Below are positions 1-64,000 of a stretch of DNA of 64,000 nucleotides, in pieces. Numbering within the stretch: the stretch's first letter is position 1; each line of letters starts with the position of its first letter. Under the pieces are notes generated by a model, which made no database searches, had not been told where the DNA came from, and was given only the letters and a program-made list of their open reading frames with translations. The position numbers were made by a program, and so were the translations under genes. Origin of the DNA: Candidatus Latescibacterota bacterium (GTDB taxonomy: Bacteria; Latescibacterota; UBA2968; GCA-2709665); NCBI GenBank assembly GCA_965248435.1, contig OZ252100.1, positions 1,824,001-1,888,000 of the forward strand. Direction: 5' to 3'.

Positions 1-2
1 CC

Positions 3-1523
3 CTTTTGGTGATCGGGCTCGGTGCGCTTCTCCCACATAGCATGCAACGCGAGGGGAAGTTCAGGTTCGACGAGCGAAAAACGGATGTCGTCACCACCCT
101 GAGCAAAACATTTTCTCCTTCAGACTCCCGGGGTCGCCTCACCGTGTGGGGCCATACGCTGGAAATGGTAATGGACCATCCGCTGCTCGGTGTCGGTCTT
201 GGGTCCTGGCAGTACGAATACCCACGCTACGATCGAGGAGATTGGATCACTCACAACGTGGCCCCCCAGCGCCCCCACAACGACCTCTTGTGGATCCTAT
301 CTGAAACCGGAATCCTCGGTCTTGCCGCTTACTTGTGGATCCTTCTTACGCTGCTGAAAAGTGTTCGCAATAACATCAAGAATCACCCCGACTCACCCCA
401 GACAACGCTGATTCTCGGTATCAGCCTTGGGATCCTCGCCCTCCTTGGACACAGTATGTTCAGTTTCCCCAGGGAGCGACCGGCCCCTTCGATGATGTTT
501 TGGATGGGGTTAGGTCTTGCGGTCCGACTTGCCCAGGATCGCGATTCAGACCCTCAACCCGTTTCGCTGCAGAAACCACTACTCGGCGCCACGGCTGCGC
601 TGGTGGGTGTCGTGTTGATCTGTGGCGTGGTCTTGACCTACCGCCAGGCAAGGTTCGACGCCCACTACCTCCAGGCGCATCTCGCTTGGCGAAAGGAGGC
701 GTGGCCTAGCGTCGCGTCCGAGACTGGAAACGCCCTTCAGTGGGGTCCCTTCAACCACCGTGCCCTCCTGCTCCGGGGAATAGCATACTGGAAGTTGAAC
801 CGCAGCGAGGACGCGGTGGAGGCCTACGGGACCTCGCTCAAGTATCACCCCCACGAGGGCCACGGTGCCCTCGCGGCCGCCTACGCCGATCTTGGCCGCG
901 TTGAGGAAGCTGCCTCCCACTATCGCGTCGAACTCGATCTTTATCCGCGTTCTGCGGCCGCGGCCTACGGCCTTGCGAATGCCCTCGCCTCGAAGAAAGA
1001 TTGGCCCGGGGCATCGGAAGCCTACTTGAAGATCCGGCAGACACGTCCCGATGACCTCGAGGCCAGGTTGGGCCTGGCTGACGCCTACCGACATCTCGAG
1101 CTGTGGACAGAAGCGATCGCGCTATACAGGGGCATCTTGCAGACCGAACGGGCTACGGCCGACATCCAGATCAAGCTGGGGAGCGTCCTGCAGGCAGTTG
1201 GCGATCTGGCTGGCGCGATAAAGGCCTACTCCGAAGCCGTCAGCCTCTCGATGGAGGAGGATCCAAGGCCATACAATAATCTGGGCGCAGTCTACGCACT
1301 GGAGAATCGCTATGGAGAAGCCGAAAAAGCATACAAGAAAGCGCTTGAGCTAGACCCGGACTATGGACGTGCCTACCATAACCTGGGGGACCTCTATGCG
1401 GCACAAGGGAAGGCCAAGCCTGCAATAAGGGCCTATCAAGAATTCATCAAGAGATGGACAGGTGATCCCCGATTCGTCGAGCTCGCCGAAAGCAAGATTC
1501 AGGACCTGAAAGATCGACCCTGA
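3..1523 (+). CDS. O-antigen ligase (Wzy_C) family membrane protein with C-terminal TPR repeats; 5'-truncated by window edge
   Basis: Frame open from window start. Motif R..W..TLEMV.DHPLLGVGLG.W...YP...RPHNDLLWILSETGILG typical of Wzy_C/WaaL; TPR repeats (YNNLGAVY, YHNLGDLY). Stop overlaps next ATG. Confidence 0.85.
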   Translation, partial: LLVIGLGALLPHSMQREGKFRFDERKTDVVTTLSKTFSPSDSRGRLTVWGHTLEMVMDHPLLGVGLGSWQYEYPRYDRGDWITHNVAPQRPHNDLLWILSETGILGLAAYLWILLTLLKSVRNNIKNHPDSPQTTLILGISLGILALLGHSMFSFPRERPAPSMMFWMGLGLAVRLAQDRDSDPQPVSLQKPLLGATAALVGVVLICGVVLTYRQARFDAHYLQAHLAWRKEAWPSVASETGNALQWGPFNHRALLLRGIAYWKLNRSEDAVEAYGTSLKYHPHEGHGALAAAYADLGRVEEAASHYRVELDLYPRSAAAAYGLANALASKKDWPGASEAYLKIRQTRPDDLEARLGLADAYRHLELWTEAIALYRGILQTERATADIQIKLGSVLQAVGDLAGAIKAYSEAVSLSMEEDPRPYNNLGAVYALENRYGEAEKAYKKALELDPDYGRAYHNLGDLYAAQGKAKPAIRAYQEFIKRWTGDPRFVELAESKIQDLKDRP

Positions 1524-3478
1524 TGTCCGACATTCGATCTGAAAAGACCTCCCGTCTTGTGGCCTTTGCCTGCTCGACCCTTCTGGTTCTGGTCCCACTG
1601 ATATACTGGACCAGCCTCAGGGACTATGTCCTTCCCCCAAAACTCATCGTCCTCCAAGCCGTCGTGGCACTGACGTTTGCGGCGTGTCTGATCATCAGAC
1701 CGGAGTCGATCCCTGTCCCTTCCTTCGGCCTGCCAGCCTGTGCCTACCTCATACTCAATTCAGTTTCGGTTCTCTACGCCGCAGATCCCGTCGTCGGCCT
1801 CCACGAATTGAACAAGATGCTGAGCGGTTTTCTGCTCTTCCTGCTCGTCGCCAACTGGCTCCGCCCACGCGACGTTCCCCCAATCCTCGTGGCGGGAGCC
1901 GCGTGCGGAATCCTTGTCTCACTTGTGGGCATCTCAGAGTACCTGGGATGGCGACCCTTTATCATTCCCTCAGCCGGGCTCCCGAGCGCAACCTTCGGAT
2001 ACCGAAACCTGGCCGCTATGTACCTGATCCAGTCTATCCCGCTTTGCATCGGGTTGTTCGCGATTGCGCGCTCGAGAGGAATCGCGGTCCTGGCCGCTTC
2101 GTCCGGGGCGCTCATGCTCGTCTTCCTGATCTACACGAGAACGCGGGGTGCCTGGGCCGGCCTGATCGGAAGCTTGTTGATCACACTGGTCATCTGGACC
2201 GCAACACGATCACGAAGGCCTATCTCGCACGCGCGTTTGTCCGTCGCGAAGAAGATCAGCGCCGTTGGGGCCATCCTCCTCGTCGCGGCCATCGGCTGGC
2301 TGCCCTCCAACCTGCCCAAAATCGGGCCTCAGAGTATCGACGAAAAGAAGGCATCGATCGCTACGGCCTTCACATCCGTAGCCGAGCAAGGGGCTGGTCG
2401 GGGCCGCCTCATCCTGTGGAAGCATACATTGGAGATGGTCCAGGATCACGCAGCCCTCGGCGTCGGCCTGGGCAACTGGGCGGTACACTATCCTCTTTAC
2501 GACCGGGGAGACCCAATCACCTTCTCCGCCGCGCCGGAGCGTCCTCACAACGACGCCCTCTGGATTCTCTCCGAGGTCGGCCTTCTGGGATTCATATGCT
2601 ATATCTGGCTAGCGATTTTGGTCCTCAAGGCCGTTTGGAGACACCTGGCTTCGTCGAATCAGCAGACCCGATGGATGGCCGCCGCCTGTTTTGCGAGTCT
2701 CCTGGCCATATCGGGACACAGCCTCTTTTCGTTTCCTCGGGAACGGATTCCGCCCACCATGCTCTTCTGGTTGAGTCTGGGGCTCCTGGCTGCACTGGAG
2801 AGACCCGCTCGTAGGGTCTGGAGGGCCTCCGCGACCCGGGTGATGCTCATCCTGGCCCTCTTGCTGGCCCTCCTCCAGTTCCGGTTCACGATGCGCGTGT
2901 GTGACTTCGAAGCTCACACGCAGGCCGCGAGAAACGCGCAGCTCGAAAACGACATGCCCAAAATGTCTCACGAAGCGGCGGCAGCACTCGACGCGGGGGC
3001 CTTCCATCCAGAGGCGATTCACTTGAAGGGCTATGCGTTAAACCAAATGGGGGAATTTCCGAAATCCAGAGACCTGTATCGTTCAGCCCTTCATAAGCGG
3101 CCGTACGATATCCAACTGCTCAACGGAATGGCCATCGCCTCTCAAAATATCGGACACCACGAGGAGGCACTCGGTCTTTATGGCCGAGCGCTCGAGCTGA
3201 TACCGAATCTTATCGATATCCGCTACAACCAGGGTGGGCTCTACACAAAAATGGGTCGCCTGACCGAAGCGATCAACGTCTATCAAAAAATCATTGAGCA
3301 GCGGCCCGAAGAAGCTCAGGCTCATTTTGCCCTGGGTGATCTGTCTAACCGCCTGGGACGCCTCCTGGACGCTGTGGAGTCATACAGGGCCTTCCTCAAA
3401 TACTGGAAGGGTGACGCCCGATATGTAGAAATGGCCCAAACTCGAATTTCAAGAATTGAATCTTTGAAGATGAGATGA
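1523..3478 (+). CDS. O-antigen ligase family membrane protein with C-terminal TPRs
   Basis: Many TM helices; SATFGYRN, YTRTRGAW, LGVGLGNW, RPHNDALW motifs; TPR tail; TGATG coupling with upstream gene. Confidence 0.88.
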   Translation: MSDIRSEKTSRLVAFACSTLLVLVPLIYWTSLRDYVLPPKLIVLQAVVALTFAACLIIRPESIPVPSFGLPACAYLILNSVSVLYAADPVVGLHELNKMLSGFLLFLLVANWLRPRDVPPILVAGAACGILVSLVGISEYLGWRPFIIPSAGLPSATFGYRNLAAMYLIQSIPLCIGLFAIARSRGIAVLAASSGALMLVFLIYTRTRGAWAGLIGSLLITLVIWTATRSRRPISHARLSVAKKISAVGAILLVAAIGWLPSNLPKIGPQSIDEKKASIATAFTSVAEQGAGRGRLILWKHTLEMVQDHAALGVGLGNWAVHYPLYDRGDPITFSAAPERPHNDALWILSEVGLLGFICYIWLAILVLKAVWRHLASSNQQTRWMAAACFASLLAISGHSLFSFPRERIPPTMLFWLSLGLLAALERPARRVWRASATRVMLILALLLALLQFRFTMRVCDFEAHTQAARNAQLENDMPKMSHEAAAALDAGAFHPEAIHLKGYALNQMGEFPKSRDLYRSALHKRPYDIQLLNGMAIASQNIGHHEEALGLYGRALELIPNLIDIRYNQGGLYTKMGRLTEAINVYQKIIEQRPEEAQAHFALGDLSNRLGRLLDAVESYRAFLKYWKGDARYVEMAQTRISRIESLKMR

Positions 3479-5775
3479 GGAATCCTGTGTCCCGAACCGC
3501 CAAGCTGGGCTCGACACTGATCACCGTTTCCCTTTCTGCGATGGTCGTGTCCGTGCCCCTTGTCTACATGGAAGGCGTGTATGAGTACGCCCTCTTGCCG
3601 AAACGCCTGGCCCTTCACCTTTTCATCACACTCGCCCTGATCGGCTGGTTCCTCCAATCCGGTTTGGGAAAAGACTTCAGACAGTGTTCAAGCCCGCTCC
3701 ACTTACCGATCATCTGTCTGCTGTGCGCCGCCCTGCTTTCCACGCCACGGACAACGCACCCGCTCGACTCCCTTGTACAGCTGGCGTATCAGGGGAGCTT
3801 CCTTGCCCTGTTCTGGATCGCAGCCCACGCGATGTCCGTCGGGCGCCTGGTAACACTCCTCTGGGCGAACGCTATTGTCGGTCTCCTCGTTGCCGTGATC
3901 GGCATCCTCCAGTACCAGGGTCTGGAGATTTTGCTGCGCATTCCCTCGAACGGCCAGCCGAGTGCAACCTTTGGTTACCGCAATTTCGCAGCCATGTACC
4001 TCGTCTGCGCCCTCCCGCTGAACGGAATTCTCTTTCTCACGACTCGCAGGGTGGCAGGCCTTCTTCTTTCCTCCGCTTCAGTGACCTTAATGGGCGTCTA
4101 TCTCATCTATACACGAACACGGGGCGCCTGGGCTGGTGCGATGGGAGCACTTCTCATTGTTGCCACAACGGTTGCCCTATACCCCGGTCTTCGGCAAACC
4201 CTTGTGAGTGCGCTGCGCGCAGGACGATGGCCGCTGAAGAGAAACCTCATAATCGGAGGCATTCTCTTTTGGATTATCCTTGGCGTCCTCCCCGCCCGCT
4301 TCCAGGGGATCGGACTGCAGCGCTTCGATGAGAAGAAGGCCGGAATTGGTTCAACAATCGCGTCTCTTACTCGTGGACGACCGGATCGCGGCCGTTTGGC
4401 AATGTGGCGAAATACCATCGACATGATTCGGGACAAACCCCTTCTCGGCGTGGGCCCCGGAGGCTGGAAGCGCGTTTACCCGGCTTACGACAGAGGAGCC
4501 ATGATCCGGCCCGATTCGTCTCCTAAACGCCCTCACAACGACTACCTCTGGATCGCCTCCGACCTCGGACTGATCGGTCTTGGCGTCACCCTATGGTTTC
4601 TGGTCGTCCTGTTTCGATCGCTCCTTGAGCTATCTCGGCATCCACTGGAATTCTGGCGCCTGACTGCCCCTATGTTCGCAATCTCCTTGCTGGCCACCTT
4701 CGGCCATGCCCTCTTCAGCTTTCCTCGTGAACAGCCACAAGCCGCCATGTACCCATATCTCCTTGCGGGGATCGTCGCGAGTGTCGTGTCGACACATCGA
4801 GTTAGAGCCGCTCCCGCATTTCTTTCTCCGCTTGCCCTCGGGTTGCTTTTCACCCTTCCACTTTCCGCTGGATGGCTTACCGCACGTCAGATCGGGTTCG
4901 ACAGACATTACCTTCAGGCCCACGTCGCCGAAGATCGGAGTGACTGGACGGATATGCTCCAGGCAAGCGAGGCTGCGGCGGACTACGGGATCTTTCGCCC
5001 CCACGTACTTGTGATTCAGGGAAGAGGTGAGGAAAAGAAAGGGAGGTACGACAAAGCGGAGAAGGCCTACCAGAGCGCCCTCGACTATGAACCTCACTCC
5101 TGGCACGCCTATAACGGGCTTGGCGTGGTATACAAGCGGCAACAGCGATACCAGGAGGCGCTCCACGCCTACAAACAGGCGCTGGAGATCTTTCCGTCGG
5201 CCCCCGCTGTGAGAAATAACCTGGGCGCGCTCTACCGGAGCTTGGGTGACCTGAAACGTGCGGAGGCGGAATATCGCTACGTGCTTCGCGGCGACCCGAC
5301 CAACGCGGGAACTCTGAACAACCTGGGGAATATTTACAAGGCCCGGGGTCAGCTGGACGATGCCAGGGTGACCTATTTGAAAGCGATCGAGAGCGACTCG
5401 ACGCTCGCGACCGCACACTTCAACCTGGCCGATCTTTATCGCCTGGAGGGTTCGTCCGGCGAGGCCATCACATACTATTTGAAGGCCGCCCGCTTGGCCC
5501 CACGCAACGCCTCGATCCCCTGGGGACTGGGGATGGCGCTTGAAGCAAGCGGAGACCTCGACGGGGCGGAATCGGCTTACCGCGAGGCCATTGCCATTCG
5601 CTACGATTTTCCGGAGGCCTACTTCAACCTGGGAAACGTGCTGTTCACGAGACACCTCTACAGGGAGGCCCTCGATGCCTATCGCAGCTTTATTGGCATT
5701 TGGGAAGGAGAGTTGAAATTCGAGAAATTTGCGAGGTCAAGAATCGAGGAGTGCGTCAAGAGGATAAAAAAATAG
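3475..5775 (+). CDS. O-antigen ligase family membrane protein with long TPR array
   Basis: Same motifs (SATFGYRN, YTRTRGAW, LGVGPGGW, RPHNDYLW); multiple TPRs (YNGLGVVY, NNLGALY, NNLGNIY, FNLGNVL); ATGA overlap. Confidence 0.88.
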   Translation: MRNPVSRTAKLGSTLITVSLSAMVVSVPLVYMEGVYEYALLPKRLALHLFITLALIGWFLQSGLGKDFRQCSSPLHLPIICLLCAALLSTPRTTHPLDSLVQLAYQGSFLALFWIAAHAMSVGRLVTLLWANAIVGLLVAVIGILQYQGLEILLRIPSNGQPSATFGYRNFAAMYLVCALPLNGILFLTTRRVAGLLLSSASVTLMGVYLIYTRTRGAWAGAMGALLIVATTVALYPGLRQTLVSALRAGRWPLKRNLIIGGILFWIILGVLPARFQGIGLQRFDEKKAGIGSTIASLTRGRPDRGRLAMWRNTIDMIRDKPLLGVGPGGWKRVYPAYDRGAMIRPDSSPKRPHNDYLWIASDLGLIGLGVTLWFLVVLFRSLLELSRHPLEFWRLTAPMFAISLLATFGHALFSFPREQPQAAMYPYLLAGIVASVVSTHRVRAAPAFLSPLALGLLFTLPLSAGWLTARQIGFDRHYLQAHVAEDRSDWTDMLQASEAAADYGIFRPHVLVIQGRGEEKKGRYDKAEKAYQSALDYEPHSWHAYNGLGVVYKRQQRYQEALHAYKQALEIFPSAPAVRNNLGALYRSLGDLKRAEAEYRYVLRGDPTNAGTLNNLGNIYKARGQLDDARVTYLKAIESDSTLATAHFNLADLYRLEGSSGEAITYYLKAARLAPRNASIPWGLGMALEASGDLDGAESAYREAIAIRYDFPEAYFNLGNVLFTRHLYREALDAYRSFIGIWEGELKFEKFARSRIEECVKRIKK

Positions 5776-5798
5776 GGGTGCGAAAGCGCACCCCTTTG
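5765..5798. terminator. Intrinsic terminator, probably bidirectional
   Basis: Perfect 9-bp stem AGGGGTGCG/CGCACCCCT (5774-5795), TTT after on + strand and a 7-T run on - strand; lies between convergent genes. Confidence 0.75.
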
Positions 5799-5825
5799 TG
5801 GACAATTCAGAACTTATGTAATATT

Positions 5826-5951
5826 CTACCTGGGATTCCAGAAGCTGTCGAATCGTCGGGACTTCTGATCCTGGTATTCGACGACCACGAGCGACAGAAC
5901 GCCCAGTACGACGATGGAAACCCCGATGAATGGAATGATCCAGAGACCCAT
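5826..5951 (-). CDS. Small single-pass membrane protein (41 aa), absent from ORF track
   Basis: Manual translation MGLWIIPFIGVSIVVLGVLSLVVVEYQDQKSRRFDSFWNPR*; TAAGG SD-like sequence upstream; minus-strand terminator just downstream. Confidence 0.6.
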   Translation of the reverse strand: MGLWIIPFIGVSIVVLGVLSLVVVEYQDQKSRRFDSFWNPR

Positions 5952-5964
5952 AACCGTGCCTTAT

Positions 5965-5988
5965 TTAGGGCTGATATTAGGGCTGATA
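5965..5988. repeat. 12-bp perfect tandem direct repeat TTAGGGCTGATA x2
   Basis: Seen directly in the divergent intergenic region between the small ORF and rpsT. Confidence 0.7.
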
Positions 5989-6139
5989 GTTGCTTCGGCC
6001 CTCCTGTCGTATCTTATCGGCATATCGGACGCCAATCTTTTGCAAAAATTGAGTTGTGTAGGACGCGTTGTCTTGTTACATTTCACTCCGTAAAAGGGAA
6101 GTTGCGACACCTATTAAGTTATAGGGAAGGAGTCAATCG

Positions 6140-6397
6140 TTGCCTCAACTTAAATCCTCACGGAAACGGCTCAGGCAGATGCAAAAGGTCCGAGCGCGGA
6201 ATAGGAGCGTTCGCACGCTGGTACGTGGGACCCTCAAGAGAGTCCGAAATGCGCCCAGTAAGTCTGAAGCGGAGGCCCTCTTGCCTCAGGCCCAGTCGGC
6301 AGTTGACAGAAGCGTTAAGAAGGGCGTCGTCCATAAGAAGGTCGCCGCTCGCTATAAGTCCAGGTTAACGCGGTTCGTCAGAGCTATGGAAGCCTAG
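6140..6397 (+). CDS. rpsT: 30S ribosomal protein S20
   Basis: MP..KS..KR.RQ..K.R.RN....R..RT..K and KGVVHK..AARYKSRL signatures; TTG start with AGGAG SD. Confidence 0.95.
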   Translation: MPQLKSSRKRLRQMQKVRARNRSVRTLVRGTLKRVRNAPSKSEAEALLPQAQSAVDRSVKKGVVHKKVAARYKSRLTRFVRAMEA

Positions 6398-6418
6398 GAA
6401 CGGCAAAAGAAGAAACAC

Positions 6419-6454
6419 GAAAGGGCCCGGTTGCGGATACCGGGCCCTTTTTTT
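6419..6454 (+). terminator. Intrinsic terminator after rpsT (likely bidirectional with cysK)
   Basis: Stem AAGGGCCCGGT/ACCGGGCCCTT followed by a T run. Confidence 0.85.
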
Positions 6455-6486
6455 ACGATCGATGGATCTGATTCTACGGCGCGATC

Positions 6487-7416
6487 TTACCCGAAAAGAA
6501 ACGACCCGAGATAGCGCTCTCCAGTATCGCACACCACGATCACGACCCGCTTTCCTTTACCCAATTCCACGGCGATTTGAATCCCAGCGTGTGCAATCGC
6601 GCCGGACGAGATCCCCGACAGGATCCCTTCCTCCCTTGCGAGGCGTCTGGCCATCGAGCGTGCATCGGTGTTCGAAACGGAGACAACGCGATCGAAGACG
6701 TCCAGGTTCAAGACGGAAGGGACGAACCCGGCGCCAAGGCCGTCGATCTCTGTAGGTCCAGGGTCCCCTCCTGATAGAACGGCTGAATCTTCAGGCTCCA
6801 CAGCCACAACCAGCACATCCGAGCGATTCTCCTTCAGCACTTCCCCTACCCCCGTGATCGTACCGCCCGTCCCGACGCCTGCGACAAACGCATCCGGAGC
6901 CCCCCCAAATTGGTCCAGAATCTCCCTGGCCGTCGTCTGCCGATGGACCTCCGGATTTGCCGGGTTCTCGAACTGCTGGGGCATGAAGCACGATTTGCGG
7001 TCGGACATGATTTCCATAGCCTTGTCTATGGTCCCCTTCATTCCATCGTAATTCGGCGTCAAGACGACCTCAGCTCCAAACGCCTTCAGAAGCATTTGCC
7101 GCTCCTGGCTCACACCCTCCGGCATCGTGATGATCAGGTTGTAGCCCTTTACAGCGGCAACCATCGCGAGCCCGATGCCGGTGTTTCCGCTCGTCGGCTC
7201 AACGATCGTCATCCCTGGCTTCAGGTCCCCGCTCTGTTCTGCAGCCTCGATCATCGCGTGTGCGATCCGGTCCTTCACGCTTCCGGCCGGGTTGAAAGAC
7301 TCCAGTTTCGCCCACGTTTCGGCCGCATCGTCAGGAACGACCCTGTTGAGGCGCACGACAGGCGTCGAACCGATAAGGTCCAGGACAGAATGACCTCTTT
7401 TGTTTTCCATCCGCAC
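6487..7416 (-). CDS. cysK: Cysteine synthase A (O-acetylserine sulfhydrylase)
   Basis: KLESFNPAGSVKDRIA (PLP Lys), EPTSGNTGIGLA, QQFENPANP, GVGTGGT, DTGERYL. Confidence 0.92.
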   Translation of the reverse strand: MRMENKRGHSVLDLIGSTPVVRLNRVVPDDAAETWAKLESFNPAGSVKDRIAHAMIEAAEQSGDLKPGMTIVEPTSGNTGIGLAMVAAVKGYNLIITMPEGVSQERQMLLKAFGAEVVLTPNYDGMKGTIDKAMEIMSDRKSCFMPQQFENPANPEVHRQTTAREILDQFGGAPDAFVAGVGTGGTITGVGEVLKENRSDVLVVAVEPEDSAVLSGGDPGPTEIDGLGAGFVPSVLNLDVFDRVVSVSNTDARSMARRLAREEGILSGISSGAIAHAGIQIAVELGKGKRVVIVVCDTGERYLGSFLFG

Positions 7417-7851
7417 CTAGATTCGGAATACGAGGCTCTCGCGACGGACTCGGTCCCGTCGGCAAAGATCCTCGAATGTGATGGAAGAAATTACTCTATC
7501 AATGGCACCTTCTACTTCGTCCCATACTTCACGCAGGACATCCCCTTCGACGTCAACCCTCACTCCGCCTTCCTTCTGGCCCACGAGGTCGATCGGACCC
7601 TCGAGCGCGACGAGAACCTCTCCGACGGAGACCTCGCGGGGACGCATCGCCAAGACGTGTCCCCCCTTCGGCCCGCGAACGCTGCGCACGACACCTGCCT
7701 TCCGTAGCAGATTTAGAAGCTGAACGAGATAGGACTCTGGGATGTTCTGCCGTGAGGCGATATCCGCACTTTGCACGTATCCCCGGCCCTCGTGCAACGC
7801 GAGATCGAGAACCGCCTTGATTCCGTAGTTGCCCTTTGCAGATATATGCAT
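7417..7851 (-). CDS. Rrf2-family transcriptional regulator (CymR-like; lacks IscR Fe-S Cys triad)
   Basis: IASRQNIPESYLVQLL..LRKAG.V.SVRGPKGG..LA wHTH; only one Cys; adjacent to cysK. Confidence 0.88.
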   Translation of the reverse strand: MHISAKGNYGIKAVLDLALHEGRGYVQSADIASRQNIPESYLVQLLNLLRKAGVVRSVRGPKGGHVLAMRPREVSVGEVLVALEGPIDLVGQKEGGVRVDVEGDVLREVWDEVEGAIDRVISSITFEDLCRRDRVRRESLVFRI

Positions 7852-7902
7852 TTCGGCGGCCTCCAGAGAGTCACTTCCTGGTGAATACGCCGGTGCGAAC
7901 CA

Positions 7903-8184
7903 CTACGAACGCCCTCCGGCAATCGCCGGGACAATCGTCACACTGTCCCCGTCCTTGAGGGGCGTATCGGAGCCCTCCAGGAAACGGATATCCTCCTCGT
8001 TCACATAAACGTTCACAAATCTTCTGATCTGTCCCGATTCATCTACCAGCTGCCCCTTTATACCTGGGTGTTTCGCTTCCAGGTTATCGATCAATTCCCC
8101 TGCCGTCTTTCCCGGAATCTCCACATCAGCCTGGTCGCCGGTGTACTTTCTCAACGGTGTGGGAATACGCACGGTCACGCTCAT
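7903..8184 (-). CDS. MoaD/ThiS-family ubiquitin-like sulfur carrier (CysO-like) ending in GG-RS
   Basis: [47 protein letters not shown]; ATG at 8184 with GGAGG SD (ORF-track start at 8349 is over-extended). Confidence 0.92.
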
Positions 8185-8242
8185 CCTGGGCACCTCCTTC
8201 TTCTTGCAGCTTGTTATTCCTGCTTGAGTTAACGGTTCGAAC

Positions 8243-9253
8243 TCATCCGCGCCACCTAACATTGCTTTCCACTCGCCTGGCCAGTTGTTCAAACAGATCT
8301 TCGCGCTTCCCCTCTCCCGGGGGAAGGTGTTCTCGTATTTTCGTGTCATACTCGCTCAGGACCTCCCTGCCGTTCGAAAGGGCGTCGGAAGCGAAATTCC
8401 CCGCAAACTCACCGCTCACGACCGCAGTAGAAATACCCCCGCCACCGAACGGAACGGAAATGCCACCCGCGCCACCCGCCAGAATGATATTCTCCTCACG
8501 GAGGCATGGAACCATCCCGTCGATCGGCACAAGACCACCCGTACACCCGAGGATGCCCCTGGCATAGACCCGTCCCTCCGCTTCTCGGCCGCGCAGGAAT
8601 CGCTGGAGATTCTCCTTGAGAAATCGAGCTCGTTCACGGCGGACCGCGACGCCTATCCTGGCGGTTCTCCCGGATGGGACGAACCACATGCAGCAATCCT
8701 CCTGCTCCCACGGACTATGGAATTCAACCCAGGCTTCCGGCCTTCGCAAACCGACTTCGTATTGCAGCGTGGCCAAGAAATTTTGGTTCCTTTGCCCTAT
8801 TGATCTCCCGACTACAGAACCCGGGCCATCTGTACCTAGAATGATCTTCCCTCCAAAGGCGGCCTCCAGACCGTTTCGACGGAAGATTACCCGACCTTTT
8901 TCGCATCGCAGAACAAGGGCATTGGCAAGATCAGCGCCGGCTTCAAGGGCCCGAATCGCAAGCGTCTTGTCCAGCCGCATTCGGTCCAGCACGTAACCGG
9001 GGGACTTGACTTCCTTCCAGCCTGTGCCGGGCTCCTTCAATCGAATCCCGTCCACGTGCTGGAGGACCGCACTGTCATCGAACCCCGTTCGTTCGCGAAG
9101 CCAGTCCGGAACGTATCCCGCACAGCGGGCCGGCATCCCAACCGAACGTCTCCTGTCCACGATCATAACGGAGAAACCCCGTTCGGCCGCCACGCGAGCA
9201 GCCGTGGCTCCGGCAGGCCCGCATCCGATCACCAGCAGATCAAACAGGTCCAG
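8243..9253 (-). CDS. Geranylgeranyl-reductase-family FAD-dependent oxidoreductase
   Basis: [18 protein letters not shown] motif, LDR..LD..LA..A..AGA, GTDG.GS.V. Start inferred at CTG 9253 with GAGGGG SD; GTG 9232 would cut the first beta strand. Confidence 0.75.
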
Positions 9254-9307
9254 GTTGGCGCCCCTCGGTAAGGCCCTTCATCCAGAGGGCGAACTGGCAG
9301 TTTCTCT

Positions 9308-10531
9308 TCACCAACTCCTGCTGCGTCTTTTACTGGAAAGGGTTTTGATGACTGAATCCAGCACGACCATCGGCTGTGTCCCGCTTTGTGTTACGCGTGT
9401 CTGCAGACCGCCCGGGATGCCGAAATGATCGTGTGCTTTCACCCCTCGCTCCACACCTTCGATCTGGACAGATCCCTCCCCACGTACGACCGACACGATC
9501 CGAAAGTCATCGACATCGAACGAATACCCCGCCGGATTGATCCGGGTCAGGCTCAATTCGAGCCCCCCGCTCCCCTCCCGGTTGGTCACCGTATAAGGAA
9601 TCAGCGTCGAGCGCCAGGAAGATGGCATACCCTCCAGCTTGCTGATTTCTCGCTCCAGATGTATCATCTGACTCAAAGGAGGGCTCTCCCGATCGACTTC
9701 CGTCGTGATCTCCTCCACGGACTGCTGCTGTGGAATCACATCTAGAAAGACACCCCACCCACTGTGCTTCAGTGAACCGAAGATGAACGGGACGTGATGA
9801 ATTTCATCAGACGTATTGACCCATCCGTGATCGGTGTTCGGAGGGATCGGCATGGCGTAGCCTTCATCGATACTTGCCCGATATCTGCCAAGGACAGTCT
9901 TCCCGTGTGTCGGGTTGTAGCCCAGATGGATCTCCACCCCCTGCCTGTGGCGATGCGTGGGTACGTTGCGCTCCTCCCCTCCCAGATGCGCGAGATTCCA
10001 GGAGTGATGATCACCGTAAACCAGAGGAACGATCGTGATACCGAGATTTGGAACGACGAAAGAGGCCTGCTTTGGGGCCTCGACATCTCGCGTAAGGTGA
10101 ATACCGTTGTTAGCAGTGATCTCCTGAATGATCTCGGCAAAACGCTGAACCACACGCTCGATTTCCGGATCCCTGGATGCGCGATAGTCTCCTTCCAATG
10201 ACTCGATCACGCGCAGCAAGCTGCGGTGGTAGCGGTAAAGCGTGGAGACGACGACACGAAAGTCCTCCGGTACAGGCTCCATAGCTTGGTCAGCAAGATC
10301 TTGAAGCCCATCAACCGCTCGCTGCCGGTTGGCTGCAGCCAACGGATCCGTACCGGGCCGTTCTCGAAGTGCGATCCCGGTGGCGTGAAAAGTCCCGATC
10401 GTGTGTAGACGATACGCGTAGCTATAAAGGCGAGCTTGCGTTATATCATCAGCGGTGATCCCCTCCGGGCTTCGGTTCTTTTCGTGGCTCTGATAGGCCT
10501 TATCGATCAGATCCTTATACGCCGGATGCAT
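9308..10531 (-). CDS. Uncharacterised bicupin-like metalloprotein
   Basis: Cupin motif 1 PTHRHRQGVEIH and motif 2 PIPPNTDHGWVN; second ligand-less cupin (VVRGEGSVQIEG...HFGIPGG). ATG 10531 overlaps upstream gene end. Confidence 0.7.
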   Translation of the reverse strand: MHPAYKDLIDKAYQSHEKNRSPEGITADDITQARLYSYAYRLHTIGTFHATGIALRERPGTDPLAAANRQRAVDGLQDLADQAMEPVPEDFRVVVSTLYRYHRSLLRVIESLEGDYRASRDPEIERVVQRFAEIIQEITANNGIHLTRDVEAPKQASFVVPNLGITIVPLVYGDHHSWNLAHLGGEERNVPTHRHRQGVEIHLGYNPTHGKTVLGRYRASIDEGYAMPIPPNTDHGWVNTSDEIHHVPFIFGSLKHSGWGVFLDVIPQQQSVEEITTEVDRESPPLSQMIHLEREISKLEGMPSSWRSTLIPYTVTNREGSGGLELSLTRINPAGYSFDVDDFRIVSVVRGEGSVQIEGVERGVKAHDHFGIPGGLQTRVTQSGTQPMVVLDSVIKTLSSKRRSRSW

Positions 10532-11471
10532 ACGTAGGGTCACGTTGCAGCTCCTGGACAAGATCATCTGTGAGCGACTCGAGGTCGTAGTGGGGTTTCC
10601 AGCCCCAGTCGCTCCGTGAAGAGGTATCGTCGATTTCGGTTGGCCAGCTTTCGATGAGGTCTACGACCTCCTGATCCGGATCGAAAACCAGTTCAGCTTC
10701 CGGAAGGCGGAGGCATATGGCATCGGAAATCTGCTTCGCCGAGGGGGCCATTGCGTGGATGTTATACACACGTCGTGTCAATCCACCGCTCGGCGCTTCG
10801 AGCATCCCGACGATGGCTCGCAGCACATCCTTAACGTAGATGATCGAGGGACTGGTTTCGGGCCGGACCTTGAACGTAAAGTGGCTGGACCGGGCTGCTT
10901 CAACGAACGCGCGGGATGCATATGCGCTGGCCGCACCAGAGTGTGCGAATGCAGAAATCACGACGGGCAGCCTGATGCAGCGAAAATCCAGGCCGTGCCT
11001 TTCGTGGTAGTAGACACCCAGACGCTCCACAGCAGCCTTCGTCACGCCGTAAAGGCCGCTGGGCCATTGTGGGAAATCTTCAGGAAGCGGGCTGGGTAGC
11101 GCCCCCCCATAAGAGGCGAGTGAACTCGGGAAAAAGACCTGCTCAACACCTTGTTCGAGGGCCAGCTCAAAAAGCGCGAACGCTCCATCCAGGTTGATAC
11201 CCCAGGCTCGACTTCGCTCCAGTTCGGATCGGCCGGACAGCAGCGACGAAAAATGGAGGACGACTTGCGGACGGGTTTCACGCAGCGCCGCAGAAACGGC
11301 TTCGTGGGACGTTATATCACCGCGTATGTATCTACAGCCCTCGGCAGACGCCCCCGCGGGCCCATCGGCCACGTCGAACAAGACGACCCGATGGCCCCGC
11401 TCCGCCAAATCGAAGGTCAGCTGGCAGGCAAGGTTTCCGGCACCACCGGTTATAAGATAGGTACGACTCAC
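10515..11471 (-). CDS. NAD-dependent epimerase/dehydratase (extended SDR, L-threonine dehydrogenase-like)
   Basis: LITGGAGNL, FPSSLASYG, YGVTK catalytic motif, GLDFRCIRLP, SWP..IDD...R.DWGW. Confidence 0.85.
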   Translation of the reverse strand: MSRTYLITGGAGNLACQLTFDLAERGHRVVLFDVADGPAGASAEGCRYIRGDITSHEAVSAALRETRPQVVLHFSSLLSGRSELERSRAWGINLDGAFALFELALEQGVEQVFFPSSLASYGGALPSPLPEDFPQWPSGLYGVTKAAVERLGVYYHERHGLDFRCIRLPVVISAFAHSGAASAYASRAFVEAARSSHFTFKVRPETSPSIIYVKDVLRAIVGMLEAPSGGLTRRVYNIHAMAPSAKQISDAICLRLPEAELVFDPDQEVVDLIESWPTEIDDTSSRSDWGWKPHYDLESLTDDLVQELQRDPTYASGV

Positions 11472-11959
11472 GCTTTGTTCCTGAAAGGTCCCGGAATCAA
11501 CTGCAGGTCCATTTCTGCGAAACTCTCTTCTTCTTCATCCCACCGAAAGGCCTTTTTCCCCTTCAGCTCTCCTTCTACGACAGAAACGACAAGGTAGGTG
11601 ACCTCGGGAAACGCAGGTTGTCCGAATGGAGTCGCTGCCATTCGATCTTCTTCGGAAAAATAGGCATCGCAATCGATATGGGAGTGGTAGAATGCCACAA
11701 CTCGGCCGCCCGCCCCCTCAGCCTCAGTCACGATGCGATGAACTTGAAGGTCATCCATCCTGTAGGCCTCCCTGGATGTACGGGGATGCGCCTCCGGATC
11801 AGTCGAATGCAGTCGGTCCTGAATGTTGTCGCACCGATGAACCCGATGGATGCCGCCGCCATCCTCCGTGACAATCCCACAGCATTCGGCGGGGTAATCC
11901 CGCTTCGAGTGGTCGAAGATCTCATCCCACATTTCAGTTGCGAGATCAGGCACCGTCAT
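11468..11959 (-). CDS. JAMM/MPN+ (M67) metalloprotease, Mec-like
   Basis: YP.ECCG and YHSHIDCDAYFSEED (H-S-H-x7-S-x2-D); next to cysM. Confidence 0.9.
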   Translation of the reverse strand: MTVPDLATEMWDEIFDHSKRDYPAECCGIVTEDGGGIHRVHRCDNIQDRLHSTDPEAHPRTSREAYRMDDLQVHRIVTEAEGAGGRVVAFYHSHIDCDAYFSEEDRMAATPFGQPAFPEVTYLVVSVVEGELKGKKAFRWDEEEESFAEMDLQLIPGPFRNKA

Positions 11960-12918
11960 GCGCCTTCTCCATCAAGTCGCCAGAGTGGCGTGCTTAGATA
12001 TTTTTCGCCACTGTCAGGAAACAGGGTGACAACGACACCGGACTCCGCTTCCTCCGCCACCCGAATTGCCCCAACAAGCGCAGCCCCGGAGGATTGTCCA
12101 GCCAGGATGCCCATCTCCCTCGTTAGAATGCGAACCGCCTCGTACGCCTCTTCGGTCTCCACCCGAATCTTGTTATCGTATCTCTTGGCGTCGTAGATCC
12201 CTGGAACGATCGAAACATCCATATTCTTCAAGCCCTCAATGCCGTGGAACTCTGGGGGCTCAACGGCAACGATCTGAATCTCAGGATTCAACTCCTTCAA
12301 GCGCCGCCCGGTGCCCATGACCGTTCCGCTCGTACCCAAGGTGGCCACAAAATGGGTGATCCGTCCATTCGTCTGTTCCCAGATCTCGGACGCGGTGTGT
12401 AGGTAGTGTGCTTTGGGGTTTGAAGGATTGTTATACTGGTCCGGCTTGAAATACACGCCAGGATTCTGATCCACGATCTCTCGGCATTTCAAGATCGCCC
12501 CGTCTGATCCTTCGACTGGATCGCTCAAATCAAGATCCGCGCCGAAGGAATGAATAACGTGCCGCCGCTCCATACTCACGCTCTCAGGCATCACTAATTC
12601 CACTCTGTAGCCGAGTGCCGCGCCGATCATCGCATACGCGATTCCCGTGTTCCCCGACGTGGAGTCTATGATGATCTTTTCGGGCGTTAGATCGCCCGAG
12701 GCCTCGGCATCCCGGATCATCTGAAGGGCAGGCCGATCCTTCACAGAACCACCGGGGTTGAACATTTCCAATTTCGCGTAAAGCTCAACGTCCCGAAGAT
12801 GATCCACCAGCTTTCGGATCCTGAGCAGAGGGGTATTCCCGATCTCTTCCAGGATCGAAGATTTGATGGAAAATCCACTTCCGAGCTCGGTTTTTGCCTC
12901 GAGGTTCAATACGTTCAT
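11956..12918 (-). CDS. cysM: Cysteine synthase (CysM-type PLP enzyme)
   Basis: IGNTPL, KLEMFNPGGSVKDRPA, STSGNTGIA, DQYNNPSN, LGTSGT, DSGEKYLST. Start uncertain (12918 or 12939). Confidence 0.82.
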   Translation of the reverse strand: MNVLNLEAKTELGSGFSIKSSILEEIGNTPLLRIRKLVDHLRDVELYAKLEMFNPGGSVKDRPALQMIRDAEASGDLTPEKIIIDSTSGNTGIAYAMIGAALGYRVELVMPESVSMERRHVIHSFGADLDLSDPVEGSDGAILKCREIVDQNPGVYFKPDQYNNPSNPKAHYLHTASEIWEQTNGRITHFVATLGTSGTVMGTGRRLKELNPEIQIVAVEPPEFHGIEGLKNMDVSIVPGIYDAKRYDNKIRVETEEAYEAVRILTREMGILAGQSSGAALVGAIRVAEEAESGVVVTLFPDSGEKYLSTPLWRLDGEGA

Positions 12919-12995
12919 AGGCTGAAGTCTTGGTTCCAACCGCAGTGGACCTACAAAAATGGCCCCATAAAGGGACCATTTTTGGACTGTGTATT

Positions 12996-13028
12996 ACAAT
13001 ATGATTTATGACCAATCTTGTCAAGAAT
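12996..13028 (-). promoter_or_regulatory. Sigma-70 promoter of the cysM operon with overlapping TGAC-N7-GTCA palindrome
   Basis: TTGACA (13024-13019)-N17-TATTGT (13001-12996); site ATTCTTGACAAGATTGGTCATAAAT. Confidence 0.6.
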
Positions 13029-13082
13029 CAAAATCTAGCCGACGTTACCCCCTGGAAGATGATCAAAATTGCAGCAACGCAT

Positions 13083-13823
13083 CTACGCCGACTTCTCCTC
13101 TGTTTCCCCAATCGCAACAAACGAAGTGTGAATCCCGCATTCGTCCTTTGAGGTCCCGACCCATCGACCAGAGCGCTCTTCCCCGCCGGCCACGGCCTTC
13201 TCGGTACAGGGCCAGCAGCCGAGGCTTGAGTATCCTTGATCCATAAGGGGATTATATGGGACCTCGTGCATCAAGATGTAGTCCCACACATCTTTTCGGG
13301 TCCAGCTCGCCATCGGGTTCACCTTCAGTATGTATTCGGCGCTTCCAACCTGGTAGGTTTCCAGAATCCCTGTCCGGCTCCGACTCGACGACTGGTCTCG
13401 CCTGATTCCCGTTATCCACCCATCCAATTCCGTAAGTTTTCGCTGCATCGGCTCGACTTTTCGCATCGCGCAGCACTTTCCCGGATTCCGTCCATACAGC
13501 GCAACCCCGAATGTTTCGTCCTGCTCATCAACGCCCAACTTGGGATGGAGCGTTTCAATCTCAACCGCGTAACGCCGCTCGACGCGCGCCTTTAATTCCA
13601 GGGTTTCCTGAAAAAGATAGCCCGTATCGATCGTAAAAATGGGGAGCTCCGGAACTTCCTTTTGAACGATATCGATCAGTACCATGCCGGTCGCGCCGAA
13701 CGCGGTGCTCATCTCGACCCTGGGGCCCAGATTTTCCCAGGCCCAGCGAACGATCTCACCCGTCGAAACAGTTTCGAACTCTGCCGAGAGGTGTTTCACA
13801 TCCAGACCGGCAAGCCGCTTCAC
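13083..13823 (-). CDS. cysH: Phosphoadenylyl-/adenylyl-sulfate reductase (Fe-S type)
   Basis: IDTGYLF.ET, CC..RKVEP, WITGIRRDQS, GYSSLGCWPCT, RSGRW, ECGIH; GTG start directly after cysC stop. Confidence 0.92.
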   Translation of the reverse strand: MKRLAGLDVKHLSAEFETVSTGEIVRWAWENLGPRVEMSTAFGATGMVLIDIVQKEVPELPIFTIDTGYLFQETLELKARVERRYAVEIETLHPKLGVDEQDETFGVALYGRNPGKCCAMRKVEPMQRKLTELDGWITGIRRDQSSSRSRTGILETYQVGSAEYILKVNPMASWTRKDVWDYILMHEVPYNPLMDQGYSSLGCWPCTEKAVAGGEERSGRWVGTSKDECGIHTSFVAIGETEEKSA

Positions 13824-13824
13824 G

Positions 13825-14376
13825 TCAATTAACTCCCTGCAAACCCTTTGGATCCAAATGTCCCAGTTCAACGAGCCTGTCGAGGATCTTCTGTGCACTC
13901 TCTTCTTCGGTCTCTTCAGCCGTCTTTACAACGACTTCAGCCTGATCAGGAGACTCATAGGGATCATCGATTCCTGTAAACTGCTTGATTTCTCCTGCCC
14001 GAGCCTTGGCATACAGCCCCTTCTTATCTCGCTTCTCACATTCTTCCAAAGGACAGTCGACAAAGACCTCCACAAAATCTCCGATCTCCGCCCGGCACCA
14101 GGCCCGTGTCTCCTTGTACGGGCTGATCGCGGCGGCGATGGCGACCACACCGTTGCGCGTGAGGAGTTTCGCTACCCAACCGATGCGCCTGATGTTGGTA
14201 TCCCGATCCGCCTTCGAAAACCCGAGCCCTTTCGAAAGGTTTGTCCTCACCTCATCTCCGTCCAGGACCTCAACTTTTCGGCCCGTCTGCCTCAGTCTGG
14301 GGGCAATGGCTTCTGCAAGCGTCGACTTGCCTGACCCGGACAGGCCCGTAAACCATACGGTTACTCCACGTCCCAT
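13825..14376 (-). CDS. cysC: Adenylyl-sulfate kinase
   Basis: [51 protein letters not shown]. Confidence 0.95.
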
Positions 14377-14415
14377 AGAATCTTCCTCTATTGATTGTTG
14401 ATTAAGTTGACCAAA

Positions 14416-14444
14416 AAAATAAACAAACATTCTTGCATTGTCAA
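14416..14444 (-). promoter_or_regulatory. Sigma-70 promoter upstream of cysC
   Basis: TTGACA-N17-TATTTT on minus strand in an AT-rich region. Confidence 0.5.
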
Positions 14445-14633
14445 GTCCACGATTTCCGTGCTTCGGGAAAATGAATACAACATATTGTATTATAACAGTT
14501 TATGTAATAACATCCCCATAAAGAGAGGTTATAACTACCTTGACTTCAATAAAGATTGTTGTCATATTAGACACGACGAGGGGTGGCGGATCAAGTTCGG
14601 TCAGGTTTTCGACCGCAAACCTTATTAAGGCAC

Positions 14634-14665
14634 AAAAAAGGCCCGATGCTTCCGCAATCAGGGCC
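14634..14665 (-). terminator. Intrinsic terminator downstream of tRNA-Lys
   Basis: GGCCC(T)GAT...ATCGGGCC stem followed by TTTTTT on minus strand. Confidence 0.65.
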
Positions 14666-14726
14666 GTTATTTTTTTCTCCAGAACTCATAGAAGCTGGCG
14701 TCGGACCTTCACGGCACATACAGAAA

Positions 14727-14798
14727 TGAGCCCGGAAGGAATTGAACCTTCGACCAACGGCTTAAAAGGCCGCTGCTCTACCTCTGAGCTACGGGCCC
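14727..14798 (-). tRNA. tRNA-Lys(UUU), CCA not encoded
   Basis: Reverse complement GGGCCCGTAGCTCAGAGGTAGAGCAGCGGCCTTTTAAGCCGTTGGTCGAAGGTTCAATTCCTTCCGGGCTCA folds as a cloverleaf with anticodon TTT. Confidence 0.95.
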
Positions 14799-14854
14799 AT
14801 CTCTCTCCCTGCTCAAATGTCGTGATATTGCCACGCCAAGCGAATCGGGATTAG

Positions 14855-14883
14855 AATTTAGAAGTTCGGTCTTTCCCTGTCAA
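14855..14883 (-). promoter_or_regulatory. Sigma-70 promoter of tRNA-Lys
   Basis: TTGACA-N17-TAAATT on minus strand. Confidence 0.6.
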
Positions 14884-14900
14884 GGAAAAGGGCGCTCCTG

Positions 14901-16151
14901 ATGATGCATAGACGAAGAAGACGCGGAGCCCTAAGGTGGATGGCCTGGATCGGTGCTGGGCTGGGCTTGTTGCTCGTCAGCTTTGCCCTGATCCAAATCG
15001 ATGATGTCGTAAGGGGTCAGGGAATCGTAGATCCGGGTCAAAAAATCTACATCGATTCCCCGCTCAAACGTGTCGTCGAAAAGGTCTTCTGCTACCCTGG
15101 AACCCATATCGCTGCCAATCAGCCTGTTGCCCAGCTCTACGACGGCGATCTACGTACTGGCGTTGCGTCGGCAGACAAGGAAGTCCAGCGAGCTCAAGCA
15201 AATCTGGAAGCGGCTCGAGCATTCTTGTCGCTTCTGGAGGAAAGGCCTACGCCAGAGGAGCTCAGGATCGCGGAATCCAAGGTAGAACAGGCAGAAATCA
15301 ACCTGACCGCCAGAAAGCAAGACCTCCAAAGGGCCAAACACCTTTACCTGGGAGAACGCCTGTGGAGCCGGGAAGACATCGAGCGGGCGCGAACCAACCA
15401 CGAACTCGCCCAGGCCGGCCTCAAGCTGGCCGTAGGGACCTATAACCTGGTGAGGAGAGGGGCTTCGCCAGCAGAGTTACGGCAAGCCGAGGCCGAAGTG
15501 CGCCAGACAGAGGCCGCGCTCGACAAGTCCCGGCACAGCCTTGATGCGGCTCGAGAGGAACTCGAGCTGGCTACCCTTAGATCCCCAGTCGATGGCGTTG
15601 TAGCGCGACTGGACCTGCACCCTGGAATGCTTGCCGAACAGGGGCAGATCGTGATGATTATCGCCGGTAATGCACGTGGTCCGGTGATCGATGCGTGGGT
15701 CTCTGAGACCAGTGCCTGGAAAATTCGGCTGGGAAATCGCGTAGAGATCCTGAGCAACCTGTTCACAGATCCTGAGGCCTTCATGGCTTTCGGGGAAATA
15801 TCAAAGTTCTACGGTTACGCGGTTCACGAAGGCGGCTCAAGAAGCTTTGAACTGGGAGTCGGCATCAAGGACACGCCTTTGCCCCTCAAATACGGATCCA
15901 CTGCTGACCTATACATAATAGTTGGCAGGAGAAGCATCCTGAAGATCCTGCTTGGAATCGAGAATCGAAGCGCAATCCAGGACAGCCAAAGTCACGACTA
16001 TCTTGCCCGGCCCGGATCCGGCTCCAAAGGATCCCCTCGAGGGCAGGGCACCGCCGAAGTCGCCTCGCCGTCTCCCTCCGATTCAGGCAAAACCACGGTT
16101 GATTCTGCTGCAACAAGCAGCAGCATTGGAGCGCTGAACGCTCGTCCCTGA
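14901..16151 (+). CDS. HlyD-family membrane fusion/periplasmic adaptor protein
   Basis: Basic N-terminus plus TM helix, first lipoyl half, long coiled coil, LRSPVDGVV second lipoyl half; Ser/Pro-rich tail. Confidence 0.82.
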   Translation: MMHRRRRRGALRWMAWIGAGLGLLLVSFALIQIDDVVRGQGIVDPGQKIYIDSPLKRVVEKVFCYPGTHIAANQPVAQLYDGDLRTGVASADKEVQRAQANLEAARAFLSLLEERPTPEELRIAESKVEQAEINLTARKQDLQRAKHLYLGERLWSREDIERARTNHELAQAGLKLAVGTYNLVRRGASPAELRQAEAEVRQTEAALDKSRHSLDAAREELELATLRSPVDGVVARLDLHPGMLAEQGQIVMIIAGNARGPVIDAWVSETSAWKIRLGNRVEILSNLFTDPEAFMAFGEISKFYGYAVHEGGSRSFELGVGIKDTPLPLKYGSTADLYIIVGRRSILKILLGIENRSAIQDSQSHDYLARPGSGSKGSPRGQGTAEVASPSPSDSGKTTVDSAATSSSIGALNARP

Positions 16152-16272
16152 GAGGGCGCTTCGGTCCCACAAAATGCCTTGCCCACGGCTGGGGCTTCCT
16201 TTATATTCGCTTTCTCCTCCACAGTAAATCCATCCGTTGAGTCCCAACTCCAACGATTGAGATGCAGCAAAA

Positions 16273-18945
16273 ATGGCGAAACGAAAACGGAGCAATAAGC
16301 CAGGACAGAAACGAAAACGCTATGCCTATTTCTTTGGGAATGGCGCGGCCGAAGGAGACGGGGGTCTGAAGAACCTGCTCGGCGGCAAGGGGGCCAACCT
16401 GGCAGAGATGTCGCTCATAGGTGTACCGGTCCCTGCAGGTTTCACGATCAGCACCGAGGTTTGCACTTACACCTATCAGCACAACAAGCGATATCCAGCG
16501 GATCTCCAGAGGCAAGTCTCGTTGAACGTTAAGAATGTAGAATCGGCCATGGGCGGAACGTTCGGAGACCCAGAAAACCCACTGCTACTCTCAGTCCGTT
16601 CAGGCGCACGTGTTTCTATGCCGGGAATGATGGAGACCGTTCTAAATCTTGGACTGAACGACGAAATCGCCAGCGGTCTCATTCAAAAATCTGGAAACGA
16701 GCGCTTTGTCTACGACGCCTACAGACGTCTAATCCAGACTTATGGCGATGTCGTAATGGGCGTTCAACCCGAGGCTAAGGAAATCGATCCATTCGAGGCC
16801 GCGATCGAAAATCTCAAGACCCGTCGCGGTATCCACCTTGACTCAGAACTTTCCACGGAAGACCTTCGAGCGCTCGTGGCCAGCTTCAAGAAGATCGTAA
16901 GGCGAAAATCGGGAAGAGACTTTCCTGATGATCCCTTCGAGCAACTCTGGGGTGCGATCGGAGCCGTTTTCTCTTCGTGGAACGGTAGGCGCGCCATCGT
17001 CTACCGAGAAATTCACGGAATTCCGCACGATTGGGGTACGGCCGTGAACGTTCAAGCTATGGTCTTCGGAAACATGGGCCCGGATTGTGCCACCGGAGTT
17101 GCCTTCACGAGGAATCCGTCCACGGGTGAGAAGAAGTTCTACGGCGAGTACCTCGTGAACGCACAAGGAGAGGACGTCGTAGCCGGAGTCCGCACACCTG
17201 AGCCCGTAGCCAAAATGAAAAGATCGCTTCCAAAGGCCTATCAGACCCTGGAGCGAATCTACAAAAAACTGGAGCGACACTTCCGGGACATGCAGGACAT
17301 AGAATTCACCGTTCAAGAGGGTCGACTCTGGATGCTTCAGACACGTACAGGGAAGCGGACAGCCGCCGCCGGTTTGAAGATTGCCGTGGACATGGTCCGC
17401 GAGGGACTTATCAGTAAAAAGAAGGCGATCGCCCGAATCGACCCATCACAACTCGATCAGCTCCTGCATCCTACATTCGATCCCAAGGCCCCGCGCGAAG
17501 TCTTGACCAAAGGCCTGCCGGCTTCTCCTGGAGCTGCGACAGGACAGATCGTCTTTCAAGCCGATGAGGCTGAGGAGTGGGCAGCAAAAAGCAAAGATGT
17601 CATCCTCGTCCGATTGGAAACTTCTCCCGAGGACATCGGAGGCATGAATGCCGCTCGAGGTATCTTAACGGCTCGCGGCGGGATGACTTCGCACGCAGCA
17701 GTAGTCGCGAGAGGAATGGGCAAGTGCTGTGTCGCCGGCTGTGGCGACCTTACGATCGACTATAAGAAGGAATCGATGGTCGTAAATGGCAAAACCGTCA
17801 AGGCGGGAGATTGGATTTCAATCGATGGATCTTCCGGCGAGGTCATGCTCGGCGAAGTGAAAACTCAACAGCCCAGGCTTTCGGGAAACTTCACGACCAT
17901 CATGCGGTGGGCGGACAGCATTCGGAAACTAAGAGTGCGTGCAAATGCAGACACGCCGCACGATTCTGAGGTCGCTCGGAAATTCGGGGCCGAAGGAATC
18001 GGTCTCTGCCGAACGGAACATATGTTCTTCGAAGGAGATCGGATTTTGGCCGTAAGGGAAATGATTCTCGCAGATGACGAAGCGGGGCGCCGAAAAGCCC
18101 TTGAAAAACTGCTGCCAATCCAGCAGGCGGATTTCGAAGGGATTTTCAAAGCGATGAAGGGACTCCCGGTTACCATCCGTCTGCTCGACCCCCCCCTTCA
18201 CGAATTCCTTCCCCACGAACGGGACCAGCAAAGAGAAATGGCTGGCCAGATGGGCGTGTCCCAAAAGCGGATAGAAGAGAAGGTCGCGGCGCTCGAAGAG
18301 TTCAATCCGATGCTGGGACACCGTGGGTGCCGCTTGGGCATAACCTACCCTGAAATCTACGAAATGCAGGTCCGTGCAATCTTCCTGGCGGCCGCGAAGG
18401 TCAGAAAGAGGCGGATCAGAGCTATCCCCGAAGTGATGATCCCGCTCGTGGGTACGGTGAAGGAATTCACCCAGCTCGCAGACATGGTCAGACAGATCGG
18501 CACTCAGGTCATGAAAGAAGAGAAGGTCAAGATCTCGTATTTGGTGGGCACAATGATCGAGGTCCCCAGGGCAGCGCTGGTAGCCGATAAGATCGCAGAG
18601 TCGGCAGAATTTTTCAGCTTTGGCACAAACGACCTTACTCAGATGACATTTGGCTACTCCAGAGACGATGCAGGTAAATTTCTACCTGATTATCTGGAGC
18701 AGGGCATCCTGGATTGTGACCCCTTTCAAAGCCTCGATCAGGAGGGCGTTGGTCAACTCGTTCAAATGGGCACCGAAGCTGGGCGAAGCACAAGGAGAGA
18801 TCTCAAAGTCGGCATCTGCGGTGAACACGGCGGAGATCCAGCTTCGGTCGTGTTCTGCCATCGAACAGGAATGGATTATGTTTCGTGTTCTCCGTTTCGC
18901 GTACCCATTGCGCGCCTGGCAGCGGCACAGGCCGCCGTCGAATAA
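16273..18945 (+). CDS. ppdK: Pyruvate, phosphate dikinase
   Basis: LLGGKGANLAEM, LLSVRSGARVSMPGMM, GGMTSHAAVVARG (phospho-His), GIGLCRTEHMFF, GICGEHGGDP. Confidence 0.98.
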   Translation: MAKRKRSNKPGQKRKRYAYFFGNGAAEGDGGLKNLLGGKGANLAEMSLIGVPVPAGFTISTEVCTYTYQHNKRYPADLQRQVSLNVKNVESAMGGTFGDPENPLLLSVRSGARVSMPGMMETVLNLGLNDEIASGLIQKSGNERFVYDAYRRLIQTYGDVVMGVQPEAKEIDPFEAAIENLKTRRGIHLDSELSTEDLRALVASFKKIVRRKSGRDFPDDPFEQLWGAIGAVFSSWNGRRAIVYREIHGIPHDWGTAVNVQAMVFGNMGPDCATGVAFTRNPSTGEKKFYGEYLVNAQGEDVVAGVRTPEPVAKMKRSLPKAYQTLERIYKKLERHFRDMQDIEFTVQEGRLWMLQTRTGKRTAAAGLKIAVDMVREGLISKKKAIARIDPSQLDQLLHPTFDPKAPREVLTKGLPASPGAATGQIVFQADEAEEWAAKSKDVILVRLETSPEDIGGMNAARGILTARGGMTSHAAVVARGMGKCCVAGCGDLTIDYKKESMVVNGKTVKAGDWISIDGSSGEVMLGEVKTQQPRLSGNFTTIMRWADSIRKLRVRANADTPHDSEVARKFGAEGIGLCRTEHMFFEGDRILAVREMILADDEAGRRKALEKLLPIQQADFEGIFKAMKGLPVTIRLLDPPLHEFLPHERDQQREMAGQMGVSQKRIEEKVAALEEFNPMLGHRGCRLGITYPEIYEMQVRAIFLAAAKVRKRRIRAIPEVMIPLVGTVKEFTQLADMVRQIGTQVMKEEKVKISYLVGTMIEVPRAALVADKIAESAEFFSFGTNDLTQMTFGYSRDDAGKFLPDYLEQGILDCDPFQSLDQEGVGQLVQMGTEAGRSTRRDLKVGICGEHGGDPASVVFCHRTGMDYVSCSPFRVPIARLAAAQAAVE

Positions 18946-19060
18946 CATTCGGCGATCCGTATGACTCGCACAACGTGGTTGCTCGCAGCTTGATTCCAGT
19001 AGGTTGCCCTATTACAATCTGGCTTATGCCCGAGTCACAATGCATTTGAAGCACGACGTA

Positions 19061-19822
19061 ATGTCTAAGGTCATTGCCATCGCCAATCAGAAGGGAGGTG
19101 TGGGTAAAACCACGACTGCGGTTAACCTTTCTGCATGTCTGGCAGCTGCCGAGAAGAAGACGTTACTCGTAGATATGGATCCGCAGGCCAACGCGACCAG
19201 CGCTTGCGGGGTTTCATTAGAAGACCAGGTTCCTTGTATCTATGAAGTGCTGGTCGATGAACTGCCTTTGTCAGAGATCGTTCAGGAAACGGAGGTGCCC
19301 TACCTAAGCCTGGCCCCCTCTCACGTCCGCCTCACAGGCGCCGAAGTCGAAGTCGTCAGCATGATGTCAAGGGAACGCCTCCTCCACGCCGCCTTGGCGC
19401 CCATCCGTGAGGAGTACGACTACATCCTGATAGACTGTCCGCCCTCCCTTGGACTCCTGACGATCAACGTACTGACGACTGTGGACGCCATACTCATTCC
19501 GATCCAGTGCGAGTATTTCGCCCTCGAAGGGCTAGGAAAACTCCTGAATACATTGAAGCTTGTGCAGAAGCACCTCAATCCCGATCTCAAGATTGAAGGC
19601 GTGCTCCTTACCATGTTCGACGGCCGGCTCAATCTTTCCCGACAGGTCGCAGACGAAACCAAGGAATACTTCGGAGAGAAGGTTTTTAGGACAGTTATCG
19701 GTCGAAACGTAAAACTTGGAGAAGCTCCGAGTTTTGGAAAACCCATCATCCTCTACGACATCATGTCCAACGGGGCGCAGAACTACATTAACCTGGCCGG
19801 TGAGGTAATCAACCATGGGTAA
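19061..19822 (+). CDS. parA: Chromosome partitioning ATPase ParA/Soj
   Basis: [42 protein letters not shown]. Confidence 0.95.
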
Positions 19823-20711
19823 AAGGAATGCCCTTGGCAAAGGACTCGGGGCGCTCATCCCGGGAGCCGAAGGCGAAACTTCCACGTTTCCTCACGAAGC
19901 CCTCGGCCAGACAGACGTCACAGGGCACAAAATCGTAGAGATCAGTACCTCGGACATCGAACCCAGTCCACACCAACCTCGCATAGAGTTTACCCCCAAA
20001 GCGCTCGATGAGTTGGCCCAGTCGATCGAGGAGAAAGGAATCATCCAGCCGCTCACTGTTCGAAAGTACGGGTCCGGATATCAGCTGATCGCAGGAGAGC
20101 GCCGCCTCCGCGCCGCAAGACAGGCCGGCTTGAAATCTGTACCGGCGATCTTGCTCTCCATCATTACGGACGAAGAGGCGATGGAGATATCTTTAATCGA
20201 AAACATTCAGCGAGAGGATCTCAATGCCATCGAAGAAGCGATGGCCTATCGGACGCTGATGGATGAGTTCCAATTGTCGCAGGAGGAGCTGGCAAAGAAA
20301 GTCGGCAAAGATCGGTCCACAATCTCCAACATGCTTCGACTTCTCAAGCTTTCTCCCGAAGTTCGTAGCGCGCTCGAGAAGGACCAGATCTCTATGGGGC
20401 ACGCGCGCGCGCTTCTCGGAATTCCGGACCAGAAGAATCAGGCCCACCTGTGTCGAAGAATTATCGCCCAGGGGCTGAGCGTACGAAAGACGGAGATCCT
20501 GGTTGCGGCCTCCCAAGAGGGTCGTGCATCGATCCGGAAGCTTCCCGCCAAAACCCCAGATATTCTTGCTGTGGAAGAGGACCTTCAGCGCCAGTTCGGT
20601 ACAGCGGTCAACATTCTACGGAAGGGTCATAGGGGAACGATCGAAATTGAATTCTACAGCGATGATGACCTAGAACGCCTTCTTGACATCCTTAAAGGAA
20701 GTTTCCTCTAG
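19815..20711 (+). CDS. parB: Chromosome partitioning protein ParB/Spo0J
   Basis: [51 protein letters not shown]. Confidence 0.95.
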
Positions 20712-20787
20712 TTTTCCCTCCCAGCACGCCTCGAAGTGCGTCAAACCACCAAAGCTCCATGCCAGACTAGAGACCCCGGGTCTTAAT

Positions 20788-21723
20788 ATGACACGAAATT
20801 TCCTCGGGAAGTTCATGAGAGGGCTTTCCAAGACCAGGGAAGCTGCGCTTGTAAGGATCAGAGACGTGATCCGCCGTGGACCCCAGCTGGATGCTGAGGC
20901 GTTTGACCAACTTGAGGAAGCCCTTATCCAGGCAGATGTTGGGGTTAGCGCGACTGGCCGAATCCTGGAAACGCTCAGATGCCGAGTCCAGAACGCAGGT
21001 ACATCGGGACTGACAGAAGAAATGATATGGAGTATCCTCAGCGAACAGGTGCTGGCAATCCTGAAAGAGTGCAGCAATCCTTCGTCGGACCCGTCCCTCA
21101 GGCAGAAACCGTGGGTTGTCATGGTCGCAGGTGTCAACGGCGTGGGCAAGACAACAACCGTTGGGAAACTGGCGGCGCGCCTGAGATCAGAGAAGAAGAG
21201 AGTGCTGCTGGCCGCCTGTGACACGTTTCGTGCAGCCGGAATCGATCAGCTGCGCGTTTGGGCAGATCGGTGCGGAGCGGATATCGTAGAACACCAGCCC
21301 GGCGCAGATGCGGCGTCAGTCGCCTTCGACGCCATCACGGCGGCCAGGGCCCGCGACTCAGACATGGTCCTTATCGACACTGCCGGACGCCTTCACACAA
21401 AAGTAAACTTGATGGAGGAACTGAAAAAAATTCGGCGCGTACTCGGAAAGGCCCTGGATGGGGCTCCCCACGAAGTGCTGCTCGTGATCGACGCCACGAC
21501 AGGACAAAACGCGGTCGCACAAGCCCGACAGTTTCACCAGGATCTGGGCGTGACAGGCCTGGTATTGGCGAAACTCGATGGCACGGCAAAAGGAGGCGTC
21601 GTGGTCGCGATTGCGGAGGAGCTAGGCCTCCCCCTGCAGATGGTCGGTCTGGGGGAGGAGGCCGATGACCTCGTCGATTTCGACCCGGAATCGTTCGTCG
21701 CGGCCCTCTTCGAAGCCAGCTGA
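20788..21723 (+). CDS. ftsY: Signal recognition particle receptor FtsY
   Basis: GVNGVGKTTTVGKLA, DTFRAA, DTAGRLH, DATTGQN, KLDGTAKGG. Confidence 0.95.
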   Translation: MTRNFLGKFMRGLSKTREAALVRIRDVIRRGPQLDAEAFDQLEEALIQADVGVSATGRILETLRCRVQNAGTSGLTEEMIWSILSEQVLAILKECSNPSSDPSLRQKPWVVMVAGVNGVGKTTTVGKLAARLRSEKKRVLLAACDTFRAAGIDQLRVWADRCGADIVEHQPGADAASVAFDAITAARARDSDMVLIDTAGRLHTKVNLMEELKKIRRVLGKALDGAPHEVLLVIDATTGQNAVAQARQFHQDLGVTGLVLAKLDGTAKGGVVVAIAEELGLPLQMVGLGEEADDLVDFDPESFVAALFEAS

Positions 21724-21843
21724 AGGGTTGCCGACAGCCGTCACCCGGTGCGAAAAAGACCCTCGCAAAGTCCGATGACCTCCCTGCGCGTTCCATCGAC
21801 CCGCGGCCCTGCTTGAGAACCCCACTTCCCATCCCCGACCACG

Positions 21844-21872
21844 TTGACGTTGCCGTTAAAGTTCGGTATATT
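21844..21872 (+). promoter_or_regulatory. Sigma-70 promoter upstream of iscS
   Basis: TTGACG-N17-TATATT. Confidence 0.6.
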
Positions 21873-21938
21873 GGTGACTTACCAGAGGTGTTCCGGAAGG
21901 ACATACCTTCTTCGCCAGAACTCCGTTCTGAGAAACAA

Positions 21939-23126
21939 ATGAAACCCGAAACTCCGATCTACATGGATGCTCACGCGACGACGCCGGTGGACGAACGCGT
22001 ACTGGAAGAGATGCTTCCTCATTTTCGAAACGAATTCGGAAACGCCTCCAGCCGCTCACACATATTTGGTTGGACCGCAGAAGCAGCCGTAGACAAGGCA
22101 AGAGAGAGGATCGCTGCCCTGATTGGCGGGCAACCCAAGGAGATCATCTTCACCAGCGGGGCGACCGAGTCAGACAACCTTGCAATCAAAGGTGTGGCCG
22201 CGGCCCACGGCGACAGGGGCAAGCATATCATTACCCAGGCCACCGAGCATCACGCCGTGTTGGACACCTGTAGCGCGTTGGCAAGACAAGGTTTCGATAT
22301 TACAGTCCTTCCCGTGGACGAGTATGGCCAGGTCAACACCGAAGCGGTCGCCCAGGCCATCACAGACCGGACCATCCTTGTCTCGATCATGGCCGCAAAT
22401 AACGAAATCGGAACGCTGCAACCGGTCACCGAGATTGGAACGATCTGCAGAGAGCGAAATGTCCTCTTTCACGTAGACGCTGCTCAGGCCGTAGGAAAAA
22501 TCCCTATCGATGTCAGGTCTGCGTGTGTCGACCTCCTCTCTATGACCGCTCACAAGTTCTACGGACCCAAGGGGGTCGGCGCACTTTACGTACGGAGCCG
22601 TTTGCGCGTGGTAGGTCAAATGGATGGCGGGGGCCACGAAAGGGGTATGCGGTCCGGAACCCTGAACGTGCCTGGAATCGTCGGGTTGGGTAAGGCGTGT
22701 GAAGTTGCCGGGGCCGAGATGGAGCAGGAGGCAGGTCGCATCAGAAACCTGCGTGATCGCTTGCAAACAAGGATCCTTGAGGGTCTGGATGAAGTCTATC
22801 TCAATGGCCACCCCAAAGAGAGGCTGGACTCGAATCTGAACCTTAGCTTCAAATATGTCGACGGAGAGAGCCTTCTGATGGGCCTGAGCGAGATTGCCCT
22901 GTCTTCCGGATCGGCGTGTACATCCGCCAGCCTGGAACCGTCATACGTGCTTCGGGCAATCGGCGTGCGAGATGACCTGGCTCAAGGAAGCCTCCGGTTC
23001 GGATTGGGCCGCTTTAACTCGATGCAGGAGATCGACTACGTGGGTGGACGGGTCATCTTAGAAGTCGATCGACTGCGTGAGATATCTCCTCACTATGCGA
23101 AACCGACAGTGAAAAACTCCCGATGA
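21939..23126 (+). CDS. iscS: Cysteine desulfurase (IscS type)
   Basis: IYMD..ATTP, FTSGATESDN, AHKFYGPKG, RSGTLNVP, SSGSACTS catalytic Cys. Confidence 0.93.
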   Translation: MKPETPIYMDAHATTPVDERVLEEMLPHFRNEFGNASSRSHIFGWTAEAAVDKARERIAALIGGQPKEIIFTSGATESDNLAIKGVAAAHGDRGKHIITQATEHHAVLDTCSALARQGFDITVLPVDEYGQVNTEAVAQAITDRTILVSIMAANNEIGTLQPVTEIGTICRERNVLFHVDAAQAVGKIPIDVRSACVDLLSMTAHKFYGPKGVGALYVRSRLRVVGQMDGGGHERGMRSGTLNVPGIVGLGKACEVAGAEMEQEAGRIRNLRDRLQTRILEGLDEVYLNGHPKERLDSNLNLSFKYVDGESLLMGLSEIALSSGSACTSASLEPSYVLRAIGVRDDLAQGSLRFGLGRFNSMQEIDYVGGRVILEVDRLREISPHYAKPTVKNSR

Positions 23127-23148
23127 TCCTTTGCGTTAGCGTGATAAG

Positions 23149-23961
23149 ATGCCTACAGAACTGAGCAGGCCTGAACTCCTCCCCGATGTTCGGTACACGA
23201 TCGCGGTTTCCAGCGGCAAGGGCGGTGTTGGAAAAACCACGGTTAGCGTCAACGTGTCTATCGCCCTGATGACGCTAGGCAATTCTGTCGGGCTTCTGGA
23301 CGCCGATATCTATGGCCCAAACGTGCCGATGATGATGGGCGTAAATGAGCAGCCGGAGTCTGAAGAAGGCAAAATTATCCCCCTTGAGAACTATGGGGTC
23401 AAGTTGATGTCACTGGGATTTATTGCCAGTGAAGACACACCGGTGATCTGGCGTGGACCGATCGTGGGGAAGATGATTCAGCAGTTCATTTCCGAAGTAA
23501 AATGGGGGTCTCTCGATTATCTGGTAGTGGACCTTCCGCCAGGAACCGGGGACGCCCAGCTGACGATCGCTCAGACCGTACCTTTGGCCGGGGCCGTAAT
23601 CGTCACTACGCCCCAGGATGTCGCCCTGGAGGACGTTCGTCGCAGCATCGAAATGTTTCGTAGGGTGGATGTTCCCATCCTTGGAATCGTGGAAAACATG
23701 AGCAATTTCTGCTGCCCTCACTGTGGTGACCATGCCCCAATCTTCGGAGAAAATGGCGGCCGAGAAATCGCTGACTTTTTTGAAGTCCCCCTCCTGGGCC
23801 AAATCCCCATCAACCCTTCAATTTGCGAAGGAGGAGACCGAGGACAACCGGTCGCGAATTCCGAAGGGGATGAAGCCGAGGCGTTCCGGGAAGTTGCGCG
23901 CAGGGTCGCAGAGCGGGCTGGCGGCCTCCGGGCGCCGGGTCCCACAATAACCATTTCCTGA
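23149..23961 (+). CDS. mrp: Mrp/ApbC/NBP35 Fe-S carrier ATPase
   Basis: [38 protein letters not shown]. Confidence 0.92.
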   Translation: MPTELSRPELLPDVRYTIAVSSGKGGVGKTTVSVNVSIALMTLGNSVGLLDADIYGPNVPMMMGVNEQPESEEGKIIPLENYGVKLMSLGFIASEDTPVIWRGPIVGKMIQQFISEVKWGSLDYLVVDLPPGTGDAQLTIAQTVPLAGAVIVTTPQDVALEDVRRSIEMFRRVDVPILGIVENMSNFCCPHCGDHAPIFGENGGREIADFFEVPLLGQIPINPSICEGGDRGQPVANSEGDEAEAFREVARRVAERAGGLRAPGPTITIS

Positions 23962-24009
23962 TATGAAGAAGCTGACGGTATATCGACAGACAATCAAGGA
24001 GGACCCAAG

Positions 24010-25194
24010 ATGAGCACATCGCTCGAACAATTGTTGGAAGAAGCGAAATCGGAAGTAGCGGGAATTTCTCCGCAAGAGGGACAGCGCCGGATCCTTAACG
24101 GAAATGGGATCCTCCTTCTAGACGTGCGAGAAAGAGAAGATTACGCAGGAGGCTATATTCCACGCGCGCAGAATCTGCCCCGTGGGTTCTTGGAACTGAG
24201 GGTGGAGAGTCTGTCGAACGATCGCACGACACCCATTGTTGTGTATGGTGGAAATCATCAGGGCGCGTTGGCCGCCAGAGACCTGAATCGAATGGGTTAC
24301 GAGGACGTGGCATATATAGAAGGCGGCTACGACGCCTGGGTGGCGGCCGACCTTCCCCTGGAACGTGACCGAGCTCTCAGCAAGGCGGAGGTCCAGCGTT
24401 ATTCAAGACACTTGATGGTTCCAGAGGTGGGTGAAAAGGGGCAGGGCAAGCTCCTGGACGCGAGGGTCTTGATGGTCGGTGCTGGGGGCCTTGGAAGCCC
24501 GGCGGCATTCTATCTGGCCGCGGCGGGGGTAGGCACGATAGGCATTGTCGACGCTGACGTCGTTGACGTCACAAACTTGCAGCGTCAGATCCTTCATGGC
24601 ACATCGGACCTTGGAAGACCCAAGGCCGTCTCTGCTTATGAGACCCTCCGAGACCTCAATCCGGGATGCAACGTCGTCCCGCATATCGAATACCTGAATT
24701 CCGAGAATGTAACAGAAATTTTCGAGGACTACGACATCGTCGTTAACGGATGTGACAACTTCCCGACTCGCTACTTGGTTAACGATGCGTGCGTTTTTTC
24801 CAGGAAGCCCCTCGTGGATGGTAGCATTTTCCGGTTTGAAGGGCAGGTTACGATTTTCCCTTGCGATTCCAAGGGTCCCTGCTACCGTTGCCTTTACCCG
24901 GAACCCCCACCGGCCGAGCTCGCACCTTCCTGCGCAGAAGCCGGTGTACTCGGCGTCTTGCCGGGCACGATCGGGCTCATCCAGGCAACGGAGACGGTCA
25001 AGCTTATCCTCGGTCAGGGCGACCTGCTCGTCGAGCGGCTTTTGATGTACGATGCACTCTCAATGAATTTCAAGACCTTCAAGATTCGACGGGAACCCAA
25101 TTGCCCCGTCTGTGGAGACAACCCTACGGTTACCGAACTGATCGACTACGAGGCCTTCTGCTCGGGCGTCAGCATTCCTGAAACAGCAGGATGA
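24010..25194 (+). CDS. moeB: MoeB/ThiF (E1-like) adenylyltransferase with N-terminal rhodanese-like domain
   Basis: RYSRH, VGAGGLGSP, NLQRQILH, DNFPTRY, PCYRCL, SCAEAG, CPVC; N-terminal LLDVRE..Y..G.IP.A rhodanese fold. Confidence 0.9.
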   Translation: MSTSLEQLLEEAKSEVAGISPQEGQRRILNGNGILLLDVREREDYAGGYIPRAQNLPRGFLELRVESLSNDRTTPIVVYGGNHQGALAARDLNRMGYEDVAYIEGGYDAWVAADLPLERDRALSKAEVQRYSRHLMVPEVGEKGQGKLLDARVLMVGAGGLGSPAAFYLAAAGVGTIGIVDADVVDVTNLQRQILHGTSDLGRPKAVSAYETLRDLNPGCNVVPHIEYLNSENVTEIFEDYDIVVNGCDNFPTRYLVNDACVFSRKPLVDGSIFRFEGQVTIFPCDSKGPCYRCLYPEPPPAELAPSCAEAGVLGVLPGTIGLIQATETVKLILGQGDLLVERLLMYDALSMNFKTFKIRREPNCPVCGDNPTVTELIDYEAFCSGVSIPETAG

Positions 25195-25216
25195 TTCGGG
25201 CTTTTACGGAGAAATC

Positions 25217-25801
25217 GTGAATATCCACAGTAGCATTCTGAGCTGGATTCTAGCCTCAGTAGTCTGGCTCGGCTGCAACCAGCGTCCTGGAGAGTTGCCC
25301 GAAAAGAGGGCAGAGATAGGGCCGATTCACGTCGACTCTGTAGTCGTCATCCCCGCGACAGCTCAGGACATCATCGACGCCATCCAAGAGACTCGGGCAC
25401 CGGTGACGCTCGTGAACATCTGGGCGACCTACTGTCCACCCTGCAGAGCGGAGTTTCCGGATCTGGTTCGGCTCCACGAATCATACAAGGCCAAGGGCCT
25501 CCGCCTGGTTCTCGTCTCAGCGGATTTCGACGATCAGCTTCCAATGGCCCGGGCTTTCCTCGCCCAAAATGGCGTAGATTTTCCCTCTTACGTCAAACGC
25601 GAGCGGGACTCTGAGTTCATCGACACCATGGATGAGAGGTGGTCTGGCGCGCTCCCGGCGACGTGGATCTTCGACGCAAAGGGTGTACGACGACACTTCT
25701 GGGAGGGAATGGCAACCTACGAAGTCTTTGAGAGAAAGATCCTGGACGTCCTCAACAAGACGGCCAATCATTCAGGCGTTCCATCAAGGAGGGGAACATG
25801 A
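25217..25801 (+). CDS. TlpA-like thiol-disulfide oxidoreductase lipoprotein
   Basis: Lipobox-like WLGC; VNIWATYCPPCRAEFP; GALPAT. Confidence 0.85.
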   Translation: MNIHSSILSWILASVVWLGCNQRPGELPEKRAEIGPIHVDSVVVIPATAQDIIDAIQETRAPVTLVNIWATYCPPCRAEFPDLVRLHESYKAKGLRLVLVSADFDDQLPMARAFLAQNGVDFPSYVKRERDSEFIDTMDERWSGALPATWIFDAKGVRRHFWEGMATYEVFERKILDVLNKTANHSGVPSRRGT

Positions 25802-26424
25802 TATATATCCACAAATTCGCAATCTGTGCAGGAGCCATTGCACTTATGCTGGCCTGCGGAGCTGAGGTCGGTGGAGGGGAAAGACTGCAACTCGGAAGCA
25901 CGACGCCCTTGTCAGAAGTCAAGATGAAAAGCGTAAGTGGAGACAATCGGTCCATCTCAGACGTAAAAGGAGAGAAAGGCACACTGGTCATCTTCTCCTG
26001 TAACTCGTGTCCTTGGGTCGTCGCCTGGGAAGATCGTATTACAGAGATTGGAAACGCCTACGAAAAGAAAGGGTTCGGGGTCATCGTGATCAACTCGAAC
26101 GATCCTCAAAGCGTCTCTGGCGACGGATTGGATGAGATGACCAAGCGATCGAAAAAGTTGGGTTTTACTTTCCCATATGTCGTTGACGCAACCTCCGATG
26201 TTGCCCGTGCCTTCGGGGCGACGCGAACGCCCGAGGTATTCCTTTTCGATAATGGTGGGGTGCTCGTCTACCACGGCGCTATCGACGATGATGCGAAGAA
26301 TCCCGAGCGTGTCGAAGCCCACTACTTGAAGGATGCGCTCGAAGCGATCCTTCAGGAAAAGGAAGTTGGACGGAAAGAGACCAAAGCGCTAGGCTGTTCA
26401 ATCAAGTTTCGTCCGAAAGCCTAA
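25798..26424 (+). CDS. Thioredoxin-fold (AhpC/PRX-like) exported protein
   Basis: FSCNSCPWV, INSND, FPYVVD, GATRTPEVF, YHGAIDD, GCSIK. Confidence 0.88.
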   Translation: MIYIHKFAICAGAIALMLACGAEVGGGERLQLGSTTPLSEVKMKSVSGDNRSISDVKGEKGTLVIFSCNSCPWVVAWEDRITEIGNAYEKKGFGVIVINSNDPQSVSGDGLDEMTKRSKKLGFTFPYVVDATSDVARAFGATRTPEVFLFDNGGVLVYHGAIDDDAKNPERVEAHYLKDALEAILQEKEVGRKETKALGCSIKFRPKA

Positions 26425-26439
26425 CTGAGCCCAGAGACC

Positions 26440-26485
26440 AAAAAAAAGAAGAGGCGCCCAGAGTAAGAGCGCCTCTTCTTTTTTT
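26440..26485. terminator. Bidirectional intrinsic terminator
   Basis: A-run GAAGAGGCGC...GCGCCTCTTC T-run between convergent genes. Confidence 0.88.
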
Positions 26486-26499
26486 CTTTCAGTCAACCT

Positions 26500-28462
<1,963 letters not shown>

Positions 28463-28529
28463 ATTCATGCCCTCCTATATTCTGTGTTTAAACGGAGATG
28501 GGCAAATGTGTAACACTCTAGATAGGGAC

Positions 28530-28556
28530 TTAGCACTCAATGGCATAGAGTGCTAA
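28530..28556. promoter_or_regulatory. CIRCE element (HrcA operator)
   Basis: Exact TTAGCACTC-N9-GAGTGCTAA upstream of groES. Confidence 0.97.
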
Positions 28557-28565
28557 TAGCTTCCG

Positions 28566-28594
28566 AATATATAAAACCTGCCCCCCTGTTGCAA
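28566..28594 (-). promoter_or_regulatory. Sigma-70 promoter of groESL
   Basis: TTGCAA-N17-TATATT on minus strand, immediately upstream of CIRCE. Confidence 0.7.
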
Positions 28595-29078
28595 GAAGAA
28601 TCTCGGCAATCGGTAAGAAAGTGAACGCGTTGGCGCGACCCGATTCTTGGACAAACCGGACCGGCACACCCATCTCAGGGTTCCCTACCTTCACCCGCTC
28701 TCGGCCTCCGGGCAAATCCTTCTCTTCGATGGAGTTAGCCTGGTCAAGCCTTTGCAATTGATTTTTCAAGACAATTTTATATATTTGGGGTGCCTGAGTG
28801 GTCATTTCTATTCGACACGCCCTTTAGACCCTCACTGAACATCGGGGAACTCCCCCGGAACGACGGGCGCGTTGTGACCTCCCTCCTAGCCTCTCCGATC
28901 CGTCGCCACAAAGACTTCTTGAAGGATTCCTGCTCGACCGGACCTGGCACTGGATCCGATGGGATAGATTCCGGCCGATTCAGGATGGAGGGAAGAGTAG
29001 TCATTTGAAGACCGTAGGAATCCGCAGGAAAACCAGCCAAGGGACACGTGGCAGATTCTCACGAGAGGAAAGGGACAC

Positions 29079-30461
29079 GTGAAAGAGTACTGTGGTATCT
29101 TTGGAATTTTCGGTCACCCGGAGGCGTCCGAATTGACCACGCTGGGGCTTCACGCCCTCCAGCACCGGGGAGAAGAAAGCAGCGGAATCGCTTCCGGTGA
29201 CGGCGATCGACTCCACATACACACGGGAATGGGTCACGTGGCAGACGTCTTTGGGGGACTGGATATTTCAAGCAACCTCCCTGGCCATCTGGCCATCGGA
29301 CACAATCGATACTCCACGACCGGGTCCGACACGCTGTCCAACTCGCAACCTTTCATCGCCCAGTTTCGTCAGGGAAGTATCGCCGTAGCCCACAATGGAA
29401 ACTTGATCAACACCACACAACTTCGGGAGGAACTGGAAGAAGAAGGTGCGATCTTTCAGACGACCAGCGACAGTGAGATTGTTCTCCACCTTATCGCCCG
29501 AGTCCGCAAAGCATCCATCGTGGACCGTATCCAGGACGCGCTTGCACAGGTTCGGGGAGCCTTTTCCCTTCTCCTTTGCACAGAACAGAAGCTGATCGCG
29601 GCACGTGACCCTTATGGATTTCGACCGCTATGTCTGGGCCGATTAGGAGATGCGTGGGTTATCGCCTCTGAATCGTGTGCGCTCGACATCATCTCTGCGC
29701 GCTACATACGAGACATCGAACCCGGTGAACTGGTTGTCGTAGACGAGAACGGTCTCCGAACGATCTCCCCATTCGAGTCCGTCAGACATGCCTTTTGCAT
29801 TTTCGAATACATCTATTTTTCGCGCCCTGACAGCATCATCTTTGGCGACAATGTGGATAAGACCAGACGCAAGCTCGGTAGGCAGCTTGCCATCGAACAG
29901 CCTGCGGACGCCGACATCGTCATTGCCGTTCCAGACTCCAGCAACACTGCGGCCCTGGGTTATGCCAACGAATCTAGAATCAAACTCGAAATCGGTCTGA
30001 TTCGCAACCACTATGTTGGGCGAACTTTTATCACACCCAGCGAGGATAACCGAGCGGCGATGGTTCACCTGAAATTCAATCCGGTTCGAGGGGTCCTGAG
30101 GGGAAAGCGGGTTGTCGTTGTTGAAGATTCGATCGTTCGAGGAACCACACTTCGGCGGCTGGTTAAGATGATTCGAGAGGCCGGTGCTCGCCAGGTCCAC
30201 ATCCGTGTGAGCTGCCCTCCGATCGTATCCCCCTGTTATTACGGAATCGATTTTCAGACAGAGAGAGAACTGATAGCCAGCAAGAAGAGTGTGGAGCGAA
30301 TTCGAGAGCACCTCGGAGTAGACAGCTTGGGGTATCTCTCGCTGGAGGGAATGCTTGCCATGGCCCCCAACACTCCTCATCAGTATTGTAATGCCTGTTT
30401 CACAAAAGACTATCCCATCCCCATTGAGTCAGAAGTCAGCAAGCTGATCCTGGAGCGGTAA
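29079..30461 (+). CDS. purF: Amidophosphoribosyltransferase
   Basis: CGIFG, LQHRGEES, GHNRYST, AHNGNL, CIFEYIYFSRPDS, EDSIVRGTT, C.ACF. Confidence 0.97.
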   Translation: MKEYCGIFGIFGHPEASELTTLGLHALQHRGEESSGIASGDGDRLHIHTGMGHVADVFGGLDISSNLPGHLAIGHNRYSTTGSDTLSNSQPFIAQFRQGSIAVAHNGNLINTTQLREELEEEGAIFQTTSDSEIVLHLIARVRKASIVDRIQDALAQVRGAFSLLLCTEQKLIAARDPYGFRPLCLGRLGDAWVIASESCALDIISARYIRDIEPGELVVVDENGLRTISPFESVRHAFCIFEYIYFSRPDSIIFGDNVDKTRRKLGRQLAIEQPADADIVIAVPDSSNTAALGYANESRIKLEIGLIRNHYVGRTFITPSEDNRAAMVHLKFNPVRGVLRGKRVVVVEDSIVRGTTLRRLVKMIREAGARQVHIRVSCPPIVSPCYYGIDFQTERELIASKKSVERIREHLGVDSLGYLSLEGMLAMAPNTPHQYCNACFTKDYPIPIESEVSKLILER

Positions 30462-30499
30462 CGCGCCTCCTCTGGAGCAACTTATTTCTTTTTCAGTCG

Positions 30500-31804
30500 T
30501 TGAAGGGAGTAGTTGCTCTCAAGCGTGACACTCTACAGAGGAGGTACCTCGTGCCCTTACCCCTACTCCTCGCCATTTCGATTGTATTACTTCCCCTTTC
30601 AGGGCCTCTTGACGCAGCCAAGCTAGAAGATCTACTCATCCCGGATCGATTGGTCAGACATCTCAATGCCGATCAGACGCAGAGGGCGTTTGTATCCGAC
30701 TCCGCTCTGAAGCTTCGTAAGATTGTTTCCGATTATCAGTGGGAGCGTGGCAAGCAGACGTGTGAAGCGATCGCCTGGCGGAAGCAGCGTCCAGACGTGC
30801 AGGAGTTGCGTTCGCTCCGAAAGGCATCCAGAAAGGCACTTGACGCGGCGTTTGATTCCCTCAAGGCCGGGCTTAGCGAGAAGCAGGGGAAGCGGATCGA
30901 TAAACTTTTGCGCCGCGACGAAAATATCCTGGATCTCGAAATCGCCAGTCTCCCTTTCGACCACATAGACAATACTCCACTCTTCCCGCGATCTCGAGAA
31001 AACGTAAACGCATATAGTATTACGTTGCCTGGTACCCCTTCCCAGGGGGACGACTGGTCCTATTCCGAGCTCCTGCGTACTTGGACCGTACGAGGGTTTG
31101 TTCCCTCTCAACCGGGAGTGGATGAGTCCCAAGGCACCGGGCTGGAAGACCGGACGGATCTCCGGACGCGTCCACTCTCAAGTCGGTCCAGAGGCAAGAT
31201 CGTCAAGTCTCCTCTCCTTCTATCCGCAACACTTATGGTTCCGGATCTGGCCAGGGCGGAATCCGAACTCCTGTGGGAGCACTACAGGAGCGATTCCGAA
31301 GACAGGGAGTCTTTGTGGAATCGCTACCAATCGCAGAATCGATTAGACAGTGCTATCCTGATCCGGATGAAGATGAGCACGCCGTTTGCAGCCCGGTATC
31401 TGGACCTTGATGCCTGGACCATCTACCTCGAGGACAGTGACGGCATTGGCTACGAGCCCGAAAAGATAGAGGAAGAATCACTTCACCCCATAGAGGCTTT
31501 GGAAATCTCTGTTCCGGGTAGAGCCGTGGAAGTCACAGATGTCTTTGGAAACTATTATCCATACGTTCCAGGAAACAAAGAAATCCTCTATCTGGAAGCC
31601 CCCGCCGAGGTCGTCTACACAGGTCACGAAAAACTGCTAAAGATCTACTTTCCTGGAAAAAGTTTCCGGGGTCTCCCAATCGTCACAGAGAAGACGAAAA
31701 GACTCAAGCTCATCGTGCAATCACAAAAAGAGAAATTTGTCCGTACGGAACTCATCTGGGATCTGTCCCGTAGCATGCGGCAAGTCCAAAAGGATCGTGG
31801 ATGA
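30500..31804 (+). CDS. Hypothetical exported protein
   Basis: 434-aa ORF between purF and the TPR gene with ATGA overlap; hydrophobic signal-like N-terminus; no recognised domain; start uncertain. Confidence 0.65.
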   Translation: MKGVVALKRDTLQRRYLVPLPLLLAISIVLLPLSGPLDAAKLEDLLIPDRLVRHLNADQTQRAFVSDSALKLRKIVSDYQWERGKQTCEAIAWRKQRPDVQELRSLRKASRKALDAAFDSLKAGLSEKQGKRIDKLLRRDENILDLEIASLPFDHIDNTPLFPRSRENVNAYSITLPGTPSQGDDWSYSELLRTWTVRGFVPSQPGVDESQGTGLEDRTDLRTRPLSSRSRGKIVKSPLLLSATLMVPDLARAESELLWEHYRSDSEDRESLWNRYQSQNRLDSAILIRMKMSTPFAARYLDLDAWTIYLEDSDGIGYEPEKIEEESLHPIEALEISVPGRAVEVTDVFGNYYPYVPGNKEILYLEAPAEVVYTGHEKLLKIYFPGKSFRGLPIVTEKTKRLKLIVQSQKEKFVRTELIWDLSRSMRQVQKDRG

Positions 31805-33705
31805 AGCCACTTCTCCTTCTCCTACTTCTCGCTGGACACTTATCGGCCTGCGCAACAGCCCAACCGCCTCGCATCTTACCTCTTCAAGTCTCCAAGCGCC
31901 CACCGGACCCGAGGGCACTCAGACACTACATTGATGCCAAAATCTTTGAGATGAAAGGAAAACCGGCGGCGGCGGCAGGTGCCCTTTTGGCCGCCATCGC
32001 GATAGATTCAACATCTGCTACTCTCTACAAGTCGCTTTGCCGAAACCTGATCTCCCTGAATCGACACGCCGAAGCCGTGGGACCCTCCCGCAGGGCCGTC
32101 TTCCTGAATCCAAAAGACCTACAGAGCAGATGGATTCATCAAACAGCTCTGCTCAATGGTGCTAAGGATACCGTCTCCGCATTGCAGCAACTTCGAACCA
32201 TTTCTCGGCTCGATCCCAATCCGTTGCCAGCCTACAGTGCGCTTTTACAGATCTACTCAGCACAAAGCCAGAGCGCGGACGTCCTTGAAGTTCTAGAAAG
32301 GATGGAAACGCTTCCAAATCTAGACGCCCAGACAAAACTCGTCATTGCGGATCAATATGCACGCAACGAAAGGCCTGACCTTGCGCGATCGATCTACGAG
32401 AAAATGCTGTCCAAAAATCCTCACCAACCGGCAGTCTGGGGCAGCTATGGCAACCTTATCCTGGCCTCGGGCGACACGCTTCGTGCCGCGAAAACGCTCA
32501 GGGGAGGTCTGGCTCAAGCCCAGAATCGTGTCGACCATCGCACTGGCCCGCTCTGGAGGCAACTTCTGACTATATACGCTTCCGATTCTGTTTTCAGCGA
32601 GCTTCTTTCTGAAAGCGGGCCGAACACCCTCTTTTTGGAGACCTTGGCGACGGTCTACATAGCAGCCGCCACTCAATCGACGTCCAACCCACAACTTTCA
32701 AGGCAACAGGTTGAACGAGCAGAGGCCCTTCTTGATAAGCTGATTGGCGCAGACTCAGGCCGGCACGACCTTTTGGCTAGAAGAGCCGAGCTCCTTCTGA
32801 TCACAAATCAGCCGCAGGCGGCAAGGTCCTCTTTTCAACAGGCCTTCGCGGCCAAGAAAAGCGCAAACTATTGGTTTGGGATCGGTCGCACATACCTTGC
32901 AGAACGACTATGGGACCAGGCGATCCAGGCATTGCTTCCCCTATTCAACGAGGCCCCGAATCGATCCAAGCTCTACCCCGAAATCGTGAATGCGCTCGGC
33001 CGTGCCTATGCGGCGAGCGGTCGGGTTTCCGATGCCCGTGGGGTTTATCGGAAGGCAGTCGAAGCCTTCCCTCAACAGCCGAGGTTTCGGCTTGAACTGG
33101 GACGCACATTCGGCTTCGAAAAGTCCTGGGATGACGCGATCCCGATTTTCGAGGAACTGGTTCGGACTTCGGAAGATGACCCCGAACTCTTCCTTCAGGT
33201 CCTTTTCGAATTGAGTCGAAGTTACGAGCGCGCCGGACACCTTGAGAGGTCTATTCGGGCCTTTCAGCGCCTTCTGACCCTCAGCCCGGAAAATCATCTC
33301 GCCTTGAACTACCTTGGATACATGCTTGCCGAAAAAGGCATTCGCCTGAAAGAGGCCGAACGCCTGATCGAGCGGGCATTGAGAGCCGACCCGAACAACG
33401 GTGCCTACCTGGACAGCATGGGATGGGTCTCCTATCGCCAGGGACAGCACAGAAAGGCAATCGAATTCTTACAACGCGCACTCGACATCGAAGAGAAAAG
33501 TCTTCAAGACCAAGGCGATGGAGGATTGCGAGAGGACTTGGCGGTTATTCACGACCACACAGGAGATGTCGCCCGTGCCTTGGGGGACCACGATAAAGCG
33601 CTGAGGCACTGGTCGCGCGCGCTCAAGTTTGATCCTGAGAACGATAGTATCCGCAAGAAGCTGCAGCGCGCAACCGATGGGATCGGCGGTGCACCAGCCG
33701 AATGA
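31801..33705 (+). CDS. TPR-repeat lipoprotein
   Basis: Lipobox LSAC; ALNYLGYMLA, YLDSMGW, HDHTGD repeats. Confidence 0.85.
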   Translation: MKPLLLLLLLAGHLSACATAQPPRILPLQVSKRPPDPRALRHYIDAKIFEMKGKPAAAAGALLAAIAIDSTSATLYKSLCRNLISLNRHAEAVGPSRRAVFLNPKDLQSRWIHQTALLNGAKDTVSALQQLRTISRLDPNPLPAYSALLQIYSAQSQSADVLEVLERMETLPNLDAQTKLVIADQYARNERPDLARSIYEKMLSKNPHQPAVWGSYGNLILASGDTLRAAKTLRGGLAQAQNRVDHRTGPLWRQLLTIYASDSVFSELLSESGPNTLFLETLATVYIAAATQSTSNPQLSRQQVERAEALLDKLIGADSGRHDLLARRAELLLITNQPQAARSSFQQAFAAKKSANYWFGIGRTYLAERLWDQAIQALLPLFNEAPNRSKLYPEIVNALGRAYAASGRVSDARGVYRKAVEAFPQQPRFRLELGRTFGFEKSWDDAIPIFEELVRTSEDDPELFLQVLFELSRSYERAGHLERSIRAFQRLLTLSPENHLALNYLGYMLAEKGIRLKEAERLIERALRADPNNGAYLDSMGWVSYRQGQHRKAIEFLQRALDIEEKSLQDQGDGGLREDLAVIHDHTGDVARALGDHDKALRHWSRALKFDPENDSIRKKLQRATDGIGGAPAE

Positions 33706-34508
33706 AATCACTCTTCATCATCCTACCCCTGATGGGCCTGCAATCGTTAGTCTTCAGTGCCTGCTCCACACGTCGCACCCGCCCCCCTGATGTCGGCCCA
33801 ATCCACAATTCCTTCGATCTTCTCAGAATCATTTCCTCCCACACCGACAGCCTCCGCGATTTAGAGGCCCGGGCCAAGATCTTCATCCGTATCGACGGTG
33901 TGCAGCAGAACACTTCCGCAGTCGTTAGGTACAAATCCCCTGATGCGCTTAAACTCGACGTAACCGGTGCCCTCGGAATAGGCCTGCTCCACGCCCTTGC
34001 CGAGAACGACTCTCTCGCTGTTTACTTGCCTCGAGACAACCACTACCTGCGAGGCCTTCCAGAGGAAGTCCTTTATCGAGTGACCGGCGTAGACCTCCAG
34101 TTCTATGATGCACAGCGTGCTATCCTCGGCCTTCCCAGTACCTCCATGCTCGATCTCCCGCGGGTGAGCTCGTTCGAAACCCAGGGGAATAGCATCTATA
34201 TTGAAATTGAGGAGCCGCTCTGGGACCGCAGGATATGCGTGGACCGGCGTACTGCAACCATCCTCCGGGAAGAGATTTACGACCATCACCAGGGCCGCCT
34301 CATTTCTCAAAGGCTGATGACGGACTATCGAGAGGAGCGTGGCGTAATCCTTCCTCGGAGAGTCGAAATCAGGCAGGGAACGGATCAAATCCGAATCGAC
34401 TTCGGTTGGCGAAATGTGAACTCGGGGATCAACGAACGCGTTTTCAGAATGAAGGTCCCGTCCGATGTCATCCGGGTAGAAAGCGAGGTCAGCAAGGAAG
34501 GAAAATAG
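33702..34508 (+). CDS. Lipoprotein, DUF4292/LolA-LolB-like fold
   Basis: Lipobox FSAC; predicted beta-rich; DY....GV.LPR..EI...NVN.GI....F....P C-terminus typical of this group; follows the TPR lipoprotein. Confidence 0.65.
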   Translation: MKSLFIILPLMGLQSLVFSACSTRRTRPPDVGPIHNSFDLLRIISSHTDSLRDLEARAKIFIRIDGVQQNTSAVVRYKSPDALKLDVTGALGIGLLHALAENDSLAVYLPRDNHYLRGLPEEVLYRVTGVDLQFYDAQRAILGLPSTSMLDLPRVSSFETQGNSIYIEIEEPLWDRRICVDRRTATILREEIYDHHQGRLISQRLMTDYREERGVILPRRVEIRQGTDQIRIDFGWRNVNSGINERVFRMKVPSDVIRVESEVSKEGK

Positions 34509-34553
34509 TAGAAATAATGCCTTTTGCTGAAGCGAATCGTCTGAGCGAGAACA

Positions 34554-35390
34554 CTATTTTGTCCAACCCCACCAACTGGCTAAGTACGCCACCGTTCGCC
34601 TCGCTACGTGTTCGGAGATAGCCCTTATTGACTGTCCGGGTGCGGGTTCCTCGGGTCCCGTCCACTTGCTACGCAGCTCGACGACCGTCAGCATGGTCAG
34701 CTCTCCGCTTGGATTGATACTGCAAGAGGCTTGAAACTTTTTCAATGCTTCTCTAGTCAGGGCGCCGATTGTCCCGTCTATACCACCCACATCATATCCC
34801 AAATTGTTCAGGATCATCTGAGCTTCGTAGATGTGCTCTTTCCCGGCAGGAATGTCCGGCTCCTGATCCTGGTGATCAGCTGCCGGGAAGGCCGTATGTT
34901 CCGAAATCAAGACCCACCTGACCAGTCGCACCTCAAAGAGCGTAAGTCCCAAACAGGCGATCGAGAGCATAGCCAAAAGCAACGCGATCCCGGGACGAAC
35001 TTCGTAAATCCCCTCCATCTCTCCGATCATCCTCAGACTGTAGAACACCTCGAACGAGGCCAGATAGCGAGTCCATATCCAGACACCAAGGTGTAGAAGA
35101 AGAAGTATCACAGGTGTCCTTACCGGAACCCGAAGGGGGCTGTGAGTCGGTCTTCTGAAGCAGGCAATCCCAAGAGTCCAAAGGTCCACCAAAACGACCG
35201 TGAGAGGGATTTCGGAGACGGTTCGGCTCAGTCGGTCTACCGGGTTCGCTGCGTGCACCCATCCCAACCACAACGATAGACATAGTCCCAACACAACTAC
35301 AACCCAGGTCCCTCCAAGGAGAAAGGGTATGACTCGAGGGGGTTGGTGGCTAAGAGCAAGTTGGCTGGAAACAGGGTCCAGTCTGTTCAT
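34554..35390 (-). CDS. Membrane protein with C-terminal peptidoglycan-binding domain
   Basis: About 4 TM helices then Q..LN.LGYD.GGIDG.IG..TREALKKFQ......G.L (PG_binding_1). Confidence 0.8.
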   Translation of the reverse strand: MNRLDPVSSQLALSHQPPRVIPFLLGGTWVVVVLGLCLSLWLGWVHAANPVDRLSRTVSEIPLTVVLVDLWTLGIACFRRPTHSPLRVPVRTPVILLLLHLGVWIWTRYLASFEVFYSLRMIGEMEGIYEVRPGIALLLAMLSIACLGLTLFEVRLVRWVLISEHTAFPAADHQDQEPDIPAGKEHIYEAQMILNNLGYDVGGIDGTIGALTREALKKFQASCSINPSGELTMLTVVELRSKWTGPEEPAPGQSIRAISEHVARRTVAYLASWWGWTK

Positions 35391-35492
35391 ATTCGGCTAC
35401 TGACCTCTCGCGCCGCTATAATGCGCCTGGGTAGAAACAGTATTTTGCCCATTTTTTGACCAATATAGGATCATCCAAGACGTCCCGCAACG

Positions 35493-36761
35493 CTAGGCAG
35501 GTGTTCCCATATCCTGTTCACTGGGAAGACCGGCGTTCTTCCTCCGCAGTTCCTTCCAGACAAGCCCCCACAAAATCACCGCGAAGAGGCTGGCCGTTAC
35601 CGAAGGTGCGAGGGCCGTCCCCAGAGCACCCCAAGAAGGACTCATCCCTGCCCCGAGCAGCGCCCCGGTACACACGAGAGAGGTAAGCACAAGAGCACCA
35701 CGCCCTTCTCGCTTCATCGCCAGCAGGGCTGAGTGTGCGAGTCCGCACAACAAAAAAGGCGGAAGCGTCCAGACCAAAAGACGTATGACAACTATGGCGG
35801 ATTCATACTCCCCACCGAAAATCCATAGGGTGACAGGACGTACAGCCACGTATACAATGGCCACGACGGCAAAGCCGATTCCAAGGAGAGAGAAAAACGC
35901 ACGGGTCAGAAAAGGTTTGATGTCGGAAGCCGCCGCAAAGCGAGCCGTTATCCCCGAGAATATCGCCTCGAGGCTCCCGCTGGCCAGTACGAACAGGGCA
36001 GCCGCAAACCGGTAGGCGATAAAAAATGGTCCGGAATTCGCCTCACCAATAGCGAGGTCAGTCGTCAGGAAGTTGATGTGCAGAAGGTTTCCCAGAAAAT
36101 AGGCAGAAGGCAGAAACTGAACTCCAGTCTTGACGACACTTGCACGGATGGGATCTACACGCAGACTGGGGCGGAGCCCGCGAGAAACGCTTGAGACCAA
36201 CGCCATGCCTGAGTAAAAGTAACCCGCCCGGCAGACCAGGTAACACACGCCGATGCCGCTCAGACCCCACCCGATGTATATGGCCCCCAGGCAAGTCAAG
36301 ATCAACAGTAGATTGAGGCCACCAACCAGCAGGGCGCTGTATGCAGCACGTTGCAAACCCTTGAAAATGGCATTCACCGAATCGCCCAACGCCATGGCCA
36401 CAGTAGACCCACCCACAAGCCCGACAGCGACCAAGGTCACTGGCGACTTGCCCCAAATCCACGCACCCCCCACGACCAGGACAAGCACCACCGGCGCCAG
36501 CCTTAGCTTGAACCCAATCGCGTCCGAAACGGCCTCGGCGGCCTCCAGCCCTCCTGAGGCAACCGTTCTGATCACACGATTGGTCAATCCGAGATCCAGA
36601 ATGGGAGCAAAAAATGCCGTAAGCGAAATCACAAACCCATAGGCAGCCAGCCCCTCTGCCCCCATCACACGTGCGACCACAACCATAATGAATAGGCCGC
36701 CTAAAAGATGCGCGCCCTTCTCTATAGTCAGGTAGATAGAGTTCGTACTGACTCGCCCCAT
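35493..36761 (-). CDS. Polysaccharide/oligosaccharide flippase (Wzx-like)
   Basis: About 12 TM helices; N-terminal NS..L....ARVMG....YG....DLGL pattern; IFG.EY motif. Confidence 0.82.
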   Translation of the reverse strand: MGRVSTNSIYLTIEKGAHLLGGLFIMVVVARVMGAEGLAAYGFVISLTAFFAPILDLGLTNRVIRTVASGGLEAAEAVSDAIGFKLRLAPVVLVLVVGGAWIWGKSPVTLVAVGLVGGSTVAMALGDSVNAIFKGLQRAAYSALLVGGLNLLLILTCLGAIYIGWGLSGIGVCYLVCRAGYFYSGMALVSSVSRGLRPSLRVDPIRASVVKTGVQFLPSAYFLGNLLHINFLTTDLAIGEANSGPFFIAYRFAAALFVLASGSLEAIFSGITARFAAASDIKPFLTRAFFSLLGIGFAVVAIVYVAVRPVTLWIFGGEYESAIVVIRLLVWTLPPFLLCGLAHSALLAMKREGRGALVLTSLVCTGALLGAGMSPSWGALGTALAPSVTASLFAVILWGLVWKELRRKNAGLPSEQDMGTPA

Positions 36762-36790
36762 CGGAAACTCCAGACAGCTCTACGGTCAAG

Positions 36791-36827
36791 CAAATAAGAC
36801 CTGGAGCAGGTTCGCCTGCTCCAGGTC
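36791..36827 (-). terminator. Intrinsic terminator / strong hairpin
   Basis: Perfect 13-bp stem GACCTGGAGCAGG/CCTGCTCCAGGTC, then TTATTT on minus strand. Confidence 0.7.
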
Positions 36828-36871
36828 ATCATCTTCAAGTCAACAAAGGCTTCTCAGTTCGTCATCTCCAT

Positions 36872-37528
36872 TCAGCCTCCTCGCCCTCCCCTGTCAGTAA
36901 CGCGTATCGTTACCACATCAGTATCGCTGGTCAATGCTCCGGTCGTGTCCGCAACATCGTCCCTCACACTAAGCAAGAATACGTAGTCGCCAGGGGCCGA
37001 GGCACGGAAAGTAGGCGCTTCCCCTTCGCTCGGCTGTAATGCCACACGTGGTCCGCTAATCTGATCCCACCGAAAGCGCAACAAATCTTCATCAGGATCA
37101 AAGCTGCCGGTACCATCCAGAACGATCTCCAGTGTGTCGTTATAGGCCACGAGTCGGCTCATTCCCGCGTCCGCGGTCGGGGCTGCTTGCGTCACCAGGA
37201 TGCGCAGGGCAGAAGTGGCCACGGTTCCCGACCTCCCGTCCCCCACCTCGACGGTGAGATCGTAGCTGCCGACCTCACTGGGAGCGACCCACACGACGGA
37301 GACCGAATCTTGAAAAAGGTCAATCAGCGTATCCTGTCCACTCTTCTCAAATTGACCCCCAGTTGCAATCCAGCGAAAGTCCAGCTCATCGTTGTCCGGG
37401 TCATCAGAAACCAGTGTAATCCGAACCTTCTGGCGGCGGCCGACTTCAGGTTCCCGGTCCGTCTTCAAATCGAGAATCTGCGGATCTCCCTGCCTGTCCA
37501 GAACGCTGCAACCGATCAGGCAGACCAT
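36872..37528 (-). CDS. Lipoprotein with Ig-like/PKD domains
   Basis: LIGC lipobox; DPDND.L.F.W and PTADAG...LDGTGSFDPD..L.F.W.Q.SGP PKD-type motifs. Exact start uncertain. Confidence 0.72.
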   Translation of the reverse strand: MVCLIGCSVLDRQGDPQILDLKTDREPEVGRRQKVRITLVSDDPDNDELDFRWIATGGQFEKSGQDTLIDLFQDSVSVVWVAPSEVGSYDLTVEVGDGRSGTVATSALRILVTQAAPTADAGMSRLVAYNDTLEIVLDGTGSFDPDEDLLRFRWDQISGPRVALQPSEGEAPTFRASAPGDYVFLLSVRDDVADTTGALTSDTDVVTIRVTDRGGRGG

Positions 37529-37676
37529 AAGGAAAACGAGGATCTTGCCAAACTGATCGACGCCTCTTCTCCCAGGCCCTGAAACCCGCGATGAAATTCC
37601 TTGACAAGCCCCGGCAAATAACTTTCTTGTTAGTGTTGTATAACAAGAGGTTATATCCATAGAACCCGGGGTCTCC

Positions 37677-39056
37677 GTGAAAAACAAAGTTCTCATTGTG
37701 GACGACGATCAGAGCTTTCGCACGATGCTGGATAAGGTCCTTTCAGCGGAAGGGTATACACTCCTCTCCGCGATGAGTGGCGAAGAGGCAGTGCAACTCG
37801 TGGAACAAGAGAGTCCGGACCTCGTCCTCCTGGACCTCGGCCTTCCGGGAATCGACGGAATCGAAGCCCTCACCCGAATCAAGAAGATCGATGAGCAAAT
37901 TGAGGCCATCATGATTACCGCGCAAGGCAGTATCGAGAGCGCGGTGGCCGCGATGAAGGCCGGTGCGCGAAACTACATTACGAAATCATCTGAATTCAAC
38001 ACTGATGAGCTGCGCTTGCTCGTCGCAGAAACACTGGAAACAGCGCGATTGAAGCGAGAAGTTCAGTTTCTGAGGGCCGCCCAGCGTGAAAGGATCGACT
38101 TCGACGGGATCGTGTCAGAGAGCCAGGCCTTCAAGAAAATCATCCGTTTATCGGAACGCATCGCAAGAAGTGAAACCACTACGGTGTTGATCGAAGGTGA
38201 AAGCGGCACGGGCAAGGAAATCATCTCGCACCTCATCCATTACAAAGGCGCACGCGCTGAGGGTCCGTTTATCCCGATCAACTGTGGGGCAATCCCCAGG
38301 GATCTAGTCGAGAGTGAGCTTTTCGGATATGAAAAAGGTGCATTCACTGGAGCGTCTCAGTCCAGGCCCGGAAAATTCGAATCCGCCGACGGCGGTACAC
38401 TCTTCTTGGATGAGGTCGGAGAATTAAGCCAGGACAACCAGATAAAGCTCCTCAGGGTGCTCGAGGAAAAGTCCTTCTACAGGGTCGGCGGAAGCAAGAA
38501 CATCCACGTTGACGTCCGCATTGTTGCAGCGACAAACAAGGACCTTCGCAAGACCGTAGAATCCGGAAGGTTCCGAGAGGATCTATTTTATCGCCTCAAC
38601 GTCGCACCGATCCTGATCCCTCCACTAAGGGAGCGGAGCGATGACTTGATTCCGCTTACGGAGTACTTCCTTCAGAAGTTTTGTGGAACATTCGGCAAAC
38701 CTATGTCCAGGATTCATCCGGAGGCCGCAGAGTTAATTCTCGCATATGAGTGGAAAGGTAACGTGCGTGAGCTTCGAAATGCGATCGAGCGCATCGTGCT
38801 GCTTGAAGAGGGCGATACGTTGAAGCCGGAGCATCTCGACTTCCTCCTGCCACAAGAAAGGCCCGAAACAAACGAGGGTGCTTTCAGGCTTCCACCCGAT
38901 GGGGTGGTGCTCGACGAACTCAACCGGGACTTGATCGAACAGGCGCTCGCACTCTCGGGGGGAAACCAGGTACGGGCAGCAAAACTCCTCGGGCTCACTC
39001 GCGGCACGCTTCGTTATCGTCTCGACAAGTACGGCATCCGCCAGCCCGGCGGCTGA
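37677..39056 (+). CDS. Sigma-54-dependent response regulator (NtrC/AtoC family)
   Basis: Receiver (VDDD, LLD), [38 protein letters not shown], Fis-type HTH. Confidence 0.95.
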
Positions 39057-39677
39057 TCATTCTTCCCTCAGAAGAGCCCCCACATCCGGCAGAACCTTCT
39101 CAGCTATATTTGGATCCGTTCCATCGTAATAGGCGCGCACGGTGCCGCTTTGGTCAACCAGGGCAAATCGAAGGCTGTGCATAATCTGGTCGGAATCCTC
39201 ATCCTCGCTCACTGGTATCTGAAACCCCTCTCTCACGAGGTCGTAGACTGCTTCCTTCTCTCCAGTTAAAAAAAGCCAGCGATCTTTATCAGCCTTGAAC
39301 CGCAGTGCGTAGTCCGTGAGCAGCTCAGGTGTGTCCCTTTCCGGATCCACCGTGACGGACACAAGACGGACACTCGGTGAGTCCCACAGCTTCTTCTGAA
39401 GGGAAGCCATTTGTGCTGAAAGAAGAGGACAGGGACCGACGCAATGGGTAAAGATAAAGTCGGCGATCCAGATCTCGCCGGCGAGATCGTCCAGGGAAAT
39501 CTCTGCTCCGCTTCGCTCTACAAGTGAAAAATCTGGGACCTTGCCCAGCACAGGAAGCGAGTCCCCCTTCCGGGCTCGAATCTCTTCGACCTCTTTCAGC
39601 ATGAGCAGACCGCCCACAGCAAACATCAACATTAGGGAAATCCCCAACGCAAATAGAATTCGGGTCTTCGGGTTCAA
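39057..39677 (-). CDS. SCO-family copper chaperone
   Basis: FIFTHCVGPCP (CxxxC), VDPERDTP, FLTG, conserved His; TTG start overlapping upstream TGA. Confidence 0.92.
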   Translation of the reverse strand: MNPKTRILFALGISLMLMFAVGGLLMLKEVEEIRARKGDSLPVLGKVPDFSLVERSGAEISLDDLAGEIWIADFIFTHCVGPCPLLSAQMASLQKKLWDSPSVRLVSVTVDPERDTPELLTDYALRFKADKDRWLFLTGEKEAVYDLVREGFQIPVSEDEDSDQIMHSLRFALVDQSGTVRAYYDGTDPNIAEKVLPDVGALLREE

Positions 39678-40501
39678 CGCAGGCCCCCCTCTCCTCTGCG
39701 CATAACCTGATAAACCGAAATTCCAAACGTGCAAACTACAAAGAGTGATGTGATCAGAATACAAACTTTCAGCGAGGGAAGCGCGCTAAATTCGAACGGG
39801 GCTCCAAGGTAGAGGACTCTGCGCAGGCCGGCCATGCTGTAGGTCAATGGGTTGATCCAAATAATCCACTCCAACCAACTCGGAACTCCTGAGGGGGGAA
39901 AGAAGGCCCCTGAAAGTAGCCACATAGGAAGCAAAAATACGTTCATGATGGCATGAAATCCTGCCGTCGACTCCATTCGCCACGCGATGGCAAAGCCGAG
40001 CCCGGTTAATCCCAGCGCGGAAAGGAAGAGAAATCCCGCTGTGTACGCAAGAACCTCGAGGGTTAATGGAATATTCAAATGAAGAGCGAATACGAGAAAG
40101 ACCAGACCTTCCAGCATGCCCAGTGTCGTTCCACCGAAAAGCTTACCTAAAACCAAACTTGCGCGCGGGACAGGGGCCGCGAGGACCGATTGCATAAATC
40201 CCTCTCGCCGATCTTCCACCACCGTAATCGTCGAAAAGATGGCGGTAAAAAGGACGATGAGCAAAAGCGTCCCTGGGTAGATATACTCCAGATAGCTCAT
40301 TCCTAGCGGTTGGCCCGCGGGCAGGAATGATGCATCGAGTCCATACCCCACGAGCAGCCAAAAAAGCAGCGGCTGCCCGATGGCACCGAGCAACCGGTGG
40401 CGATCTCTGACGAATCGAACGATCTCTCTCTCCCAGAGTGTCGCCACTGGAAGGACGCTTAGCCACATCCTCTGGTTCCGGTCGCTCCTATCCACAGCCA
40501 A
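39674..40501 (-). CDS. ABC-2 type transporter permease
   Basis: Six TM helices; DRREG......AP, LSGAFFP, NPLTY. Confidence 0.9.
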   Translation of the reverse strand: MAVDRSDRNQRMWLSVLPVATLWEREIVRFVRDRHRLLGAIGQPLLFWLLVGYGLDASFLPAGQPLGMSYLEYIYPGTLLLIVLFTAIFSTITVVEDRREGFMQSVLAAPVPRASLVLGKLFGGTTLGMLEGLVFLVFALHLNIPLTLEVLAYTAGFLFLSALGLTGLGFAIAWRMESTAGFHAIMNVFLLPMWLLSGAFFPPSGVPSWLEWIIWINPLTYSMAGLRRVLYLGAPFEFSALPSLKVCILITSLFVVCTFGISVYQVMRRGEGGLR

Positions 40502-40504
40502 TGC

Positions 40505-41440
40505 TCAACTCCCCTCCGCTCGAAAGGCACGGCCCGTCTCTTGCACAAACACATCCTCCAATGTCGGCCTACCCACGGTGACCGAAGTGATCTGCTCTCG
40601 GAAGGAGGAATAAATCTGGGCCATCATATCGTGGCCCTCGCCGCATTCAATTCTCAATCGATCTTCGATGAGGGTTGATGGCTGGCTGAACCGTTCCAGG
40701 ATATCCTCACCCAACCTCTCCGGGCAAGGACTCTCGATCACGATCACATCTTTTCCCACGCCGTTTATGAGCTCTCCAGGTGAGCCTATCGCCACCAACC
40801 TCCCTCGGTCCAGAATACCTACCCTGTCACATCGCCCGGCCTCTTCCAGAAAGTGTGTCGTGAGCACGATCGTCACGCCCTCTCTGTCCCGCAGCCTCTC
40901 CAAATCGCCCCAATATGCCATTCTGGCCGCCGGATCCAGACCCGTCGAGGGTTCGTCAAAAATCAGAAGCTGAGGTCTATGAAGAAGCCCTTTCGCCAGA
41001 TCAACCCGCCGCCGAAGTCCGCCGGAAAGCACCTCAACCCGATCTTTTCGGCGTTCACCCAGTTGAAACAGCTCGAGCACCCTATCAATCTGGCGTGCAA
41101 GGTGACTTCCTCGTAAACCGTAGAGGTGTCCCTGATGCCTCAGATTTTCCAGGACGGTCAATTTTGGGTCCAAACTGGGGTTCTGAAACACAACCCCTAT
41201 CTTCGACCGGAGCAGGGCCGAATCTTCGACAGGGTCCAAACCCAAAACGCGAACCCGCCCCCCGCCGGGACGCCGAAGGGTAGAAAGAATCTGGAATAGC
41301 GTCGTTTTTCCTCCGCCATTGGGTCCCAGTAGTCCAAAAATATCACCCACATCGATCTGCAGATCAATCCCATCCAGGGCACGACGGCCGTCATAGTCGT
41401 GATAGAGCCCGTTTACTTCAACCGCTAAGGCCTTGCCCAT
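40505..41440 (-). CDS. ABC transporter ATP-binding protein
   Basis: LLGPNGGGKTT, LSGG, FDEPSTGLD, TTH. Confidence 0.93.
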   Translation of the reverse strand: MGKALAVEVNGLYHDYDGRRALDGIDLQIDVGDIFGLLGPNGGGKTTLFQILSTLRRPGGGRVRVLGLDPVEDSALLRSKIGVVFQNPSLDPKLTVLENLRHQGHLYGLRGSHLARQIDRVLELFQLGERRKDRVEVLSGGLRRRVDLAKGLLHRPQLLIFDEPSTGLDPAARMAYWGDLERLRDREGVTIVLTTHFLEEAGRCDRVGILDRGRLVAIGSPGELINGVGKDVIVIESPCPERLGEDILERFSQPSTLIEDRLRIECGEGHDMMAQIYSSFREQITSVTVGRPTLEDVFVQETGRAFRAEGS

Positions 41441-41523
41441 GCAGACCAACCTTGCTAAAAAGAAAGAAAGGTGATAGGACAATCACCTATCACCCGAGTT
41501 CGAATCTAACTGAATCTTGATAC

Positions 41524-42429
41524 CTACATTACAAGCCTGTCCACAATTATGGCACACCATAGCGCGGGGAGATATACAAGCGTCGCTCGCATCAGGTACC
41601 TGGCACGTCGATCCGTCCGCTCCTTGAAGAAGTTGAAGCCAACGTAGAATAGGCCCAGGCCAAGCAAAATAGAGACAATTCCGTAGATCCACCCGCTTAT
41701 GCCGAGAAAAACAGGCACAACGCCGAGCGGTAGAAGCAGCAGGCTGTAGAACAGTATCCGTGCCGACGTCCGACTTCCCTCAAGATCTTCTACAGGCAGC
41801 ATTCTATGCCCACCTCGCGCATAATCCTCACGGTAGATCCAGGCAATGGACAGAAAATGGGGGAACTGCCACGTAAACATGATGGCAAACAGGACCCAGG
41901 CAGCCAGAGGAATCTCCCCTTGTGCGGCGGCCCATCCCCCGACCGGCGGGAGCGCCCCCGCGACGGCCCCGACAGCCGTATTCTGGACTGTCTTGGTCTT
42001 GAGTGGCGTGTAAACGAAGAGGTAGATCCCCCACGTCAACGCGGCCAGAAAACTGGCCAGCCAGTTGACCACGAGTCCCATATAGAGGATGCCGCAGGCG
42101 GAGACGAACAGGCCGAACAGATTGGCCTCCGTGGCCTTCAGCCGACCCGTGGGCAAAGGCCGGTTCTCGGTTCGTTTCATCCGGGCATCGAGGTCTCGTT
42201 CGAGGGATTGGTTCAGGGCCCCAGACCCGCCGGCAACCAGCAACGTGGCCAAGAGCACGTGAAGCATCGTGACCATCTGGGTTTCCGGCCAAGACCCCAG
42301 AACGAAACCCACGCAGGTGCTCAATGCAACAAACAGCGAGATCCTGGGCTTGGTTAGAATCGCGTAATCCCAGACTTTCGCCCAGTTGATCGAAGGGTAA
42401 TTTTTTTCAACGCCAACGCCGGGTTTCAT
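41524..42429 (-). CDS. ctaB: Heme o synthase (protoheme IX farnesyltransferase)
   Basis: LTKPRI, N...ERD.D..M.RT..RPLP.G, YT.LK, WQFPHF, EDY. Confidence 0.95.
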   Translation of the reverse strand: MKPGVGVEKNYPSINWAKVWDYAILTKPRISLFVALSTCVGFVLGSWPETQMVTMLHVLLATLLVAGGSGALNQSLERDLDARMKRTENRPLPTGRLKATEANLFGLFVSACGILYMGLVVNWLASFLAALTWGIYLFVYTPLKTKTVQNTAVGAVAGALPPVGGWAAAQGEIPLAAWVLFAIMFTWQFPHFLSIAWIYREDYARGGHRMLPVEDLEGSRTSARILFYSLLLLPLGVVPVFLGISGWIYGIVSILLGLGLFYVGFNFFKERTDRRARYLMRATLVYLPALWCAIIVDRLVM

Positions 42430-43433
42430 GGGCCCTCCGTGACCAGGCCAACGCCTTCCTGCAGCCCGGCGGCCTTTTCAAACACAGAGACTCGCCAGCT
42501 CCACAGCGTCAGAACCAGACTGGATGCCAGCACGGCAGCACCGATCACGACGTGGAGCGTAGAAACGACGATCCCTTTTTCTGTCCAAATGACCATCGCA
42601 CCCATCACGATCTGAAGAGGAATTAACCCAAGCATAACGACGGCCGGGTAGACCAACTCCTTCCTATTTGCGTGCATCCTTAAAACTCGGACGACCGCCC
42701 ACACGACCGACGCCGAGACGACGAGCGCCCAGACTCTGTGAGCGAAGTGGATCCCAACGCGCAAGCGTAGGGTCTCGGAAGAAATCGGAAAAGGGGCACC
42801 GGCATCTGCTTCCAAGTCCATAATAGGCGGTACCAGTTGGCCGAAGGCGAGTGGAAAGTCGGGAATTGCCAGGCCTGCTTCGGTGTGGCGCATCCATGAA
42901 CCCAGGAAGAGCTGAAGGTAGACGGCCAGCGTCGCAAATAGAGCGATGTGCCGGAAGGGAACCCTTCGGGAATCTTCCAGGGGGCTGGCCGACGCTCGCC
43001 ATACCGGAGAAGTGAAAAGCGCCATCCCGACAACGAGACAGAAAAAGGTCTGAGCCAGAAGCGCGTGCCCGATCGACAAAGCGGTAGGCAAGAGGTAGAG
43101 TACAGTCAGCCCGCCCAGCAGCCCTTGCAACACGACCGCGCCCAGCGCCGCTAAGCTGACATAACGGACCCAGCTTCTCCCGTCCCGCCTGCATACCCAA
43201 ACCGCCAGAACGATCGTCAATAAACCCACGAACGTGGCCACCATACGGTGTCCGTGCTCGTAGAAGATTCCGCCGACCATCGGCGGGAAGATCATGCCGT
43301 ATGAGAGCGGCCAGTCGGGTACGGCCAACCCTGAACCCGTGCTGGTGACAAGCCCTCCCGAAAAAATCAAAAACAGCGTCGCTCCTGCGGTAAACACCGA
43401 AAATCGATGCAGCCAGGGATCGCCGCGTGACAT
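42426..43433 (-). CDS. ctaA: Heme A synthase (COX15/CtaA)
   Basis: GG.VTSTGSGLA.PDWP, EHGHR, HFAHR His motifs. Confidence 0.9.
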   Translation of the reverse strand: MSRGDPWLHRFSVFTAGATLFLIFSGGLVTSTGSGLAVPDWPLSYGMIFPPMVGGIFYEHGHRMVATFVGLLTIVLAVWVCRRDGRSWVRYVSLAALGAVVLQGLLGGLTVLYLLPTALSIGHALLAQTFFCLVVGMALFTSPVWRASASPLEDSRRVPFRHIALFATLAVYLQLFLGSWMRHTEAGLAIPDFPLAFGQLVPPIMDLEADAGAPFPISSETLRLRVGIHFAHRVWALVVSASVVWAVVRVLRMHANRKELVYPAVVMLGLIPLQIVMGAMVIWTEKGIVVSTLHVVIGAAVLASSLVLTLWSWRVSVFEKAAGLQEGVGLVTEGP

Positions 43434-43473
43434 CGGATTGTCCCTTCCAGAACGTCCCTCCACCACACCCGCG

Positions 43474-43794
43474 CTAAGCCTCCGAACCCGCGGTGACGAA
43501 ACTCCCATTGACTGCAGGCAATTCAGCCCGAACGGGGCCGTCCAGGGCCTGCCTGGCGAGCAAGCCTCGGTTGTAGAGGCGCGCCCTTCGCATCCAGAAC
43601 AACATCACAGATACAATCCCTCCAAGAACGCTGACGATGATCCCTAGAAGAATGAGAATGCCCGCGTTGGCACCCTTGACCATATCTGAATTGGGATCGC
43701 CGAAGCAGACGGCACACGCCAGAAGGCATTCCGGGCGAACCAGGATCATAGCAAGGGCCAGGGAGACAAGCGCGAAACGGCGCAGCCGACTCAT
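43474..43794 (-). CDS. Small exported/membrane protein with CxxC (ACAVCFG)
   Basis: Signal peptide then CAVC and one TM helix; ATGA overlap within oxidase operon. Confidence 0.7.
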   Translation of the reverse strand: MSRLRRFALVSLALAMILVRPECLLACAVCFGDPNSDMVKGANAGILILLGIIVSVLGGIVSVMLFWMRRARLYNRGLLARQALDGPVRAELPAVNGSFVTAGSEA

Positions 43795-44000
43795 AGATAG
43801 CTTAACCTTTTGAGCTTTTTTAAGAACCAGATACCGTAACATACCAGCACAATGCATCCCGCAAACGCCGCCACCCCCATTGCCAGATTCATCCCATCTC
43901 CCGATACAGAATAGGCCTGAACCGCCCAGATCCCGAAGCCGAGACAACACAGGATGGAGACCGCGATGAAGAAGACGTGGAAAGCTTTGAGAGACATCAC
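43791..44000 (-). CDS. Small 2-TM membrane protein (MSLKAFH...)
   Basis: Two hydrophobic helices, basic C-terminus; tight operon packing. Confidence 0.7.
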   Translation of the reverse strand: MMSLKAFHVFFIAVSILCCLGFGIWAVQAYSVSGDGMNLAMGVAAFAGCIVLVCYGIWFLKKLKRLSYL

Positions 44001-44012
44001 GAATTCCGATCC

Positions 44013-44312
44013 TTAAAAGACCGACTCCGTAACCGTAAGCACCGGAAGCAACATCAGCACGATAAAAAAGACCACCGTAAGCGCTAGCACCCAGAAGATG
44101 ATCTGCTTCTCAGACACCAGGTGCATAAAGTAGCCGGCCACGAGAGAGCCCTTGATGGTAGCGATAAACAGGGCGATCAGAATGGTCATTGCTACGGATC
44201 GAATGTGGAGGTAGGAAACCCCAACGGTCACGACAGTCAGCACAGACAGCGCGGCAAAGACAATCAAGTAGACCTTTACGTGCTTTCTGACCTCTTCGGC
44301 GCTATGAGCCAT
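44013..44312 (-). CDS. Cytochrome c oxidase subunit IV
   Basis: Y..VF.AL..LT..TV, IA.IK..LV..YFMHL. Confidence 0.88.
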   Translation of the reverse strand: MAHSAEEVRKHVKVYLIVFAALSVLTVVTVGVSYLHIRSVAMTILIALFIATIKGSLVAGYFMHLVSEKQIIFWVLALTVVFFIVLMLLPVLTVTESVF

Positions 44313-44322
44313 TGCAAACTCC

Positions 44323-44919
44323 TTACAGGAGATAGAGGATCGGGAAGAGAAATATCCATACCAGATCCACAAAGTGCCAGTAGAGTCCGGCGCACTCGAT
44401 CCGGTTCGTAAACCCTTCGGAATCCGTCTTCCACATCGCACTTCCGGGGAAGAGCAGGTAGAGATTCACGACAATCCCACCAATCACGTGCAGCCCGTGA
44501 AGCCCGGTCATCGTAAAGTAGGTCGCATAAAAATTGCTGGTAGATGGAGAGATGCCCAGATGGAATTTGTGTGTGTACTCGAAATATTTTATGACCAGAA
44601 AGACGAACGCCAGAAGGATCGTCAATCCGAGATACAGCTGGAACTTGCCGAAATTATCCATCTTCAGCGAGGCCCACGCCATCACCATCGTCACGCTCGA
44701 GGCAATGAGAACGAACGTATTGAGCGTCGCCAGCGGTACATTCAGCAGCTCCCAACCGTGCGGCCACGTTTGGGCCCCCACACGGAGCAGCACCAGCGTT
44801 GAAAAAAGCGCCCCGAACAGCATGACTTCCGATGCCAGGAAGAGCCAGATCCCCAGCTTCCCGTTGTAGACTCCGGTGATGGGATGAGGCTCTACTCGAT
44901 ATGGAATCTCAACTGACAC
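44323..44919 (-). CDS. ctaE: Cytochrome c oxidase subunit III
   Basis: GIWLFLASEVMLFG, NT..LI.SS, TGLHGLHV, YWHFVDLVW. Confidence 0.93.
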   Translation of the reverse strand: MSVEIPYRVEPHPITGVYNGKLGIWLFLASEVMLFGALFSTLVLLRVGAQTWPHGWELLNVPLATLNTFVLIASSVTMVMAWASLKMDNFGKFQLYLGLTILLAFVFLVIKYFEYTHKFHLGISPSTSNFYATYFTMTGLHGLHVIGGIVVNLYLLFPGSAMWKTDSEGFTNRIECAGLYWHFVDLVWIFLFPILYLL

Positions 44920-44947
44920 GATCGAAACCTCCCAGCTGATTGCGCGA

Positions 44948-46741
44948 CTAGTCGCCTGGTGTCGGTTGCGGTTGAGGCCGTGCTGCGCCGGCAGCACCAT
45001 CCTCGGGAGCGTGCTGCGGCCAGTAATCCTCAGACCGTCCCGGTACGCTGTATTCGTATGGGCCACGATAGACCGAAGGGATTTCGAGGAAGTTGCCGTG
45101 AGGCGGCGGTGTGGGCGTCGCCCACTCCAGCGTAGTCGCCTCCCACGGATTATCCGACGTCACCTTCTCACCCTTCTTCATGCTCCAGATAAAGTTCACG
45201 ATAAAGAAAATCTGTGCAAGCGCCAGCAGCCACGCCGACCAGGAGCTCATTACCGTAAGACCTTGAACCTGCTCACCATAGGCGTACTGAGTCTGGTCGT
45301 AAAGCCGCCTGGAGACACCGGCCATCCCCACGAAAAGCATCGGGAAAAAGACACCGTTCATAAAAACCAGGGAGAACCAGAAGTGGAGCTTGCCCAGCGT
45401 CGTATTCATCATCCGCCCTGTAGCCTTCGGGAACCAGAAATAGATCCCCGCGAACATGGCAAAGATCGTACCGGGCGCCACTACGTAGTGGAAATGACTG
45501 ATCACATAGTAGGTGTCGTGCAGGTGGAGATCCGCAGTTGTGAGCCCCAGCGGAAGTCCGGTCAGCCCGCCGATGGCGAACATCGGAATAAACGCCAGTG
45601 CGAACAGCATCGGGACCGTAAACCGGATCGACGCTCCGTGCAGGCTCAGCGCCAGCGCGGTGAGGATGACAACCGAAGGAATCGAGATGATCATCGTCGT
45701 AGTCTGGAAGAAATTGCTCATCACCGTACCCATCCCCGTCATAAACATATGATGGGCCCACACGACGAAAGACATAAATCCGAGGAAGATCAAAGAATAG
45801 ACCATCGTGCGATAGCCCCAGAGTGGCCTGCGGGTGTTGTTGACCAGGACCTCGGACACGATGCCCATCGCGGGGAGAATCAGAACGTAGACCTCGGGGT
45901 GGGCCAGAAACCAGAAGAGATGCTGCCAGAGCAACGGGCTGCCTCCGCCGCTCACTTCGAGGACCTGTCCGGTGACCACGAGTCCACTGGGCAGGAAAAA
46001 GCTCGTACCGGCCAAACGGTCCATCAGCTGCAGGACGCCGGCCGCCTCAAGTGGTGGGAACGCCAGCAGGAGCAGGAATGAAGTCACGAACTGGGCCCAC
46101 ACGAAAAACGGCAGCCTGAAAAAAGACAGCCCCTCTGCCCTCATCTGGATCGTCGTCACGATAAAGTTGAGCGAACCTAGAAGCGAAGAGGTGATCAGAA
46201 AGATCATTCCCCAGAGCCACATCGTCTGCCCCATCGGCGCGATAACAGCAAGCGGCGCGTAGGACGTCCACCCGGATTGGGCCGCCCCCCCGGGCACGAA
46301 AAAACTGACGAGCATAACTACGCCACCAACAACGAAAGCCCAGTAACTCGCCATGTTGATCTTGGGAAACGCCATGTCCGGGGCCCCGATCTGGAGCGGC
46401 AGGACATAGTTTCCGAAACCACCCACTGCCAGCGGAACGACCCCCATGAAGACCATAATCGTCCCGTGCATCGCCCCGAGCTGGTTGTAGAACTCCGGCA
46501 CCATCACCCCTTCCGGCATGTTGGCCTCACCAAGCCACGCACCGATCAACGGAAGCGCCTCGCCAGGATAGGCCAGCTGCCAGCGCATCATCATCATCAG
46601 ACAGAACCCGAAAAAGAGAAAGATCAGCGCAGTCAGGGCGTACTGGATCCCGATCGTCTTATGATCGGTGGAAAAGATGTATTTCTGCCAGACCCCCAGC
46701 TCCACGTGAGCGTGTTCTCCGTGCTCTGCGTGCTCACTCAT
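44948..46741 (-). CDS. ctaD: Cytochrome c oxidase subunit I (A1-type heme-copper oxidase)
   Basis: TDHK.IG, HG.IM, DMAFP..N, WF.AHPEVY, WAHHM, HDTY...HFHY. Confidence 0.97.
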   Translation of the reverse strand: MSEHAEHGEHAHVELGVWQKYIFSTDHKTIGIQYALTALIFLFFGFCLMMMMRWQLAYPGEALPLIGAWLGEANMPEGVMVPEFYNQLGAMHGTIMVFMGVVPLAVGGFGNYVLPLQIGAPDMAFPKINMASYWAFVVGGVVMLVSFFVPGGAAQSGWTSYAPLAVIAPMGQTMWLWGMIFLITSSLLGSLNFIVTTIQMRAEGLSFFRLPFFVWAQFVTSFLLLLAFPPLEAAGVLQLMDRLAGTSFFLPSGLVVTGQVLEVSGGGSPLLWQHLFWFLAHPEVYVLILPAMGIVSEVLVNNTRRPLWGYRTMVYSLIFLGFMSFVVWAHHMFMTGMGTVMSNFFQTTTMIISIPSVVILTALALSLHGASIRFTVPMLFALAFIPMFAIGGLTGLPLGLTTADLHLHDTYYVISHFHYVVAPGTIFAMFAGIYFWFPKATGRMMNTTLGKLHFWFSLVFMNGVFFPMLFVGMAGVSRRLYDQTQYAYGEQVQGLTVMSSWSAWLLALAQIFFIVNFIWSMKKGEKVTSDNPWEATTLEWATPTPPPHGNFLEIPSVYRGPYEYSVPGRSEDYWPQHAPEDGAAGAARPQPQPTPGD

Positions 46742-46751
46742 ACGAATCCCC

Positions 46752-47522
46752 TTAGAATGAAAATTCGTCCTCTTCCTCTGCCTCAGCCTGCTGGGCTTCC
46801 AGCCAGGCTTCGAACGCCTCTGGCGTTTCGATCGTCAACTGGCCGCGCATTCGAAAATGACCGAGCCCGCAGAGTTGGGCGCACGCGATATCGAACTTGC
46901 CCGTCCGCGTCGCCTCGAACCAGATCTTGATCTCCTGCCCCGGAATGACATCCTGCGTCAACCGCATCACCGGAATCTTGAAACTGTGGATCACATCCTT
47001 GCTAGAGAGACGAACAACAACCGGTTTGTTGGGTACGATATGCAGGTTGTTGATCGAATTAAAATCGTCCTGCCCGTTCGGGTCGTCCGGGTCCAGCCCC
47101 AACAGATTGTCGCTGGTCACAAGCTCCGGGGCCGTTCTGCCGAAGATTCCATCCCTACCCGCGTAATGGACGTTCCATGCAAACTGCTCGCTCACGACCC
47201 GAACGACCTGAGCCTCCGACTGGGACGGGAAATGGTGCTTGAAAGCCGACCACGCGGGGATCGAAATCCCGATCAGGAGGACCGCCTCCACAACCACGAC
47301 GGCGATCTCCACATACTTGGACGTCTTTCCCTTGACTGGATCATAGGTCGCTCGGGGGTTGGCACCCTCCCGAAAGCGGACTAAGCAATAGAAAAAATAG
47401 ATCCCCCAACCGACGAACAGCGCGATCATGAACCAGTGTATCCAGTTGATCAGGAAGTCGACGACGTGCCCGTGGGTCGAGACATCGATTGGGAGCCAGT
47501 ATCCATATACCTTTTCTTCCAT
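46752..47522 (-). CDS. ctaC: Cytochrome c oxidase subunit II (CuA, no fused heme c)
   Basis: DVIHSF, CAQLCGLGH..M CuA motif. Confidence 0.95.
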   Translation of the reverse strand: MEEKVYGYWLPIDVSTHGHVVDFLINWIHWFMIALFVGWGIYFFYCLVRFREGANPRATYDPVKGKTSKYVEIAVVVVEAVLLIGISIPAWSAFKHHFPSQSEAQVVRVVSEQFAWNVHYAGRDGIFGRTAPELVTSDNLLGLDPDDPNGQDDFNSINNLHIVPNKPVVVRLSSKDVIHSFKIPVMRLTQDVIPGQEIKIWFEATRTGKFDIACAQLCGLGHFRMRGQLTIETPEAFEAWLEAQQAEAEEEDEFSF

Positions 47523-47576
47523 CAAGATTCCTCCCGGCGTCGGTGATTATCCAACGCTATCGCGACGGAGTTTAAG

Positions 47577-48320
47577 CTACGATTTCTTTTTCTTGGGTAT
47601 TTTGAACGTAAAATCGACGGCTGCAGCCTCTCCGTCCTTTATGGACACTTCCTGGGTCTGGGAACCCAGTCTCTCGTGCCAGGCCTCCACGGTGTAGGTC
47701 CCCGCGGGCAGTCCCTTCAATTCAAACGCCCCTCCGTCTCCAGTCACGGCAAAGAAGGGGTGATCCATCACGCCGACGTAGCTCTGCATCCAGGGATGAA
47801 CGTCGCATTTGACGGGAATCATCACCTCGGCCTTGTCAAAGGTCTTGGTCTTCACCTTCAAGAATTTCGGCATGGCCATATTGAACTCGGTATTGACCTT
47901 CGGTTTGGGATGGATGTTGTGAAGCGTCCCGTCATTGTTCAGAATCTTGATCGGCTGGCCCGCCCTGACGCCAAGTACGTGGGGCTTATACATGCACCCG
48001 TTCTGATCCAGAACCACCGGTTCGGCTGGAACGTCGAATTTCTTGCCCTCTAACCCCGCCTTGACATACACAAATACATTTCTCAACGTCCCGTCGTCGT
48101 TTACGACAACCACCTCACTGCGGGCCGGCGCATCGGCGGAATGCTTGCCCGCGCACACGGGGTCCGCAGCCATCTGTAGTTTCTTACGTCCGGGCTTCTT
48201 ACCCCCCGGCAGATCCAGACTCACTTTTCCCGTTACAGCAGCACTCCCCGCGAATGCCCTTCCCGAAGACAGGCAAACCAAAGTGAACGCGACAAACAAG
48301 ACATAACTCAAGAACCTCAT
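47577..48320 (-). CDS. Exported protein with cupredoxin-like core in carboxypeptidase-regulatory-like domain
   Basis: Signal peptide; DQ.GC.Y.PHV, HNIH, KCDVHPWM (His...Cys-x2-His-x2-Met type-1 Cu-like ligands); GLPAGTYTV.AWH. Confidence 0.75.
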   Translation of the reverse strand: MRFLSYVLFVAFTLVCLSSGRAFAGSAAVTGKVSLDLPGGKKPGRKKLQMAADPVCAGKHSADAPARSEVVVVNDDGTLRNVFVYVKAGLEGKKFDVPAEPVVLDQNGCMYKPHVLGVRAGQPIKILNNDGTLHNIHPKPKVNTEFNMAMPKFLKVKTKTFDKAEVMIPVKCDVHPWMQSYVGVMDHPFFAVTGDGGAFELKGLPAGTYTVEAWHERLGSQTQEVSIKDGEAAAVDFTFKIPKKKKS

Positions 48321-48359
48321 GTTATCCTCCTTTTAAGGGCCGTACCCCTATCCACCACC

Positions 48360-51300
48360 TTATCGTTGACTCAGCCTTCTGTCCTGATGCAGACCGAAGA
48401 AAATATAGTCTGTCAGGGTCTGAATGACGCTCTTACTGGGTAGGATCATGATCCCGTCTTCCGGCACCGTCCCCTCAGGAAGGGTCAGATAGCGGGTCAG
48501 ATTGATCCCGTCTGCCCGTTCGGGTAGATACGTCATCTCGTCCCCGAAGAACGTAGGCATCTTGGTTCCGGGCTGGATCTTCTGAGGATCCCAGAGCCAG
48601 GACCTGATCCAATCCGGTTTCAGACGTTCTTTTGCCATCGTCAGGTCTGGCGCCCAACTGGCCGGATCCCCCTTGGGTTTGATTTCTCCCTGCTGATGGC
48701 ACGTCCAGCAGTTGTAGATCTCTTCGCTGAACAGCGCCTTTGCCGCTCGTAGATCCCTTCGCGTCAGGCGCGTTTCCACGAGCGAATGATACGGGAATTG
48801 CTGCTTGTCGAGTCGCGAAAAATAGGTGACGAGGTCGATGGCTTCCTGATCATCAAACCCGAACGTCGGCATGCGGACGTCCAGCCACGGCCTGATCGGA
48901 ATCGGTTCCTTCAGAAATTCGAAGAACCAGTCGGGTTGGACCTTCTGGCCCTCCCCATTGAGCACCGGCGGTGTGAATCCTACCGCCTCTGACTCAGAAA
49001 CGCCATCCTCCACATAGGCGCCAACCAGAACATCGCCGATCGCCCTCCCCTCATCCTCTATAATGTGGCATCCCTTGCAGTTGCGCTCGTAAACCAGACG
49101 GCGTCCCTTTTCGATTTCAATTTCGGAGGGCGCGAGGTCTTTCTTCGCGGTTGGCGAAACGTAGGACCTGCTGAAGCTCAACAGCGCTGTCGTGACGGCC
49201 CGTGCATCGCTATCGCTCAGACCAAAGTGAGGCATACGAAGCTTCTCGTCAAACCGCTTCACCTTGCCTTCATCAAACACCCTAGGTTGTTTCAGCTTCG
49301 TAAATAACCAGTCGTGACGGGTGTGCGGAATGTTCAGCGGGTTTAGAGCAAAGTCGAGCTTGTCTACGTCTTTGCTCCCTTCCTCCGTTAGCTCCGTCCC
49401 GATACGCTGAATATCTTCGAAACCCGAGATCATATGGCAGCCAAAGCACCCCTGTCGGGCGATCATCTTTTCGCCCAACCAGACGTCCCGCTCGAGATCG
49501 GACATCGCATCCAACTTCGCTGCCGCTTGAGCGATGGGAAACCTGCTCTCGAGACCCTCCAGGACGACCTTGTCTCTCAGGTCGAGATCCACCTCAGCTG
49601 GCCGGCGCATTTCGAAGTCGCGGTTACGGAGGGTCATCAGGTAAGCCGTGATGTCGGAGGCCTCCTGGTCGGTTAGACGGAGATCAGGCATCAGCGTTTC
49701 TGGAAAGTATGCCTCCGGATCCTTCAGCCACGCATACAGCCATCCTGCGGATACTTTGCCTCCGACGCCACTCAGATTTGGGCCAAAGTTTCGCAGGCCA
49801 TACGTCTGTTCCAGGTCATCTCCCCTCCCAAGAACGTGACATCCTCTGCACCCGACCCGGGCAGCCAGAGCCTCTCCCCGATTCGCATCTCCTTTCACAG
49901 GTGGATCGGGGTAGTCTTGTTCCCCAGAGTTTTCAAACAGATAGGTCACGATCCCGTTGATCACGGCAGTATTTCGAGCGATATCCTCGGCGGAACTGAC
50001 ATTCGGCAAATCGAACAGCTTGGGCATCTTTGTCGATGGGCGGAACCCCTTGGGATCCCGAACCCAGTTCAGGGTCCACTCCCTTTGCAGCTTGGCGGCG
50101 GCCTTTCTCAGGTCCGGACCCACTTTCCGAAGATCCTCGTAACCGGCGATTTTGTGACATCCGTGGCACCCGAGTGTCTTGATCAGGTGTAGACCCCGGT
50201 TGAGCCTCTCGGCCTTTGGGACCTCCACCACACCGGAATGGCACTGAGCACAAGTAGATTCGACGTAGTGACTGGGCAGCATCGGATAGTCCCAGTAGTG
50301 CTTCTCGTGCCAGCCGTAGAGCTCGCGCCATCGCTCGGCCTCCGATTCATCCGAGGGGGTATGAGCCGCGTTGACAAAAGTAATCCCCCGATCTCGCCCC
50401 AAGTGGCAGGTCGTACAACCCACCTTATCGATCGGATGGGGTGACGCGCTCCCCAGATACAGGTCCATTTGAGGGTGCGTGGCCAAGACCTGCGCGCGCC
50501 CATTTCGCTCCGCCTCCGGATAAACATCCTCCACATATTTTCTGAGGACTTCATCTTGGAACAATCCCGTCTCCGGATCGACCTCATAACCTGCCCGATC
50601 GATGTTCACGTGACAGGTATTGCACCGGTCAACCTTAGGTACCTGGACGAAATTGATATCGTTCTTCAGCTCACCCAACACGATCTGCCGAACCTTGATC
50701 GATGGATCGATGAAATCGACCATCGGCATGTTTCTGAACATGTTGGGAAAACTGGGAACAATGTCCGAAAGATTCCGGCGCAGGAGCTCAGCGCTTCGAA
50801 ACAGGGCTGTGTTCTGTTTCTCAAGCTCATCTTTTCGGCCGGCCACCTCGTCGACGATCTGCTGCTCCGCCGCCTGCCTGGCCTCAACCGCTTCCTTGAC
50901 CCTTCGGAATGAGCCCATCCGGTCTTCCATTTCAGCTAGTTTTGTTTCCTTCTCCTTGGCCTCGTGTTCTTTTCCTTTGCGCGCACTTTCCTCGTACTCG
51001 TACTTTACCACGTCGTAGTGCGCCTTTTCAAACCTGAGATCCTGATCCGCTTTATACCACACTCCCTCGAGGTCTCCCAACGCAGCGAGGGCGGCTTCGT
51101 AACGGTCCTTCTGTGTCTCGATGGAGGCCTCTACTTCGACGATTTCAGCGGCTATCCTTTTCAATTGATCTGCATCCACATCGCGTTGCGCAGATGCCAG
51201 TTCTGTTTCGACTTTGTGTTGCTCGAGTGCCATCGCTTCTCGCTGGATCCCCTTCCACTCCCGATCATAATCGTCCCAGATCATCCACACCATGCAAACA

Positions 51301-51398
51301 GCGAGCGCGACACTGGACAGGGCAAAGATGGCGTTAAGCGTGTTCAGATTGTAGACAAAATCTAAAAACCCTTGTGGTTTCTGCTCGTTCATCAACAC
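48360..51398 (-). CDS. Membrane-anchored octaheme cytochrome c with coiled coil
   Basis: Eight CxxCH: CNTCH, CTTCH, CAQCH, CHGCH, CRGCH, CFGCH, CKGCH, CWTCH; N-terminal TM helix and long coiled coil; repeated P...MP motifs. Confidence 0.92.
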   Translation of the reverse strand: MLMNEQKPQGFLDFVYNLNTLNAIFALSSVALAVCMVWMIWDDYDREWKGIQREAMALEQHKVETELASAQRDVDADQLKRIAAEIVEVEASIETQKDRYEAALAALGDLEGVWYKADQDLRFEKAHYDVVKYEYEESARKGKEHEAKEKETKLAEMEDRMGSFRRVKEAVEARQAAEQQIVDEVAGRKDELEKQNTALFRSAELLRRNLSDIVPSFPNMFRNMPMVDFIDPSIKVRQIVLGELKNDINFVQVPKVDRCNTCHVNIDRAGYEVDPETGLFQDEVLRKYVEDVYPEAERNGRAQVLATHPQMDLYLGSASPHPIDKVGCTTCHLGRDRGITFVNAAHTPSDESEAERWRELYGWHEKHYWDYPMLPSHYVESTCAQCHSGVVEVPKAERLNRGLHLIKTLGCHGCHKIAGYEDLRKVGPDLRKAAAKLQREWTLNWVRDPKGFRPSTKMPKLFDLPNVSSAEDIARNTAVINGIVTYLFENSGEQDYPDPPVKGDANRGEALAARVGCRGCHVLGRGDDLEQTYGLRNFGPNLSGVGGKVSAGWLYAWLKDPEAYFPETLMPDLRLTDQEASDITAYLMTLRNRDFEMRRPAEVDLDLRDKVVLEGLESRFPIAQAAAKLDAMSDLERDVWLGEKMIARQGCFGCHMISGFEDIQRIGTELTEEGSKDVDKLDFALNPLNIPHTRHDWLFTKLKQPRVFDEGKVKRFDEKLRMPHFGLSDSDARAVTTALLSFSRSYVSPTAKKDLAPSEIEIEKGRRLVYERNCKGCHIIEDEGRAIGDVLVGAYVEDGVSESEAVGFTPPVLNGEGQKVQPDWFFEFLKEPIPIRPWLDVRMPTFGFDDQEAIDLVTYFSRLDKQQFPYHSLVETRLTRRDLRAAKALFSEEIYNCWTCHQQGEIKPKGDPASWAPDLTMAKERLKPDWIRSWLWDPQKIQPGTKMPTFFGDEMTYLPERADGINLTRYLTLPEGTVPEDGIMILPSKSVIQTLTDYIFFGLHQDRRLSQR

Positions 51399-51434
51399 GC
51401 CTTTCCAGTTTTCGACGAACCTGGAATCCTGGGT

Positions 51435-52511
51435 TCAGATGTTGAAGAAGTATTCCGGGATAGCGACAATATACTTGAGGTTGAAAAGCCAGCGCAGCAG
51501 CATCTTTACAGGTAGGGCAACAAACATTAAGAGGAGAAAGATCATTACACTGTAGCGGGCGAACCCCATTCTTTTATAAAAGTCCTTGAACACCGTCTGG
51601 GCCAGAACCGGTGGAGGGATCAAGAAGTAGAGGGCCACGACCACGAACCCCCAGATCTCACGAGTCAACCAGAAACTCGGCAACCCGACCCCCAAAAGAC
51701 TCACGTAGATATATTCGGAGAGGTTTATGTTGACCAGCGCCTCCAGCTTGTGCAGGTCCCAGTATTCATACGGACCGAAAAAGTTCCAGTTAGGCCCCCT
51801 CAGGAAGGTACCGATGGTGATCATGACGACCCAGAGCACCACAAACCCGAAAAGGAACACCGTGATCGCGAAGGACCTTTGCTTGAAGGTGTAGTAGCCG
51901 GATCCTCTCGGATTTCGATCCATGTAGGGAATGGCCATCAGTCCAACGACAATCAGGGTGGGCAGGACCACCCCGGCAATCCACGGATCATAGTAAACCA
52001 GCATCTCCTGCAACCCAAGAAAGTACCAAGGTGCCTTAGAGGGATTCGGAGTCTTTGCGGGGTTGGCTGGCTCTTCCAGCGGAGCCTCGATGAGGATGGA
52101 CCAGAGGATCAGCGCCACGCTGGCCAGGGTCAAACAGATAAGCTCCGTATATACCAGATGCGGCCACGTGAGCACTTTCTGACTGAATTCCTGTTTCTCT
52201 CTGGGTTCCTCGCCCCTTGAAATCCGATCGTCGTTCTCGCAGGCCTGCTTCATGCTGAACCACACAAAAAACCCAACAAAAAAAAGCAGCATGACGATCG
52301 GAATATTGTCCCCTTTGGTCACAATAATCCGAAAATCAGGATCCTGAAAACTCGCAACAAAGAATACGATAGAGAGGAGCAGAACAGGCAGGCCTACCCG
52401 GTTGGTCCAGACACCCCGAGTACGCAGGGCAAGGAAAAAGATGACTGCAAAAAGCGGCAGGAATATTTCAGGAGCAGTAATCCAGTTGATTAAGTCTTTC
52501 AGTGCCTCCAT
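51435..52511 (-). CDS. Cytochrome b C-terminal part (subunit IV-like), extended
   Basis: WP.LV..E, APLEEPANP..TPNPSKAPWYFLG (PEWY-equivalent); many extra TM helices. Confidence 0.85.
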   Translation of the reverse strand: MEALKDLINWITAPEIFLPLFAVIFFLALRTRGVWTNRVGLPVLLLSIVFFVASFQDPDFRIIVTKGDNIPIVMLLFFVGFFVWFSMKQACENDDRISRGEEPREKQEFSQKVLTWPHLVYTELICLTLASVALILWSILIEAPLEEPANPAKTPNPSKAPWYFLGLQEMLVYYDPWIAGVVLPTLIVVGLMAIPYMDRNPRGSGYYTFKQRSFAITVFLFGFVVLWVVMITIGTFLRGPNWNFFGPYEYWDLHKLEALVNINLSEYIYVSLLGVGLPSFWLTREIWGFVVVALYFLIPPPVLAQTVFKDFYKRMGFARYSVMIFLLLMFVALPVKMLLRWLFNLKYIVAIPEYFFNI

Positions 52512-52573
52512 AATCTCCTCTGTAAACCGACTTCGAAATCCTTCTGGGGCCCGGTTCAAGTCTCAACACCGGG

Positions 52574-53359
52574 CTACATCGGCCCGGAAATCCCCCCATC
52601 CTTTCTCACCCGCCAGAAATGGACGCCCATCAACGCAGCCGCTATGAAAGGAATGGCGAGACAGTGGAGGACATAGAAACGCAACAGGGCCCCCTCGCCC
52701 ACAAACCTTCCTCCCAAAAGCGCAAACCGGGCATCGTCACCCGCGTGAACCAGCCCGATGTCCCCGATCATCAGAAAGGCGGCCCCCGGACCCTCGTGGC
52801 CCAGGAAGGGGGTCGCCCGAGCCATGTTCGAACCGACCGTTATGGCCCATATGGCCAGCTGGTCCCACGGCAGGAGATACCCTGTAAAGCTGAGCATCAG
52901 TGTCAGCAACAAAAGGATCACGCCGATGGCCCAGTTGAATTCACGCGGCGGCTTGTAAGACCCGGTCATAAATACACGCAGCATGTGGAGCCAAACCGTG
53001 ATGACCATCAAGTGAGCGCCCCATCGGTGGATCTCTCGCATGATCCCGAGCGGCACCTGCTCACCCAGATCGATCATGTCGGTATAGGCATACTCCAGCG
53101 TCGGGCGGTAGTAGAACATCAACAGGATACCCGTGATGGTCTCCACAAGAAACACGAAGAACGTGAGTCCACCCATGCACCAGGTGTAGCGGACGCGTAT
53201 GCCGGACTTCGGTGTCCGGACCGGATGGAGATGTAGAACAATGTTCGTCAGTACGACCTGGGCTCGGCCTCGCTCCTCCCTCGGAATATCGTGACGGAAG
53301 ATCGACTTCCAGATCTGTGAGCGTTTCACGCTGTCTAAGAGGCCAGAAACCTTTGGCAT
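52574..53359 (-). CDS. petB: Cytochrome b6-like N-terminal subunit of Rieske/cytochrome b complex
   Basis: WCMGG (heme ci Cys position), [45 protein letters not shown]. Confidence 0.9.
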
Positions 53360-53394
53360 AAATTACTCTCCCTCAACTCGAGGCGATTCGGTCA

Positions 53395-54186
53395 TCAAAT
53401 CCTGAGAAACGACTCCGGATTATCCCATTGTCCCTTTTCGTACTGAAACTTCACTGTCTTATCCACTAAGATTTGCCCGTCCTCCGACAACACGATACGC
53501 GCCCGCTCCAGGGGTCTTGGGGCAGGTCCCTCGAAGTTGATCCCCGTGGAATAGAACCCGCTTCCGTGACACGGGCACTTGAATTTCTGTTCGTTGACAA
53601 GCCAGTTCGGCGTACACCCCAGGTGTGTGCAGACTGAAATGAGGGCGAACATCCCATCTGTATTCCGGACAATCCAGATGGCGAACTTGTCTTTCCATCG
53701 CTCGTCTACTGCCCCCATCGCATACTCATCGGGAAAACCGATCTTGAAAAATTGGGGAGGCTCGAACAACACGTTCGGAAACATGAAACGAGCAGTCGCC
53801 AGAAGACCCGCGGTACTCGCCGAAGCGAACGCGACCCAGGCAAGAGCCAGCCAGGAGAAGAATCCCCTGCGAGTCGTAATCCCCCCTTCTAAGACCGACT
53901 GCATTCGGGGCGGTCCCGGCCTGACAGACCTGGGCGCCGGAGAGGTCTGAATCACCACCTCGCGCTCCTTGGAACCCTCCTCTTTCTTCGCGGTCAAACT
54001 CCGCGCAGCCGAGGCCCGATCGGCAGCCCCTTCAGCCTTCTTTGCCGGTGCCTTCGCCGCCGGCTGCGAGGGAGCATCGGTCCCGCCCCCGCGCGCCTTG
54101 CGCATGGCTTCCGCCTTTGCCTTCGCCCTTGCTACGCGGTCCGGGATATCATCGAATGAAGAAAGATCTACATCTTCCTCAGCCAT
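53395..54186 (-). CDS. Rieske iron-sulfur protein with ~100-aa N-terminal extension
   Basis: CTHLGC and CPCHGS; Tat motif TRRGF followed by TM helix. Confidence 0.95.
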   Translation of the reverse strand: MAEEDVDLSSFDDIPDRVARAKAKAEAMRKARGGGTDAPSQPAAKAPAKKAEGAADRASAARSLTAKKEEGSKEREVVIQTSPAPRSVRPGPPRMQSVLEGGITTRRGFFSWLALAWVAFASASTAGLLATARFMFPNVLFEPPQFFKIGFPDEYAMGAVDERWKDKFAIWIVRNTDGMFALISVCTHLGCTPNWLVNEQKFKCPCHGSGFYSTGINFEGPAPRPLERARIVLSEDGQILVDKTVKFQYEKGQWDNPESFLRI

Positions 54187-54260
54187 ATAAGCTCCGTTTG
54201 ATGCGAGTCTCGGGAAGCCGGATCTCGCCTGAGCTGCCGAAACAACCTGAATCGCCGGCC

Positions 54261-54289
54261 AATATATTCAAGCTAAAATGGGTTGTCAA
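54261..54289 (-). promoter_or_regulatory. Sigma-70 promoter of the respiratory operon
   Basis: TTGACA-N17-TATATT upstream of the Rieske gene. Confidence 0.7.
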
Positions 54290-54350
54290 GGTCAAGATTC
54301 GTTGTGTCTGGGGCCGGTTTTAGGCACTCTGGATTATGTTGCTTTCCGCC

Positions 54351-55295
54351 CTACATCTCCTTCAGAACCTCTATGGCAGCCTGACGAACCTTCATATCAG
54401 GGTCTTTTTTGCGCAATCTCTCGAGGGTTTGAATCATCGAACCTGCCCGCACCTTCCCGATCGCGTAGATCGCCTTTACCATCGCATCCCGCTTTTGCAA
54501 TTCACTCATCCGTGGAAACGAGTTGAGGTAGGCGCGGTTCAGCATTTCAGCCAACACATCCACCCCTGCGTCATCCTTCATTCCCGCCAATTGTAATGCC
54601 GCATTCCAACGGACATCCGATTCCCGATCCCTCAAAGCCACGACAAGGGCTGGTCTTGCCCGTGCATCCTTCAGCTGCCCCAGGGCTCCGATGGCCGCTT
54701 TTTGGATTCCTGAGTCTTCGTTAGAAACCATATCCAAAAGGGGAAGCACGGCGCTCGTGTCGCCCTGCCTGCCAAGCGAGGCCATCGCGTATATTCGAGT
54801 CTCATCATCAGGATCGTTAAGCGTCTCGATCAGAACCTGTACGATCGAAGGGTCGCGCACAAGTCCCATCGCCAGGGCAAGATAGCGCCGCACTCTGGGG
54901 TCGTCCGAGCTTGAGGACTCAAAGATGTCGATCAACTCCCTTGCAAACCTTGAGTCTATCCTTCCCTGGCGCTGCTGATCGGCAAGGACCCTTGACAACT
55001 CGTATGCCGCCTGCCACCGACTGTTGATCCCCCCAACCTTCACTCTGTTCAAATAGTCGTTCGGCGTCTGATCCTCTCCTGTTAAGAGCGTCAAGAACAG
55101 GTAGATCATCACGCCCACAACGACAATCGCTAGCGGAAAGAAAGCGAACTGCGCGATCTGACGCGATCTCGGCACATCCTGATCTGACATCGGGGCCGTT
55201 GCCTGCTTGACAATCTGCCGAAGATCTTCAGACTGCGAATCTTCGCCGTTCGTCGGTGCCTTGTCAGACTCGTGCACGAGCGCTCTCTCATCCAT
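54351..55295 (-). CDS. Membrane-anchored HEAT/PBS-lyase repeat protein
   Basis: One TM helix then repeats D..VR..A..ALG (DPRVRRYLALAMG, DVRWNAALQLA, KVRQAAIEVL). Start must lie downstream of its promoter. Confidence 0.85.
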   Translation of the reverse strand: MDERALVHESDKAPTNGEDSQSEDLRQIVKQATAPMSDQDVPRSRQIAQFAFFPLAIVVVGVMIYLFLTLLTGEDQTPNDYLNRVKVGGINSRWQAAYELSRVLADQQRQGRIDSRFARELIDIFESSSSDDPRVRRYLALAMGLVRDPSIVQVLIETLNDPDDETRIYAMASLGRQGDTSAVLPLLDMVSNEDSGIQKAAIGALGQLKDARARPALVVALRDRESDVRWNAALQLAGMKDDAGVDVLAEMLNRAYLNSFPRMSELQKRDAMVKAIYAIGKVRAGSMIQTLERLRKKDPDMKVRQAAIEVLKEM

Positions 55296-55358
55296 CCAAA
55301 ACTTGGTAAATACTTCGATTTCGAGCCGAATGCTCAATCCACCGAAACCCACGCTCCC

Positions 55359-55387
55359 AATATAGTTATGTCCATAAGCCAAGTCAA
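55359..55387 (-). promoter_or_regulatory. Sigma-70 promoter of the HEAT gene
   Basis: TTGACT-N17-TATATT; spacer contains palindrome TTATG-GA-CATAA. Confidence 0.6.
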
Positions 55388-55462
55388 GATATTGGTATTT
55401 GAAGAATAAGAGGAATTAATCTTTAGCCAAGGCTAGTGGGCTGAACTTGGCTTTGTTCCACC

Positions 55463-55490
55463 TTGACAAGGCAGAACAAAGCGCTATATT
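55463..55490 (+). promoter_or_regulatory. Sigma-70 promoter of the ferredoxin gene
   Basis: TTGACA-N16-TATATT; the ORF-track TTG start at 55463 coincides with this -35 box. Confidence 0.65.
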
Positions 55491-55549
55491 CCCCCCTCGA
55501 CGGACGAATGCAGAGCCTGGTGCCACCTACTTCAAATAAGGAAAACTAT

Positions 55550-56299
55550 TTGGTTGACGTCGATCTGTCTCAATTCGATGATATCGCCGATCGAGTGGCC
55601 AGAGCCAAAGCGAAATCCGAAGCTCTACGAAAGGCGAAAAGCGGCGAAGACAGTGGGGATTCGTCCCCCGGTCTGTCCGCACAACCGACTGCGGAAGAAC
55701 CAGTTAGCAAGGCTGTCGAGGCAACCGCCGGAAAGACAGCTGTGACTGGACTTCAAATCCTGGAATTTGCCCTTGGGACGCATTTCAAATTGAAAGGTCG
55801 AGCGGGCAGGGTCATCGGCACGCGGTATGACCTCGTCAGTTTTGTGTATGACGATGATCCCGGGCAGACGGTGACGGCGGATCGATATCGATTGAGCAAC
55901 GCCTATGCCGAAGGAGCCCTCGAGTTTGCGCCCAAATCTGAGGCCTATCGCCCCGATCGGGTCAACAAGACGGATCGAATTGACTACCACGAATATGTCT
56001 GGCTCGACACCAGGAAGGGGATGACGGCAAAGAAGAAACGACCGCGCTCGATTGCCATCATCAACCCCGATTATTGCACGGGGTGCGACGCCTGTATCGA
56101 AGTATGTCCAACCGATTGCATTGAAGAAGTGGACGTGGCGGACGCAGGTCTGGATGGGATCGGAAGCTTTTGCGAAGTTCGGCTCAGTGACTGCATCGGG
56201 TGCGTCCAATGCGTACACATCTGCCCGTGGGAAGCCATCGACATGGTCGATACTGATAAAGTAGAGGACGCGTACGGACTCCCCACAGGCAGCCTATAG
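55550..56299 (+). CDS. 2x[4Fe-4S] ferredoxin-domain protein with N-terminal peptide shared with the Rieske protein
   Basis: CTGCDACIEVCP and CIGCVQCVHICP; TTG start at 55550 with AAGGA SD. Confidence 0.88.
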   Translation: MVDVDLSQFDDIADRVARAKAKSEALRKAKSGEDSGDSSPGLSAQPTAEEPVSKAVEATAGKTAVTGLQILEFALGTHFKLKGRAGRVIGTRYDLVSFVYDDDPGQTVTADRYRLSNAYAEGALEFAPKSEAYRPDRVNKTDRIDYHEYVWLDTRKGMTAKKKRPRSIAIINPDYCTGCDACIEVCPTDCIEEVDVADAGLDGIGSFCEVRLSDCIGCVQCVHICPWEAIDMVDTDKVEDAYGLPTGSL

Positions 56300-56319
56300 G
56301 CATTCCGTCAATTCGTTCT

Positions 56320-56354
56320 ACGGAGACCGGGAGTGACTCGGCCTCCGTTTTTTT
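56320..56354 (+). terminator. Intrinsic terminator after the ferredoxin gene
   Basis: ACGGAG.CCG...CGG.CTCCGT stem followed by a T run. Confidence 0.75.
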
Positions 56355-56391
56355 ATGACCACAAACCGCCAAACAGCAGTTAAAATAAGGC

Positions 56392-56421
56392 TTGACTTCG
56401 CTGACATAATGTCTATATATT
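56392..56421 (+). promoter_or_regulatory. Sigma-70 promoter of the TPR-actin cassette
   Basis: TTGACT-N16-TATATA or N18-TATATT; palindrome GACAT-A-ATGTC in the spacer. Confidence 0.55.
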
Positions 56422-56649
56422 GTGACAAATTAACGAGTAAGCATAACATCTTGGTGGCATCGGTTCTCCCCCCGCTCAAGTGACCGCTTTTTTTCTCCAC
56501 GGAGATCTAGCCTCAGGTCCGGTTCCTAGTAGACCTAATCAGTCAGGCATCTCTTCTCACCAAAACCGTCCAGGCTCTCATTCTGAGCACTGGACGACTC
56601 CCAGTCTCCTTTGAGCTGTATCGTCAGATTCGCCTGAGGAGGAATCCCA

Positions 56650-57570
56650 TTGCAATCAGGGGAATCCATTAGCCGTCAGAAGAAGCAAGATAAGTCAGCT
56701 TCTTCATCTGCCTCTGCAAGTCAGTCACGCCCTAACCCCGAAAACCGAACCCTTGAGACATTGACCGAATACATGGGCTCCGACGCAGGCCTCAAAAGGA
56801 CCGCCATCTCGACATCTGGTGGAGACGAACGTCTGGATAGAGACCCGGATAGGTCCCCTGGTTCAAAGGAAAGGCTCCTCCAGGAGTGGGAGATCGAAGA
56901 CTCGGCCGAAGCAGGCCCTCCTTCCGAAGAGGATCTGCTCAAGCGGATGGAGATTCTGGAAACACGGCTTGACGCCTTCGAAACCACCTGCTACACCTTC
57001 CTTCTCTATGCCAAACAGCTTACCGATAGAACCGTTTCGTTTTTCGAAGACATTTTTGGTCTTGGCCAGGATGACCTTGCGCAGATTCACGACCGACTTG
57101 GTGTAAACTACAACAACAAGGGTGACTACGAAAAAGCCGTAGAGGCATTCAAGAAGCTCGTGGAAATAAACCGCACCCCAGCTTCCTGCTTTAAGCTGGG
57201 CGTCGCCTCGGACAACAATGGAGACTTTCAGGGAGCCATCGAAGCACTCCGGACAGCAATCTCCATGGACAAGGAATACCTCAAGGCCTACTACAAACTG
57301 GCGGAAGTCTACGCCAGAGTCGAAAACTTTGGAGAAGCCATCAGATTTCTCACACAGGCAACAGAGATCGATCCGAAAAATGACGAGACACAATACAGAC
57401 TGGGCAATGTGCACAGTGCACGGGGGAGTTACGACCAGGCGATTGCCGCGTTCAACAAAGTACTGAAATCGAATCCGAGCTTCCCGGGCATTTATCAGAG
57501 CCTTGGAATCGCCTATGAGCAAAAGGGCGATCAACCCAAAGCCCTGGAGTTCTTTAAAAAATCAATCTAA
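56650..57570 (+). CDS. TPR protein, MamA-like, with disordered N-terminal extension
   Basis: TTG start with GAGGAGG SD; five TPRs ending GIAYEQKGDQPKALEFFKKS; pre-TPR helices LD....Y..L.YAK.L....V.FF...F....D resemble the MamA N-terminal segment as I recall it. Confidence 0.75.
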   Translation: MQSGESISRQKKQDKSASSSASASQSRPNPENRTLETLTEYMGSDAGLKRTAISTSGGDERLDRDPDRSPGSKERLLQEWEIEDSAEAGPPSEEDLLKRMEILETRLDAFETTCYTFLLYAKQLTDRTVSFFEDIFGLGQDDLAQIHDRLGVNYNNKGDYEKAVEAFKKLVEINRTPASCFKLGVASDNNGDFQGAIEALRTAISMDKEYLKAYYKLAEVYARVENFGEAIRFLTQATEIDPKNDETQYRLGNVHSARGSYDQAIAAFNKVLKSNPSFPGIYQSLGIAYEQKGDQPKALEFFKKSI

Positions 57571-57580
57571 TGCGGTTACC

Positions 57581-58012
57581 TTGAGCATACGAGCCCTGAC
57601 AAACCGCCTGCGAGAAGAGCAGATAGAAGCCCTGAGGCAGAGAAAGTATGCGCCTTTGACGGCCGGGCCTCCGAGCGAGCCTGCCGTGCCGGCGCGGGCC
57701 GAGCCCGAGGTTAGAGAAAATAATGAATCGTCCTCTCTGGCCGAAGCCGGGTTTTCTGCCGATCCATCCGGACAGAACGACATTCCCAAGGTCGGGTTGC
57801 GCTTTCAGAATCGCGATGCGCGTTGGCAGGTGCCGTGCGGCATCGTCGAGCGTTTCGGTCTTTCTGCCTTTAACGAAACTTTTCCAGAAACAGCGACGAT
57901 TCCCGCCAACTCCAATTCAGACGTTCAGGACGAGCCCGGGGAGGAAGTGGAACCGGCATACTCCACTGTAGACCCTGAGCCGATAACGATCGAACTGCAA
58001 TCACACAAGTAG
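57581..58012 (+). CDS. Acidic Pro/Glu/Ser-rich hypothetical protein
   Basis: Open frame filling the gap between the TPR and actin genes; TTG at 57581 is a tentative start; low complexity with one short hydrophobic island (WQVPCGIVERFGLSAF). Confidence 0.55.
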   Translation: MSIRALTNRLREEQIEALRQRKYAPLTAGPPSEPAVPARAEPEVRENNESSSLAEAGFSADPSGQNDIPKVGLRFQNRDARWQVPCGIVERFGLSAFNETFPETATIPANSNSDVQDEPGEEVEPAYSTVDPEPITIELQSHK

Positions 58013-58090
58013 ACATCCAGAAACGGGTTGTTTCTCGTCCCGTAGCTCGGGAAAGCGTGTCCAGAGGTCAAGAAGAAGGGGAAGGGAAAA

Positions 58091-59098
58091 ATGGCTGAAG
58101 AAACCAGATCGGACGCCACCGGCGGGTTCGCCACGCAGCAGGGCAACGGGAAGCCGCTTTCTTTGGGCATCGACCTGGGCACGGCAAACAGTGCGGTTGC
58201 GACCAGCACCGACATCACGCGAACCGTACCGAGCGTGGTGGGGTGGCCGAAGGATCTGGTTGCCTTTAAATTCCTGCAAAAGCCCATTGTATTTGGTGAA
58301 GAGTGTATCAGAAACCGCATGTCGCTCGACATCTTCTACCCGCTCGATAAAGGGGTCCTTAAGTATAGACCCGATTCCTCGAGGTATGACGACGTGCCGG
58401 GTGACAACCGTGAGGTGGCCGCAGTCGAAGAACTCGTAAGACACGTCGTGGATTTGGCAGAAATTCGATCCGGAGACGCTGTCCGTGCTGTGGTCGGATC
58501 ACCAGCGCTCGCAAGCGCCAGTGATAAACAGGCATTGGTTGAAGTAATGCGGAATCTGGTCGACTCCGTGATGGTCGTGTCAGAGCCCTTCCTGGTCGCA
58601 TACGGCCTTGGCCTTTACAACAACGCCCTCGTAGTGGATATCGGAGCAGGGACGCTTGACCTCTGCAGGATGCACGGCACTATCCCGGACGAGTCCGACC
58701 AAAGAACGTTGTACCATGCCGGAAACTCCATCGACGAAAACTTTCATTCGCTCCTGCAGGAAAAGGTGAAAGACTCGCCCATTTCCCTCCATTTCGCGAG
58801 GAGCATCAAGGAACGCTATGCCTTCGTTTCGCCAATAACAGAAGGCATCAGCGTTGAGTTTCAAGTTGAGGGGAAACCGGTTCTCTATAATATCGCAGAT
58901 GAACTCAAGGAGGCCTGCGAGGGTATCCTGCCGGATATGCTCGAGGCGATTCGGGAGTTGTTTACGACCTTCGAGCCGGAATTTCAAGATGAGCTTCGAA
59001 ACAACATCATCTTGGCCGGCGGAGGAAGTCAAATCAGAGGTCTACCAGAAGTCATCGAGGCCAACCTCGCCGAATTCGGACCAGCACGGCGTCGATGA
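58091..59098 (+). CDS. mamK: Actin-like ATPase, MamK-like; C-terminus frameshifted as assembled
   Basis: LGIDLGT, SVVGWPKD....K.L......G.E.......LD..YPL..GVL (MamK-type rather than MreB-type), VVSEPFLVAYG, VDIGAGTLDLC, P..Q..L..NIILAGGGS.I.GL. Confidence 0.75.
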   Translation: MAEETRSDATGGFATQQGNGKPLSLGIDLGTANSAVATSTDITRTVPSVVGWPKDLVAFKFLQKPIVFGEECIRNRMSLDIFYPLDKGVLKYRPDSSRYDDVPGDNREVAAVEELVRHVVDLAEIRSGDAVRAVVGSPALASASDKQALVEVMRNLVDSVMVVSEPFLVAYGLGLYNNALVVDIGAGTLDLCRMHGTIPDESDQRTLYHAGNSIDENFHSLLQEKVKDSPISLHFARSIKERYAFVSPITEGISVEFQVEGKPVLYNIADELKEACEGILPDMLEAIRELFTTFEPEFQDELRNNIILAGGGSQIRGLPEVIEANLAEFGPARRR

Positions 59099-59174
59099 TC
59101 CCATCTACGCGGGCGCACTTGGTGCGCTCAAGCTTGCCCAGGATATGCCCCCCAGCGAGTGGGAAAACGTCTAG
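59091..59174 (+). pseudogene. Out-of-frame C-terminal segment of the MamK-like actin
   Basis: +1 frame encodes VDDPIYAGALGALKLAQDMPPSEWENV*, the expected connect-2 and terminal helix. Confidence 0.8.
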
Positions 59175-59215
59175 AAAACTCACCCTTGCTTTAACCCTCA
59201 TCCACTAATATTTCC

Positions 59216-59830
59216 GTGTCCGACACTCTCCTGAATCTCCAACTCGATCAGATCGACCAGCGAAGTTTGCCGCTTCGTCAACGATTGGGTAGCAGCGAAC
59301 TCGAAGAGCTGAAACGATCCATCCAACGATATGGCGTCATCGAACCCGTTGTCGTTGCCCAGTCAGAGTCAGGCTACAAGCTCGTTGTCGGCAGAAGAAG
59401 ATTTGAGGCGTGCCGACTTCTCGGGCTGGAGACCATTCCCGCGATCGTACGAAAGATGTCCGACGAGCGGGGCCGCGAACTCTCTTATCAGTCAAACCTT
59501 CAGAGTGAGATGCTCAATCTGGCCGACGAGGTCGAATTCCTTCGTAGCATCGACATATTCCACCTACCCGATGAAGAAATCGCCAGTCGATTTGGCATGT
59601 CCCCCGAGGAAGTCTCCGTGGCGAAACGGTTTAATCGTCTACCGCCCCCGCTTCGGGAGGCCGTGCGCACTGGAGAAATCGATGAACGTCGCGCACTGGC
59701 CTTGACTCGACTCTCAGGTGAGGTCGAGCAGACGCGGTTTTTTCGCTACATCCAGCAAAACGATCCACCTCTGGAAATCTTGGAAAAGAGGATAGACGAA
59801 GCCCGAGACGGGACCGCGGCACATATCTAA
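59216..59830 (+). CDS. ParB/Srx-fold protein with degenerate HTH and no C-terminal domain
   Basis: EL..SI..YGVIEP.VV.......LVVGRRR..A...LG..TIPA.V, SNLQ.E.LN; 204 aa; GTG start. Confidence 0.85.
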   Translation: MSDTLLNLQLDQIDQRSLPLRQRLGSSELEELKRSIQRYGVIEPVVVAQSESGYKLVVGRRRFEACRLLGLETIPAIVRKMSDERGRELSYQSNLQSEMLNLADEVEFLRSIDIFHLPDEEIASRFGMSPEEVSVAKRFNRLPPPLREAVRTGEIDERRALALTRLSGEVEQTRFFRYIQQNDPPLEILEKRIDEARDGTAAHI

Positions 59831-59853
59831 CGTTCAGACAGACTTGCAAGTGT

Positions 59854-59887
59854 AAAGGCCCCGCCGGACTGATCCGGTGGGGCCTTT
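59854..59887 (+). terminator. Intrinsic terminator closing the TPR-actin-ParB cassette
   Basis: AAAGGCCCCGCCGGA/TCCGGTGGGGCCTTT stem. Confidence 0.75.
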
Positions 59888-59920
59888 GCGCTTTTCGCAT
59901 CATCAAACAATCAAACCCCC

Positions 59921-60969
59921 GAGTTCAATAAGGAAGTGCAACACTTAGGGTAGCAACTGTCCTATCCTAAGTGTATGGGAAACAATTACAAGCATCTTAC
60001 GATAGACGAACGCGAGCAGATTGCGCTTTGTCGAGCCACTGGTGCAAGCCTTAGAGATATTGCCAAGGCCCTTGACCGGAGCGCCAGCACGATTTCAAGA
60101 GAGTTGAAACGTAATCCGTCCCCGATAGCTGAGAGTTACTCGGGCCTCCAGGCTCACAGAAGGGCTGAGAAACGTAAGCGGGAGGCCGGCAAGCGGAAAC
60201 GGCTGAAGAATCCGGTTATCCGGCGATATGTCGAGACCAAACTCAAGCAAGGATGGTCTCCCGAGTTGATCGCTGGGAGGCTTCCCGAGGAGCGTCCGAG
60301 CGCGGGTATCAGCCACGAAGCCATCTACCAGTATATCTACGATCCAAAGGTGCACAAGCAGCGGGATCTGGTTGCTTGCTTATCCCGAGCTCACAAAAAA
60401 CGAAAGCCGCGGTGGCATACCCGAAAACACCGGGAAAGCCACATTCCAGGCCGTATTTCGATCGATCGACGTCCCCGTTACATCGAAAAACGGAAACAAC
60501 CTGGCCACTGGGAATCCGACACCATCATCTCTCGTGAGAGCAAACAGGCCGTTGGCGCTTGTCTTGAGCGATCGTCGAGATACCTACACCTGGCTAAGCT
60601 GGCAAAGAACGGACCCTCGGAGGTCGCCGAAGCGATTAATCGACGCCTTGGGCGACATCCTCCCCACATGAGGAAGAGCATCACATATGACAACGGATCC
60701 GAAAACGGCCAACATCAACGGGTCAACGAGGTGCTTGGCACCAAATCCTATTTCTGCAAACCGTTCCACAGCTGGGAGCGAGGCGCTGTGGAAAACGCTA
60801 TCGGTCTGGTCCGCAGATACCTCCCCAAGAAGACAGACTTCTCAAAGGTCAGCAAACACGAGTTAAAGAAAATTCAGAACCGGATCAACAACCGACCAAG
60901 AAAATGTCTTAACTTCAAAACACCAGCTGAAGTCTTCAAGTCCAAGTGTTGCACTTAGTCATTGAATCC
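59921..60969 (+). mobile_element. IS30-family insertion sequence
   Basis: 26-bp imperfect terminal IRs GAGTTCAATAAGGAAGTGCAACACTT / GGATTCAATGACTAAGTGCAACACTT (21/26 identical) flanking the transposase. Exact ends (plus or minus 2-3 bp) and target duplication unresolved. Confidence 0.9.
59975..60958 (+). CDS. IS30-family transposase
   Basis: YKHLT..ER, RSASTISRELKRN, WSPE.I, GHWE.D, ITYDNG.E, WERG..EN, NNRPRK.L.FKTP.E. Confidence 0.96.
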   Translation: MGNNYKHLTIDEREQIALCRATGASLRDIAKALDRSASTISRELKRNPSPIAESYSGLQAHRRAEKRKREAGKRKRLKNPVIRRYVETKLKQGWSPELIAGRLPEERPSAGISHEAIYQYIYDPKVHKQRDLVACLSRAHKKRKPRWHTRKHRESHIPGRISIDRRPRYIEKRKQPGHWESDTIISRESKQAVGACLERSSRYLHLAKLAKNGPSEVAEAINRRLGRHPPHMRKSITYDNGSENGQHQRVNEVLGTKSYFCKPFHSWERGAVENAIGLVRRYLPKKTDFSKVSKHELKKIQNRINNRPRKCLNFKTPAEVFKSKCCT

Positions 60970-60979
60970 AGCACCCTGA

Positions 60980-61930
60980 TTAACCGGCCTCCAATCTGCT
61001 CAGCACTTCACTCATGTCGTCAGGAGTCTCCGCGCGAAATTCGAGATGCTTCTCAGAAATCGGGTGAACAAAACCAAGGGTTTCCGCGTGCAGCATCGTC
61101 CGACCGGCTGCCATCAACAGCTGCCTGGCATCGATCCGAAATCGGGGATCGATTCCCTTGACCCGGACGACCCCGCCCCCATAGACCGTGTCCGAAAAGA
61201 CGGGGTGCCCCAGGTGTGCCAGATGCACACGAATCTGGTGCGTCCTACCGGTCTCGAGTCGCACTTTTAAAAACGAGAGAAAATCGTAACGCCTGGCCAC
61301 TTTGAAACGGGTGGCTGCATGTCGACCTGATTCCCGGACCGAGAGACGCTTTCGGTTTGCAGGGTCACGCCCTATAGGGGCTTCGATTCTTCCCACGTCC
61401 TCCGGAAGATGACCCCAGACGAGCACGCGATACCGTCGAACGACCGTCCGGGCTTCAAGCTGTTTGGAAAGCCCTCGATGGGCTGCATCATCTTTGGCCA
61501 CCACCAAAAGGCCAGACGTCTCTTTGTCCAGACGATGCACAATTCCGGGGCGCAGGACGCCGTTAATACCAGAAAGCTCACGGCAGTGGCCGAGTAGGGC
61601 ATTGACGAGCGTTCCAGAGCGGAGTTTCCCCGCTGGGTGTACGACCATACCGGCGGGTTTGTTGACGACCAGAATGTGTTCATCCTCAAAAAAAATATCC
61701 AGAGGGATTTCCTCTGGATCTGCGGATGCCTTCTCCACGGGGGGAAGTCGGACCTCTATGTGCTCACCGGGTGAAACTCGATAACTCGGCCGAACGGCCC
61801 TCCCATCTACATCTACCTGTCCGCTTTCGATAAGCGCCTGGACACGAGACCGGGAATGGTCCTCACAGACCGAGGCCAGCAGCCTGTCAAGTCGTTCCCC
61901 GCTATCCTCGAGGCGGACCTCCACCTTCAC
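60980..61930 (-). CDS. rluD: RluA-family pseudouridine synthase (RluD-like)
   Basis: S4 domain, VNKPAG.VVHP, HRLDKETSG, ETGRTHQIRVH, LHA..L.F.HP. Confidence 0.93.
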   Translation of the reverse strand: MKVEVRLEDSGERLDRLLASVCEDHSRSRVQALIESGQVDVDGRAVRPSYRVSPGEHIEVRLPPVEKASADPEEIPLDIFFEDEHILVVNKPAGMVVHPAGKLRSGTLVNALLGHCRELSGINGVLRPGIVHRLDKETSGLLVVAKDDAAHRGLSKQLEARTVVRRYRVLVWGHLPEDVGRIEAPIGRDPANRKRLSVRESGRHAATRFKVARRYDFLSFLKVRLETGRTHQIRVHLAHLGHPVFSDTVYGGGVVRVKGIDPRFRIDARQLLMAAGRTMLHAETLGFVHPISEKHLEFRAETPDDMSEVLSRLEAG

Positions 61931-62387
61931 GTTCAGCCTCCTTCTCGCGCCGAAAGAAGCTGAACGCGATCAGCGTGATAACACCTGTTGTAACTGAGAA
62001 ATCGGCCAAGTTGAAAACCCACCACCGGAGACCCCCAAACCCGAAGTCGAGGAAATCGATCACTACGCCGAACCTGACCCGATCCGCGAGATTCCCAATC
62101 GCACCGCCCAGAACGAGGGACAGGCCTGCTACGGACCACCGCTCATCCCCAGGAATCCTCCAGAGCATCACGCCAACCAGGATCAGCGCAGTTCCGGCCA
62201 AAAGCAGATGGAGAAGCTTCCCGCCCAGCGTGAGCCCAAACACCGCGCCCGCATTCTGGACGTAGGTCAGCCGAAAAAAAGAGCCGAGGACAGTTATGGA
62301 CTCCCCTACCGCCATCGACTCTGTGATCAACCATTTGGAGATCTGATCCAGCAATACAACAACGCCTACGATGCAGACTGTCCTCAC
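61902..62387 (-). CDS. lspA: Lipoprotein signal peptidase II
   Basis: DQ.SK, N.GA.FG, GGAIGN.DR, V.DF, FN.AD. Confidence 0.94.
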   Translation of the reverse strand: MRTVCIVGVVVLLDQISKWLITESMAVGESITVLGSFFRLTYVQNAGAVFGLTLGGKLLHLLLAGTALILVGVMLWRIPGDERWSVAGLSLVLGGAIGNLADRVRFGVVIDFLDFGFGGLRWWVFNLADFSVTTGVITLIAFSFFRREKEAEREGGGPPRG

Positions 62388-62440
62388 CCGGCGCTCCTAA
62401 TTCGCAGAATCTTCATGCCTTGCGGGTCGCCCAAAAATGC

Positions 62441-62806
62441 TCAATCCTCATCTGCCTCCTTGCACGGGACGCAGATAGTCGTCGTGGGAACAGCCTCCAA
62501 CCTCTCCTTTGGAATCTTCTGCTCACAGACACGACAAATCCCAAAAGTGCCTTCCTGGACCCTTTTCAAAGCCTCTTCAATCTGCGACAGGTACGCACCA
62601 TCCCGGGATGCGAAGAGAAAGGCTTTTTCCCGCTCAATGGCATCACTACCCAACTCGGGCATGTGGTCTGAATAGATCAAATCCCCGGAAGAATCCGCGG
62701 AGGTCGAATTCATGGATCGCTCTTCTAGCAATCCCAAATCGCGCATAATAGAATGCCGTTTTCCCTCGAGAAGTTTCTTGAATTTCTTCAGATTATACTC
62801 CGTCAT
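62441..62806 (-). CDS. TraR/DksA-family C4 zinc-finger protein
   Basis: Coiled coil with DHMPELGSD tip; FG.C..C...I..ERLEA.P....C..C. Confidence 0.9.
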   Translation of the reverse strand: MTEYNLKKFKKLLEGKRHSIMRDLGLLEERSMNSTSADSSGDLIYSDHMPELGSDAIEREKAFLFASRDGAYLSQIEEALKRVQEGTFGICRVCEQKIPKERLEAVPTTTICVPCKEADED

Positions 62807-64000
62807 TCAGCCTCTCCAAATCCAGATCAACCGGGCTCAGAGAAACCTTTACAGGCTCTCCATTGATCTTGTGCTCCTCTCCCGTTTCCACCTCTCGAGA
62901 GTGCATGGCCAGACAAAGCGTTTCATTCTGAATGTAGTCTGAGTGTCTTCGAATCGCCTGCGATAATCGCTCCGGCGCATCGTACGTGAGCTCGATGCGA
63001 TCCGAAACTTCAAGTCCCGAGTCCTTTCGGAGATTCTGAACGTAATGCACGAACTCCCGTGCGAATCCTTCGTCCCTGAGATCATCGTCCAGTCGAGTGT
63101 CCAGGGCCACCAGCACTTCCTCCCCCCCAGCCACGGACAGACCGTCGCGTGCTCGGACCTCCACGGAGACGTCGTCGGGACCCAGCGTGACCTGCTGACC
63201 GTTCAGTTCGACGGCAACTGAGCCCTCCTGCTCCAAACGCTCCGCTGCGCCCTTTGCGTCCATTTCGCCGAGTGCCGACTTGATCTGCGGAATAAGCTTC
63301 CCATATTTCTGACCGAGGTTTCGAAAACTTGGTTTCAGCGAATAATCTATCAGTAGGTCAGGATCGTCCACGAACGAGAGCGTTTTCACGTTCAATTCCT
63401 GAAGGATTAAATCCTCCAAACGTTTCAAGGCCGCTTTACCTTCTTTTCCAACCCAAACCTCTACGGCTGGAAGGGGCTGTCGCACCTTGAGTCCGGAATC
63501 TGTACGTGCCGAACGTCCCAGGCTGACGACTTTCTTCACAAGTGACATGTCGGCCATAAGCGCCGGGTCAATCAGTTCCTCCGCAGGGTGTGGGAAATCA
63601 CAAAGATGAATGCTTGTGGGTGCATCGGCATCGAAGGAGCGACCGAGGTTCTGGTAGATCTCTTCCGAAAGAAAGGGCAGAAAAGGAGCGAGAATCTTCG
63701 ATACACTGCAGAGAACTTCGTACAATGTCAGATAGGCAGCCTGCTTATCGCTGTCGTTGTCGCTCTTCCAAAACCGCCGACGGTTGAGCCGGACGTACCA
63801 GTTGGAAAGATCATCGAAAAACGTCTCCACCGCCCTCACACCGGGGGGCAGGTTGAACTCCTCAAGACACTTTTCCACGTCCCGAATCGTGACCTGTAAC
63901 CTGGACAATATCCAACGATCCATAACAGCTCTCTGGACGGCCGGATCCGAGGCCGTTGGATCGACGCCGTCCAGCTTTGCGTACTGCACGAAAAAACGGT
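62793..64000 (-). CDS. ileS: Isoleucine--tRNA ligase (type 2), C-terminal part; 5'-truncated by window edge
   Basis: DRWILS, LSNWYVR.NRRRFW, APF.PF, KVRQPL, ELNVK, EG.ARE....Q..RK..G..V.DRI; ileS-dksA-lspA-rluD synteny. Confidence 0.93.
   Translation of the reverse strand, partial: RFFVQYAKLDGVDPTASDPAVQRAVMDRWILSRLQVTIRDVEKCLEEFNLPPGVRAVETFFDDLSNWYVRLNRRRFWKSDNDSDKQAAYLTLYEVLCSVSKILAPFLPFLSEEIYQNLGRSFDADAPTSIHLCDFPHPAEELIDPALMADMSLVKKVVSLGRSARTDSGLKVRQPLPAVEVWVGKEGKAALKRLEDLILQELNVKTLSFVDDPDLLIDYSLKPSFRNLGQKYGKLIPQIKSALGEMDAKGAAERLEQEGSVAVELNGQQVTLGPDDVSVEVRARDGLSVAGGEEVLVALDTRLDDDLRDEGFAREFVHYVQNLRKDSGLEVSDRIELTYDAPERLSQAIRRHSDYIQNETLCLAMHSREVETGEEHKINGEPVKVSLSPVDLDLERLNDGV

Follow-up and report, generated by a model that had tools for sequence, protein, structure and literature searches.

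The window, the 64,000-nucleotide stretch of DNA analyzed here, comes from a Latescibacterota MAG of an uncultured marine bacterium and carries the genes of a cytochrome b6-type complex beside a divergently oriented ferredoxin gene (Table 1). Cytochrome b is split into separate genes for a b6-like protein (261 residues) and a subunit IV-like protein (374 residues), and the genes of the complex lie within one bc-aa3 oxidase supercluster. Cys61 of the b6-type subunit aligns with Cys35 of cyanobacterial b6 (VNIFYCLGG and VRYTWCMGG, respectively), which we take to be the residue binding heme cn. As judged from its subunits, the complex is of the b6 type and keeps the heme-cn cysteine, with haem attachment being predicted. 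The HEAT-repeat gene adjoins the Rieske gene in all 26 related loci, and the short N-terminal tail of its product contains a conserved motif; the topology of this protein is ambiguous, with the charges flanking the membrane segment leaning toward a periplasmic HEAT domain. The divergent order, with ferredoxin on one side and HEAT, Rieske, b6, subunit IV, and cytochrome c on the other, is likewise kept in 26 of 26 related loci. The actin-like gene in the cassette downstream of the ferredoxin gene scores 358.1 bits against NCBIfam model NF040964 (MamK), under the cut-off of 400, and its closest solved structures are those of MamK (5ljw, E 9.5e-73); by these comparisons it is MamK-like, and no curated MamK member.

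Table 1. Features of the Rieske/ferredoxin locus, with positions in the window
Feature	Position	Strand	Evidence or remark
Multihaem cytochrome c of the complex, 1012 residues	48360..51398	minus	Pfam Cytochrom_C 6e-26
Subunit IV-like C-terminal half of cytochrome b	51435..52559	minus	Pfam Cytochrom_B_C
Cytochrome b6-type subunit	52574..53359	minus	PDB 2zt9_A, E 2e-40
Rieske iron-sulfur subunit	53395..54186	minus	Pfam Rieske 3e-8; NCBIfam b6f PetC-like 5.7e-19, under its cut-off
Twin-arginine motif TTRRGFF of the Rieske protein, followed by hydrophobic anchor	53857..53877	minus	Translation; conserved among orthologues
Cytoplasmic N-terminal extension of the Rieske protein, 105 residues	53872..54186	minus	Tag, linker, ADRAsAARsLT segment, Pro-rich segment (orthologue alignment)
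N-terminal tag of the Rieske protein, residues 5-31	54094..54174	minus	Acidic DVDLSSFDDIPD, then basic Ala-rich helix RVARAKAKAEAMRKA; mean pairwise identity 0.80, 19 orthologues
HEAT-repeat protein with a single membrane pass; its gene opens the Rieske operon and lies between the tagged genes	54351..55382	minus	Pfam HEAT_2 5.4e-27; probable start ATG 55295
Tag/linker/small beta-barrel/2x[4Fe-4S] ferredoxin protein	55550..56299	plus	Likely start TTG 55550
N-terminal tag of the ferredoxin, residues 3-29	55556..55636	plus	Identity 0.81, 20 orthologues; AF2 helix 15-31, pLDDT ~77
SH3/Tudor-like small beta-barrel, residues 70-128	55757..55933	plus	AF2 pLDDT 86-93
2x[4Fe-4S] ferredoxin domain, net charge -10	56030..56296	plus	Pfam Fer4 families
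Cassette: MamA-like TPR, 169-residue unknown, MamK-family actin-like, ParB/Noc-like	56650..59830	plus	

Anatomy of the two tagged proteins

The Rieske protein and the divergent ferredoxin have a 27-residue N-terminal peptide in common, here called the tag. The Rieske copy reads DVDLSSFDDIPDRVARAKAKAEAMRKA and the ferredoxin copy DVDLSQFDDIADRVARAKAKSEALRKA; 23 of the 27 residues are identical, the codon being the same at 9 and different at 14 of these 23 positions, and 59 of 81 bases agree. The position of the peptide and these residue and codon counts had been given in a first-pass annotation of the window and were confirmed. When the whole proteins were compared by BLASTP, the tag region alone aligned (32/53 identical; E 4e-14 for this single comparison), and only these two copies were found when the complete genome of 5.67 Mb was searched in all six frames with up to 12 substitutions allowed. 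In the tag, approximately 30 residues long, the acidic turn DLSxFDxIxD leads into a basic helix rich in alanine, RVARAKAKxEAxRKA. This helix comprises about 17 residues, with alanines at ferredoxin positions 17, 21, 25, and 29, and has a net charge of +5, whereas the acidic half carries -4 to -6. Since its hydrophobic moment (muH 0.08 and 0.03 for the two helices) and mean hydrophobicity (-0.64 and -0.60) are low, it is no amphipathic membrane-targeting or encapsulation helix. In both proteins the tag is followed by a Gly-rich stretch and then by an Ala/Pro/Ser/Glu-rich linker, much as the first-pass annotation had described.

The Rieske open reading frame starts with MAEEDVDLS. Within the N-terminal extension, the ADRAsAARsLT segment (approximately 53992-54024) and the Pro-rich segment (approximately 53905-53961) show identities of 0.81 and 0.79, respectively, compared with 0.38 for the intervening spacer. 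The sequence TTRRGFFSWLALAWVAF (residues 104 to 120) combines the S/T-R-R-x-F pattern of a Tat signal with a hydrophobic stretch. The tag is located 70 to 100 residues upstream of TTRRGFFSW and, because the motif comes some 70 residues after it, lies outside the Tat signal; its proposed cytoplasmic location ahead of the Tat motif is supported. The ferredoxin contains no Tat motif.

The longest open reading frame of the ferredoxin begins at 55463, and the TTG codon at 55550 is positioned 7 nt past an AAGGA sequence. A general absence of the tag from orthologues, which would have spoken against a function, was not seen: 37 of 38 representatives of the ferredoxin family are tagged, the tag starting at residues 1 to 3 in 32 gene calls and at residues 9 to 35 in 5. 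Because it thus stands at the extreme N terminus in most homologues, 55550 is the likely start. In the AlphaFold2 model, pLDDT values are below 50 for residues 34 to 65. The barrel that follows was compared with known structures using VIA-align, with the best match being TnsB (Z 6.9, rmsd 2.3, 61 residues aligned), followed by Spindlin-4 (6.3), CarD (6.2), the SETDB1 Tudor domain (6.1), and FeoA (6.1); as the Z values range from 5 to 6.9, all below 8, the modeled barrel is assigned only to a fold class, i.e., the generic SH3/Tudor/KOW fold. With the ferredoxin model as query, Foldseek found nothing in the PDB at E <= 0.001, and a search of the ESM Atlas with residues 1 to 135 gave no usable match.

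Conservation and distribution of the tag

Mean identities among orthologues are 0.80 to 0.81 for the tags and 0.79 to 0.87 for the catalytic domains, compared with 0.30 for the linker. Nearly all tag positions are conserved, including the alanines and the acidic turn. Tag pairs within a genome have 18 to 24 of 27 residues in common, yet only 7 to 11 codons in 11 of 12 comparisons. A recent DNA duplication or gene conversion as the origin of the tag was rejected because synonymous sites are saturated, and an element acting at the RNA or DNA level was rejected for the same reason. These sequence comparisons indicate that selection on the tag is at the protein level, and the conservation at this level proposed in the first-pass annotation is borne out by identities on a par with those of the catalytic domains and by the divergent codons. 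Short contigs from four marine metatranscriptome libraries, for which DNA carry-over is possible, match the Rieske gene only in its 3' part and the ferredoxin gene only in part; none of these spans a tag.

Orthologues of the Rieske protein and the ferredoxin are present in 24 of 41 relatives. Tags occur in 30 of 168 genomes of the phylum Latescibacterota, with two or three matches per genome and none outside the Rieske gene and the gene divergent from it. Among 1.84 billion representative proteins, the tag was found beyond the Rieske/ferredoxin pair only on a split, membrane-anchored form of the ferredoxin protein and on C-terminal NuoI tails of Marinimicrobia; 4 loci came from a metagenome scan with a narrower alignment. 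Within the family, the tags are retained in all 22 genomes. The Rieske tag occurs singly or in tandem, with two copies in all 15 genomes of one genus. The split form, present in one family and on one metagenome contig, occupies the same locus position and comprises a tag-tag-barrel-membrane anchor protein without cluster-binding cysteines, bearing two or three tag copies, and a free ferredoxin of 105 residues. In this lineage, the tags of the Rieske protein and its partner both have Lys before DLS and RAAK in place of RKAK, 17 of their 24 identical residues being encoded by different codons, although such parallel changes concern one or two lineages only. The barrel always travels with the tag. 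Judged by this distribution, the tag behaves as a position-independent, multivalent module. Tandem copies, the ferredoxin barrel, the split form, and the homology to the NuoI-tail repeat had not been mentioned in the first-pass annotation.

Downstream of the ferredoxin gene, the full TPR/unknown/MamK-like/ParB-like cassette is present in the window and in 5 of 26 related loci, and it also follows the split form on the metagenome contig; in a sixth locus the TPR gene stands alone at the contig end, and this gene adjoins the ferredoxin gene in 6 of 26 loci. A MamK-like gene was present in only 4 of 41 related genomes and was not found in any of the 15 genomes, many of them closed, of the genus with two Rieske tags. 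Linkage of the cassette is thus confined to some lineages, and the cassette is not required for the tag.

Relation to known families and to a NuoI-tail repeat

No Pfam or NCBIfam model covers the tag, in line with the earlier remark that no named domain was known for it, and the best NCBIfam matches of both proteins are in their C-terminal Fe-S domains. Pfam searches of the N-terminal parts with E up to 10 returned no match for the ferredoxin and, for the Rieske protein, only DUF6465 (E 0.18) and LEA_6 (E 3); the weak DUF6465 match was taken as chance. A beta-clamp-binding motif was also dismissed, as DLSxF has neither the Gln nor the second Leu of the consensus. The loose likeness to the ARAKA repeats of RnfC tails that had been pointed out was not borne out as homology: with filters off, hmmsearch with the tag profile against E. 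coli K-12 RsxC gave a full score of -70.1 and a best domain of -3.5 bits, aligning six residues (IARAKA). RsxC tails resemble the tag proteins in having approximately 32-residue tandem repeats with an [IV]ARAKA core and polar spacers on a 2x[4Fe-4S] subunit of a membrane redox complex, but their repeats are devoid of the acidic DLSxFDxI half. The two are thus alike in architecture, with no support for homology from sequence.

The tag profile found four Marinimicrobia proteins (P0021, P0022, P0025, and P0027; E 7.6e-8 to 6e-4) among the 1.84 billion proteins, and the tag matches the first half of a helical repeat of approximately 65 residues on the NuoI tails of Marinimicrobia/Fidelibacterota (hhalign probability 96.6%, E 6e-10, 33 columns). 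The repeat, modeled with pLDDT values of 80 to 92, is an undescribed and unnamed module found here. Like the tag, it features a motif, DLSxLNxIxDRVARGKAK, made up of a first short helix and the first long helix, and occurs in two to three tandem copies with Ala/Pro/Glu-rich linkers on a cytoplasm-facing 2x[4Fe-4S] respiratory subunit. The NuoI repeat is C-terminal and forms a domain of about 65 residues, whereas the Latescibacterota tag is N-terminal or internal and ends after the first long helix; the two further helices of the domain are absent after the tag, being replaced by the Gly-rich stretch and the poorly conserved linker. Comparison of the sequences indicates that the hydrophobic residues continuing the first long helix in the NuoI repeat are Glu, Ala, or Lys in the tag, which fits a putative half-domain with a packing partner in trans. 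VIA-align of the NuoI-tail model returned generic helical bundles only (best Z 6.2), and shorter proteins with the repeat were limited to 2 fragments. Actinomycetota NuoI tails had been collected by the tag's own 9-residue pattern, and their similarity score is inflated as a result. A DUF6466 match on NuoI tails (E 0.0033 on one fragment, 1 of 22 NuoI-tail proteins) was taken as chance, and a suspected likeness of the repeat to PCP_red was dropped, as no Pfam match appeared at E <= 1 or 0.1. No description of the tag was found in the portions available of the literature on Latescibacteria Rieske and MamK proteins, RnfC C-terminal repeats, and NuoI C-terminal extensions.

Candidate roles of the tag

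From the observed sequence, conservation, distribution, copy number, and NuoI-repeat homology of the tag we infer that it binds a partner, and what that partner may be. The tag may represent a portable protein-binding module of about 30 residues that is held on the cytoplasmic side of respiratory iron-sulfur proteins by a flexible Ala/Pro/Glu-rich linker, in Latescibacterota on the cytoplasmic N terminus of the Rieske subunit of a b6-type complex and on the divergent barrel-ferredoxin. Its most likely job would be to hold the soluble barrel-ferredoxin close to the Rieske/b6 complex, at the cytoplasmic (n) face of the latter, a reading to which we assign a probability of about 0.5. Tethered docking peptides such as the peripheral-subunit-binding domains of 2-oxoacid dehydrogenases and the encapsulation peptides of microcompartments are well known, in which a short helix on a flexible Ala/Pro-rich linker recruits a partner. 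The tag resembles these in anatomy, with no sequence relation, and encapsulation peptides are amphipathic, whereas the tag is not; no microcompartment shell genes were seen among the ORFs scanned. Of the docking or targeting peptide proposed in the first-pass annotation, the docking part is in keeping with the peptide-plus-linker anatomy, the strict gene restriction, and the variable copy number, whereas the MamK-like scaffold did not stand: with a MamK-like gene in so few genomes and tags in every genome of the family, this actin cannot be a required scaffold.

Three ways of docking may be envisaged. The tags could pair with each other; the tag could bind the acidic 2x[4Fe-4S] domain, every tag carrier containing such a domain or being encoded beside one; or both tags could bind one shared site, e.g., the n-face of b6/subunit IV or the HEAT protein's short cytoplasmic tail, which is conserved. 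Counting against docking, the ferredoxin tag, if it bound its own Fe-S domain, would compete with the Rieske tags. A complex prediction of the 105-residue Rieske extension with ferredoxin residues 1 to 135, run without control folds, scored 0.00, the mark being 0.32, and so speaks neither for nor against an interaction. The split form suggests that module and ferredoxin belong together, and since its membrane-anchored protein keeps two tags, simple membrane recruitment cannot be the whole function of the tag.

The cyanobacterial PetP offers an analogy. According to the sections available of a published study (PMC9342900), this small SH3-fold protein binds b6f on its cytoplasmic n-face, at the site proposed for ferredoxin-FNR and within 16 Å of heme cn, and NdhS and PsaE have SH3 folds as well. 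In the present locus, the small SH3/Tudor-like barrel forms one protein with a ferredoxin domain, and its gene neighbors those of a b6-type complex retaining the heme-cn cysteine, whereas PetP has no tag, linker, or Fe-S domain. Moreover, PetP belongs to cyanobacterial b6f, while the present organism, not shown to be photosynthetic, has a respiratory cluster of the bc-aa3 type. No sequence match of the barrel to PetP, NdhS, or PsaE was obtained; the three are not among the VIA-align matches listed for it, nor did Foldseek return them at the threshold given above.

Among the alternatives to docking of the ferredoxin, the tag might be a multivalent "sticker" that clusters respiratory complexes (bc dimers here, complex I in Marinimicrobia), the barrel-ferredoxin then being a cross-linker instead of a docked electron carrier. 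The occurrence of one to three tandem copies per protein, separated by linkers of low conservation, would suit such a role, as would the location of the genes in one bc-aa3 oxidase supercluster and the same module on a different complex, NuoI, in another phylum; bc and b6f complexes are established dimers, and a dimeric complex would be expected to display 2 to 4 tags. We nevertheless regard clustering as rather unlikely, given a helix of only some 17 residues, the conjectural nature of tag self-association, and a count of two tagged genes per genome with no oxidase subunit tagged. Also rather unlikely is a wider version of the docking proposal, in which the module would be a general docking peptide for 2x[4Fe-4S] domains and, in Latescibacterota, would tether a dedicated ferredoxin, via an SH3-like adaptor, to the cytoplasmic face of a b6-type complex with the heme-cn cysteine.

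Recruitment of an iron-sulfur maturation factor or a dedicated chaperone to proteins that acquire clusters in the cytoplasm appears improbable. Fe-S proteins make up three of the four carrier classes (Rieske 2Fe-2S, ferredoxin, and NuoI 2x[4Fe-4S]), the fourth is a split derivative encoded beside a ferredoxin, and the Rieske tag, upstream of the Tat motif, lies in the cytoplasm, where the Rieske protein receives its cluster before Tat export; however, two or three tags persist on the barrel-membrane anchor protein, which has no cluster cysteines, only 2 genes are tagged in the 5.67-Mb genome, and tandem copies with a strict neighbor relation are unexpected for a general signal. Nonspecific binding of the Lys/Arg-rich helix to a membrane surface or nucleic acid by charge would agree with its net charge of +5 and with the presence of all carriers at or near the cytoplasmic membrane face, but is highly unlikely for a helix of such low hydrophobic moment and hydrophobicity, whose charge is offset by the acidic half and whose near-full positional conservation, including the alanines and the acidic turn, would not be needed for charge alone. 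Finally, binding to the MamA-like TPR protein or to a MamK-like filament that would position the complex in the cell, the scaffold suggested at first, is the least probable, since the linkage to the cassette and the established binding of short peptides by TPR domains are outweighed by the scarcity of MamK-like genes and the retention of tags throughout the family.

If the module were indeed a general docking peptide, electrons would pass directly between ferredoxin and the quinone pool via heme cn in a nonphotosynthetic aerobe, in effect a hard-wired natural counterpart of the ferredoxin-b6f contact that has long been proposed for cyclic electron flow, and the module on NuoI tails would do an equivalent job for complex I. 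Whether ferredoxin passes electrons directly to b6-type complexes on their n-side, near heme cn, is described in the sections available of PMC9342900 as a long-standing question of photosynthesis. In the present lineage, a ferredoxin and the Rieske protein of a b6-type complex, encoded by a gene pair, bear one conserved peptide, and the ferredoxin barrel belongs to a fold class used at ferredoxin sites elsewhere. Should the tag dock the ferredoxin, the peptides and the soluble protein would be small enough for binding and structural work without cultivation. An undescribed short module is thereby defined across Rieske, ferredoxin, and NuoI proteins of two phyla, which could be used for annotation and possibly as a natural tethering tag.

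A conserved N-terminal peptide of the Rieske protein and the divergent ferredoxin

The Rieske protein and the divergently encoded ferredoxin carry a common N-terminal peptide (the tag). Its position and the counts given in the first-pass annotation proved exact, with 23 of 27 residues identical between the two copies. Of these 23 residues, 9 are encoded by the same and 14 by different codons, and 59 of 81 bases are identical. When the two whole proteins were compared by BLASTP, the tag region was the sole aligned part (E = 4e-14, single comparison), and no third copy turned up in a fuzzy scan of all six frames of the 5.67-Mb genome. The N-terminal location likewise holds for both proteins. The Rieske open reading frame begins with MAEEDVDLS; for the ferredoxin, the longest open reading frame starts at 55463, and a TTG at 55550, located 7 nt downstream of AAGGA, yields MVDVDLS. 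This TTG is taken as the start, since the tag is present in 37 of 38 database homologues of the ferredoxin, mostly at the extreme N terminus of the gene call. In the Rieske protein, the tag precedes the Tat motif TTRRGFFSW and a hydrophobic anchor by approximately 70 residues, a distance that rules it out as part of the Tat signal. In Rieske proteins with an uncleaved Tat signal, the residues preceding it are known to remain on the cytoplasmic side; the tag thus stays in the cytoplasm, as had been proposed. Weak evidence for expression of both genes comes from marine metatranscriptome libraries, in which short contigs match parts of them, the tags not being covered.

A profile of 34 positions built from 22 tags detected the tag in 30 of the 168 genomes of the phylum. 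With the window genome left out, these include 21/21 genomes of its own family, 6/31 of a second, and 2/3 of a third, compared with 0/112 in the other eleven families. Every positive genome contains two or three matches, none of them outside the Rieske gene and the divergent gene next to it. The tag is therefore not absent from orthologues, which had been named as a finding that would speak against it; together with the window genome, 22/22 genomes of the family have kept it, as have 37 of the 38 ferredoxin homologues. An identical set of 24 out of 41 relatives has the orthologues of the two proteins, and the divergent order of the ferredoxin gene and the genes for HEAT protein, Rieske protein, b6, subunit IV, and cytochrome c is kept in 26/26 related loci, all of them from MAGs (according to the database titles, 19 Latescibacterota/Latescibacteria, 5 Gemmatimonadota/Gemmatimonadetes, and 2 "bacterium"). 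Within the ferredoxin, mean pairwise identity is 0.81 for the tag, 0.30 for the linker, 0.79 for the barrel, and 0.87 for the Fe-S domain; for the Rieske tag it is 0.80. In four other lineages, tags of one genome have 18 to 24 of 27 residues in common, but only 7 to 11 codons, apart from one pair among the 12 comparisons, which has 17. Conservation is thus at the protein level, as first claimed, and the tags bear no trace of a recent duplication or of gene conversion. The identity of residues despite few common codons shows that selection acts on the peptide itself.

Two general roles for such a helix were considered and rejected. A simple polybasic patch does not describe the tag, whose helix has a charge of +5 but follows an acidic turn of -4 to -6, and in which almost all positions are conserved, Ala included, with D14, R15, V16, R18, and K22 invariant. 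An amphipathic membrane or encapsulation helix is dismissed by a hydrophobic moment of 0.03 to 0.08 and a mean hydrophobicity of about -0.6.

Relatives of the tag in other proteins

The proposed profile scan for further tagged proteins was run against 1.84 billion representative proteins and gave 27 matches at E ≤ 0.001. The 23 that were inspected comprise 8 Rieske N termini or fragments, 4 ferredoxins, 5 split barrel-anchor proteins (for one cluster, the source gives the name Handelsmanbacteria), 4 proteins or tails of the complex I subunit NuoI, and 2 unrelated repeat proteins. Carriers beyond the original pair are thus the split barrel-anchor form and the NuoI tails. The NuoI proteins (P0021 and P0033-P0051), named Marinimicrobia or Fidelibacterota by their sources, are extended at the C terminus by a tail of some 200 residues, which holds two to three copies of a repeat of about 65 residues that opens with DLSxLNxIxDRVARGKAK. 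Aligned with hhalign, tags and repeats match with a probability of 96.6% (E = 6e-10, 33 columns). The AF2 fold of the repeat features one short helix and three longer ones (pLDDT, 80 to 92), and the tag is the counterpart of the short helix and the first long one. In the second half of this long helix, the repeat has Ile/Leu/Val/Leu, whereas the tag has Glu/Ala/Lys/Ala in our comparison; this fits half of a domain that, if it packs against a partner at all, does so in trans. In sequence, this previously undescribed repeat is the nearest relative of the tag. No Pfam or NCBIfam model covers either of them, in agreement with the initial impression that the tag has no named domain; the repeat gave no informative PDB fold match, and the peptide is not described in the literature that was searched.

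When 185,579 species genomes were scanned with a pattern, NuoI proteins from Actinomycetota MAGs (7 loci) with one or two C-terminal copies of ...GLPDRVARAKAKSAWVKKARKG were retrieved as well. In these Actinomycetota/Mycobacteriales proteins (L097-L103), the long Ala/Pro-rich C-terminal tails terminate in IDQxTYDxAIAxGLPDRVARAKAKSAWVKKARKG, present once or twice. The hhalign probability with the tag is 96.7% over 22 columns, for proteins picked by the tag's own 9-residue pattern, and in the unbiased profile search of the 1.84 billion proteins these tails remained above E 0.001; for both reasons, they are regarded only as possible distant relatives. The resemblance to RnfC tails noted in the first-pass annotation holds for the architecture, the tail of E. 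coli RsxC having six 32-residue repeats with the core IARAKARK. It does not extend to homology, since the tag profile scores -70 bits on RsxC and -3.5 on its best repeat.

Architecture and genomic neighborhood of the tagged proteins

The ferredoxin protein is composed of the tag, a linker, a small β-barrel, and a 2×[4Fe-4S] domain, in this order. In its AF2 model, pLDDT values are 86 to 93 for the barrel, about 77 for the tag helix (residues 15 to 31), and low for the linker and the Fe-S domain. The best VIA match of the barrel was TnsB (Z 6.9, rmsd 2.3, 61 aligned), and further matches were Spindlin-4 (Z 6.3), CarD (6.2), the Tudor domain of SETDB1 (6.1), and FeoA (6.1); Foldseek with the ferredoxin model gave nothing at E ≤ 0.001. 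The modeled barrel may be assigned to the SH3/Tudor/KOW type in general likeness only. A word-based search with the barrel retrieved 38 proteins, every one of the fused family. In the third family (L084) and on a metagenome contig (L107), the genomic position of the fused gene is taken by a split form, i.e., a gene for two tags, a barrel, and a hydrophobic C terminus of about 50 residues, and a separate gene for a free ferredoxin, downstream of which lie TPR, MamK-like, and ParB-like genes. The barrels of the split and fused forms align. In the split-form lineage, the tags of the Rieske protein and its partner change alike (Lys before DLS, RAAK for RKAK), with 17 of 24 identical residues encoded by different codons. 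Rieske proteins with a tandem double tag, spaced by about 30 acidic, Pro- and Ala-rich residues, are found in 15/15 genomes of one genus and in several other lineages. Two more segments of the Rieske extension are conserved before the Tat motif, of which the Pro-rich one is a conceivable ligand of the SH3-like barrel.

Features of the tagged locus (window positions) and of two split-form loci (positions within the locus)
Feature	Position	Strand	Remarks
Respiratory supercluster	39057-55382	minus	HEAT-repeat membrane protein, Rieske, cytochrome b6, subunit IV, multiheme cytochrome c, CarboxypepD_reg protein, COX2, COX1, COX3, ORF without Pfam match (43474-43950), CtaA, CtaB, ABC transporter, SCO1
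Cytochrome c subunit	48360-51398	minus	1012 residues
Rieske protein	53395-54186	minus	tag at 54174-54094
Conserved Rieske extension segments	53905-54024	minus	ADRAAAARALT (identity 0.81), VIVQTSPAPPxIRPGPxR (0.79)
HEAT-repeat protein	54351-55382	minus	single-pass membrane protein, PBS-lyase-type HEAT repeats, first gene of Rieske operon
Divergent ferredoxin	55550-56299	plus	tag at 55556-55636
Cassette behind ferredoxin gene	56650-59830	plus	MamA-like TPR, 169-residue unknown, MamK-like actin, ParB/Noc-like
IS30-type transposase	59975-60958	plus	HTH_38 and rve
L084, tag-tag-barrel gene	5989-6855		
L084, free ferredoxin	7012-7329		105 residues
L107, tag-tag-barrel gene	7941-8834		
L107, free ferredoxin	8841-9167		

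The minus-strand genes form one co-directional supercluster, in which the Rieske/b6 genes lie together with a set for an aa3-type oxidase (COX2, COX1, COX3, CtaA, CtaB, and SCO1), suggesting a bc-oxidase unit. Its cytochrome b belongs to the b6 type: the best relatives of solved structure are cyanobacterial b6 (E = 2e-40), with Cys61 aligned to Cys35, the heme-cn ligand of b6. The cytochrome c subunit features an N-terminal membrane helix and several c-type heme domains, separated by a stretch of about 170 residues that is coiled-coil-rich by eye and has weak SMC-type matches (E 2e-5 and 4e-4, far below the cut-offs). The HEAT protein gene adjoins the Rieske gene in 26/26 related loci. With 2.1 Lys/Arg and 2.1 Asp/Glu in the N-terminal flank of its membrane segment and 1.65 and 3.25 in the C-terminal flank (n = 20), the predicted topology is ambiguous and leans toward N-in, with the HEAT domain outside. 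The short N-terminal tail, cytoplasmic on the N-in topology, has a conserved acidic motif (EELRxIAEDATAP) and would be a candidate contact of the tag.

Within the cassette, the TPR protein scores 146 bits with the NCBIfam MamA model (cut-off, 200), and the actin has MamK as its nearest solved relative (PDB 5ljw, E = 9.5e-73) and scores 358 bits with the NCBIfam model (cut-off, 400); the ORFs scanned between 26.5 and 64 kb revealed no magnetosome membrane genes. Of 26 loci, 5 have the cassette next to the ferredoxin gene, a sixth having the TPR gene alone at a contig end, and distant lineages agree in this position several times, the split-form contig L107 among them. Directly behind the ParB-like gene, where the conserved block has its edge, lies the transposase gene. 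That the common scaffold envisaged earlier must be this actin is contradicted by the distribution of the MamK-like gene, which was found in 4 of 41 related genomes, whereas the tags are kept throughout the family. No copy of this gene was found in any of the 15 genomes of the genus with two Rieske tags, nor in its sister species or the 2 genomes of a further genus; the tag is thus independent of it.

Proposed docking at the cytoplasmic face of the Rieske/b6 complex

A conserved 30-residue element on a variable, flexible linker, placed N-terminally, internally, or C-terminally in one to three copies, has the build of a docking module on a tether. The proteins that carry it, i.e., the Rieske protein, the protein always encoded beside it, and NuoI in another phylum, are all oriented toward the cytoplasm at a redox complex of the membrane. 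On these grounds, we assign a probability of about one half to the reading that the tag retains the soluble barrel-ferredoxin protein on the n-face, i.e., the cytoplasmic face, of the Rieske/b6 complex. The sequence features of the tag are observed; that it binds, and to which partner, is what we infer from them. The tags might pair with each other, which would fit their parallel conservation and the lineage-specific parallel changes of both. Alternatively, the tag may bind the acidic 2×[4Fe-4S] domain (net charge, -10), which would explain all four contexts, as every carrier contains such a domain or has one encoded next to it. Finally, both tags might bind at one and the same place, either on the complex or on the HEAT protein tail.

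One study describes PetP as an SH3-fold peripheral subunit on the cytoplasmic face of cyanobacterial b6f, bound within 16 Å of heme cn at the site proposed for ferredoxin-FNR, and lists NdhS, PsaE, and the ferredoxin-thioredoxin reductase α subunit as other SH3 folds at electron-transfer sites (PMC9342900). PetP is the nearest functional analogy to the tagged barrel-ferredoxin; membership of the barrel in the group of PetP, NdhS, and PsaE is not claimed, because only the general fold class is in common. That the tag hard-wires the ferredoxin to the heme-cn side of the b6-type complex appears rather improbable. A putative docking or tethering element is the best-supported reading of its role. 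The tag is real and under strong selection, and this peptide module, which has had no name so far, belongs to a family that extends beyond Latescibacterota.

Follow-up and report, generated by a model that had tools for sequence, protein, structure and literature searches.

An operon combining a MamK-family actin with TPR, acidic, and short ParB-like proteins in a Latescibacterota genome without magnetosome biomineralization genes

Within the magnetosome chain apparatus (MamK, MamA, and MamJ), MamJ is the acidic protein that links magnetosomes to MamK. In canonical ParB, the C-terminal part mediates dimerization, which the ParB sliding clamp needs, while an N-terminal peptide stimulates ParA; ParB relatives of the KorB, VirB, and SbnI types act as gene regulators. 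In a metagenomic survey, 227 of 2,798 MamK-like sequences were on scaffolds with other Mam proteins (Uzun et al. 2020, PMC7449369). MamK relatives of bacteria that are not magnetotactic include saltatorellin, in Saltatorellota, and Bbp ("big bacteria protein"), for which roles in shape change or large cell size have been proposed (10.1101/817700, PMC10580974). These two resemble the actin described here in being MamK-like and without magnetosomes and differ in belonging to other lineages, and no TPR or ParB partner is mentioned for either in the accessible excerpts of those reports (10.1101/817700, PMC10580974).

The window, by which we mean the whole 64,000-nucleotide stretch of DNA that was analyzed, lists four co-oriented + strand genes among its open reading frames (ORFs) at 56650 to 59830, encoding in order a TPR protein, an acidic protein, an actin, and a ParB-like protein. 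The first-pass annotation had set these genes between a promoter and a terminator, and the coordinates, a promoter-like site, and a hairpin were all found. Its gene labels agree with Pfam and NCBIfam (TPR_2, the MamK model, and ParB_N/HTH_ParB), neither of which has a family for the acidic ORF. The features are the following.

56392 to 56421, + strand: promoter-like site TTGACT-18-TATATT, 10/12 consensus matches, then a leader of ~230 nt and the TTG start of the TPR gene
56650 to 57570, + strand: TPR protein, 306 aa, with TPR_2 and MamA model matches
57581 to 58012, + strand: acidic, putative linker protein, 143 aa; ORF listed from 57503, conserved start at the TTG at 57581
58091 to 59098, + strand: MamK-family actin-like gene, in which an 8-base deletion behind 59088 leads to a premature stop
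59091 to 59174, + strand: out-of-frame remnant of the actin C terminus, VDDPIYAGALGALKLAQDMPPSEWENV, within ORF 58854 to 59174; 24.5 bits, MamK model positions 303 to 330
59216 to 59830, + strand: short ParB/Noc-type protein, 204 aa, with ParB_N and HTH_ParB
59848 to 59893, + strand: terminator-like hairpin past the ParB-like gene, 21-nt arms, 86% complementary
59975 to 60958, + strand: IS30-family transposase, adjoining the cassette and outside it; 279.5 bits, cut-off 80

The promoter-like site falls within a block conserved in the window's genome (G000) and in the cassette genomes G004 and G008. A sigma-54 reading of a conserved TGGCAC...TTGG block was rejected by eye, the spacing being wrong and the block being unconserved in G000. 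An Rfam search of the ~230-nt leader for a riboswitch or other RNA gave no family reaching its gathering score. The hairpin was not flagged by a consensus scan; besides it, the inverted repeats in 56250 to 60000 comprise short ones inside or adjoining coding regions and a pair located in the spacer ahead of the IS30 gene. The upstream Rieske, HEAT, and ferredoxin-domain genes were rejected as members of the cassette because they are retained in relatives that do not have it. A site close to the replication origin was likewise rejected, as the extremes of cumulative GC skew lie at ~0.22 and 3.0 Mb and the window, at 1.82 to 1.89 Mb, is at mid-replichore. Contigs of the X14 RNA library give partial coverage of the actin gene, the ParB gene, and the TPR-linker junction, but are not counted as proof of transcription, since DNA carry-over is possible.

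On the MamK subfamily model (NCBIfam NF040964; cut-off, 400 bits), the truncated actin of the window scores 358.1 bits, versus 182.1 and 61.4 bits on the BeeR and MreB models. The intact P0001 scores 400.1 bits, and the actins of G004 and G038 score 389.2 and 398.9, which places the cassette actins at the model's threshold, while the f4 actin L135 reaches 417.1 bits and the control MamK of the magnetosome-context locus L065 reaches 530.1. Among solved structures, its best relatives are the MamK chains 5ljw, 5jyg, and 5ljv (274 to 277 bits, residues 22 to 361), against 131 bits for 8r2n and 33 for MreB. The sequence contains GIDLGT, SEPFLVAYG, DIGAGTLD, and AGGGSQ, which we take to be MamK-family motifs with roles in ATP-dependent filament formation. 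Compared with MamK of Magnetospirillum magneticum AMB-1, the actin aligns over its full length and shares actin-fold motifs, but it is only ~41 to 42% identical to the magnetosome-context actins L052, L053, L065, and L069. It also differs in its partners (ParB-like, long TPR, and new acidic proteins), in having a host without magnetosome genes, and in being truncated in this strain.

We placed the actin in a tree of 67 rows, in which loci were picked by their likeness to the query, MreB forms a lone long outgroup branch, bootstrap values are not fully settled, and the cassette actins form one clade (100/100) that joins the f4 actins (100/100). Cassette and f4 actins together unite at 93/95 with the clade of L065, L053, L069, L052, L078, and L087, so that the cassette actins are sister to, and not nested in, the clade that holds magnetosome-context MamK. 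Two further magnetosome-context actins, L026 and L016, fall elsewhere in the tree, and the Beggiatoa and Zetaproteobacteria actins L089 and L085, which we would guess to be Bbp, are distant from the cassette clade. The comparison with MamK and MreB that the first-pass annotation had proposed thus groups the actin with MamK, but beside the magnetosome clade and not inside it. Taken broadly, the MamK family includes this actin, as sister to the magnetosome-context MamK clade; in the strict sense it is not a MamK, as its genome has no magnetosome genes and it falls outside that clade.

In this strain the actin ORF ends early, at 59098, after ...EFGPARRR. Relative to the 97%-identical P0001 (363 aa, ...GPARVSRVDDPIYAGALGALKLAQDMPPSEWENV), 8 bases are missing behind 59088, and the last 28 actin codons are out of frame. 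A contig that likely derives from the source culture (X1) is identical to the window over 56300 to 59946, with the same deletion included. Contigs X5 and X7 and an X14 RNA-library contig each have 8 extra letters behind 59088, which restores the frame; in all, two seawater metagenomes and one metatranscriptome have the intact form. The break was overlooked in the first reading, which quoted four actin motifs; all four are in the sequence, but GAL.LA...P...W lies in a different frame (58854 to 59174) from the rest. With its last 28 actin residues lost, the module is probably inactive in this strain, and an intact actin allele for work on it must come from relatives.

The TPR protein (TPR_2 at 1.1e-32 in Pfam) consists of an acidic, Ser-rich N terminus, a highly conserved helical stretch at residues ~76 to 150, and a TPR domain of five repeats that extends to the C terminus. 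Its TPR domain is co-linear with the whole MamA model (NCBIfam NF040959, equivalog; solved MamA structures 3vtx and 3as4). The resemblance to MamA in size that was noted on first reading does not hold: at 306 aa, the protein carries an N-terminal extension of ~115 aa and a conserved pre-TPR stretch that MamA does not have, and MamA of L065 and of L053 are 225 and 222 aa long. Against a cut-off of 200 bits, the window's protein scores 146.3 (model positions 9 to 199 of 204), those of G004 and L012 score 145.3 and 165.7, and all cassette copies tested fall at 145 to 166, while the L065 and L053 controls score 251.4 and 228.3. Within its genome it is the best match to the MamA model (147.8 bits versus 87.3 for the runner-up) and the best single-stretch match to two MamA proteins, for which it ranks 7th and 5th by full-sequence phmmer. 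In a PDB search, designed consensus TPRs and OGT outscored MamA, and because designed consensus TPRs dominate the matches, comparison with solved structures is uninformative on this likeness. No protein named MamA was found among its 76 relatives, and the family passes from 61 close members directly to generic TPR proteins, with no bridging relatives. As judged from these comparisons, the likeness to MamA appears weak.

The acidic protein (143 aa; pI, 4.59; 24 D+E versus 14 K+R) is present in all 12 cassette loci. It has an N-terminal motif, MS(I/V/L)R.LT..L.EE, a central one, (I/V)PGGI(A/V).RF, which reads PCG in this strain, and a C-terminal one, ITIELQSH, with variable linkers between them. 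Its profile found only 41 end-to-end relatives, of 69 to 215 aa, among 1.84 billion proteins. It resembles MamJ in its acidity, its abundant low-complexity sequence, and the position of its gene, which immediately precedes that of the actin, as mamJ does in L065. It has no sequence likeness to MamJ, however, and constitutes a separate narrow family, and phmmer with L065 MamJ gave 0 matches in G000; it is at most a MamJ analogue.

We favor the view, which we consider probable by a small measure, that the four genes make up an accessory operon, fixed in the chromosome and independent of magnetosomes, for a cytomotive actin filament of the MamK family and three partners. The actin would polymerize into dynamic filaments, as MamK does, and the TPR protein would be a scaffold. 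The acidic protein may be a flexible linker, its three short motifs docking it to the TPR groove and the filament; conserved peptides at a protein's C terminus are typical ligands of TPR domains. The short ParB-like protein, which has kept the HTH and CTP-pocket residues and lost the dimerization and ParA-contact parts, would tie the filament to a cargo. The likeliest such cargo may be a DNA site or nucleoid region, which would make the system an actin-driven device for positioning or segregation. DNA as the cargo is our best guess and a tentative one, and we place somewhat more confidence in the other steps. Complex prediction for the actin and for TPR residues 70 to 306 with the acidic protein as partner gave scores of 0.00 and 0.04 (mark, 0.32), which favor neither binding nor its absence.

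The ParB-like protein matches ParB_N (3.3e-19; 69.1 bits, cut-off 26.3) and HTH_ParB (7.4e-9; 36.1 bits, cut-off 22.6) and passes TIGR00180 (88.3 bits, cut-off 58.45), and its nearest solved chains are Spo0J, ParB, and Noc (6sdk, 1vz0, 7bnr, and 7ol9). In common with these chromosomal proteins it has the ParB N-terminal and HTH domains, the GxRR motif, in which GERR has become G(R/Q/K)RR, and the nucleotide-pocket Asn. It is nonetheless not a ParB of the canonical ParABS type. Compared with the window's canonical ParB (19815 to 20711), it is without ~30 N-terminal and ~57 C-terminal residues, the N-terminal peptide and C-terminal dimerization domain among them; the window's sole parA lies at 19004 to 19822, and the operon has none. 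No parS-like site was found: palindromes common to at least three of five cassette loci are all inside the actin gene, with none in noncoding parts, and the parS consensus has no match in the genome at up to 1 mismatch and 4 matches at 2 mismatches, all of which lie outside the window. Because the C-terminal dimerization domain is missing, the protein cannot be a canonical sliding clamp. In families f1 and f2, moreover, Ser takes the place of Glu in the ENxQR box (QSNLQ), and together with the lost dimerization domain this suggests that the protein may be only a regulator of its operon.

The filament could instead serve cell shape, polarity, or a non-DNA cargo, with the ParB-like protein merely the operon's transcription factor, an explanation that we find rather doubtful and the best surviving of the alternatives. 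The missing ParA-contact peptide and parS-like site are in keeping with it, and the conserved block in the promoter region extends past the two hexamers and could be an operator. The f4 actins have neither TPR nor ParB neighbors and function without any ParB, so the filament does not need them, and the roles proposed for saltatorellin and Bbp (10.1101/817700, PMC10580974) likewise concern shape and cell size. However, the ParB-like gene, seen in 11 of the 12 cassette loci (the twelfth ends before its position), is the last gene in all 11, is constrained like the structural genes, and is invariant in GxRR and the nucleotide-pocket Asn. A plain repressor would not need ParB nucleotide-pocket residues.

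The operon itself is conserved. Among the 30 loci of the phylum that carry the actin, 12 have the TPR, acidic, actin, and ParB-like genes as a group, and these 12 belong to families f1, f2, and f3. The cassette is flanked by two genes, for a ferredoxin-domain protein and for an RluD-type pseudouridine synthase, that in G001, G002, G003, and G007 follow each other directly, the cassette being absent and all flanking genes retained. Two families have the cassette at the same site and with the same flanks, and the upstream flank recurs in the third; in G079/L012, the downstream flank is different and the four genes are still together. Between G081 and G082, dN/dS is 0.057 for the TPR gene, 0.338 for the acidic gene, 0.032 for the actin gene, and 0.078 for the ParB-like gene, and all four are under purifying selection in relatives. 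The four genes are one conserved unit, gained or lost as a block. The stand-alone cytoskeletal system envisaged in the first-pass annotation is upheld by this synteny and selection and by the sister position of the actins. Since the cassette is missing from 37 of the 40 relatives searched and is broken in this strain, it is dispensable, at least in culture.

The presence of the cassette in only 3 of 40 relatives would also suit a ParMRC-like module that served the partition or maintenance of a mobile element and is now chromosomal, as would the pairing of an actin-like ATPase with a DNA-binding adaptor and the adjoining IS30 copy, but we consider such an origin very unlikely. By inference only, the cassette is like type II ParMRC systems in having an actin-like NTPase and a DNA-binding adaptor in one operon. 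It differs in that its actin is of the MamK family and not ParM, its adaptor is ParB-type and not a ParR ribbon-helix-helix protein, and two extra proteins are present; searches of the cassette loci found no repeats or centromere. The shared insertion site and flanks argue against mobility, as do the absence of integrase, replication, and conjugation genes beside the cassette and an actin tree that roughly follows host families. The actin had no match in 72,556 plasmid records (PLSDB, tblastn, E ≤ 1e-10). The genome holds 31 full-length and 3 partial IS30 copies, and the one beside the cassette is specific to this strain, with no counterpart in G004, G008, or G038; contig X5 diverges from the window at 59876, ahead of the IS30 gene.

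Magnetosome genes were sought in the window and in the genomes. As first reported, no mam gene was found among the window ORFs scanned. The genome (97.5% complete, 2 contigs) gave 0 matches to the MamB, MamM, and MamQ models and nothing in phmmer searches with the MamI, J, M, N, Q, B, and S proteins of L065, MamI being covered through the L065 protein alone. Its MamE, MamO, and MamP matches are generic HtrA-type protease/PDZ proteins (at most 167/800, 85/800, and 25.5/300 bits), and no MamM or MamO above the cut-off was found in the four further cassette genomes G004, G008, G038, and G079. The host genome is without magnetosome biomineralization genes. That the cassette was left over or split off from a magnetosome cluster, in a host that is or was magnetotactic or has the rest of the cluster elsewhere, as the first-pass annotation had allowed, would agree with the best NCBIfam matches of the actin and TPR proteins, each a magnetosome family, and with the sister position of the actins, but it is largely refuted, and to our minds barely credible, given these absences, the fixed place of the cassette amid respiratory and housekeeping genes, and the scores of the TPR protein, below the MamA cut-off in every tested copy.

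The reading that we prefer is that of a magnetosome-independent operon for a MamK-family filament and its partners. In its most extended form, which we put forward as unlikely but worth stating, it would be an undescribed positioning machine, in which a MamA-like TPR scaffold and an acidic linker connect a MamK-type filament to a stripped-down ParB-type CTP/DNA binder that moves or anchors a chromosomal region without ParA, and, as sister group of the magnetosome MamK clade with its own TPR partner, it would preserve the type of cargo-positioning module from which the magnetosome chain apparatus was recruited. Outside magnetotactic bacteria, actins of the MamK type are many and have hardly been studied, and the cassette assigns one of them a defined, conserved trio of partners. 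With a natural presence/absence series in close relatives and an apparently cultured marine host, its cargo and mechanism are directly testable. If the ParB-like protein does connect filament and DNA, the operon would join the two main segregation toolkits of bacteria in a new way, and the sister position of its actin to MamK, with a MamA-like partner, bears on the origin of the magnetosome cytoskeleton.

The cassette at 56650-59830 consists, as the first-pass annotation had described, of four co-oriented forward-strand ORFs, with which the family scans agree, and the promoter and terminator claimed for it correspond to a promoter-like site upstream and a hairpin downstream. The start of the acidic protein was set at TTG 57581 because every relative starts at the motif MS(I/V/L)R.LT. 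The features of the window are as follows.

19004-20711, canonical parA and parB pair, ~36 kb upstream of the cassette
56392-56421, promoter-like TTGACT-18-TATATT, inside a block conserved in this genome (G000) and two relatives (G004, G008)
56650-57570, + strand, TPR protein of 306 aa; TTG start downstream of AGGAGG
from TTG 57581, + strand, acidic protein of 143 aa, pI 4.59 (mechanical ORF from 57503)
58091-59098, + strand, actin-like protein matching the MamK model NF040964
59216-59830, + strand, ParB-like protein of 204 aa with ParB_N and HTH_ParB
59848-59893, hairpin with 21-nt arms, downstream of the ParB-like gene
59975-60958, IS30 transposase gene, next after the hairpin
elsewhere in the window, Wzy_C-TPR proteins and PPDK, ordinary chromosomal genes
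elsewhere in the window, class-V aminotransferase (cysteine desulfurase-like), ThiF-family protein and PurF-like amidotransferase
elsewhere in the window, sigma-54 response regulator
elsewhere in the window, cytochrome oxidase and a Rieske/cytochrome b cluster

The same annotation had seen no other mam genes in the 64 kb, and none appeared among the window ORFs scanned; the remaining window genes are ordinary chromosomal ones. The parA-parB pair lies mid-replichore, not near the origin, according to cumulative GC skew (extremes at ~0.22 and 3.0 Mb), and no canonical parS with one mismatch or fewer was found across the genome. The Rieske protein (53395-54186, - strand) and a ferredoxin-domain protein (55463-56299, + strand) have a common N-terminal stretch of ~25 aa, whose pattern, D.S.FDDI.DRVARAKAK.EA.RKA, turned up in no other ORF of the genome in a pattern search. 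The two genes and the HEAT-repeat gene that separates them are retained whether or not a relative has the cassette, and the common stretch could serve both proteins for docking or targeting. A run of paralogues of 650 to 900 aa, with an O-antigen-ligase-like (Wzy_C) membrane domain and C-terminal TPRs, is found at 1523-5775 of the window and at ~1.815-1.830 Mb of genome contig C1.

A split or relict magnetosome locus, one of two explanations put forward in the first-pass annotation, was not borne out. The genome (5.67 Mb, two contigs, 97.5% complete) holds a single MamK-type gene, the cassette actin, in addition to MreB. Of the mam genes searched in it (B, E, I, J, M, N, O, P, Q, and S), models for MamB, MamM, and MamQ had zero matches, and matches to the MamE, MamO, and MamP models were to generic domains: HtrA-type proteases only for MamE (best 167.4 bits against a cut-off of 800), a best score of 84.7 bits against 800 for MamO, and PDZ stretches only for MamP (25.5 bits against 300). 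Phmmer searches with the MamI, J, M, N, Q, B, and S proteins of a control magnetosome locus, L065, returned no match in the genome, and in the cassette-bearing relatives G004, G008, G038, and G079 nothing exceeded the cut-off of the MamM or MamO model. We therefore read the cassette as not being a fragment of a magnetosome cluster. As a separate observation, the MamB and MamM CDF models matched nothing in this genome at E ≤ 0.001 versus matches in 13 of 14 control genomes, and the organism may be without any CDF-type metal exporter.

The other explanation, a stand-alone cytoskeletal system, is favored, since the cassette genes are conserved together and none of the magnetosome genes searched for was found. 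The actin is present in 3 of 40 relatives and, phylum-wide, in 30 of 168 genomes with this one counted; with it excluded, the count is 2/21 in family f1, 6/31 in f2, 3/3 in f3, 18/76 in f4, and 0/36 in the other ten families. Of the 30 actin loci, 12 have a TPR gene beside the actin, every one in f1, f2, or f3. All 12 of these cassette loci have the acidic gene, and 11 have the ParB-like gene, the twelfth stopping short of its position. Synteny extends from ~39 kb through the window end in G004, G008, and G038. In G079 (identical to locus L012) the downstream flank differs and the four genes are still together. The cassette is cleanly absent from G001, which belongs to the same genus, and from G002, G003, and G007; in these genomes an RluD-type gene comes immediately after the ferredoxin-domain gene, and all flank genes are retained. 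Between relatives G081 and G082, dN/dS was 0.057 for the TPR gene, 0.338 for the acidic gene, 0.032 for the actin gene, and 0.078 for the ParB-like gene (dS ~1.0 to 1.3).

The 18 f4 loci carry the actin with neither TPR nor ParB neighbors. In the five of them examined, Gfo/Idh/MocA-like genes come after the actin, as does a conserved 178-aa coiled-coil protein in three. In f4 the actin lineage of the cassette therefore has another set of partners, distinct from the first. This set, seen at 6712-10545 of L135 (genome G098) and in the matching loci L136 and L137, comprises the coiled-coil protein (N-terminal MGI..FLT..RLK, C-terminal KIMGNLT(R/K)W), a protein of the Gfo/Idh/MocA type, and one of 301 aa that matches no family.

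The window actin scored 358.1 bits on the MamK model (cut-off 400), 182.1 on BeeR, and 61.4 on MreB. On the first of these models, intact cassette actins reach 389 to 400 bits, compared with 417 for an f4 actin and 530 for the L065 magnetosome MamK. The top solved relatives of the cassette actin are MamK chains (5ljw, 5jyg, and 5ljv; 274 to 277 bits, full length). In both a quick tree (106 rows) and a careful one (67 rows), cassette actins form one clade (100/100), and cassette and f4 actins form a larger one (100/100). The larger clade is sister (93/95) to a 100/100 clade with actins of L065, L053, L069, L052, L078, and L087, of which the first three are magnetosome-context; the cassette actin lies next to a clade holding magnetosome-context MamK but outside that clade itself. 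These placements come from rows picked by likeness to the query, a root on a single long MreB branch, and bootstraps that had not fully settled, and two other magnetosome-context actins (L026, L016) fall elsewhere in the quick tree. Among 80 related-actin loci, 5 had Mam-like neighbors other than MamA, 3 a TPR match only, and 72 none; since the neighbor queries came from one alphaproteobacterial cluster, divergent mam clusters could escape this count. One MamK-clade actin, on the Magnetococcus sp. DMHC-6 contig L052, had no neighbor resembling L065 Mam proteins within the 19 kb of that contig, and this magnetotactic genus may have a second mamK-type gene in a detached position.

The claimed resemblance of the TPR protein to MamA is weak. 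The window protein covers positions 9 to 199 of the 204 in the MamA model at 146.3 bits, and further cassette copies score 145.3 and 165.7, below the cut-off of 200, whereas real MamA proteins of L065 and L053 reach 251.4 and 228.3 bits. Among 109 matches to this model in the genome the cassette protein ranks top (147.8 bits versus 87.3 for the runner-up). It is also the genome's top single-stretch match to both MamA proteins tested, and by whole-sequence score it ranks 7th and 5th. Family scans matched it to many TPR families, and among solved structures in the PDB, MamA comes behind designed TPRs and OGT. None of 76 relatives was named MamA; 61 matched at 56% identity or more, and the remainder were generic TPR proteins that scored no more than 112 bits. 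Its most conserved part is the pre-TPR stretch, residues ~76 to 150. The ORF taken as the G038 copy (L102, 11072-11992) matched the cassette TPR protein at 187 bits by phmmer, yet had no NCBIfam match at 1e-10; it may be a divergent copy or partly in the wrong frame.

The acidic protein matched no family and had no likeness to the L065 MamJ by phmmer. Three short motifs are conserved in it, with variable linkers rich in acidic residues and proline in between, and its profile found only 41 representatives in 1.84 billion proteins, mostly in end-to-end alignments. The C-terminal ITIELQSH occurs in f1 and f2 and is missing from f3; the central motif at 57836-57850 reads VPCGIVERF in this strain, with PGG in 11 of 12 copies.

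The ParB-like protein, one of only two ParB-type proteins encoded in the genome, scored 88.3 bits on TIGR00180 (cut-off 58.45), and its closest solved chains are Spo0J (6sdk, 1vz0), ParB (7bnr), and Noc (7ol9). Compared with the canonical ParB of the window (19815-20711), it lacks ~30 N-terminal and ~57 C-terminal residues. The canonical GERR box is G(R/Q/K)RR in cassette proteins, and ENxQR is QSNLQ in f1/f2 and QENLH in f3; Gly, both Arg, and Asn are invariant. A search for a candidate DNA-binding site of this protein found none. The main rival to a cargo-positioning role is that the ParB-like protein merely regulates the operon and that the filament serves some other purpose.

In this strain the actin gene is broken by an 8-base deletion. 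The window actin ends in EFGPARRR and a stop, where P0001, an intact 363-aa actin 97% identical to it, reads ...EFGPARVSRVDDPIYAG... in the alignment. The MamK motifs quoted in the first-pass annotation are present, but the C-terminal one lies in another frame (ORF 58854-59174). When public runs were compared with 56300-60100, the X1 contig was identical to the window across 56300-59946, so that the deletion is present in the assembly and in a separately built contig. X1 (organism A) is probably the source culture, in which case an assembly slip is ruled out, although the sample is not independent of the assembly. The intact form occurs in all three environmental runs compared: a 52.6-kb contig of seawater metagenome X5 has 8 extra letters behind 59088, restoring the frame, and the identical 8 letters are found there in an X7 contig that comes from a different study and in a 566-nt contig of RNA library X14. 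Of the remaining X5 indels, one of 6 bases at 56707 keeps the frame and the others are in the non-coding leader or just downstream of the stop codon of the ParB-like gene, and the contig diverges from the window at 59876, ahead of the IS30 gene. The break has probably inactivated the cassette in this strain. IS30 has expanded to 31 full-length copies (98.7 to 100% identical) and 3 partial ones, with contig depth at ~1150 to 1630 over IS30 versus 44.8 over the flank. Taken with the 8-base deletion, the expansion suggests that lesions are accumulating in this strain.

MamK relatives without magnetosomes have been published as saltatorellin (10.1101/817700) and Bbp (PMC10580974). Uzun et al. (PMC7449369) report non-magnetotactic homologues of Mam proteins and other Mam proteins on the scaffold for 227 of 2798 MamK-like sequences. 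Judging from titles and abstract openings, no published operon of a MamK-type actin with TPR and ParB-like genes was found. We read the cassette as an accessory operon that stands on its own and encodes a MamK-family filament protein and three dedicated partners, in which the TPR protein would act as a scaffold, the acidic protein as a motif-bearing linker, and the ParB-like protein might tie the filament to a DNA cargo.
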